Shown: positions 1-20,000 of the stretch, piece after piece
Position numbering within the stretch: position 1 is the first letter of the stretch
Layout of the letters: the number at the start of each line of letters is the position of its first letter
Notes under the pieces: model-generated
Database searches by the model: none
What the model was told of the DNA's origin: nothing
What the model saw: only the letters and a program-made list of their open reading frames with translations
Origin: an uncultured virus (IMG/VR IMGVR_UViG_3300035698_022433)
Taxonomy: Duplodnaviria; Heunggongvirae; Uroviricota; Caudoviricetes
Reading direction: 5' to 3' (one strand)
Virus record (IMG/VR): IMGVR_UViG_3300035698_022433
DNA: 20,000 nucleotides
Made by a program: the position numbers and the translations under genes

Positions 1-94
1 TTTCATTTGGATATTTAGCATTTTGCTATTCAGTATTAATATACGGAATAATTAAATATGGATGGAAAAATTCTAAAGTAAAAGGAGTTGAAAA

Positions 95-1261
95 ATGAAA
101 TCGCCATTCGACATAACAAACCCAAAGGAGGTTATTGAGTTTGATGAAGTTGACCCCTACAATCCCCAGAATAGATTAGAAGGATTTGTTAATCGTCGTC
201 AAGGACTTCTTTATGGTTCACTTTGGATAACAAAAGTAAATGGTAAGAAATGTCCACAGGTAATCTATTCAGCTCCAAAGCAACATTATCCATTTGATAA
301 AGATAATGTTAAATGGGAATTCCCGGAATGTGATTATGTTGATTTATATGAAAAATTAGATGGAACTTGTATTATATCTTATGTATATAAAGATAAAAAA
401 GGAGATGTATTTCTTACATATAAAACAAGACTTAGACCATTTCTTGGTTCTGGTAGATTTGGAAACTTCCTTGAACTTTGGAATGAGATATTAGAAAAAT
501 ATCCACAGATAACAAATTATACTTTTGATGAATTTCATAATTGTATATTTGAGTTGTATGGTAAAAGAAATAAAGTGTTAATAAGTTATGAAATACCTTT
601 AGATACAAAATTAATATTTACAATCAATGCATCCAATGGACAGATATATCCTCCACTTGAATCAGCAGAGCATGATACTGATACAATTCCTGTATTGGAA
701 AATAAAGGTATATTAACAGATTGGCATAAATATACATTAGAGGGACAAAAAGATTTATACAATAAAATTAAAGAAGACTTAGAAGCAGAACTTGATGTGA
801 ATGAAGAAACTAAAATACTAAAAGGCAAAGAAGGATATGTAATGTATTTTATGAAGAATGGATGTGCCGTTCAAATTAAAAACAAACCACCTTCTGTACT
901 CAAATATCACTGGGCTGGAAATGCCATAGCGTATGAGTCTCTCTTTACTACTTGTATAAATGCATTCGAGAACTTTGATGACCCGCAATACAACGACATA
1001 GTACAACTACTAAACGAAGAATTTGAACTTGATTTTATAGAAAAGTCACGAACAAGAATCAACAAAGTTTTAGACAAAGTACGGTTCAACAAGAAACTAC
1101 AATACGAAGTCGTCAAGCACTACAACAAACTTGGAGTAGACATCAATGAAGATAAGAGAACTGTAATGCGATACTTTGCCAAACTATATCCAAAAGATCA
1201 AGCACAAAGAATTTTTACTCTACTCAATTCATATGTAGAAGATAATAAGGTGAAAAAATGA
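95..1261 (+). CDS. RNA ligase-like nucleotidyltransferase (388 aa)
   Basis: Motif I EKLDG, FELYG (motif III-like), EGYV (motif IV) and KNK (motif V-like); GGAG SD upstream. Confidence 0.75.
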   Translation: MKSPFDITNPKEVIEFDEVDPYNPQNRLEGFVNRRQGLLYGSLWITKVNGKKCPQVIYSAPKQHYPFDKDNVKWEFPECDYVDLYEKLDGTCIISYVYKDKKGDVFLTYKTRLRPFLGSGRFGNFLELWNEILEKYPQITNYTFDEFHNCIFELYGKRNKVLISYEIPLDTKLIFTINASNGQIYPPLESAEHDTDTIPVLENKGILTDWHKYTLEGQKDLYNKIKEDLEAELDVNEETKILKGKEGYVMYFMKNGCAVQIKNKPPSVLKYHWAGNAIAYESLFTTCINAFENFDDPQYNDIVQLLNEEFELDFIEKSRTRINKVLDKVRFNKKLQYEVVKHYNKLGVDINEDKRTVMRYFAKLYPKDQAQRIFTLLNSYVEDNKVKK

Positions 1262-1404
1262 ATGATAAACAAAAGAAAATAGTTCTAGATGTATTAAATG
1301 ATGTTTCTGAGAAAGTAAAAATAGATAATATATTCAAAGCTATTTTTATAGTGGAACATATACAAACCGACGAACATAAAGAAAAGGGGATAAGTCCAAG
1401 ATGA
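1258..1404 (+). CDS. small hypothetical protein (48 aa)
   Basis: ATGA overlaps with both neighbours; GGTGA SD upstream; below ORF-track cutoff. Confidence 0.5.
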   Translation: MNDKQKKIVLDVLNDVSEKVKIDNIFKAIFIVEHIQTDEHKEKGISPR

Positions 1405-1604
1405 AAAAAGAAGAAAGAAAAGAATGGGAACGCAACATTGAGAAAGCATTAGAACTATTTTGTGGTGCAAAGGTTATAAGCATTATTCTTTATACAGAAG
1501 AAGAGTTGTCTCAAATGACACTTAGAACTAAAGATGGTAAGAAAATAGAAATAACTGCCCCTCTTGATTTGGGCATTCCGTTTTGTGTAGTTGGTGATGA
1601 ATAA
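1401..1604 (+). CDS. hypothetical protein
   Basis: Fits the overlapping gene chain. Confidence 0.55.
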   Translation: MKKEERKEWERNIEKALELFCGAKVISIILYTEEELSQMTLRTKDGKKIEITAPLDLGIPFCVVGDE

Positions 1605-1860
1605 AATGCCAATTACTAGAGAAGAGTTTGACAAAATATCAAAAGAAAAAGCAATATTGTCACCAATGATTCAATTTCTCTATGAACATCCAAATGTTGC
1701 ATACTCTTTGAATGAATTAATAAATCTGGATATGGATGTAGATTTCAATAAATTGAGTTTGTTAATTAAATTGAAATATATAGAGTCGGCAAGAGTTAGA
1801 AGTGGTGTATATATAATGCTGAGTGAACTAGGTAGAAAAAACGTAAAGGTGAAAAAATGA
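1597..1860 (+). CDS. putative winged-helix DNA-binding protein
   Basis: MPITREEFDK...FLYEHPNVAYSLNEL pattern resembles small archaeal wHTH proteins; start may be 1597 or 1606. Confidence 0.45.
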   Translation: MNKMPITREEFDKISKEKAILSPMIQFLYEHPNVAYSLNELINLDMDVDFNKLSLLIKLKYIESARVRSGVYIMLSELGRKNVKVKK

Positions 1861-2123
1861 CAGAAAAAATAACACGGACTGTATATTACCCTAGGAAAAG
1901 ACCTGTTCTCACTTGTAAGAAATGTGGAGAAGAGCTAAAACTAAATTATGCCAGTGACATAATAAGTCTTATAGAAGATGGTAGATTAGAGTGTATGCCA
2001 ACTATGAAAAATAGTTTTGGTTATATGGTACTAGGATTGATACACAAGAAAAATAATTGTGGTGGAGTTATGACACTTTCTAAAACAATCAAGATAAAGA
2101 TGAAATTTGAAGGAGATGTATAG
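1857..2123 (+). CDS. hypothetical Zn-finger protein
   Basis: CKKC plus HxxxxC; GGTGA SD. Confidence 0.55.
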   Translation: MTEKITRTVYYPRKRPVLTCKKCGEELKLNYASDIISLIEDGRLECMPTMKNSFGYMVLGLIHKKNNCGGVMTLSKTIKIKMKFEGDV

Positions 2124-2993
2124 ATGAAACAAAAAATATACTGTTACTTCCACAACGACGACATGGATGGTTGGGCTTCCTCCGCAGTAGTAAAAAAGAA
2201 GCATCCAAACGCTGAATTCTACGGTTACAACTATGAACCAGATTTACCACTAGTTAAAGGATATGATATTGTCTACATGGTTGACTGTTCATCTTCTGTT
2301 AAAGATATGATGTACTTAATGAAAAACAACAAGAAGTTTATTTGGATTGACCATCACGCTAAAAAAATCAAAGATGTATATGAACAAATGGGTATAGGAA
2401 TAGAAGGACTCAGAGATACTGGAAGTAAACATTCAGCTTGTGTTCTTACTTGGCAATATCTGTTTCCAGATGTTACAAACAAATCAGATGGTATTCCAGC
2501 ATTATTAATGTATGTAGAAGATATGGATATTTGGAAGTGGGAATTTAAAGACACCGACGGAATCAATATGTCACTTTCCATAGATGCAATGGGTGATAGA
2601 GATAAGATAATTAAAATAATAGAAGATTGGGGTATACAAGGAAATTGTTTGATTCATGCTGGTAATATATACATCAAAATGAGAAAAAAACAAATCGATT
2701 ATCTCTTAACAACAATACGGATTAAGAGGTTCCATGGCCAAAAAACAGGAGTTGTAAACTCTCCTATCCATCAAAGTTTCATTGGTCACGAGATGCTTGA
2801 AAAGAATCCTGATATCAAAGTAGCAATGATTTGGTATGTAACTGGAAATTTAGTAAAGGTAAGTCTCCGCAGCCGCGGCGACGTCGACGTTGCTGAGCTA
2901 GCATCAAAATATGGTGGTGGTGGACACAAACCCGCTAGTGGATTTACACTTAAGATGAATGATAAGTCAGTTCGTGATATATATTTGGAGTGA
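2124..2993 (+). CDS. DHH/DHHA1 family phosphoesterase
   Basis: HxxDxDG, VD, WIDHH and C-terminal SLRS...GGGGHKPASG motifs. Confidence 0.9.
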   Translation: MKQKIYCYFHNDDMDGWASSAVVKKKHPNAEFYGYNYEPDLPLVKGYDIVYMVDCSSSVKDMMYLMKNNKKFIWIDHHAKKIKDVYEQMGIGIEGLRDTGSKHSACVLTWQYLFPDVTNKSDGIPALLMYVEDMDIWKWEFKDTDGINMSLSIDAMGDRDKIIKIIEDWGIQGNCLIHAGNIYIKMRKKQIDYLLTTIRIKRFHGQKTGVVNSPIHQSFIGHEMLEKNPDIKVAMIWYVTGNLVKVSLRSRGDVDVAELASKYGGGGHKPASGFTLKMNDKSVRDIYLE

Positions 2994-3129
2994 TAATGCT
3001 ATTAACACTAATAGGACATATTATTTGCAAGCGAGACGGAAAAAATTTATTCGAAGATGGTGAAACATATCTTATAGTTGCAATTGCTGAAGTTGTTACT
3101 TGGGCAATAATAACACCGTGGTGATAAAT

Positions 3130-3321
3130 ATGATAGAAAAATGTAATTTCAAAAACAAAGTTGATTCAGAAGATGGACATTCTAAACGTTATGAATGTTC
3201 TTTGGGTAGGGTATCAGCAGGGTATCTATGTTCTGGTGTATATAACATAAAATGTGCTGGAGAAGATAACTGTATTCTATTCCAATTATATAAAAACCAA
3301 ACGCAGAGTATGATAAAATGA
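3130..3321 (+). CDS. small Cys-rich hypothetical protein
   Basis: ATG 3130 follows GGTGA SD; several Cys. Confidence 0.5.
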   Translation: MIEKCNFKNKVDSEDGHSKRYECSLGRVSAGYLCSGVYNIKCAGEDNCILFQLYKNQTQSMIK

Positions 3322-3524
3322 AATTTGAAAATGTATTTAAAATGAAAGCAACACTTAAGAAAGAAACAACTAAAGAGGGTATTGAAAGAGATGAAGAATT
3401 GTTCAACCAAATAAAACATGATGAAGAAATATCAATTACTAAAAATGAAATAATTGGAAAAGATGAAGATGGTAAATGTTATGTTAAAATTATCACTGGT
3501 TGGGAAAGGTTTAATCAAATTTAA
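3318..3524 (+). CDS. hypothetical protein
   Basis: ORF in gene chain. Confidence 0.5.
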   Translation: MKFENVFKMKATLKKETTKEGIERDEELFNQIKHDEEISITKNEIIGKDEDGKCYVKIITGWERFNQI

Positions 3525-3539
3525 TAGAGGAAAAATAAA

Positions 3540-3791
3540 ATGTCAATACATGAAGAAAAAAGTGAATTAGCTGGAAAAGATGTAAAACTCAAAAATGGAA
3601 CAACACTACAAATAGAAGATTGGTGGGATAGATTAGTTCAAAAAAGTTGGATGAAAATGAGTGGTAATCCTGCTTGTTTGTGTTATGCTATGGACGTAGC
3701 AACTAAAAATCTTCCTCTTGATGATGAAGTGTTGTATGGCCACACAAAAGATGGATTAGGTCATTTAGTTCATATTACTGAGGTAGAATAA
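3540..3791 (+). CDS. hypothetical protein
   Basis: GAGG SD; protein-like composition (IEDWWDR...GNPACLCY...VLYG...LGHLVH). Confidence 0.6.
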   Translation: MSIHEEKSELAGKDVKLKNGTTLQIEDWWDRLVQKSWMKMSGNPACLCYAMDVATKNLPLDDEVLYGHTKDGLGHLVHITEVE

Positions 3792-3792
3792 A

Positions 3793-4062
3793 ATGAAAGT
3801 TCAATACGTAGAAAACGATATTAATTCTGGAATGTATCTTCTTAGAAATGGTAATCCTGATATAACAAATCTATATAAAGTTTGTTGGACAAATAAAAAA
3901 GAATATTGTTTGGTGTCAATGACAGATGGATGGATTGATGTCTATAAATCAAAAGCTGATTTAGTAAATCAATTAAATGATGATGACAATGGATATATAC
4001 CAATTGATATGATTACGTTAATTGACATGTTAAGATGCAAAGTACGAAATGAACTATCTTAA
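3793..4062 (+). CDS. hypothetical protein
   Basis: GAGGT SD; last ORF before a promoter. Confidence 0.55.
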   Translation: MKVQYVENDINSGMYLLRNGNPDITNLYKVCWTNKKEYCLVSMTDGWIDVYKSKADLVNQLNDDDNGYIPIDMITLIDMLRCKVRNELS

Positions 4063-4067
4063 TGGTA

Positions 4068-4081
4068 GAAAAGTTTAAATA
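4068..4081 (+). promoter_or_regulatory. archaeal BRE-TATA promoter of the first tRNA unit
   Basis: GAAAAG-TTTAAATA about 25 nt before a structured RNA and tRNA-Leu. Confidence 0.6.
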
Positions 4082-4189
4082 CTATTTCTTACTTATATTT
4101 ATTATATGACAGCAAAAAACCTACTCAGTTTATCGAGTTTGCGTTCCTTGCGGAACCTTTTCATTTGCTAGTCATATAACTATTTTTAT

Positions 4190-4315
4190 GCCAACGTACC
4201 CAAGTTAGGACGACGGGGCCAGACTTAAGTGTTTATTTTAAGGGTTATACTCAAATCCTATCGGAGATATCTGGTGTGGGTAGCTGCCTCACAGGTTCAA
4301 ATCCTGTCGTTGGCA
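4190..4315 (+). tRNA. trnL: tRNA-Leu(TAA) with 39-nt intron (4230-4268) at 37/38
   Basis: Acceptor GCCAACG/CGTTGGC; anticodon stem CCAGA/TCTGG; long variable arm; TTCAAAT T-loop; relaxed BHB. Confidence 0.85.
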
Positions 4316-4375
4316 TAAGTTTTGAACATTGATTGTTATATTAATAAAGAAGGTTTGGAAATTGAAAAATGTAAT

Positions 4376-4456
4376 GCCAACGTAGTCAAGTGGTCTAAGA
4401 CGACGGGTTTAGGACCCGTGCGTAGGCAATCGTCGGTTCAAATCCGTCCGTTGGCA
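4376..4456 (+). tRNA. trnL: tRNA-Leu(TAG)
   Basis: Cloverleaf; ACGGG-TT TAG GA-CCCGT. Confidence 0.92.
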
Positions 4457-4599
4457 CTATGAAAATAAAACAAACCTAAGATGAGCAACGGGAAGTTGCG
4501 TGTCTTAGGAAATGTATATGCGTAGACATAGTGGAAAAAAGTATTATGCAAGAAAGTTCAATCAACAAAGACGAAAATTGGTTAAAGAAATAAACAAAA

Positions 4600-4685
4600 G
4601 CAGGAGTGGCAGAGTGGTCTATCGTCACGGGGTGCTAACCCGATGAATCATTGAGATTGCGTCCGTTCGAATCGGACCTCCTGCG
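4600..4685 (+). tRNA. trnS: tRNA-Ser(GCT)
   Basis: GCAGGAG/CTCCTGC acceptor, G73, long variable arm. Confidence 0.88.
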
Positions 4686-4688
4686 TAG

Positions 4689-5363
4689 GTGAATATCATG
4701 CGTCAATGGCGAAGATATAAAAGTACATATCGGATAAAGCATCCACAGTATTACATTAAAGGAAAACGCAACCTCACTCGTCAAGAGGAACGCACTCTCT
4801 TTGGTGGTACAGTTACTGTTACTGAGAAGATGGATGGTGCCAACACTGGTCTATTCAAAAAGAACGACAAGATGTTCCTACAAAAACGCGGCAGCCTCGT
4901 CGACGATAGTCATCCACAATTTAAGTTCTTCAAAAATCAATGGTTTTGGGACAACTACGAAAAGCTCGAACAACTCCCCGACAACGCAGTAACGTATGGT
5001 GAATTAATGCGCTGCACTCACACAATCCACTACGACAAACTCCCGGATTGGTGGTTGGTCTTTGATATCTACGATTTACAAAAACATCAATATCTTCCTT
5101 GGCATGAAGTAGCAAGAATCTGTTACGACATTGGATTGTCAACTGTACCACACATATTCACTGGTAGTTGTATGGACAGACCGACGATATCAGAAATAAT
5201 GCCAATTGAATCTATATACGGCAACAGGGCAGAAGGAATAGTAGTAAAGAATTACAAAAAACAAATGAGAGGAAAAGTAGTTCATCCCGAATTTATAAAA
5301 GACCCTAGTTTCGATAAACATTGGTCTAGCAGAACTGCAACATTTAATAAATTGGAGAGGTGA
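4689..5363 (+). CDS. RNA ligase family protein (Rnl2-like adenylation domain)
   Basis: TEKMDGAN, YGEL, FDI and EGIVVK motifs; start could be ATG 4698 after GGTGA. Confidence 0.85.
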   Translation: MNIMRQWRRYKSTYRIKHPQYYIKGKRNLTRQEERTLFGGTVTVTEKMDGANTGLFKKNDKMFLQKRGSLVDDSHPQFKFFKNQWFWDNYEKLEQLPDNAVTYGELMRCTHTIHYDKLPDWWLVFDIYDLQKHQYLPWHEVARICYDIGLSTVPHIFTGSCMDRPTISEIMPIESIYGNRAEGIVVKNYKKQMRGKVVHPEFIKDPSFDKHWSSRTATFNKLER

Positions 5364-5444
5364 CCGAGCACGGTTTATGGTGGGCGCCTTGAGAGCGTCA
5401 GTGTAGTAAAAGCTACACCAGCGGTTCAAATCCGCTTCTCTCCG
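5354..5444 (+). tRNA. trnS: tRNA-Ser(TGA)
   Basis: GGAGAGG/TCTCTCC acceptor; GGCGC-CT TGA GA-GCGTC; long variable arm. Confidence 0.92.
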
Positions 5445-5445
5445 T

Positions 5446-5757
5446 ATGAAAAACCAAAACAGAGCAAAGTTCAGAGAATCCGTATTCAAACGGGACAATA
5501 ACAAATGTGTAGTTTGTTCTGAGAAAGCAGTTGATGCGCATCATTTAATTGAAAGACGATTATGGAAAGAACCATCTGAACAAGGCGGATACATAGTAGA
5601 TAATGGAGTATCACTTTGTTCACAACATCATATAGATGCAGAAAAAAATATCATATTACCAAAAACACTGAGAGAATATGCTGGTATAAAGAAGATAGTT
5701 TTACCATTAGGTTTTGATGAAACAAAGGAATATAATAAATGGGGAAAACTTATTTAA
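5446..5757 (+). CDS. HNH endonuclease
   Basis: RDxxxCxxC...DAHH...NGVSLCxxHH. Confidence 0.85.
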   Translation: MKNQNRAKFRESVFKRDNNKCVVCSEKAVDAHHLIERRLWKEPSEQGGYIVDNGVSLCSQHHIDAEKNIILPKTLREYAGIKKIVLPLGFDETKEYNKWGKLI

Positions 5758-5804
5758 GCCCTTTACCATTCTTTTTTATGCTTGGGGGCAACTTGGTTTA
5801 CCAT

Positions 5805-5885
5805 TGACCTGTATGAAAATATGAACCCACATCTATCCCAATATCAAAGGGATGTTCTATTCAATTAAGCTATACCATACAGGTC
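5805..5885 (-). pseudogene. degenerate tRNA-Ile(GAT)-like element
   Basis: Minus strand: acceptor GACCTGT/ACAGGTC+A, D-arm-like TAGCTTAATTGAATAGAAC, TCCC..GAT..GGGA arm, GTGGGTTCA T-arm; 6-nt insertion after the acceptor strand and a weak T-stem. Confidence 0.5.
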
Positions 5886-5892
5886 TACTGGT

Positions 5893-5907
5893 AAAAACAT
5901 TTAAATA
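5893..5907 (+). promoter_or_regulatory. BRE-TATA promoter of SRP RNA (possibly bidirectional)
   Basis: AAAAACA-TTTAAATA ending about 22 nt before 5929. Confidence 0.6.
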
Positions 5908-5928
5908 TACCATTGTCTTTCGCTATTT

Positions 5929-6239
5929 AGATGCAGAATAGACTGGGGAGTTTGGTGTTCCCTTTGCACAAATCGCCAATAGTGGGTCGAATCCAAAGGG
6001 CAGTGTACGACTCCCTTTTGACTTCAACGTTAAACAATGATGATTCGTCCCTCGGAATCTAAGTCGTTGGCTATGTTAAATCGGAAGATTTAATAACCTT
6101 CATTATTAGATAAATCGGGCGAGGCACGGAAGTGAGCAGCCTTAATCTAAACTATAGGTGTTCAAGGGTCTGCGGATTTGAGAATAGTGCTGATTATCAA
6201 TTGGATAGTACGATATTCACCTGCGGAGTTTCTGCGTCT
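5929..6239 (+). ncRNA. ffs: archaeal-type signal recognition particle (7S) RNA, about 311 nt
   Basis: Terminal helix AGATGCAGAA/TTCTGCGTCT; Alu-domain helices with complementary loops TTGGTG/CGCCAA; helix 6 with GGAA loop (6069-6098); helix 8 AGG-CAC-GGAA-GTG-AGCA SRP54-binding motif (loop 6128-6131). Confidence 0.88.
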
Positions 6240-6284
6240 TTATAGTAAGGAAAACTTTTAATAAACTAAGTCCTATATCTGTTT

Positions 6285-6410
6285 ATGAAAAAACGAACCG
6301 AGTGCGAAGTCTATTCCCGAGTTGTTGGTTATCTTCGTCCTGTTAATCAATGGAACCGCGGGAAACAACAAGAATTTAAGGATAGAAAGGCTTTTAGAAT
6401 AAAAAAGTAA
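6285..6410 (+). CDS. stand-alone NrdD C-terminal glycyl-radical domain mini-protein (41 aa)
   Basis: MKKRTECEVYSRVVGYLRPVNQWNRGKQQEFKDRK carries the class III RNR RVxGY glycyl-radical motif; TATA-like TTTTAATA at 6256-6263. Confidence 0.85.
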   Translation: MKKRTECEVYSRVVGYLRPVNQWNRGKQQEFKDRKAFRIKK

Positions 6411-6440
6411 ATTCCTATGTTTTAAAGTATTAATTATTTA

Positions 6441-6454
6441 GAAAGATTTATATA
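6441..6454 (+). promoter_or_regulatory. BRE-TATA promoter
   Basis: GAAAGA-TTTATATA about 25 nt before ATG 6479 (leaderless). Confidence 0.6.
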
Positions 6455-6478
6455 TTACTATATGTATATTGTTTATAA

Positions 6479-6661
6479 ATGAAAAGTAGTAATGTATATT
6501 TGATATTTCTAGTAGCATGTATTATTCAGTATATAACGTTAGTAACAAGTTTTGTGCAAAGTACAGATTATTATACTACAGTAGCACGTATAGGAATAAC
6601 AAGTGTGTTAATGGGAGTTAGTGTATATTTTCATATAACGAGAAAAAGCATTGGTGATTAA
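6479..6661 (+). CDS. small membrane protein (2 TM)
   Basis: Two hydrophobic segments. Confidence 0.55.
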   Translation: MKSSNVYLIFLVACIIQYITLVTSFVQSTDYYTTVARIGITSVLMGVSVYFHITRKSIGD

Positions 6662-7312
6662 ATGAATGAAAAGTATAACATTGAAGGATTAGCTAAAGTT
6701 GCAAAAAAAATTGTGTCATCTTGCGCACAACATATGCCAATGATACATTTAGTATCAAAGGACAATGAAGTAACTATTTGTGGACTTGGTTTTGATAGTG
6801 ATGAAGCAAAACATAAAATGTTAGATATGTTTAGGAAAAAAGTACAAGACGAAAAGATACCTCATTATTTTGTAATTATAGAAGGATGGCTCGGCAACAA
6901 TGTTCACATTCGGCCAAGCCGCGACTTTGAAAGAAGAGAAGCATTAATCATTTGTGAATTCAAAGATACAATGGAACGTAAAACAATCATAATGCCGTTT
7001 ACTAAAGAAGACAAAAAAATAATATGGGAAGAAGAAATATCACTTGTTGATTCAGAACAATATAACATGTGGGACTTCTATCGCGAAGACGTATCAGCTG
7101 AAATGCATGAGAAACACCGCAGAGAAGCTTTGTTAAAAGAGTTTAGAGAAACAGATGTTAAAGATGCTTGGGATAAAACAATTGAGCAATATAAAAAAGA
7201 AACTGGTAAAGACCTACCACCAAGCTTTAATATAAAAAGGACAAGGGAAACGATTGAAAGGATGATTAATGAAGGTAGGGTTTCAAAGAGAGTTAACAGG
7301 ATAGATAAATGA
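6662..7312 (+). CDS. hypothetical protein (216 aa)
   Basis: GGTGA SD; long ORF. Confidence 0.7.
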   Translation: MNEKYNIEGLAKVAKKIVSSCAQHMPMIHLVSKDNEVTICGLGFDSDEAKHKMLDMFRKKVQDEKIPHYFVIIEGWLGNNVHIRPSRDFERREALIICEFKDTMERKTIIMPFTKEDKKIIWEEEISLVDSEQYNMWDFYREDVSAEMHEKHRREALLKEFRETDVKDAWDKTIEQYKKETGKDLPPSFNIKRTRETIERMINEGRVSKRVNRIDK

Positions 7313-7363
7313 AAGTTGAAGACGGAGTTGTAATAGTAGGACGAAGAGAACTTAAAGAGATAA

Positions 7364-7576
7364 ATGATGAACACAGAAATCGATATCCCTGATTGGTTAA
7401 TACAGTTGAATCAATATGATACTGTTATCTTTTTCATAATGTCAATTGTTGGTGTGTTTTTAATCATACATAGTTTGCGAATGAAATGTTCTGAGTGTGG
7501 ATTTGTCGTGTTCTTAACAGGTTGTAGTGCATTAATACTTGGTGGAATTGGCCTAATAATCTTTAGTTTAGAGTAA
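7364..7576 (+). CDS. small membrane protein (2 TM)
   Basis: Two hydrophobic segments flanking CSEC. Confidence 0.55.
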   Translation: MMNTEIDIPDWLIQLNQYDTVIFFIMSIVGVFLIIHSLRMKCSECGFVVFLTGCSALILGGIGLIIFSLE

Positions 7577-7589
7577 TAATTAGACCATA

Positions 7590-7602
7590 GAAAGTTATAT
7601 AA
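7590..7602 (+). promoter_or_regulatory. BRE-TATA promoter of the main tRNA cluster
   Basis: GAAAG-TTATATAA. Confidence 0.55.
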
Positions 7603-7812
7603 ACCTCTAATTACATATTATTTATTATCCAGTGTTCTATTTATCTGGGTTAGTGATATTATGTCTATATGTCAACCGCGACAACATTGGCAGAAAATGC
7701 CTTACATTTTTAATAGAATAGTCGCGGGAACGGATGTAGAGACAACCGAATAATTTTTGGGGCCTTTCTCAGACGGTAGTCGAAGGGTCTCTTTTCTATT
7801 AAATTTTTTGTT

Positions 7813-7883
7813 GCCGGTATAGCACAATGGCAGTGCGGGGAGCCTGTAACTCTCTGATGGGTGTTCGACTCGCTCTATCGGCT
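7813..7883 (+). tRNA. trnT: tRNA-Thr(TGT)
   Basis: GCCGGTA/TATCGGC acceptor, U73; GGGAG-CC TGT AA-CTCTC. Confidence 0.85.
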
Positions 7884-7971
7884 TAAGTGGAATAACGACT
7901 TAGAGGGACGTTATCGACGTTCGCAATATCTAACATATTATATACTATGTTTGTATACCAAATGTGAAACA

Positions 7972-8388
7972 GTGACTAAATACAAAATAATAAGAATGAA
8001 AGATGGAACAAGAAAAAGAGAACATAGATTAATTATGGAAGAGCATTTAGGAAGAAAATTAAGAAAAAATGAAATTGTTCATCACAAAAATGGAAATACT
8101 TTGGATAACAGGATAGAAAATCTTGATTTACTTACTTCGTCAGAACATGGAAGGAAACATTATAAACAAAATGATGTGTATAAATTTAACAAAAAAGATA
8201 TAAAAAGAGGAGCTACTACGTCAAATATAAAAAGACGTGTAAAGTGTACTGGTGATTATTATCAATGTTCTATGTGCAAAAAAATGATACACAAAAGCAA
8301 GTTTAATACAAAGAAATGGCGGTGGAATGGTTTGCAAACAATATGTAAAGTATGTACAAAAAAATACTATAAGAAATATTATAGATAA
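7972..8388 (+). CDS. HNH homing endonuclease with C-terminal Zn finger
   Basis: [14 protein letters not shown]...[16 protein letters not shown]; two CxxC pairs; start moved to GTG 7972 because the track start lies inside tRNA-Thr. Confidence 0.85.
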
Positions 8389-8389
8389 C

Positions 8390-8462
8390 GCGCTTGTACG
8401 ATAATCTGGCAGTCTTACACCCTTCCAAGGTGAAAGTGAGTGTTCGAATCACTCCTGGCGCA
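8390..8462 (+). tRNA. trnG: tRNA-Gly(TCC)
   Basis: GCG...CGC+A acceptor; CACC-CT TCC AA-GGTG. Confidence 0.85.
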
Positions 8463-8587
8463 TCAGCGGTAGCTTAGCCTGGTAAAGCTCTAAATACTCT
8501 AAACGCTTATCTCCTTAACGGGCAGTACAGTTAAGAGTTACTTCGACTTGTAATCGAGAGACCTGGGTTCGAATCCCAGCCGTTGAT
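8463..8587 (+). ncRNA. tRNA-Thr(TGT)-like RNA with a ~50-nt Y-RNA-like stem inserted between D and anticodon arms
   Basis: Acceptor TCAGCGG/CCGTTGA, full D-arm, TCGA-CT TGT AA-TCGA, perfect T-arm; insert ACTCTAAACGCTTATCTC...GCAGTACAGTTAAGAGTTACTTC. Confidence 0.7.
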
Positions 8588-8590
8588 TTT

Positions 8591-8712
8591 GCAGGGGCAA
8601 CATAAACTCTATACGTTTATCTCTGGAAACAGCAGTGTAGTAGAGAGTTACTTCGGTAAAAAACAAATCTGTAAAATTTGTCTAAGGGAGTTCGAACCTC
8701 CCACCCCCTGCA
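8591..8712 (+). ncRNA. tRNA-Tyr(GTA)-like RNA whose D-arm is replaced by the same Y-RNA-like stem
   Basis: Acceptor GCAGGGG/CCCCTGC+A; CAAAT-CT GTA AA-ATTTG; GGGAG-TTCGAAC-CTCCC; insert AACTCTATACGTTTATCTC...GCAGTGTAGTAGAGAGTTACTTC. Confidence 0.65.
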
Positions 8713-8716
8713 AAAT

Positions 8717-8788
8717 AGTCCCATAGGATAATGGAAGTCCGCCTGGCTTTGAACCAGGCAGAGGTCGGTTCAACTCCGCCTGGGACTG
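8717..8788 (+). tRNA. trnQ: tRNA-Gln(TTG)
   Basis: AGTCCCA/TGGGACT (A1:U72 as in archaeal Gln); CCTGG-CT TTG AA-CCAGG. Confidence 0.9.
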
Positions 8789-8864
8789 TGTGCCGTAGTC
8801 TAGCACGGAGGCAGGCAACGGGCTCATAACCCGTGGTACGAAAGTTCAAATCTTTCCGGCGCAA
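8789..8864 (+). tRNA. trnM: tRNA-Met(CAT), initiator-like
   Basis: Three consecutive G:C pairs in the anticodon stem (ACGGG-CT CAT AA-CCCGT); first pair is U:A rather than A:U. Confidence 0.8.
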
Positions 8865-8868
8865 TCTT

Positions 8869-8941
8869 GGGGACGTGGTCTAATTGGAATGATAGCGGTG
8901 TTGCATACCGTTGACTGCTGGTTCGAATCCTGCCGTCTCCA
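8869..8941 (+). tRNA. trnA: tRNA-Ala(TGC)
   Basis: G3:U70 identity pair; TGC anticodon. Confidence 0.9.
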
Positions 8942-9017
8942 CTGGTAGCTAAACAAAAAATTAGTTGTATGCTGTGTTCACAGCTTGAACATACAAACTG
9001 ATTATTAGCTACTCTAT

Positions 9018-9088
9018 GCTTTCGTGTTTCAACGGTAGAATACCAGGCTGTCTACTTGGTGATTCGGGTTCGATTCCCGGCGAGGGCG
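9018..9088 (+). tRNA. trnD: tRNA-Asp(GTC)
   Basis: Cloverleaf; G73; CCAGG-CT GTC TA-CTTGG. Confidence 0.9.
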
Positions 9089-9137
9089 TATGTTGGAAGA
9101 GAAACGTAGCAGGACTTACGACCTGCATAAACATAGT

Positions 9138-9229
9138 ACTCCTGTAGTGTAGTGGACAATCATGTCTGGCTTTCAAATCTCATTAAATGAAGAGACCAGG
9201 CGACGTGGGTTCAATTCCCGCCAGGAGTG
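9138..9229 (+). tRNA. trnE: tRNA-Glu(TTC) with 19-nt BHB intron (9176-9194)
   Basis: CTTT/GAAG central helix with two 3-nt bulges. Confidence 0.88.
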
Positions 9230-9261
9230 TCGCACTGAAAAGTGCAATAGGTGAAAGAGCC

Positions 9262-9582
9262 ATGAAAGAAAAATACATAGCGGTCTTAGAAGATCGAGAA
9301 GAAGAAAGAGTCCTTAAAACAGAGGATGGAAAAGAAGTTGAAATAAAATACGAACATTACCCAAGCGTTGTCGGACCACGAAGTGTTTACACTGGTCTTC
9401 CTATTTGGGTTGGAAAAACTGAAGCAAACGGTTGCTTAGACGGCGGAACATCAATTGATGTTGAAGCGCGTTGCTGGACACATGAACCATATTCATATAG
9501 TCAAGCGCGCGTGGTATCAACTGGTCGTCTATTAAAACAACTTGGACTTCCAACAAAACTAGCAGAACAAGTAAAGGATTAA
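9262..9582 (+). CDS. hypothetical protein (106 aa)
   Basis: AGGTGA SD before ATG 9262; the track start overlaps tRNA-Glu. Confidence 0.65.
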   Translation: MKEKYIAVLEDREEERVLKTEDGKEVEIKYEHYPSVVGPRSVYTGLPIWVGKTEANGCLDGGTSIDVEARCWTHEPYSYSQARVVSTGRLLKQLGLPTKLAEQVKD

Positions 9583-9595
9583 ATCCTTTACTTAT

Positions 9596-9669
9596 GGGTT
9601 CGTAGAACAATCTGGGAGTTCGCCGTCTTGAAGGGGCGGATGTTGTAGTTTCAAATACTACCGAACCCA
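9596..9669 (+). tRNA. trnF: tRNA-Phe(GAA)
   Basis: GGGTTCG/CGAACCC acceptor; CCGTC-TT GAA GG-GGCGG. Confidence 0.85.
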
Positions 9670-9673
9670 CTAC

Positions 9674-9765
9674 ACCCATGTATTCTAGTCCGGTTAAGAA
9701 GGCACCCTTACAAACCAATTGGTTAAGATAGGTGTTTATCAGCGGTTCAAATCCGCTCATGGGTA
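9674..9765 (+). tRNA. trnV: tRNA-Val(TAC) with 17-nt BHB intron (9713-9729)
   Basis: Textbook BHB: CTTA/TAAG helix, 3-nt bulges, ACC/GGT outer helix. Confidence 0.92.
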
Positions 9766-9767
9766 CT

Positions 9768-9983
9768 ATGTCAAAGACATACAAATTAATTCAATACAAA
9801 AACGGTCAACCTATATACAGTAGACATCTCAGAAGAGATGCACCATATCAATGGTTCAGAAAAGACCATCCACTTGCACGAAGAGCATACTACAAATCAT
9901 TTAGAATGAAGCAGAAGCAATATCTTAAGAAGTTCAATGATTGCATTAAATTTGTAAGAACTAATGGTTGGTTAACCCATTAA
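9768..9983 (+). CDS. small basic hypothetical protein (71 aa)
   Basis: ATG 2 nt after tRNA-Val; K/R/Y-rich. Confidence 0.6.
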   Translation: MSKTYKLIQYKNGQPIYSRHLRRDAPYQWFRKDHPLARRAYYKSFRMKQKQYLKKFNDCIKFVRTNGWLTH

Positions 9984-9984
9984 T

Positions 9985-10073
9985 GATTCCGTGGTCGAAT
10001 TGGTAAGGCATTGGGCTGCAACATAAAAAATGCGGATACCCAAAGACTGAGTGTTCAAATCACTCCGGAATCT
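9985..10073 (+). tRNA. trnC: tRNA-Cys(GCA) with 16-nt BHB intron (10022-10037)
   Basis: U73; CTGC/GCGG central helix. Confidence 0.88.
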
Positions 10074-10074
10074 T

Positions 10075-10149
10075 GAGCCTGTAGTTCAGCTAGGTCAGAA
10101 TACCGGACTCTTAATCCGTAGGTCGCGAGTTCAAATCTTGCCAGGCTCA
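10075..10149 (+). tRNA. trnK: tRNA-Lys(CTT)
   Basis: Cloverleaf; CT CTT AA loop. Confidence 0.92.
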
Positions 10150-10151
10150 CT

Positions 10152-10225
10152 GAATGGGTAGCGTAGCTAGGTCACGCGTTCGGCTTTTAACCGGATACAG
10201 GCGGGTTCAAATCCTGTCCCATTCA
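10152..10225 (+). tRNA. trnK: tRNA-Lys(TTT)
   Basis: Cloverleaf; CT TTT AA loop. Confidence 0.9.
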
Positions 10226-10231
10226 CTAATT

Positions 10232-10416
10232 GGGGCCATATCCCAGTGGTCTAAGGAGCCTGGCTCATATCAGCAAGATGGCAAATTCCCGATGGAGCGT
10301 ACAAAAAACAGTAAGCCTGGTTTGGTAAGTCGTCGTGGCAAACCTCTCCAACGCGCAACGAAAGCCATCCGCTGGGGGAAACCAGGTATTCGCAGGTTCG
10401 AATCCAGCTGGCCCCA
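10232..10416 (+). tRNA. tRNA(CAT), elongator Met or Ile2, with 111-nt intron (10270-10380)
   Basis: GGGGCCA/TGGCCCC+A; CCTGG/CCAGG anticodon stem; near-BHB with CAGC/GCTG outer helix. Confidence 0.82.
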
Positions 10417-10419
10417 CTA

Positions 10420-11064
10420 ATGAAAATATGCGCAATGTCGGATTTACACCGACACCAAATAGATATTCCAAAATGCGATGTATTAGCGATAGCAGGCGAC
10501 ATCAGTGGATTTGATGATGCCAAATGGTTTGGTGAAATCTTTCTTCCATACTTAAAAGAACAAAAAAATAAATACGACATTTGTCTTCTTGTCTTTGGAA
10601 ACCACGATGATATGATACATGCCGCGAATGTTTCTTTTCCGCTTGCTTCAGATTATGTAAAAATTCTTACCAACAAGGAATTTACATATAAGGGTGTAAA
10701 ATTCTTTGGTTCACCATACTGCAAATACTCAGAAAAAATAGTTGACAGCATCAATGCATTCGAGGAACCATTCCTCAAAACGTTATTCAATGACATTCCG
10801 GAAGACACCGATGTACTAATCACTCATTCACCACCATATGGATTTGGTGATACTGTAATAAATCAATCATACCATCTTGGCAGTACATCACTTACAGAAC
10901 GAGTTCGAATAGTAAAACCAAAAATTCATATCTTTGGTCACATTCATACAGGTAAAAAATATACAAAAGAGAATGGCACAAGCTATTACAATGTATCAAT
11001 ATTAAATGATAATTATGAACTAACATACAAACCAACAATAATCAATTATGTAACAGCCACATAG
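10420..11064 (+). CDS. calcineurin-like metallophosphoesterase
   Basis: SDLH, AGD, GNHD, THSPP and GHIH motifs. Confidence 0.92.
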   Translation: MKICAMSDLHRHQIDIPKCDVLAIAGDISGFDDAKWFGEIFLPYLKEQKNKYDICLLVFGNHDDMIHAANVSFPLASDYVKILTNKEFTYKGVKFFGSPYCKYSEKIVDSINAFEEPFLKTLFNDIPEDTDVLITHSPPYGFGDTVINQSYHLGSTSLTERVRIVKPKIHIFGHIHTGKKYTKENGTSYYNVSILNDNYELTYKPTIINYVTAT

Positions 11065-11134
11065 GTCCGTGGTCGATTGGTAATGATACCCTCCTGATAA
11101 GTGGGAGAAGAGAGTTCGATTCTCTCCGGACCTA
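11063..11134 (+). tRNA. trnI: tRNA-Ile(GAT)
   Basis: AGGTCCG/CGGACCT+A; CT GAT AA loop. Confidence 0.88.
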
Positions 11135-11136
11135 CT

Positions 11137-12015
11137 ATGATGAAAAAGTATTATTGTAATTACTGTTGTGAATGGATAGAATGTAAAAATGGAAAATCTT
11201 TTGGTGGTCATAAATCAAATTGCAAAGATAATCCAATAAGAGAAGAAAAGAATAAAAAGATAAGTGAAGCAAATAAACGGAACCATCCAAAAAAAGCTTA
11301 CAAATTAATTTGCAAAAAGTGTAAAAAACAATATACAATTGAAATGACAGAGTATGTCTATGGTAACAATAAATATAGGAAACATTGTTCAAGAAAATGT
11401 GCGAACTCACATGTTCAGTCTTTAACACAAAATAATGCTAGAAGAAAAAAACTACTTGGACGAAACACACATGTTGTTGTATTCATAACAAGAGAATGTA
11501 AAATTTGTAAAACATTGTTTGTTGTCAGAAAAGGTAATGATAGAAAGTGTTGCACAAGAAGTTGCTCAGTAAAGTATGCAATGTATGTTGCACAAAAAAG
11601 AAGAAATTTATCATGGTCTGAAATTCATTTAAAATCATTTAAAAATGGTAGAAAACCAACTGGTAAATATTATGTAGAGTGGTTTACTTACGGCCACATT
11701 AAAGTTCAAGGTACTTATGAACTTCGTACGTGTTATATTTTAGATGCTATGAAAGAAATGGGAGAAATAACAGATTGGAAATACACGTTTGACAGATTCC
11801 CATATATTGGTTTTGATGGAAGAGAACATAGTTATTTTCCAGATTTTAAAGTATTTGGAAATGATACATATTATATTGAAGTTAAGGGTTTATTAAACGA
11901 TATTGATAAGGTTAAATGGAAATCAGTTAGAGACAATGAATACAGATTAGAAGTTTGGGATTTAGATGTAATAAAAAATAATGAAAGCTGTTATGGAATA
12001 ACCACCTGTCCTTAG
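11137..12015 (+). CDS. Zn-finger plus PD-(D/E)XK (TnsA-like) putative homing endonuclease
   Basis: Repeated CxxC...CSxxC modules; YFPDF...YIEVKG; true start ATG 11137. Confidence 0.8.
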   Translation: MMKKYYCNYCCEWIECKNGKSFGGHKSNCKDNPIREEKNKKISEANKRNHPKKAYKLICKKCKKQYTIEMTEYVYGNNKYRKHCSRKCANSHVQSLTQNNARRKKLLGRNTHVVVFITRECKICKTLFVVRKGNDRKCCTRSCSVKYAMYVAQKRRNLSWSEIHLKSFKNGRKPTGKYYVEWFTYGHIKVQGTYELRTCYILDAMKEMGEITDWKYTFDRFPYIGFDGREHSYFPDFKVFGNDTYYIEVKGLLNDIDKVKWKSVRDNEYRLEVWDLDVIKNNESCYGITTCP

Positions 12016-12077
12016 TGTTAACAGAAGCACATCGAGCTGTAGACTCGAAAGAATCGGCGCAAATCCGGTAGGACAGA
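12006..12077 (+). tRNA. trnY: tRNA-Tyr(GTA), archaeal type
   Basis: C1:G72, A73, short variable loop; TCGAG-CT GTA GA-CTCGA; atypical T-loop CGCAAAT. Confidence 0.88.
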
Positions 12078-12079
12078 CT

Positions 12080-12715
12080 ATGAAAATAAGTATGTGGATA
12101 CCTGAAACAAAAAATCCTGTTTGGGTACAGGACTTCATAAATATCGAAATGATACAAGCAGGAAATATAAAGTCAAAAACTACAAGAGAATCTGTAGTTG
12201 ATGGTCTGTATATTGCACAAAGACTTGCAAAACCTGGAATGTGTGTTTACGTAGAAGGAAGAGACTGTGATTTGGATACTTATCGAGGAAAAGAGTTTAA
12301 GTATCACTGCGGAAGAGAGTTTATCACACCAGAAAAGGAAAATGATTACACCTAACTACTCGTATGCTTTGATGCCAATGACCTCTATATAGGTGAATTC
12401 AATGGAAGAGATATCCACGAGCTATATCATAAAAATTCAAACGTAGCACGAAAACATGATGCTGGAGGACAGTCTCAACGTCGATTTGAAAGAGGACGAG
12501 ATGAGTCGTTAAAACATTGGTTCAAAGAAATAGTTGGTTTGGTTAACGATTACAAAAATAGAAGGCCAATATATCTTGGATGTAATGGTATGTACAAAAA
12601 TAGAATAAAAATCAAAGACGTAGTCTTTACAAAAAGTGTATCCATAGACGATAATTGTCTATGGGAGTTAATGGAGGTATCAAGAAATGTTCAAACCGAA
12701 AAGATTGAAGGCTAA
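12080..12715 (+). CDS. prf1: aRF1/eRF1 peptide chain release factor homolog (N+M domains) with in-frame TAA at 12353-12355
   Basis: NIKS (12164-12175) and YHCGREF (YxCxxxF) before the stop; same frame after it gives RKHDAGGQSQRRFER (GGQ 12464-12472). Confidence 0.88.
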
Positions 12716-13130
12716 AGATGCAAAATACTGTACAAATTGTATAGATGAAGAATTAGAGCCACATGTAAAGAGAATAGACTTTGCAATGAAGACCAGAACG
12801 TTTATCATAGACTTTTGGTTTTGTCCTGAATGTGGTGCAACGTACTACTTCAAGGATTGGACTAGTATAGTTGAAAAGAATGAAGTACCAATGAGCGGTC
12901 ATAAAATGTTGAATAAGGAAACTGGAAAATACGAACATATCACTGACCCAAAAAACCTACCGGCAACTAGCTGGGCAGAAACGATGGTATGTGCTGGAGA
13001 CGAGAAAAGATTGGAAGCTCTTTGGGAAAAACGTGGAGCTGAAAAAGAAGCAGTACTGAAGGAGTTGGAGAAGACAGGTAAGTGGGATGTTGAAGAGTAT
13101 TACAAAGTAAAGAAAAGAATGGGCTTGTAG
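12687..13130 (+). CDS. hypothetical Zn-ribbon protein
   Basis: CTNC and CPECG; GGAGGT SD. Confidence 0.65.
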   Translation: MFKPKRLKAKDAKYCTNCIDEELEPHVKRIDFAMKTRTFIIDFWFCPECGATYYFKDWTSIVEKNEVPMSGHKMLNKETGKYEHITDPKNLPATSWAETMVCAGDEKRLEALWEKRGAEKEAVLKELEKTGKWDVEEYYKVKKRMGL

Positions 13131-13193
13131 CACAATCGGAAATGCGATGGCCTTCGAAGCCATAGACTGGGCGTTCGAGTCGCCCCAGGCCCG
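13121..13193 (+). tRNA. trnR: tRNA-Arg(TCG)
   Basis: ATGGC-CT TCG AA-GCCAT. Confidence 0.9.
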
Positions 13194-13194
13194 T

Positions 13195-13314
13195 ATGAAA
13201 AGATTCGTATGTGAAATAACATGTCCTGTTTGCAAACAAGATTTCATAATGACAGGACCAGAAAGAATTTGTCTTCAATGCAGGAATAAAATAAAAAATG
13301 GGAACATGGTGTAA
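13195..13314 (+). CDS. 39-aa Zn-ribbon mini-protein
   Basis: MKRFVCEITCPVCKQDFIMTGPERICLQCRNK: two CxxC pairs filling the gap between two tRNAs. Confidence 0.55.
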   Translation: MKRFVCEITCPVCKQDFIMTGPERICLQCRNKIKNGNMV

Positions 13315-13373
13315 TAGGCAACATATCTGCCTCCAGAGCAGAAGACTTGTGAGTTCGATTCTTACTGTTCCCT
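13300..13373 (+). tRNA. trnW: tRNA-Trp(CCA)
   Basis: TCTGC-CT CCA GA-GCAGA; no intron. Confidence 0.88.
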
Positions 13374-13376
13374 TAT

Positions 13377-13449
13377 GGGCTTGTGGTGTAACTTGGTATC
13401 ACCGGGGTTTTGGATACCTCAAATTCAGGTTCAAATCCTGGCTAGCCCA
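13377..13449 (+). tRNA. trnP: tRNA-Pro(TGG)
   Basis: GGGGT-TT TGG AT-ACCTC. Confidence 0.86.
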
Positions 13450-13451
13450 CT

Positions 13452-13874
13452 ATGCAAACACAAAAATTTCAAATAAAACCGATAGAGGATATAATAAGAG
13501 ATTATTCAGCGCTAAAGAAAATATATCCTTTAAAAATGGAAGTGATAGTGATAACTAGAAACAAATACGATTATAGTTTTACTCCATTGTTAGAACTTGA
13601 CTTTGATGATATCACAAGTGAATACAGATCGACTGAAACAATATCAATTAACAAAGAACATATTAAAAAAATTAAAGAAAAGATTCCAGAAATTAAAGCT
13701 GCTGATACTGTATTTGTATGTTGTGATGCTGGACTATCTCGCAGCCCAGCAGTGGCGAAAGCATTATCACACTATCTACATGACATTCAATCATTCAATT
13801 ACTTAGCATACAGATATCCATTTGCAAACAAAGATGTGTTCGAAACACTCCTAATTGGATTAAAGGAAGGATAG
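13452..13874 (+). CDS. CX5R (tyrosine/dual-specificity-like) phosphatase
   Basis: CDAGLSRSPAVA P-loop. Confidence 0.8.
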   Translation: MQTQKFQIKPIEDIIRDYSALKKIYPLKMEVIVITRNKYDYSFTPLLELDFDDITSEYRSTETISINKEHIKKIKEKIPEIKAADTVFVCCDAGLSRSPAVAKALSHYLHDIQSFNYLAYRYPFANKDVFETLLIGLKEG

Positions 13875-13940
13875 CTGAGTCTGGCCTAAAGCATCGGACT
13901 GTTAATCCGATGATCGTCGGTTCAAATCCGACTCCTTCCG
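13865..13940 (+). tRNA. trnN: tRNA-Asn(GTT)
   Basis: TCGGA-CT GTT AA-TCCGA; G73. Confidence 0.92.
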
Positions 13941-13942
13941 CT

Positions 13943-14039
13943 GCGATAGTAGTTTAGTGGTCTAGAATTCCAGACTGTGAAAAATCATAACATGATTTGC
14001 AGAACTCTGGAGACCCGAGTTCGAATCTCGGCTATCGCC
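13943..14039 (+). tRNA. trnH: tRNA-His(GTG) with 24-nt BHB intron (13981-14004)
   Basis: C73; CTGT/GCAG helix, AAATCAT/ATGATTT outer helix; G-1 not encoded. Confidence 0.9.
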
Positions 14040-14043
14040 CTTT

Positions 14044-14116
14044 GGGTGTATAGTATAATCGGATAGAATAATGGACTTCTAATCCATAGATGCGGGTTCG
14101 ATTCCTGCTACGCCCG
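14044..14116 (+). tRNA. trnR: tRNA-Arg(TCT)
   Basis: ATGGA-CT TCT AA-TCCAT. Confidence 0.9.
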
Positions 14117-14141
14117 TTCTACCAAAGTATTAAAAATAGAT

Positions 14142-14154
14142 AAAGATTTATATA
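14142..14154 (+). promoter_or_regulatory. BRE-TATA promoter
   Basis: AAAGA-TTTATATA about 22 nt before GTG 14176; near copy of the 6441 promoter. Confidence 0.6.
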
Positions 14155-14175
14155 CTACTAATTTTATTACATCTT

Positions 14176-14469
14176 GTGAAGTTTTATATTAAACCATCAT
14201 GGATTAGAATTCGTAAGGATAAAACGGAAAAGAAAGAACAATGGAATATCTATTTACAGAGAATAAAGATAAAAGAATCACTATATAATAAGAATCCTGT
14301 GTATTGCACTGTTATAGGAGGAACAATTAAATGGAATGGAACAAGTAAAAAATATCTCTTTGCTCCAACCAATGATACTTCTTTTGATTATAAAGGATTA
14401 AAAAAGATTGTGCTTTTTATGGAAGTAGAAGGAAAAAGAAAAAAGTATAATATTAAAGATGGTGATTAA
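14176..14469 (+). CDS. hypothetical protein
   Basis: Leaderless GTG start after TATA. Confidence 0.6.
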   Translation: MKFYIKPSWIRIRKDKTEKKEQWNIYLQRIKIKESLYNKNPVYCTVIGGTIKWNGTSKKYLFAPTNDTSFDYKGLKKIVLFMEVEGKRKKYNIKDGD

Positions 14470-14781
14470 ACGAAATTAATAGAAATAGAAAATGGTAAAA
14501 TAACAGAATTACTATGCTATATATGCGAACGCGAGTTCAATACAAACCAAGGCAGATTTCCAGTCGGCGGACCACAACAACATCATCAGCCACCAAAGCA
14601 ATATCACAAACGAAAAAACTACGAAGAAAAGACAATTAATGTATGTCAAAGTTGCCAACGTCAAATTCATGCATTATTTGAAAACAAAGAATTAAAATCA
14701 ATAACCGTTCAACAATTAAGAAATCACCAAGCAATCAAAAAATGGATTAAATGGATAAATAAGGGTAGGAATATGAAATGA
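14470..14781 (+). CDS. small HNH-like protein (103 aa) with ACG at the start position
   Basis: CYIC...HH.PPK...CQSCQRQIHALFENKEL...WIKW; GGTGATTAA precedes ACG; not in ORF track. Confidence 0.65.
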   Translation, partial: TKLIEIENGKITELLCYICEREFNTNQGRFPVGGPQQHHQPPKQYHKRKNYEEKTINVCQSCQRQIHALFENKELKSITVQQLRNHQAIKKWIKWINKGRNMK

Positions 14782-14990
14782 AAAAAAGACGTAATTTTTT
14801 AATAATACGCGAAGGAAAAGAAAGAGAGCGTGCAATAAACATCAATGATATTTCGTATTTGAGTAAAGTAGAAGGTGGAACAAAAATCTATACATGTGAT
14901 GGAACAAATTTTGAGATTGAAGAAAGCATTGAAGAAATTCTTAGTGTAATCAATGGCAGGAAAGGAAAACGAGATGAAAAGACGACGTAA
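14778..14990 (+). CDS. FlbD-like small protein, tandem copy 1
   Basis: MKKRRNFL...ININDI...TKIYT.DG..F.IEESIEEIL. Confidence 0.65.
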   Translation: MKKRRNFLIIREGKERERAININDISYLSKVEGGTKIYTCDGTNFEIEESIEEILSVINGRKGKRDEKTT

Positions 14991-15168
14991 TTTTCTTTTG
15001 ATATCAATAGGCGATGGACATGATAGGGCTTTAAATATTAACAATATAACAGTTGTAAAAAAAAATGAAAATGGCACAAGAATTATTACGGCTTGTGACA
15101 ACAGTTATAATGTTGAGGAAAGTTATGAAGAAGTACTTAATATGATTATTGGTAAGGAAGAGAAATGA
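14974..15168 (+). CDS. FlbD-like small protein, tandem copy 2
   Basis: MKRRRNFL...LNINNI...YNVEESYEEVL; start set by homology to the other copies. Confidence 0.65.
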   Translation: MKRRRNFLLISIGDGHDRALNINNITVVKKNENGTRIITACDNSYNVEESYEEVLNMIIGKEEK

Positions 15169-15368
15169 AAAAACGACGTAACTTTTTAATATTTGATGAT
15201 AAGACTAAAACAGTTATAAACATAAGCAACATAACATGTATGAGAGAATATAGTGGAAGAACAAAATTTTATATGACTGATGACAGTAGCTACGATGTTG
15301 AAGAGAAATTAGAAGATGTTCTTAACGCAATTTTCGGTAAGGTGAAAAAACGTGAAAAAACGCCGTAA
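15165..15368 (+). CDS. FlbD-like small protein, tandem copy 3
   Basis: MKKRRNFL...INISNI...YDVEEKLEDVL. Confidence 0.65.
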   Translation: MKKRRNFLIFDDKTKTVINISNITCMREYSGRTKFYMTDDSSYDVEEKLEDVLNAIFGKVKKREKTP

Positions 15369-15543
15369 TTTTTTAGTAACTGAAAATTCTTATGGTAATA
15401 TAATAAATATAAATTATATAGAGCATGTTTCAGAATATGCTAAAGGTTCGAAAATTCGTACCAGTGGTGGTGTTGATTATTATGTTAATGAAAGTCCAGA
15501 AGAAATTCTCAATATAATTGTTGGTAGGAAAAAACATGACTGA
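15352..15543 (+). CDS. FlbD-like small protein, tandem copy 4
   Basis: GTG start after GGTGA; KKRRNFL...ININYI...YYVNESPEEIL. Confidence 0.65.
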   Translation: MKKRRNFLVTENSYGNIININYIEHVSEYAKGSKIRTSGGVDYYVNESPEEILNIIVGRKKHD

Positions 15544-15853
15544 TGATTTCAAAATATGTCCGAACTGTGGCAAAAAGTTTACAAAAGAAGAATATATGAA
15601 AGACCACAAACCAACACGCAGCGCAAAACAAGCGGAAGGATGGTGGCGACGACGAAAATACTGTTCATATGATTGTTCAACAAAGTTTTATACAAAGACA
15701 TTACAAGAACGTCAACAACAGGAAATAAAACAAAATCAAATGAAGTTTACTGCACCAATAAAAATATGGAAAGTTGAGAAAGGTGAACCAATTGAAATTA
15801 AAGTATTACTGTATGGTGATTGGAAAATATGTAAGGTGAAAAATGGAAATTAA
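15536..15853 (+). CDS. Zn-finger protein
   Basis: CPNCGKKF...RKYCSYDC. Confidence 0.65.
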   Translation: MTDDFKICPNCGKKFTKEEYMKDHKPTRSAKQAEGWWRRRKYCSYDCSTKFYTKTLQERQQQEIKQNQMKFTAPIKIWKVEKGEPIEIKVLLYGDWKICKVKNGN

Positions 15854-16049
15854 ACTTGGCTTTGGAACAATAATACTTGGAATCTTTATACTGCTCGCGG
15901 CAGTTGTATTAGCAAAACCAGAGTATGCCGGGGTAGCATGGTCTCTTGGTATTGGGTTGCTTTCGTTAATAGGTTCAATATGTATTATTGGAATCATAGC
16001 TGTAGTTATAATAGTTGTCGTTGTATTAATATTAATATTTTGGAGTTAG
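15843..16049 (+). CDS. small membrane protein
   Basis: Almost entirely hydrophobic; GGTGA SD. Confidence 0.6.
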   Translation: MEIKLGFGTIILGIFILLAAVVLAKPEYAGVAWSLGIGLLSLIGSICIIGIIAVVIIVVVVLILIFWS

Positions 16050-16050
16050 C

Positions 16051-16834
16051 ATGTCAAATAAATTCGGAACCCGAGAATGGGCAGAGGTAAATAAAAATAT
16101 TTTGCTTGGTTGCGAAAATTCGTGCCTTTATTGTTATAGCAGATACAATGCTGTGAAAAGATTTAAGACAGTTAAAAGTGTAGATGATTGGAAGACTCCT
16201 GAAATCATTGATAAGAAACTTGAAGAGAAACCCCGGTTTTACAAAGGCAGAATCATGTTTCCAACACAACATGATATACTTCCGAAATATCTTGATAAAA
16301 CAATAATTTATTTAAGAAAATTATTAGATGTTGGTAATGAAATTCTTATAGTATCAAAACCACATATTGAATGTGTTAAAGCAATGTGCAACGAATTTGA
16401 AAAATACAAGAAACAAATAGTATTTAGGTTTACAATTGGAAGTCCAAACAATGATGTTCTCAAATTTTGGGAACCCGGTGCTCCGGATTATGATGAGCGA
16501 TTGACATCACTTAAATATGCATTTACAAAAGGTTACACAACATCAGTATCATGCGAGCCTATTCTTGACAATGACATTTCATTAATGGTAAACCCAACTT
16601 CTTCCATTCATTAGTGATACAATATGGTTAGGCAAGATGAATTTCATCAAATCTAGAGTTGATACTAGCTTGTGGTCAAAGGATGATTTTAAATACCTTT
16701 CAATGGTTAACGAAGTAAATGAGGACGAATTTATTTTTGACCTTTATGATGAATTTAAAGACAATCCCAAAGTTAAGTGGAAAGAATCCTGTAAGAAGGT
16801 TCTTGGATTGCCTGATGAAGAAGGGGTAGCATAA
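16051..16834 (+). CDS. radical SAM protein (SplB-like) interrupted by a +1 frameshift near 16594
   Basis: GCENSCLYCY CxxxCxxC; removing one C in AACCCAA joins ..SCEPILD..MVNQLLPFISDTIWLGKMN to ORF 16637-16834. Confidence 0.75.
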
Positions 16835-16965
16835 TGAATGACTCAACAAAAAAGCTATGTGATGAAGCTATTGAGATATATGAATGCCTACATGAAGGAA
16901 CATCAAATTGGGAACAAGCTGCTGTATTGGCTGCCGCTGTAATCAGAAAGAAGAGGAGACCATAA
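16834..16965 (+). CDS. small hypothetical protein (43 aa)
   Basis: TAATG overlaps at both ends. Confidence 0.5.
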   Translation: MNDSTKKLCDEAIEIYECLHEGTSNWEQAAVLAAAVIRKKRRP

Positions 16966-17213
16966 TGGTATTGGAAGTTCGAGGAAAGTTTCTATATTTT
17001 GAACATGACAAAGGAAAGTTTGAGTTTGTTAGAATAGATAATATTTTAGCTTGTTGGGACCAATATGATGATGAGTGTGAAATTAAATATATTAGTAATG
17101 ATGAGGATTTTGATATTACTGTGTTAAATCACACTGCAAAAGAAGTTCTTGATGTATTGTGCAAAAGGAGAAGACCAGATGGCAGAGAAGTGTCCAAATT
17201 GCAGAAAAAATAG
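16965..17213 (+). CDS. hypothetical protein, possibly a diverged member of the FlbD-like family
   Basis: GAGGAG SD; FL....FVRIDNI...EIKY...TAKEVLDVL pattern. Confidence 0.55.
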   Translation: MVLEVRGKFLYFEHDKGKFEFVRIDNILACWDQYDDECEIKYISNDEDFDITVLNHTAKEVLDVLCKRRRPDGREVSKLQKK

Positions 17214-17406
17214 TTTTCTATTATTTCCAGGTGGTGATTCAGTTGGTTATTATTCGTGTATTTATTGTGGGTACACTATTAGAAGATCAAATGATGCGTT
17301 ACATGTATATATTAAAAAGTTTAAATGCGACGATGAAAAAGTAAAAACACCTTTACAATTATACGAAAAAAGAAGGAAGAAAAAACATGAGATTAACCGG
17401 GGTTAG
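17179..17406 (+). CDS. Zn-ribbon protein directly upstream of the retron
   Basis: CPNC...CIYCG; AGGAG SD. Confidence 0.6.
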   Translation: MAEKCPNCRKNSFLLFPGGDSVGYYSCIYCGYTIRRSNDALHVYIKKFKCDDEKVKTPLQLYEKRRKKKHEINRG

Positions 17407-17606
17407 TTCAGGGCTGAAGCAATTCGGCAGGAATGATGATTCGTCATTCTCTTGTGCTGGCAGGATTAGATGTTGGCAAGATGTATTACTTATAGTCAAA
17501 TATAAAGTATATATCTCGATGCAGTGTTCTCCTAGAACATCCATAAACTTTATATAAAGTTTATATTAAATCAATAAGCGTTCAAATACACTGCATTCGT
17601 AACCCC
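17399..17606 (+). ncRNA. putative retron msr-msd RNA
   Basis: a1/a2 inverted repeat GGGGTTA (17399-17405)/TAACCCC (17600-17606) with G at 17406; short hairpins at 17413-17428 and 17430-17450; stem ATGCAGTGT (17519-17527)/ACACTGCAT (17588-17596). Confidence 0.75.
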
Positions 17607-17623
17607 CTAAAATTGGTGTAATT

Positions 17624-18457
17624 ATGAATCGATTCGAGGAACTAAAGAAAGTGATTGCAAACAAACAATCGCACTATACATCGTACAATATCAAAAAACG
17701 CAGCGGCGGCAACCGCCGTATCACAACTCCGGATAAGTTTCTAAAGCGAATACAACAAGAAATACTTTTTGACATTCTTGACTTTGTTGATATAGATAAG
17801 CATGCTATGGGTTTTGTCAAAGGCCGCGGCATCTACACAAATGCAAAGAAACATCTCAACTCCGCTTGTATCGTAAAACTTGATTTAAAAGATTTCTTTC
17901 CATCTATTAAGAAAGAAATGATAATAAAATCACTTGAGGGAAAGGTCAGCGCACCACATGCCATTGCCGAACTGACAACAATAAACAATTCTTTACCACA
18001 GGGAGCACCAACCAGTCCGTGTCTTTCAAATATTGTTTGTATTGAACTCGATAAGAAATTAACAAACCTTGCGGCAAAGTTTCATGCACGATATACTCGT
18101 TACGCCGATGACATCACGTTCAGTAGCAAAACAAATAAACAATTAGATAAAATCATTCCGAAAACACATTCATTTGTTCTGCACCAAGGTTTTGATATCA
18201 ATTATAAGAAGACACAAGTAATGCGCCGCGGTGGTCGCCAAACAGTAACCGGACTTACCGTTAATGATGCTGTTAATGTTCCGCGAACACGTGTTAGAAA
18301 CTTACGTGCTGAAATACACAAAAAGAAATATACAGGCATATCACTTGACGAACGCGGTCGTCTCGCTGGTGTTTCATCATTCATTTATGGCGCAAACAAA
18401 AAGAAAGGTCAAAAATTCTATGATGACCTTGATAAGCTTCCAATACTTAAACGGTGA
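17624..18457 (+). CDS. retron-type reverse transcriptase (277 aa)
   Basis: KKRSGGNR, NAKKH (region X), DLKDFFPSI, LPQGAPTSP, YADD, VTG (region Y). Confidence 0.93.
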   Translation: MNRFEELKKVIANKQSHYTSYNIKKRSGGNRRITTPDKFLKRIQQEILFDILDFVDIDKHAMGFVKGRGIYTNAKKHLNSACIVKLDLKDFFPSIKKEMIIKSLEGKVSAPHAIAELTTINNSLPQGAPTSPCLSNIVCIELDKKLTNLAAKFHARYTRYADDITFSSKTNKQLDKIIPKTHSFVLHQGFDINYKKTQVMRRGGRQTVTGLTVNDAVNVPRTRVRNLRAEIHKKKYTGISLDERGRLAGVSSFIYGANKKKGQKFYDDLDKLPILKR

Positions 18458-18461
18458 TTAA

Positions 18462-18812
18462 ATGAAAGACAGAAAAAAACCAACAGAACATAGACAAGGA
18501 AACTTAGTAAAGCTTCTTGACTTAATGCAAAGATTTTCAGAAATGCAATATGATACTGATTTCTTTACAGGAGAATTTAATATAAGTGAAAAACACAAGA
18601 ATGAAATAAAAGACATGATGCTTGAAATAAGAAAATTCGATATCAAAACTATTGGCGATCTTTACTTTACATCAGGAGGTCGCGTTGTCCTTGATAAGGG
18701 ATATGGAGAATATTTTGGTGAAAGTGATAAAGTAATATTTACTCTTAATGAACTTATTAGTGGAATGAATAGTGATAAATTTATAAAACGTTTGAACGAG
18801 GTAATTAAATGA
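18462..18812 (+). CDS. hypothetical protein downstream of RT
   Basis: GGTGATTAA-ATG. Confidence 0.65.
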   Translation: MKDRKKPTEHRQGNLVKLLDLMQRFSEMQYDTDFFTGEFNISEKHKNEIKDMMLEIRKFDIKTIGDLYFTSGGRVVLDKGYGEYFGESDKVIFTLNELISGMNSDKFIKRLNEVIK

Positions 18813-18997
18813 GTATAGAAAACCATCCAAATATACATGCTGTTGCATTATCATTAGACATACAAACATCAATAAGAAAACATTTAAGAGGCAAAGCAAA
18901 AGGTCGTGAGAACGAAGTTTTCGAAAAGTTAAAAGATTTGGTTATTGACTTTGTGGCAGATGTAAGTACAAAGATAGATGAAGTTGTAGGTGATTGA
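18809..18997 (+). CDS. hypothetical protein
   Basis: GAGGT SD. Confidence 0.55.
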   Translation: MSIENHPNIHAVALSLDIQTSIRKHLRGKAKGRENEVFEKLKDLVIDFVADVSTKIDEVVGD

Positions 18998-19171
18998 ATG
19001 AATTTAGGAGAATTAAAAAAAGAACTTGAAAAATTTGATAATGATGAGCTTGATATAATGGTAACAACTGGTAGTTACAATGAACCATTATTTGAAATAG
19101 AGAAGATGTCTGAACAAATTAGTAAAAATCCAGATATTTCAAGATATGAATATATACTATTGGTTGGGTGA
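18998..19171 (+). CDS. hypothetical protein (57 aa)
   Basis: AGGTGA SD; MNLGELKKELEKFD virus-type N-terminus. Confidence 0.55.
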   Translation: MNLGELKKELEKFDNDELDIMVTTGSYNEPLFEIEKMSEQISKNPDISRYEYILLVG

Positions 19172-19175
19172 TTAA

Positions 19176-19316
19176 ATGAACATAGAAAACGACCTTGATG
19201 AACTTGAAGCATATCTTGGATTCAAACCAACAACAAAAGTCCGACACCAAAAATCAAAAGGCGGATTTTTTAAACGATTATTTGGTCGTAAAAAGAAAGC
19301 TGATGAGTGGGGATAA
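19176..19316 (+). CDS. 46-aa peptide with amphipathic GGFFKRLFG helix
   Basis: GGTGATTAA-ATG; MNIENDLDELEAYLGFKPTTKVRHQKSKGGFFKRLFGRKKKADEWG. Confidence 0.6.
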   Translation: MNIENDLDELEAYLGFKPTTKVRHQKSKGGFFKRLFGRKKKADEWG

Positions 19317-19317
19317 A

Positions 19318-19809
19318 ATGGTAATGGGTGTAACACAAGCAATGGATTGCATAAGTGGAATGGTTAATGTTTGTTTGAATTTACAAGATAGAAAGCAACT
19401 AACCAGAGAGGAATTAGAGAAATACACAAAATCATACAAAAGATTATTTTATGGAGAAGAAGGTAGAGAAACAAAGTATTGGTTTGTTATCGTCCGTAAT
19501 TATGGAGATACTTGCATAAATATGCTTTTTGGTGAACGATGCATACCAAAGAAATATGAAATAAAAGATAAGAAAATATGGTGGTTTCAAGGATTAAGTA
19601 GTGGAAAACATGAAGATGATTTGTTCGAAACATATAATGAAGCAAAGAAACATCTTGAAAAAATATTAATTTTTGAGAGAGAAGAAACCCAATTGAAGAT
19701 AGATGCATTAAACAAAGAAGGAAAATGGGAAGATAACTACAACAGTCAATATCAAAGAAAAGATTTCGAAGACGTAAAAACCGTTAGTAAATGTGGGTGT
19801 GAATCATAA
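19318..19809 (+). CDS. hypothetical protein
   Basis: Start moved to ATG 19318, directly after the 46-aa gene. Confidence 0.6.
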   Translation: MVMGVTQAMDCISGMVNVCLNLQDRKQLTREELEKYTKSYKRLFYGEEGRETKYWFVIVRNYGDTCINMLFGERCIPKKYEIKDKKIWWFQGLSSGKHEDDLFETYNEAKKHLEKILIFEREETQLKIDALNKEGKWEDNYNSQYQRKDFEDVKTVSKCGCES

Positions 19810-20000
19810 TGTACAAACAGAAGATATTATTGATATTTGTTGTAATAATTACAATGTTGCTTGCAGGATGTGTAGAATCTGATGATGAATGGACATATGA
19901 AGATGAAGATGAAAACAATTACGACCCGTTTGATGATCCATTGAATCCAAATAGTCCGAACAACCCAAGCAATCCAGCAAATCCATATAGTCCAATATGG
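19809..20000 (+). CDS. lipoprotein (runs off the window)
   Basis: MYKQK + hydrophobic stretch + LAGC lipobox, then acidic and NP-repeat segments. Confidence 0.7.
   Translation, partial: MYKQKILLIFVVIITMLLAGCVESDDEWTYEDEDENNYDPFDDPLNPNSPNNPSNPANPYSPIW

Follow-up and report, generated by a model that had tools for sequence, protein, structure and literature searches.

Why do protein genes in a viral tRNA array end inside the tRNA genes that follow them, and is this placement selected or a by-product of close packing? We examined the question in a 20,000-nucleotide stretch (the window) which, judged from its sequence, appears to be part of a low-GC, archaeal-type uncultured virus; an archaeal-type SRP RNA, tRNA introns and the lack of encoded CCA ends are its archaeal hallmarks. 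As defined by ARAGORN, Rfam and a junction table, the array spans 4190–14116 on the plus strand and contains about 26–27 co-oriented tRNA genes, at least six of them intron-bearing, with some 15 protein genes and one SRP RNA lying among them. The tRNAs and small protein genes share one strand with essentially no spacers, and nine tRNA-tRNA spacers in the junction table measure 0–6 nt.

Six stop codons that the first-pass annotation had placed within tRNA genes were all confirmed, four of them at tRNA positions 8–10. All genes concerned are on the plus strand. The RNA ligase gene (4698–5363; Pfam RNA_ligase, E = 6.7e-29; AGGTGA Shine-Dalgarno sequence 5 nt upstream) stops at a TGA (5361–5363) in class II tRNA-Ser(tga) (5354–5444), where residue A10 makes U8-G9-A10 a stop. 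If this TGA were absent, the ligase ORF would be 46 codons longer, and the unusual A10 could represent co-adaptation with the ligase stop. TAG occupies the same positions in tRNA-Tyr(gta) (12006–12077), tRNA-Arg(tcg) (13121–13193) and tRNA-Asn(gtt) (13865–13940). These codons terminate, respectively, a 292-aa zinc-finger and nuclease-like gene (11137–12015, stop at 12013–12015; phrog_945 endonuclease, E = 4.6e-7; 43 homologues), a 147-aa gene preceded by a GGAGGT Shine-Dalgarno sequence (12687–13130, stop at 13128–13130), and a 140-aa phosphatase-like gene with a CX5R motif (13452–13874, stop at 13872–13874; phrog_5614, E = 5e-15; 24 homologues). Of the remaining two overlaps, the TAG (11062–11064) of a metallophosphoesterase gene (10420–11064; Pfam Metallophos, E = 4.1e-12) shares 2 nt with tRNA-Ile(gat) (11063–11134; Rfam 57.8 bits), and the TAA (13312–13314) of a 39-aa zinc-ribbon gene (13195–13314) occupies positions 13–15 of tRNA-Trp (13300–13373; Rfam 58.6 bits). 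ARAGORN places the Ser and Arg starts 1 nt early (5353 and 13120); we used 5354 and 13121, as given by acceptor-stem pairing and, for Arg, also by Rfam.

The placement of stops within tRNAs is not above chance. Reading frames at the nine gene-to-tRNA junctions are distributed 4:4:1 (chi-square p = 0.37), and a position-8 stop occurs at four of the six overlapping junctions versus an expected one third (P = 0.10). TAG or TGA is present at positions 8–10 in 14 of 26 tRNAs, and when codons fall at tRNA positions 2, 5 and 8 the first stop is at position 8 (U8-A9-G10) in 13 of 25. Median positions of the first stop are 19 for the frame at 1, 4 and 7, and 51 for the frame at 3, 6 and 9. All four ORFs in the last of these frames have a stop of their own, starting at 0, −3, −3 and −15 (position 0 being the base preceding tRNA position 1). 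This frame-dependent use argues that in-tRNA stops are a tolerated by-product of compaction and not a device. Across a comparison set of 21 other, unrelated viral tRNA arrays (IMG/VR loci; 247 tRNAs, 55 junctions), position 8 is the most frequent stop position (7/55 junctions) and accounts for 7 of the 23 overlapping junctions, the frame-random third (probability of seven or more at 1/3 = 0.69); a 206-kb virus (G001) has three stops of the position-8 type among 27 tRNAs. Position-8 stops are richer in the window than in the other arrays (4/9 versus 7/55 junctions, Fisher p = 0.04), and four of the five ORF-preceded tRNAs carrying a stop triplet there have it in use (P = 0.045), which together leave room for a weak preference for position 8.

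Conservation of the overlaps was judged from the protein tails of relatives, and since these differ in the ligase, 140-aa and 292-aa families, none was seen. RNA ligase homologues finish at most 1–3 residues from the same point with different tails, and relatives with 44–48% identity have no tRNA downstream. In an alignment of the 140-aa protein (23 rows including itself), its KEG ending is found in 0 of 22 homologues, the two nearest of which (79–81% identity) extend 5–9 residues further. The tail of the 292-aa protein is likewise found in 0 of 15 aligned homologues. For some relatives, the tail (e.g. ...GKLV, ...NFQ) may itself be read from a different tRNA gene.

It is the tRNA-to-gene side that departs from chance, and there the placement of starts looks deliberate. 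An ATG lies at +2 to +4 past the discriminator of 10 of 26 tRNAs versus 2.1 expected (P = 1.7e-5), an enrichment matched by none of 20,000 random placements, and nine of the 26 have TATG at +1 or +2 (P = 4e-11). Eight of the ten ATGs begin ORFs of 39–292 aa. An HNH gene (5446–5757, plus strand) starts 2 nt past tRNA-Ser, whose discriminator G is followed directly by TATG; the phrog_24030 profile covers this gene from residue 1, which supports the start at 5446. Further along the plus strand, the ATG of a 71-aa orphan gene (9768–9983) is 3 nt past an intron-containing tRNA-Val, and its stop finishes 1 nt ahead of an intron-containing tRNA-Cys. The metallophosphoesterase gene starts 4 nt past a tRNA with a 111-nt intron (10232–10416), the 292-aa gene 3 nt past tRNA-Ile, and a 91-aa orphan gene (12080–12355, plus strand) 3 nt past tRNA-Tyr (discriminator A, then CTATG). 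The zinc-ribbon gene begins 2 nt past tRNA-Arg and the phosphatase-like gene 3 nt past tRNA-Pro (13377–13449; Rfam 51.1 bits), itself 3 nt from tRNA-Trp. None of the eight tRNA-abutting genes has a Shine-Dalgarno-like motif, whereas such a motif, matching AGGTGAT or GGAGGT over at least 5 nt, lies 3–8 nt upstream of 12 other genes. Homologue N-termini or profile starts back the tRNA-abutting start in four genes, and such starts follow 8 of 26 tRNAs here and 5 of 247 across the comparison set (Fisher p = 2e-6). Three of nine (C)TATG motifs do not lead into a real gene (Leu-tag, 6 codons; Asp, 20 codons; Trp, into tRNA-Pro), so the motif may belong to the tRNA flank and not to gene starts.

We put at about 65% the probability that the locus is a mitochondria-like, tRNA-punctuated polycistronic array in which RNase Z generates leaderless mRNAs and in-tRNA stops are tolerated compaction. 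Packing on the gene-to-tRNA side would be neutral: ORFs meeting an early in-tRNA stop, either U8-A9-G10 or U8-G9-A10 at positions 8–10 or a D-loop TAA at 13–15, would run on and use it at a cost of just 2–4 arbitrary C-terminal residues, and third-frame genes, with no early tRNA stop available, would keep their own at the tRNA border. The tRNA-to-gene side would be constrained, with starts 2–4 nt past the discriminator, mostly in (C)TATG and with no Shine-Dalgarno sequence, and RNase Z cleavage after the discriminator would produce leaderless mRNAs. Archaeal ribosomes are able to initiate on leaderless mRNAs. Because CCA is encoded by none of the 26 tRNAs, all of them need endonucleolytic 3′ cutting and CCA addition. 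Co-transcription is suggested by missing oligo-T runs and the lack of space for promoters; the coding strand of 7810–14116 (plus, 6.3 kb) has no run of at least 5 T versus 5.8 expected, a value of zero reached in 3 of 2000 shuffles, and may be one transcription unit. Cutting of the downstream tRNAs by RNase P would leave five non-stop mRNAs, in which case one precursor could not simultaneously be a stop-bearing mRNA and a 5′-matured downstream tRNA.

That last point is the part of the first-pass interpretation that stands: given an RNase P cut at position 1, tRNA maturation would generate non-stop mRNAs. The further proposal, that these stops were selected so that maturation and termination exclude each other and thereby time or cap expression, perhaps alongside a release factor encoded by the virus, is very unlikely. 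Mutual exclusion does follow from the geometry, four of five eligible tRNAs are used, the Ser TGA is made by A10, and overlaps are dense, with five ORFs entering tRNAs by at least 3 nt among 26 tRNAs compared with 250 CDS-upstream overlaps among 115,660 bacterial t(m)RNA genes (Hudson, Lau & Williams 2014, PMC4131195). However, junction frames are random, other viral arrays have the same rate of one third, tails are unconserved, and the overlapped genes are functionally unrelated (ligase, nuclease-like, orphan, phosphatase-like). No release factor was found among 32 scanned ORFs, and a 388-aa ORF matched no release factor of known structure. Simple compaction, the alternative offered by the same annotation, fits unconserved, chance-level overlaps best. 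It is extremely improbable that the overlaps are artefacts of spurious ORFs or tRNA pseudogenes, and for three of the four position-8 pairs this explanation has mostly been refuted. In its favor, tRNA-Tyr has an unusual T-loop and was called by neither ARAGORN nor Rfam at default filters, tRNA-Ser(tga) was called by ARAGORN with no Rfam match even with permissive filters, and a homologue search with the 147-aa protein returned only itself. Against it, tRNA-Asn (70.7 bits) and tRNA-Arg (62.9 bits) are among the window's best, tRNA-Tyr folds as a cloverleaf and with permissive filters scores 44.7 bits, above the Rfam tRNA cut-off of 29, and the ligase E-value and the homologues of the 140-aa and 292-aa proteins support the ORFs; tRNA-Ser also has a cloverleaf fold (z = −3.7).

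Two other readings accept the overlaps as real. Selfish endonuclease genes inserting at tRNA borders, possibly as nuclease-plus-tRNA cassettes, could have left the butt joints and shared stops as scars. Three inter-tRNA genes are nuclease-like (the HNH gene at 5446–5757, an HNH_3 gene at 7996–8388, and the phrog_945 match at 11137–12015), and the 292-aa family occurs in tRNA arrays: 26 of 27 IMG/VR loci place it no more than 400 nt from a co-oriented tRNA, and in L247/L248, L250, L257 and L258 its stop falls within the tRNA that follows. Phage T5 hegC and hegD overlap tRNAs, and the array of halovirus HGTV-1 contains HNH and LAGLIDADG genes. This origin is nonetheless unlikely, as five of the eight genes that abut a tRNA do not resemble nucleases (metallophosphoesterase, phosphatase-like, zinc-ribbon, 71-aa, 91-aa), just one of the four position-8 cases involves a nuclease-like gene, and insertion scars do not explain the uniform 2–4 nt start spacing. 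It is quite unlikely that the genes are independent units with separate promoters inside their neighbours, whose mRNAs would never be substrates for RNase P or RNase Z and whose overlaps would be inconsequential. TATA-like AT-rich sequence is common at the 30–40% GC of this virus, including a stretch upstream of the HNH gene at 7996, 112 nt past tRNA-Thr, and the T5 annotation has many promoters within its tRNA region; but the nine short tRNA-tRNA spacers, starts that leave no promoter space outside the tRNA body, and the absence of an oligo-T terminator signal across 6.3 kb all argue against separate units.

The array resembles the tRNA punctuation of mitochondria, where protein genes are butt-joined to tRNAs and RNase P and RNase Z are presumed to release the mRNAs. 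Faure and Barthelemy (2018) reportedly described start and stop codons located at conserved positions of tRNAs, naming the position 8–10 stop. Both systems have genes joined to tRNAs on both sides on one strand and would have mRNAs with little or no leader. The window differs in being viral, in having complete stops 7–15 nt inside the tRNA, which polyadenylation cannot supply, and in the Shine-Dalgarno-led genes that coexist within the array. The idea of non-stop mRNAs is not new: for bacterial CDS-t(m)RNA overlaps, maturation is predicted to remove the upstream stop (PMC4131195). In bacteria the overlaps are rare and rescue is by tmRNA, whereas the hosts of this archaeal-type virus, in which 5 of 26 tRNAs carry an overlap, have no tmRNA.

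Phage T5 (NC_005859.1) similarly has a co-oriented tRNA array with interleaved small ORFs and HNH endonuclease genes; the annotated hegC, hegD, T5.057 and T5.069 each extend 6–24 nt past the 5′ boundary of the tRNA that follows, and a further CDS adjoins its tRNA with no spacer. Unlike the window, T5 belongs to a phage of bacteria and has numerous internal promoters annotated, its stops lie at tRNA positions 4–6, 12–14, 21–23 and 22–24 (deposited coordinates) and not at 8–10, and no gene starts 2–4 nt past a tRNA. HGTV-1 (NC_021328.1, cluster at 42.2–53.4 kb) differs in its high GC, in having no annotated CDS stop at positions 8–10, and in showing no detected sequence relationship except a 25%-identical ligase. 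A term search of the HGTV-1 tRNA paper (PMC13532342) finds no use of leaderless, overlap, polycistronic, RNase P or RNase Z. Like the window, this archaeal tailed virus isolate combines tRNAs (34 by Rfam in the record) with RNA ligases, a metallophosphatase and HNH genes, and ORFs start 2–6 nt past 6 of the 32 tRNAs analysed, three with N73 followed by TATG. Four of these starts are annotated CDS starts (gp264, gp271, gp272 and gp265), and the annotated start of gp281 lies 12 nt further downstream, in frame with the tRNA-adjoining ORF.

All six stop codons that the first-pass annotation had reported inside or overlapping downstream tRNAs were found where it had placed them. Four lie on tRNA positions 8–10, where U8-A9-G10 or U8-G9-A10 doubles as the stop of the upstream gene: those of the RNA ligase (4698–5363) in tRNA-Ser(tga), the 292-aa ORF (11137–12015) in tRNA-Tyr, the 147-aa ORF (12687–13130) in tRNA-Arg(tcg) and the 140-aa phosphatase-like ORF (13452–13874) in tRNA-Asn. 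The 39-aa zinc-ribbon ORF (13195–13314) stops at positions 13–15 of tRNA-Trp, and the stop of the metallophosphoesterase gene reaches 2 nt into tRNA-Ile. The entire stop is therefore contained within the downstream same-strand tRNA in five ORFs (positions 8, 8, 8, 8 and 13), which is the CDS–tRNA overlap geometry of Hudson et al. 2014. ARAGORN begins tRNA-Ser and tRNA-Arg 1 nt early; we set position 1 at 5354 for Ser, from acceptor pairing, and at 13121 for Arg, from Rfam.

ARAGORN predicts 19 tRNAs in the window, or 26 once introns are allowed, and at least six contain introns. Rfam recovers 20 tRNAs together with a full-length archaeal SRP RNA, and permissive filters place three further tRNAs above the 29-bit gathering cut-off of the RF00005 covariance model (12006–12077, 4190–4315 and 10232–10416). 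Among the tRNAs carrying position-8 stops, scores are 70.7 bits for Asn, 62.9 for Arg and 44.7 for Tyr (12006–12077, permissive filters); tRNA-Ser(tga) has no Rfam match and is supported by ARAGORN and a class-II cloverleaf fold. Predicted folds give a seven-pair acceptor stem in 6/6 overlapped tRNAs and a full cloverleaf for Ser, Tyr, Asn and Trp. The overlapping reading frames also appear to be real proteins: the ligase matches Pfam with E = 6.7e-29, and the 140-aa and 292-aa proteins have 24 and 43 homologues, respectively. For the 147-aa ORF, no homologue other than itself was found. An artefact of spurious ORFs or tRNAs is thus excluded for three of the four tRNA–gene pairs. Stop codons are complete in the DNA for all 41 genes counted (19 TAA, 13 TGA, 9 TAG). 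An altered genetic code was rejected, since TAA, TGA and TAG all serve as stops at other places in the window, as was completion of stops by polyadenylation in the mitochondrial style, since the overlapped stops lie 7–15 nt past the RNase P site.

The positions of these stops do not depart from chance. At the nine gene-to-tRNA junctions, stops begin at tRNA positions 8, 8, 8, 8, 13, 0 (the base before position 1), −3, −3 and −15, and the junction frames are distributed 4:4:1 (chi-square p = 0.37), so that the frame-random expectation, proposed in the first-pass annotation as a check, is not exceeded. When tRNAs are read into from upstream, the first stop falls at position 8 in 13/25 tRNAs in one frame, at a median of position 19 in the second and at a median of 51 in the third. 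ORFs in the two early-stop frames use the tRNA's stop, and the four third-frame ORFs end at the tRNA border on a stop of their own, the outcome expected of shrinking spacers under the need for a nearby stop. Position 8 accounts for 4/6 overlapping junctions (P = 0.10 versus 1/3), and four of the five eligible tRNAs are used (P = 0.045).

Similar rates were found in other viral tRNA arrays. The comparison set consisted of 27 IMG/VR loci encoding the 292-aa family, reduced to 21 by removal of six near-duplicates (L248, L252, L256, L261, L264 and L272), with 247 + strand tRNAs and 55 gene-to-tRNA junctions. Stops fall at position 8 more often than at any other position in these arrays (7/55 junctions), and its share of overlapping junctions, 7/23, equals the one third expected from random frames (P = 0.69). 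Another virus, of 206 kb (G001), has three position-8 stops among 27 tRNAs, and when the data are pooled position 8 is used at 14 of 34 overlapping junctions (P = 0.21). Per junction, the window is modestly richer in position-8 stops than the other arrays (4/9 versus 7/55, Fisher p = 0.04). In the record of bacterial phage T5 (NC_005859.1), hegC, hegD, T5.057 and T5.069 are annotated as extending 6–24 nt into the next tRNA. Stop-in-tRNA overlaps are ordinary: other viral tRNA arrays have them as often as chance predicts, and they occur again in T5.

Conservation of the overlaps was judged indirectly, through the protein tails of homologues. DNA matching the ligase junction was limited to identical short contigs (L003 and L004 of IMG/VR), and ligase relatives at 44–48% identity have no tRNA after the ligase; ligase homologues end within 1–3 residues of a common point, with differing residues. 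The tRNA-encoded KEG tail of the 140-aa protein is present in 0/22 homologues, the two closest of which (P0002 and P0003, 79–81% identity) extend 5–9 residues further, and the TTCP tail of the 292-aa protein is present in 0/15 aligned homologues; among the close relatives of that protein, P0028 has 60% identity. Judged by these tails, no conservation of the overlaps in relatives is seen, and other tails might end in other tRNAs. Several 140-aa homologues share short tails after a variable linker, ...NFQ in five (P0005, P0007–P0010) and ...GK(F/L)V in two (P0002, P0003); a tRNA 5′ end, translated in the frame whose stop falls at positions 13–15, could supply GKLV.

Closer relatives of the array were sought in several collections. 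Megablast of 4300–14200 and tblastn of the 140-aa and 292-aa proteins gave no match in the phage collection, and IMG/VR scans with the single 292-aa, 140-aa and 388-aa proteins gave no relatives. An alignment-based scan with the 140-aa family returned matches of at most 55% over short best segments, with close relatives not among them. The metallophosphoesterase scan yielded 39 distant loci with 43 tRNAs and 0 position-8 stops, a sample too small to use. A pattern scan of IMG/VR for a T-loop followed by CTATG produced, among the matches listed, one per contig in all but one contig, and no multi-junction relative. One 11,764-bp contig encodes relatives of the 140-aa and 292-aa proteins together (P0008 and P0031), and a sample of 401 Thermoplasmatota genomes contained one distant homologue (genome G321), with no tRNA nearby. 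Contigs from four DNA runs listed no difference at the four junctions, a result that is uninformative on conservation.

The stronger signal, previously unreported, lies on the other side of the tRNAs, at the start codons of the genes that follow them. An ATG occurs 2–4 nt past the discriminator base (N73) of 10/26 tRNAs, versus 2.1 expected (P = 1.7e-5; 0 of 20,000 random placements), and TATG stands at +1 or +2 after nine of the 26 (P = 4e-11). Eight of the ten ATGs open ORFs of 39–292 aa that extend across the interval to the following tRNA or gene, and for four of these eight genes the start is confirmed by a profile or by homologue N-termini; three of the nine TATG motifs have no real gene behind them, which counts against the reading preferred here. 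None of the eight tRNA-abutting genes has a Shine-Dalgarno-like motif. Matches of at least 5 nt (AGGTGAT or GGAGGT, 3–8 nt upstream) precede 12 other genes, among them three within the array, starting at 4698, 9262 and 12687, that are not flush with a tRNA. The spacing is scattered on the stop side, as neutral packing would predict, and fixed on the start side, as constraint would predict. In the 21 other arrays, tRNA-abutting starts follow 5/247 tRNAs (Fisher p = 2e-6 versus the window). The halovirus isolate HGTV-1 (NC_021328.1) has geometry like that of the window: ORFs start 2–6 nt downstream of 6/32 tRNAs analysed, four of them at annotated CDS starts. Full-text literature searches aimed at this arrangement turned up no description of leaderless genes flush with tRNAs, either in archaea or in archaeal viruses, and a term search of a 2026 paper on HGTV-1 tRNAs (PMC13532342) found none of the relevant terms.

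The window is read from its sequence as part of an uncultured archaeal-type virus. Its GC content is 29–42%, almost every long ORF is on the + strand, and the sequencing runs that contain its sequence are salt-lake DNA only. Protein genes include the RNA ligase, a DHH phosphoesterase, two HNH nucleases, the metallophosphoesterase, a radical-SAM protein and a reverse transcriptase (RVT_1, E = 1.4e-25; 17624–18457, + strand), and the gene content resembles that of HGTV-1, a haloarchaeal virus with RNA ligases, a metallophosphatase, HNH genes and a large tRNA cluster.

Taken as a whole, the arrangement is a candidate variant of tRNA punctuation. Eight of nine gene-to-tRNA junctions have a spacer of at most 1 nt or an overlap, and 8/11 tRNA-to-gene junctions have an ATG at +2 to +4, amounting to butt-joining of the mitochondrial type on both sides; unlike mitochondrial-type punctuation, there are no incomplete stops that need polyadenylation. 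To our knowledge, true tRNA punctuation has so far been known from organelles, where, according to Faure and Barthelemy, stop and start codons reportedly fall at conserved mitochondrial tRNA positions. The array would be transcribed as long precursors, as suggested by its single strand, by tRNA–tRNA spacers of 0–6 nt in nine cases and by the lack of T5+ runs in 7810–14116 (0 versus 5.8 expected; 3/2000 shuffles reach zero). RNase Z cuts tRNA precursors after the discriminator base, and because CCA is encoded by 0/26 tRNAs, all should be substrates. Such a cut would yield mRNAs beginning (C)UAUG, and archaeal ribosomes initiate on leaderless mRNAs. RNase P cleavage at position 1 of the next tRNA would then remove the stop codon from five genes, for which normal termination would require a precursor with the downstream tRNA still uncut. 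The cost, 2–4 arbitrary C-terminal residues and an occasional stalled ribosome, is probably small, so the overlaps would be tolerated. We put at roughly 35% the probability that this archaeal virus gene block is expressed by true tRNA punctuation, with RNase Z creating leaderless 5′ ends (AUG 2–4 nt from the cut), RNase P removing the borrowed stop, and a brief burst of protein from each precursor before it becomes a non-stop mRNA and a mature tRNA.

Parts of this scheme have precedents. The same non-stop inference was drawn for bacterial CDS–t(m)RNA overlaps, which are rare (Hudson, Lau and Williams, PMC4131195), so this predicted consequence of the overlaps is already published for bacteria. 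In the T. kodakarensis transcriptome, a tRNA is described as co-transcribed within an mRNA 5′ UTR, and release of a snoRNA by RNase Z is proposed (PMC4247193). What may be important here are the uniform starts 2–4 nt after tRNAs, which lack a ribosome-binding site in the window and have similar geometry in a cultured haloarchaeal virus. Given the geometry in HGTV-1, archaeal viruses rich in tRNAs may generally express genes by punctuation. If RNase Z does make leaderless mRNAs in this way, tRNA punctuation would not be an organelle oddity but a mode of archaeal-virus expression, and viral protein production would be tied to tRNA processing.

Other explanations were considered. The first-pass annotation had suggested a timer, that is, a selected competition between RNase P maturation of the tRNA and translation of the stop-bearing mRNA. 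Two observations count for selection and against a mere by-product: the unusual A10 of tRNA-Ser creates its TGA, without which the ligase ORF would run on for 46 codons, and the window is slightly enriched over background. Against them stand the random junction frames, the same background rate in other arrays, the lack of relationship among the overlapped genes and the unconserved C-terminal tails, and a selected regulatory timer is not supported. Its suggested link to a release factor of the element's own fares no better, as Pfam identified no class-I release factor with eRF1/aRF1 domains among 32 ORFs in the 20-kb window searched; the 388-aa ORF, considered in this connection, has no significant PDB sequence match. 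Genome compaction, which had been offered as the alternative to the timer, explains the stops inside tRNAs, with junction frames at random and position 8 used elsewhere at the frame-random third.

Insertion of mobile nucleases at tRNA borders explains part of the pattern. As in T5, nuclease genes lie between co-oriented tRNAs in the window (HNH, 5446–5757; HNH_3, 7996–8388; nuclease-like, 11137–12015), with homing activity putative. The 292-aa zinc-finger and nuclease-like family has a co-oriented tRNA at most 400 nt away in 26 of 27 IMG/VR loci (L246–L272), on contigs of 26–52% GC, and appears to be a group of nucleases adapted to tRNA arrays. Among the three nuclease-like genes, however, only 11137–12015 overlaps a tRNA, and nuclease insertion leaves five non-nuclease tRNA-abutting genes and the uniform start spacing unexplained. 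Separate promoters for tRNAs and genes, in turn, are hard to fit into spacers of just 0–6 nt. Punctuation with compaction on the stop side remains our preferred account of the array.

Several other features of the window were recorded, all on the + strand. The archaeal-type SRP (7S) RNA (5931–6237; Rfam RF01857, 139.8 bits versus a 96.5-bit cut-off) lies full-length within the viral tRNA region; we know of no other virus-encoded SRP RNA. Four Thermoplasmatota-type assemblies share its helix-8 24-mer without a mismatch, but the RNA as a whole is far more diverged from these four than they are among themselves, and for this reason no host was assigned from the 24-mer. Downstream, a 41-aa ORF (6285–6410) matches only the last 33 positions of anaerobic ribonucleotide reductase NrdD, the glycyl-radical end (Pfam E = 1.6e-11), and may be either what is left of a gene or a ‘spare part’ that stands alone. 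Three paralogous ORFs in tandem, each of 67–71 aa and beginning MKKRRNFLI or similar, lie 3′ of the tRNA array (14778–15368). A putative, very basic 44-aa ORF (4512–4646) overlaps tRNA-Ser(gct) by 47 nt and stops at tRNA positions 45–47; the most variable part among the contigs compared, 4541–4615, falls within it.

Two adjoining tRNA-like genes (8463–8588 and 8590–8711) combine good acceptor stems with poor scores (23.9 and 26.6 bits). Both contain a similar insert at a non-canonical position (ctctaaacgcttatctcc and ctctatacgtttatctct, respectively), and they may be tRNAs with unusual introns. The tRNA at 10232–10416 has a 111-nt intron, and contigs of two DNA runs join 10268 directly to 10380, showing that these samples also contain this tRNA as intron-less DNA, either from a host or from a related virus. 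Finally, the phrog_24030 ‘RNA ligase’ profile (342 positions) is matched by two ORFs, the HNH ORF 5446–5757 over positions 1–100 (E = 1.6e-30) and the ligase ORF 4698–5363 over positions 142–340 (E = 6.8e-20). What is a single fused protein elsewhere, as in HGTV-1 gene 233, is split in the window into two genes, which stand in reversed order with tRNA-Ser (5354–5444) between them.

Follow-up and report, generated by a model that had tools for sequence, protein, structure and literature searches.

A structurally intact archaeal-type SRP (7S) RNA gene is present at positions 5931-6237 (+ strand; 307 nt, 43% GC) of the 20,000-nt stretch of DNA analyzed here (hereafter, the window). Its surroundings are those of a mobile, virus-like element that carries a full set of tRNA genes and enzymes of the RNA-repair type. 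SRP RNA is a housekeeping RNA found universally and normally in single copy. We lean, at somewhat better than even chances, toward the reading that the window holds a virus-borne and probably functional SRP RNA that would use the SRP19 and SRP54 proteins of its host and sustain membrane targeting during infection.

The gene was identified by two profile types. In an Rfam cmscan of the whole window, RF01857 (Archaea_SRP) matched at 5931-6237 (+), scoring 139.8 bits (gathering score, 96.5; E 2.2e-32) in an untruncated alignment to model positions 1-317 of 317. An nhmmer profile made from 39 cellular archaeal SRP RNAs likewise matched the gene at full length with 72.6 bits. The initial annotation had claimed a full-length archaeal SRP RNA at 5929-6239 (~311 nt), and this claim stands, with the full covariance model matched well over its cut-off and boundaries that agree within two bases at each end.

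The elements that had been read from the letters alone, namely paired termini, an Alu domain with complementary loops, a GGAA tetraloop in helix 6, and the loops of helix 8, were each found again in the alignment and the sequence. One strand of helix 1 and the Alu domain (helices 2-4) occupy 5931-5995 (+), as placed by the Rfam alignment and the sequence. Counting by eye from the alignment, we found about 8 of 9 pairs in helix 1, which joins the 5' and 3' ends of the RNA, 4 of 5 pairs in helix 2 and 7 of 7 in helix 3, while helix 4 is shortened to about 3 pairs. The motifs TTGGTG (5951-5956) and CGCCAA (5973-5978) form the helix 3 and helix 4 loops and are complementary, including one G-U pair. 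Helix 6, the expected SRP19 site, lies at 6064-6102 (+) in the Rfam alignment and forms the same hairpin in the MFE fold; its GGAA tetraloop at 6083-6086 closes 9 inner pairs, and the outer 8 pairs are poorly formed. A helix 6 with a GNAR tetraloop is the SRP19 site of archaeal SRP RNA, and bacterial SRP RNAs are without helix 6. Helix 8, the expected site of the SRP54 M domain, follows in the alignment at 6106-6150 (+), with its tip also present in the MFE fold, and its GAGG, GGAA (6128-6131), and GAGCAG segments agree with the consensus, with one non-canonical pair flagged. Across the whole molecule, about 31 consensus pairs are non-canonical (NC line counted by eye), most of them belonging to helix 5 or to the outer helix 6, and the MFE fold returns helix 6 together with the terminal helix and the tip of helix 8, at a z-score of only -1.8. 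The most divergent parts relative to RF01857 are the Alu domain, with its short helix 4 and an altered U-turn region, and helix 5, whereas the S-domain sites are conserved.

A TATA-like box, TTTAAATA, was found by motif scan at 5900-5907 (+), 23 nt before the RNA start, and is a candidate archaeal promoter. The TATA box ascribed to the gene earlier is thus seen in the sequence, and we infer its role as a promoter, because the motif is not enriched across the window (13 found versus 7.6 +/- 2.9 expected, a count of 13 being reached by 11 of 200 shuffles). The same motif also precedes ORF 6479 (by 24 nt) and ORF 14176 (by 21 nt). Bacterial sigma-70-like sites showed no excess in a promoter scan of the window (6 found versus 6.6 expected). 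At the other end of the gene, the 3' strand of the terminal helix is followed by TCTTTAT, and the site (6222-6246, +) is weakly terminator-like, as a consensus match only; one such site was found versus 0.6 expected. Close to the gene, where small transmembrane proteins and a lipoprotein had been noted, there are two hydrophobic small ORFs, one at 6479-6661 with an LVAC lipobox-like motif (recognized by eye) and one at 7364-7576, and a third hydrophobic small ORF (15843-16049) lies about 9.6 kb downstream of the SRP RNA.

The SRP RNA gene is part of an accessory stable-RNA island with an all-amino-acid tRNA set, RNA ligases, and phosphoesterases. The tRNA island that surrounds it extends over 4189-14117 (+), as delimited by Rfam and ARAGORN. 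Rfam called 20 tRNAs, and ARAGORN called 19, or 26 with introns allowed; all 20 Rfam tRNAs are also ARAGORN calls (4 of them only with introns allowed) and cover 18 amino acids, and with the Ser and Tyr tRNAs called by ARAGORN alone, the set extends to all 20 amino acids. Of the 26 calls, three are doubtful (8462-8588, 8642-8711, and 10232-10417). A tRNA-Ser at 5353-5445 (+) lies upstream of the SRP RNA, between an RNA ligase and an HNH nuclease. Anticodon-loop introns of 16-29 nt, at or next to 37/38, occur in five tRNAs (Leu-UAA, Glu, Val, Cys, and His), four of which are Rfam tRNA matches too. Folded alone, the tRNA-His precursor (13943-14040) adopts a textbook bulge-helix-bulge, in which two 3-nt bulges flank a 4-bp helix and the inner helix follows; tRNA-Cys (9985-10073) folds as a bulge-helix-loop, and the other three intron-bearing tRNAs are ambiguous by MFE. 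The archaeal or eukaryal splicing endonuclease acts on introns of the bulge-helix-bulge type.

All substantial ORFs of the window are on the + strand, and its GC content is 29-42% per kb, about 35% overall. The longest ORF, of 388 aa (95-1261, +), is an RNA-ligase-like marker gene with 141 homologs, one of them annotated PF09414, on contigs of up to 271 kb. Among the protein matches of the window are two RNA-ligase-family genes, phosphoesterases, two HNH nucleases, and a retron-type reverse transcriptase. An RNA ligase (4689-5363, +; PF09414, 6.9e-29) and an HNH nuclease (5446-5757, +), the latter directly upstream of the SRP RNA, share a phrog_24030 match that is split in two pieces, a ligase part and an HNH part, and relative to the SRP RNA, the HNH nuclease genes of the window are no more than 200 nt away on the upstream side and 1.6 kb away on the downstream side. 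A DHH phosphoesterase (phrog_4771, 4.3e-51), a radical SAM protein, and a metallophosphoesterase that PADLOC assigns to PDC-S10 are also encoded. The reverse transcriptase (phrog_2825, 1.8e-61) belongs to the retron St85 family by NCBIfam, at 236.8 bits versus a cut-off of 235; families of retron-type reverse transcriptases and PDC-S10 are best known from bacteria. Reading this gene as part of a diversity-generating retroelement was rejected, as no template or variable repeat was found near it. Immediately 3' of the SRP RNA, a mini-ORF of 41 aa (6285-6410, +) encodes a stand-alone NrdD C-terminal piece with the glycyl-radical motif (PF13597, 1.6e-11, profile positions 530-562 of 562), for which 78-84% identical matches were found in L106, L107, and L108; those in L106 and L108 sit in short ORFs of 86 and 107 aa as called. 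In Pfam searches of 42 ORFs (28 + 14), no ribosomal, integrase, or other housekeeping domains were detected, nor any SRP19 or SRP54, the two proteins that the initial annotation had named as the partners of the RNA.

We next consider what kind of element carries the gene. The setting proposed earlier, a virus-like tRNA island, is borne out by the tRNA cluster, the virus-like genes, and the absence of recognizable cellular DNA in the window. Neither of the two observations that the initial annotation had named as refuting it was made, since the SRP model match is strong and the 20 kb have virus-like content and nothing chromosomal about them. Pfam and PHROG searches found no capsid, portal, or large terminase gene in the window. 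Relatives of the marker gene in IMG/VR share 54-59% identity with it and lie on contigs of 67-138 kb. The 138-kb contig, G001, is a tailed virus, with a large terminase (1.6e-86), portal, major head protein, maturation protease, tape measure, and tail fiber, as well as DNA polymerase and ribonucleotide reductase matches, among the 36 ORFs annotated out of the 73 that reach 180 aa. Only the 388-aa gene is common to the window and either G001 (59% identity) or a second relative, G003, and from this one marker gene shared with G001 we infer the assignment of the window to tailed viruses. Bacterial chromosomes, too, carry members of the marker family, which are about 35% identical. In another locus (L136) the marker is 91% identical and the DNA downstream of it is nonetheless unrelated, which argues that the island is strain-specific. 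Synteny among 37 window proteins gave a similar picture, with the 388-aa gene as the only one widely shared and the NrdD mini-ORF in 4 loci; for ORF 6662-7312, the downstream neighbor of the SRP RNA, the protein collection contains one relative other than the ORF itself. When the window as a whole was compared with the phage collection by megablast, no match was obtained, and the reverse transcriptase protein found no confirmed relatives in IMG/VR. Since a single gene is shared with G001 and G003, the L136 flank is unrelated, and the marker family is also bacterial, the viral assignment comes mainly from the gene content of the window itself. The element would be a large virus, most probably a tailed archaeal one, or a virus-like extrachromosomal element of salt-lake communities.

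The window sequence is real and recurs across several samples. Parts of positions 4000-8000 were contained in 13 DNA runs, 12 of which are labeled as salt lake or sediment metagenomes, and in no RNA run among those listed. In the four best runs, from salt lakes and with four study codes, many long pieces of the window were present with zero differences. Two such pieces cross from the flank into the SRP RNA (3951-6041 in run X1 and 5779-6058 in run X3) and, because they bridge the flank, the 5' junction is not an assembly chimera. Separately, a contig of run X1 in which 5963 is joined to 6112 may reflect a second SRP-like RNA that shares conserved ends only.

In the phylum of a Woesearchaeota MAG, 95 of 101 genomes had an RF01857 match, with 77-172 bits for full-length matches (one genome had fragments only) and 89 above the cut-off; in the phylum of a Methanosarcinales MAG, 98 of 101 had one, with 152-255 bits for nearly all. 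The score of 139.8 is hence normal for the cellular SRP RNAs of an AT-rich archaeal phylum. A single match per genome was the rule in both phyla (94 of 95 and 96 of 98, respectively), in line with the earlier remark that this is normally a single-copy chromosomal gene, and two full-length copies were present only in G163 among the archaeal genomes with a match. Against 12 cellular SRP RNAs, the RNA at 5931-6237 is 46-57% identical; pairs of cellular SRP RNAs within and between the two phyla are 56-63% identical. Near-full-length nhmmer alignments were confined to the Methanosarcinales-MAG phylum with its ~313-nt type (best, 33.5 bits), and the SRP RNAs of the Woesearchaeota-MAG phylum, mostly 263-278 nt long, gave at most 19.6 bits, mostly over the helix 8 region only. 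Searching 802 archaeal genomes (401 from each of two phyla) with the RNA island by BLAST returned no SRP RNA match; the tRNAs matched at about 80% identity over whole genes and at 88-94% over pieces of 34-43 nt, and the NrdD piece matched at 72-77%. The GC content of the SRP RNA is 0.43 versus 0.35 for the window, and AT-rich archaea are alike in this respect (0.39-0.48 in the SRP RNA versus 0.26-0.34 in the surrounding locus). Taken together, the identity of 46-57%, the lack of an SRP RNA match in the 802 genomes, and a GC content as in AT-rich archaea argue, at the level of sequence, that the SRP RNA was not recently captured from any sampled genome.

An archaeal host is suggested by the type of the SRP RNA, the tRNA introns, the TATA box, and the lack of a sigma-70 excess. 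Salt-in haloarchaea have acidic proteomes, and the median pI of 8.1 among the window proteins, of which 4 of 37 are acidic, argues against such a haloarchaeon as the host. Two other routes to the host were tried and abandoned. The flank beyond the provirus boundary given by IMG/VR (locus L131; 'provirus' G002) has the same strand and composition and phage-like genes, and is therefore not host DNA; its genes encode a cytosine methylase, a GP88-family protein, a RadA/KaiC-like ATPase, and a short XPF nuclease. The genome bins that contain the marker family are not diagnostic either, since bacterial chromosomes commonly carry it. A Woesearchaeota MAG and a CPR MAG were found to include viral-looking contigs of about 110 kb.

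We searched for further SRP RNAs on viral records and found bacterial types only. Among the relatives of the element, RF01857 matched in 0 of 5 related viral records, with a first-look filter that may miss AU-rich copies; nhmmer found none in 94 related loci (L079-L172), and Rfam on the 20 closest or longest metagenome loci gave only 4 tRNAs and no SRP RNA. Neither blastn of the SRP RNA against the phage collection nor an exact search of IMG/VR with the 24-mer of helix 8 gave a match. With no second copy in the relatives searched, there is no evidence from conservation or covariation within the viral lineage. Two motif scans of IMG/VR, which detect only copies that carry those exact motifs, were more productive. 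The first helix 8 motif gave 78 loci, all of which were passed through Rfam, and 13 contained an SRP RNA (8 bacterial small, 5 bacterial large, 0 archaeal). The second motif, relaxed at the 3' end, gave 60 loci, of which 20 were passed through Rfam (14 with any nhmmer hit to the 39-sequence archaeal profile plus 6 low-GC loci), yielding 5 bacterial small and 0 archaeal SRP RNAs; the remaining 40 had no nhmmer hit at E <= 1 to that cellular profile. Overall, 98 loci went through Rfam and gave 18 bacterial-type matches, 17 of them distinct, as L329 repeats L004. The bacterial small SRP RNA (RF00169) is carried by near-complete records such as G006 (497 kb, 94% complete) and G008 (290 kb, 96%), and by G009 (350 kb, terminal repeats, 100% complete), there with model positions 23-67 only; L349, L362, and L386 match RF00169 too, and G007 (372 kb) also carries a bacterial SRP RNA match. 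In three huge-phage records the SRP RNA stands beside tRNAs, some large phage contigs have the helix 8 tip only (model positions 23-67 or 24-66), and three IMG/VR contigs (L009, L346, and L364) start inside an SRP RNA.

Several other explanations of the gene have to be weighed against a functional viral SRP RNA. The SRP RNA and the tRNA genes could be passengers, picked up from a host chromosome by illegitimate recombination or by HNH-nuclease-driven shuffling and of no benefit to the virus. Such an origin would fit an RNA that is a singleton among the relatives searched, an island that is mosaic and strain-specific, and the HNH genes less than 200 nt upstream and 1.6 kb downstream; we nevertheless regard it as unlikely, given that all protein-binding motifs and the terminal helix are intact, that the gene has its own TATA-like box, that its cellular relatives are at most 57% identical among the 12 compared and are absent by BLAST from the 802 genomes, and that an identical sequence persists in four runs with four study codes. 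An integrating element might also carry the gene as a duplicate of the displaced part of a host SRP RNA gene used as its attachment site. Phage integration into the bacterial ffs gene has been documented (PMC12540744), and the three IMG/VR contigs that begin within an SRP RNA would be expected from such integration, but here the copy is complete (model positions 1-317) with a promoter-like box upstream of it, it sits in the middle of the island and not at an end of the element, and none of the 42 ORFs has an integrase domain, which leaves this explanation with hardly any probability.

A different role for a viral RNA is that of a decoy or modulator, which would compete for SRP19 and SRP54, or which through its altered Alu domain would change elongation arrest, so that membrane-protein targeting in the host would be shut down or rewired and not sustained. 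The conservation of the S-domain sites next to a divergent Alu domain and helix 5 is compatible with this role, and the phage contigs with a helix 8 tip alone are more readily explained by protein titration than by full function; a simple sponge for SRP54 would, however, have no need of the full length with terminal helix and Alu domain found here, and we give the decoy role a low probability. Finally, the window could be cellular DNA, a piece of chromosome from a small archaeon with an AT-rich genome (for example, of the DPANN), and the gene would then be the usual and only SRP RNA gene of that archaeon. SRP RNAs of AT-rich archaea reach similar scores, the window is without a viral hallmark gene, and the ~110-kb viral-looking contigs are binned in Woesearchaeota and CPR MAGs. 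Against a cellular origin stand at least 20 tRNA genes for all amino acids within 10 kb on one strand, set among HNH, reverse transcriptase, and RNA-ligase genes, the 0 housekeeping domains in 42 ORFs, and the length of 307 nt compared with mostly 263-278 nt in the Woesearchaeota-MAG phylum, and we consider this origin highly improbable.

The initial annotation had suggested that an RNA of this kind could stand in for a cleaved host RNA or redirect membrane targeting. For the reading that we prefer, a functional SRP RNA carried by a virus, a sequence of steps can be proposed. Host RNA polymerase would transcribe the gene from its own TATA-type promoter, and the RNA folds into the canonical rod with Alu and S domains, as the covariance-model match shows. 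It would then bind host SRP19 and SRP54 via the helix 6 and helix 8 sites; host proteins are proposed because the window encodes neither of the two. In this manner, co-translational targeting of viral membrane proteins could be kept up when the host's own SRP RNA runs short, ceases to be made, or is destroyed, and in parallel the tRNA set and the RNA-repair enzymes would sustain translation. In favor of a functional viral SRP RNA are the full-model score, the virus-like genes, the archaeal signals, the recurrence, the divergence, and the precedent of SRP RNAs in huge phages. Against it are the lack of a capsid or terminase gene in the window, the singleton RNA, and the strain-specific island, and further the ~31 non-canonical pairs, the short helix 4, the z-score of -1.8, and the bacterial-associated reverse transcriptase and PDC-S10. 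A bolder version, in which archaeal viruses encode a complete SRP RNA, the host RNA is destroyed or starved by nucleases of the virus or of the host, and the viral copy captures SRP19 and SRP54 in favor of viral membrane proteins, we put forward tentatively, as a possibility that is rather doubtful at present.

These observations suggest that a virus can bring its own copy of a membrane-targeting RNA. Parts of the translation apparatus known to be supplied by viruses are tRNAs, tmRNA, and ribosomal proteins; if the SRP RNA is indeed carried by a virus, virus-supplied translation parts would extend to the membrane-targeting step, and one would suspect that in infected cells SRP RNA is in short supply or under attack, and thus contested much as tRNAs are. 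Together with the SRP RNAs of huge phages, this would point to a recurrent and so far undescribed class of viral takeover genes in two domains. The RNA is, furthermore, a natural variant about 50% identical to cellular forms that has kept the SRP19 and SRP54 sites, and it can help to establish which segments of helix 5 and of the archaeal Alu domain an SRP RNA can do without.

As a molecule, the RNA is a member of a known family, and it is as a full-length archaeal copy carried by a virus that it appears new. It resembles the archaeal 7S RNAs of RF01857 in its terminal helix 1, Alu domain, helix 6 with GNAR tetraloop, helix 8 loops, and length near 310 nt. Unlike the cellular members of the family, it lies in the tRNA island of a virus-like contig, has a GC content of 43%, a short helix 4, and many non-canonical pairs in helix 5. 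Archaeal SRP RNA is normally single-copy and chromosomal, whereas the gene at 5931-6237 stands in a virus-like context, a difference of location and not of molecule. The bacterial SRP RNAs of huge phages are similar in that an SRP RNA gene is on a viral record, often beside tRNAs, but they are of the ~95-nt 4.5S type or a helix 8 tip, without an Alu domain or helix 6, in contrast to the complete 307-nt 7S RNA described here. We found no report of a virus-encoded SRP RNA in the literature, where supplementary ncRNA tables could list such matches. 'SRP', 'signal recognition', and '4.5S' have 0 occurrences in the main texts of three phage overviews (PMC7162821, PMC7824862, and PMC13282480), and the SRP RNA present here is accordingly absent from the RNAs that those main texts mention. 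A link between a virus and an SRP RNA gene has been described for phage phiEf11, whose attachment site has a 27-nt core inside the bacterial host gene ffs (PMC12540744); there the link consists of the core site, whereas here a whole gene with a promoter-like box is present and no integrase is seen. Huge phages with many tRNAs and tmRNAs (PMC7162821) and a haloarchaeal virus with exceptionally many tRNA genes (PMC13532342) have been described, and the window is like these tRNA- and tmRNA-rich large phages and archaeal tailed viruses in that stable RNAs of translation are clustered in an accessory island.

Cellular SRP RNAs differed in size between the two archaeal phyla surveyed (101 genomes each). 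In the phylum of the Woesearchaeota genome G011 they were mostly 263-278 nt long, with three of 309-320 nt, and in that of the Methanosarcinales genome G013 nearly all measured 310-317 nt. One genome, G163, held two full-length copies, located on different contigs. A second, different SRP-like RNA may be present in the same community as the viral gene (5931-6237, + strand): one contig of the salt-lake metagenome run X1, at a depth of 5, follows the window as far as 5963 and resumes its match at 6112, with the 148 nt between these positions, which hold helix 6 and the 5' strand of helix 5, skipped or replaced.

SRP RNAs of bacterial type were found on large IMG/VR viral contigs of 101-497 kb (L002, L016, L025 and L047, that is, G006-G009, together with L349, L362 and L386), either as small SRP RNAs or as the helix 8 tip only, the latter spanning model positions 23-67 or 24-66. 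Mostly, these RNAs adjoin tRNA genes, and one of the records has terminal repeats and an estimated completeness of 100%. We found no mention of bacterial SRP RNAs on large viral contigs in the papers searched.

The 388-aa RNA-ligase-like marker protein of the window has the same partial match, at 52%, in contigs L261 and L263 (109.5 and 109.9 kb), one assigned to a Woesearchaeota MAG and the other to a Daviesbacteria (CPR) MAG; both are probably related viral contigs that were binned with small-celled organisms. A related viral contig, L131, encodes a short XPF-type nuclease (17840-18469, + strand) with an ERCC4 domain (4.6e-21) and two helix-hairpin-helix motifs, an architecture typical of archaea and eukaryotes, and a RadA/KaiC-like ATPase gene adjoins it.

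Within the window, the PHROG family phrog_24030 (342 positions), in which an HNH part precedes an RNA-ligase part, is split over two ORFs that stand in the opposite order: positions 135-340, from the ligase part, match at 4689-5363 (+) and positions 1-100, from the HNH part, at 5446-5757 (+), with a tRNA-Ser(UGA) gene sitting between the two ORFs. Three further tRNA-like loci on the + strand (8462-8588, 8642-8711 and 10232-10417) were called by ARAGORN alone. One of them is a tRNA-Tyr of 70 nt and poor quality, and the other two contain inserts, one of 31 nt at a non-canonical position and one of 111 nt. All three may be either false calls or tRNAs interrupted by non-canonical introns.

A reverse transcriptase is encoded at 17624-18457 (+), scoring 236.8 bits with the NCBIfam retron St85-family model against a cut-off of 235 and also matching many retron reverse transcriptase models in PADLOC; direct repeats of the template/variable type were absent from its vicinity. 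It would be unusual for a putative archaeal virus to carry a retron-type enzyme. A metallophosphoesterase (10420-11064, +) aligns over its whole length with PDC-S10, a candidate defence family in PADLOC (8.8e-51). Four small paralogous ORFs lie in tandem at 14755-15543 (+), three of which begin with MKKRRNFL, and their start regions of 40-50 nt are repeated at a spacing of ~190 nt. Family searches with these paralogues yielded nothing significant; the only matches, two to FlbD, were weak (E ~0.006) and fell below the Pfam cut-off.

A stand-alone mini-ORF of 41 aa (6285-6410, +) corresponds to the C-terminal glycyl-radical segment of the anaerobic ribonucleotide reductase NrdD (PF13597 positions 530-562, 1.6e-11) and contains the motif RVVGY. 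Matches of 78-84% identity occur in three related contigs, L106 (1836-2096), L108 (16431-16754) and L107 (2-58); in the first two the match falls inside a short ORF, and in L106 the 388-aa gene lies directly downstream. By analogy, the mini-ORF could supply a 'spare part' for oxygen-cleaved NrdD, a role for which GrcA provides the precedent in the case of pyruvate formate-lyase.

Follow-up and report, generated by a model that had tools for sequence, protein, structure and literature searches.

The question raised by this locus is why a segment predicted to serve as the reverse-transcription template of a retron should contain a perfect 22-nt palindrome resembling an archaeal promoter, and whether it is this likeness or the hairpin formed by the palindrome that has been retained. 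The window, by which we mean the whole stretch of 20,000 nucleotides that was analysed, contains an archaeal SRP RNA and, in an Rfam-type RNA search, 24 tRNA matches that exceed the gathering score, as well as RNA ligase, HNH and DHH ORFs and many short ORFs of no assigned family, a combination from which we infer that it comes from a large archaeal virus-like element. It was found in salt-lake sequencing runs, with 3 of 16 run rows sharing at least half of its words; none of the 16 rows listed is an RNA dataset. The SRP RNA (5931-6237), carried on a virus-like element, is full-length and archaeal, and the tRNA matches are spread over 4190-14116, several of them with inserts. Inside the tRNA array, at 12080-12680, there are two short consecutive frames, the first of which weakly matches the N-terminal part of aRF1. 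The RNA ligase ORF (4689-5363) and the HNH-like ORF (5446-5757) match the two halves of PHROG 24030 in the opposite order and are separated by a tRNA-like stretch. Within 16051-16830, a Radical SAM ORF stops at 16614, and an overlapping frame seems to run on to about 16830, which is possibly due to a frameshift or an assembly error.

The window was compared with a relative locus, L001, whose reverse transcriptase (RT) is 85% identical to its own and which is the only member of the RT clade compared as DNA; with P0001, P0002 and P0004-P0018, which entered the comparison as proteins only; and with reads from 4 of the 16 runs (X3, X4, X5 and X9), X1 and X2 being left out as possible sources of the window. 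The reads of X4 and X5 miss the non-coding RNA (ncRNA), those of X3 are identical to the window over 17380-17842 and may lack independence, and X9 provides a 90% identical variant (record 9) with 21 differing letters in 203 nt, up to 4 of which lie outside those listed by position. The comparison of msd sequences thus covers two msd types from four sequences, one of them partial. The features on which the argument depends are the following (position in the window, strand, description):

17179..17406, +, Cys-pair (zinc-ribbon-like) ORF of 75 aa; the priming G is the last letter of its TAG stop; no PADLOC family
17314..17327, +, BRE-TATA-like site with the box at 17320, candidate promoter of msr-msd-RT, presumed active; leave-one-out score 10.3
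17399..17405, +, a2 arm of the terminal inverted repeat, GGGGTTA, pairing with 17600-17606; 7 of 7 pairs the same in L001
17406, +, predicted site of priming (branching), a G that follows a2 immediately in a TAG context; conserved in L001
17413..17516, +, msr with four stem-loops (17413-28 with a GCAA tetraloop, 17430-50, 17455-78 and 17479-17516)
17519..17527, +, 5' arm of the msd basal stem, all pairs Watson-Crick; one G-C pair compensated to A-T in L001
17527..17537, +, core TTCT-CCT-AGAA of a small hairpin (GTTCT-CCT-AGAAC, 17526-17538)
17543..17564, no strand, perfect 22-nt palindrome, apical msd hairpin with a 9-bp stem and an ATAT loop; symmetric BRE-TATA-BRE as double-stranded DNA
17554..17567, +, second, overlapping promoter-like site with the TATA octamer at 17560-17567; matrix score 10.7, absent from L001
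17588..17596, +, 3' arm of the msd basal stem, 9 bp with 17519-17527
17599..17606, +, opposing G at 17599, where templating is predicted to begin, and a1 arm TAACCCC (17600-17606); conserved in L001
17624..18457, +, retron-type RT of 277 aa (RVT_1), with NAKKH, YADD and VTG
19176..19316, +, 46-aa ORF with a basic amphipathic tail; 85% DNA identity with L001 over 142 nt

The earlier note on this DNA had described a retron with the palindrome inside its msd, and this description is supported by anatomy, conservation and the class of the RT. The msr hairpins, the msd stem-loop and the RT gene follow one another in the order typical of retrons, and both the window and L001 have a terminal repeat with the priming G at its inner end. 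The 241 nt 5' of the RT gene fold with a z-score of -3.8 (-3.2 in L001), and all 7 G.U pairs of the window ncRNA fall within the msr and none in the msd, which fits the four hairpins acting as RNA and the arm as DNA. The a1/a2 repeat is only 7 bp long and the priming context is TAGT instead of TAGC, in comparison with the usual length of 8-30 and the TAG(C) context given in PMC6868368. Judged by its sequence, the unit is nevertheless a genuine and convincing retron, and anatomy together with conservation indicates that the stretch with the palindrome is its msd. The 75-aa Cys-pair ORF is absent from L001 and hence lies outside the travelling unit. The small hairpin, which the earlier note had placed within the msd stem, is present in letters; it competes with the basal stem, and its pair probability in the DNA fold is just 0.02-0.05. 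In L001 a TTCT-NNN-AGAA core occupies the same place, and there the hairpin folds.

No Rfam match was found at the ncRNA, and a sequence model built from two rows matches only those two within 78 of 240 sources. Several other leads were dropped. A potential pairing of 17499-17514 with 17552-17567 (14 of 16 positions) is lost in L001 and weaker in X9, and the sole match of an msr pattern in IMG/VR (L239, from its proteins apparently a plant virus RNA segment) is a chance identity of 18 nt. A frame across the ncRNA, starting at 17387, is open for 56 codons in the window and 62 in L001; it was rejected as a toxin of the kind encoded in the Type VI hybrid RNA (10.1101/2025.10.22.683967), with 1 synonymous and 11 non-synonymous changes over 47 codons. 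The homology between the window and L001 begins exactly at the ATG located 12 nt before a2 (17387 in the window, 2686 in L001), and a loose end in X9 joins L001-type upstream DNA at the same base.

The RT passes the NCBIfam model for St85 retron RTs narrowly (236.8 bits, cut-off 235), is matched by PADLOC retron RT models, and finds its best relative of solved structure in RT-Eco1 (E 5.5e-34). The leading PADLOC model, RT_XIII, is also top-ranked for 5 of 6 other RTs scanned, so these scores assign no retron type. Region X (NAxxH), YADD and region Y (VTG) are all present, the N and H of NAxxH being invariant in 19 of 19 aligned rows, and the codon changes between the window and L001 (88 synonymous, 42 non-synonymous) speak for an RT with complete catalytic motifs under purifying selection. 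A homologue search that took in proteins up to 485 aa returned 18 sequences at 50-92% identity, the next ones being at most 47% identical. In a quick tree of 106 rows (the window, P0001-P0060 and the best 45 of 236 locus RTs), the window RT, its 18 homologues and L001 form one branch (SH-aLRT 100), which has no firm sister group. In IMG/VR no member of the clade was found among the 15 candidates of a single-protein scan, among the listed matches of an RT-alignment scan (best identities up to 43%), by two clade-specific patterns (0 matches), or among 16 results of a scan with the downstream gene. One clade member occurs among the 80 matches listed in a metagenome scan and none among the 80 listed in a genome scan. 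A distinct clade of short retron RTs in archaeal mobile DNA, with no known effector, is in fact a sturdier novelty than the palindrome.

The palindrome itself, ATAAACTTTATATAAAGTTTAT at 17543-17564, equals its own reverse complement, as had been claimed, and lies between the basal-stem arms. The window has 8 perfect palindromes of at least 12 nt, of which this is the longest; it has no second copy there, and a palindrome of at least 22 nt arose in 1 of 100 order-1 and 1 of 100 order-3 simulated 20-kb windows. Its form, a purine-rich BRE followed by TTTA(A/T)A(T/A)A, is that of an archaeal promoter, with TATA octamers starting at 17549 on the plus strand and at 17558 on the minus strand. The resemblance to other promoters of the window, for which the earlier note had quoted sites that do exist (6442 and 14142; 4069; 7591), could be quantified with a weight matrix built on 11 intergenic BRE-TATA sites chosen by hand in the window and L001, the palindrome not included. 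It scores 13.5 on both strands, which is rank 6-7 in the window and the top among non-training sites, the leave-one-out scores of the training sites being 3.6-15.3. Random perfect 22-nt palindromes reach this score in 9, 80 and 138 cases per 20000 at 65%, 80% and 91% A+T (0.05-0.7%), and upstream of 205 other retron-like RTs there are 5 perfect palindromes of at least 18 nt, 0 of 5 scoring above 2.6, and a single promoter-like hairpin; since the finding was picked for its promoter likeness, both rates overstate the surprise. The 205 loci remain from 236 after removal of duplicates and short flanks, are mostly bacterial, and have a presumed ncRNA position. A sigma-70 scan, a model not apt for archaea, showed nothing at the msd.

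The comparison with L001 separates the conserved parts of the unit from the variable ones. From a2 to the third msr hairpin (17399-17481) 81 of 83 positions are identical, in the fourth hairpin 31 of 40 (with one G.U to A-U change in the stem), and in the basal stem with a1 29 of 31 (20 of 21 over 17588-17608); in the inner msd, only 30 of 60 are. L001 folds on the same plan, and in the same structural place it has a different, imperfect apical hairpin with GGTTAATATTGACC at its centre and a best promoter score of 1.7, versus 13.5 in the window. In X9, record 8 is a loose end running into an L001-type msd start, and in record 9 the palindrome is retained with a single listed change, at 17548, which gives a wobble pair in RNA and a mismatch in DNA. 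Among the listed changes of record 9, 1 falls on the 22 palindrome positions and 10 on the 38 other positions of the inner msd (Fisher p = 0.043). Five of them are at 17538-17542, and the letters at 17539-17542 all complement 17565-17568, which adds four pairs to the stem, so that the octamer 17560-17567 is wholly paired, as is the entire TTTATATT arm. The second promoter-like site (17554-17567) has no listed change in this record. The conservation of the palindrome, a check proposed in the earlier note, is thus divided: X3 is identical, X9 record 9 differs by one letter and L001 has a replacement. A hairpin is kept in every sequence seen across this place and the TATA letters in one of two msd types, i.e. 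in this small sample the motif is not conserved among all close relatives.

Taking this together, we consider it somewhat better than an even bet that the palindrome is the apical hairpin of an msd arm which is free in sequence and selected for its shape, any promoter activity being incidental. As the hairpin of L001 at this place is a different one, the likeness to a promoter probably does not reflect a conserved transcription-factor decoy. A single transcript would fold a2 onto a1, and the RT would prime from the 2'-OH of G17406 and copy the template backwards, starting near 17599 and ending near 17517-17510. The product would be a branched msDNA of about 85-90 nt composed of the basal stem, a short middle stem and, as its apical hairpin, the palindrome. 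Relatives would keep the shape of the hairpin at the tip of the arm, not its letters; here the tip would be an A+T-rich palindrome, perhaps promoter DNA in origin, which hairpin correction then symmetrised. Some two-way transcription may well start from it in the genome, incidentally, and the folded msDNA would present TBP with no duplex TATA box. The job of the retron is most likely, with about an even chance, that of other retrons, namely a DNA sensor for conflicts between this and other mobile elements. This reading is favoured by L001, with its near-identical msr, basal stem and RT and its divergent inner msd, by the variable and replaceable sequence of msd hairpins (PMC6868368, 10.1101/2023.09.27.556556), and by the position of the palindrome sites, 75 and 64 nt from the next ATG, unlike the 31-32 nt before an ATG or RNA start seen for 5 of 10 sites among the promoters of the element; besides, the upstream site at 17320 is already there. 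Against it speak the rarity of promoter-like scores among random palindromes and the low scores of the five other long ones, and the sparing of the palindrome in X9 record 9, which fits selection on a hairpin and also on a promoter.

A possible though distinctly less probable explanation is that the palindrome is a selected two-way internal promoter doubling as the msd hairpin. Sense transcription from about 17580 would then yield an RT mRNA with a 44-nt leader, free of the msr-msd fold and of RNase H, and antisense transcription from about 17527 an RNA over the msr that could damp msDNA synthesis. The score on both strands is within the range of the element's own promoters, and a pyrimidine-purine step at 17579/17580, retained in X9 record 9, lies 31 nt past the TATA start, which is the spacing of the SRP RNA gene. 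The RT start is preceded by GGTG (17615-17618), but such leaders are typical for genes within the long operons of the element. BRE-TATA-BRE sites drive two-way transcription with starts about 50 nt apart in Pyrococcus, also in vitro, although most such antisense RNA is regarded as noise (both PMC6640164). The internal RT promoter proposed as the simpler alternative in the earlier note is possible in this lineage only, where it would be two-way; it is missing from L001 despite the near-identical msr and RT, and a promoter-like site already lies upstream of the msr in the window and in L001, where a BRE-TATA is found 52 nt before a2.

The bolder proposal, that multicopy msDNA acts as a TBP/TFB decoy or sensor, does not agree with the geometry of the msd. 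TBP binds duplex TATA, and TFB requires a duplex upstream of it. When folded as DNA at 37 C, the palindrome forms a 9-bp stem paired at 0.77-0.99 with the ATAT centre of the TATA box unpaired; of the 17549 box, three bases belong to the 5' arm, the next four to the loop, and the last folds back (3 of 8 on the paired arm), and the 17560 box has 5 of 8 bases on a paired arm, so that single msDNA molecules of the window type contain no duplex TATA. We therefore consider it improbable that msDNA titrates or senses TBP/TFB as a bait, in one lineage, through a longer hairpin or a 22-bp dimer duplex. The longer hairpin is offered by X9 record 9, in which, by inspection, the octamer becomes fully double-stranded; retention of the TATA palindrome together with the longer stem leaves room for a lineage-specific role, yet the change at 17548 places a DNA mismatch beside the box. 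The dimer would gain from -19.0 kcal/mol, compared with -4.8 for each of two hairpins, and at a micromolar copy number is estimated to about break even. Titration of transcription factors has been achieved with engineered retrons, whose decoys carry fully double-stranded sites (10.1101/2023.09.27.556556), and msDNA can sequester MutS (PMC6868368). On the other hand, L001 has no such site, and a constitutive decoy would presumably strike the element's own genes, since its promoters share the consensus. It is just as improbable that the unit is a stand-alone retron with a swappable bait at the msd tip, whose BRE-TATA-BRE both binds TBP/TFB (as a hairpin or dimer) and serves as a two-way promoter in the genome.

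Least probable of all, and in our view quite unlikely, is that the palindrome serves a dimeric regulator as its operator or is a remnant, the retron having lost the ability to make msDNA: perfect palindromes overlapping promoters are typical operators, the a1/a2 repeat is shorter than usual and no known effector is nearby, but the RT is under purifying selection with all catalytic motifs, the msr is almost invariant, the basal stem is compensated, and the window holds no second copy of the palindrome.

PADLOC retron effector models match 0 of 8 distinct neighbours in the window and 0 of 4 in L001, and no effector domain is fused to the 277-aa RT; one winged-helix protein of L001 weakly matches Csa3/CARF models. 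The 46-aa ORF is the only other window sequence common to L001, where it lies directly 3' of the RT, and the Atlas gives it a lead of 0.77. Its frame is open, with 8 synonymous versus 7 non-synonymous changes and ACG as the start codon in L001, and family and profile searches including PADLOC gave no match; it is a weak candidate for a partner of the retron. A GGTGATTAAATG junction occurs at the end of the RT gene (18453-18464) and before the 46-aa ORF (19167-19178), corresponding to 3742-3883 of L001; the three ORFs between the two junctions are missing in L001, in which the RT abuts the 46-aa ORF. L001 also contains seven copies of an intergenic motif of about 45 nt with the core GGAATGGNNGACATATTT (at 450, 1801, 2612, 3893, 4613, 5147 and 6433), which flank single-gene cassettes: a beta-helix surface protein, a PKD protein, the retron with its own promoter, a Vut_1 transporter, the winged-helix protein and others. 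The motif is absent from the window, and its exact consensus has 0 matches in IMG/VR. Within an element that is Thermoplasmatota-like, this arrangement has the look of an array of gene cassettes or of a family of intergenic repeats that carry promoters.

With Retron-Eco1 (Ec86) and the St85 RT family this unit shares the msr-msd-RT order, a1/a2, the TAG priming G, NAxxH and VTG. It differs from bacterial retrons in its archaeal virus-like host and own RT clade, in four msr hairpins instead of one to three, in a branched, short-stemmed msd in place of a single long stem (hairpin number and stem as given in PMC7736814), and in having no NDT, PRTase or other listed effector. The tripartite types I-XIII defined in PMC7736814 have an effector gene or fused domain beside the RT, which is not the case here. 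Among its close counterparts are the stand-alone msr-msd-RT cassettes of clades 2 (the Retron-Eco5/Ec107 branch) and 11, without a recognisable effector (Mestre et al. 2020, PMC7736814), although the RT_Ec107-like model ranks just 12th among PADLOC models for the window RT. Promoters of the BRE-TATA-BRE type in Pyrococcus furiosus (PMC6640164) have the same symmetric TATA with a BRE on each side; the present site is a candidate only, a perfect 22-nt palindrome inside a reverse-transcription template. Similarly, pretroDNA decoys (10.1101/2023.09.27.556556) have a factor-binding motif encoded in the msd, with the whole site in a double-stranded stem, whereas in this natural case the TATA box crosses the loop.

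Archaeal retrons are known but rare (PMC8867640, PMC6868368, PMC8632793), retrons being only 4% of archaeal RTs (PMC8632793), and the main texts of an experimental census (PMC10849725) and of the SPIRE survey (10.64898/2026.05.14.725207) do not mention them. The RT tables of PMC7736814 and PMC8632793 may include members of this clade, and the freedom of msd sequence is already in print (PMC6868368). In the literature searched, which covers few subscription journals, we found among the papers listed neither the phrase 'archaeal retron' nor any link between retrons and TATA-binding protein, nor a natural promoter-mimic msDNA or a retron from an archaeal virus. If the preferred reading is true, the palindrome itself is ordinary; if msDNA did act as a bait, it would be, as far as we found, the first case in nature of msDNA directed at basal transcription factors. 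In addition, a compact msr-msd-RT unit with a relative that differs only in the msd tip offers a ready test of what effector-less msDNA does, and the unit is a candidate retron tool for archaea.
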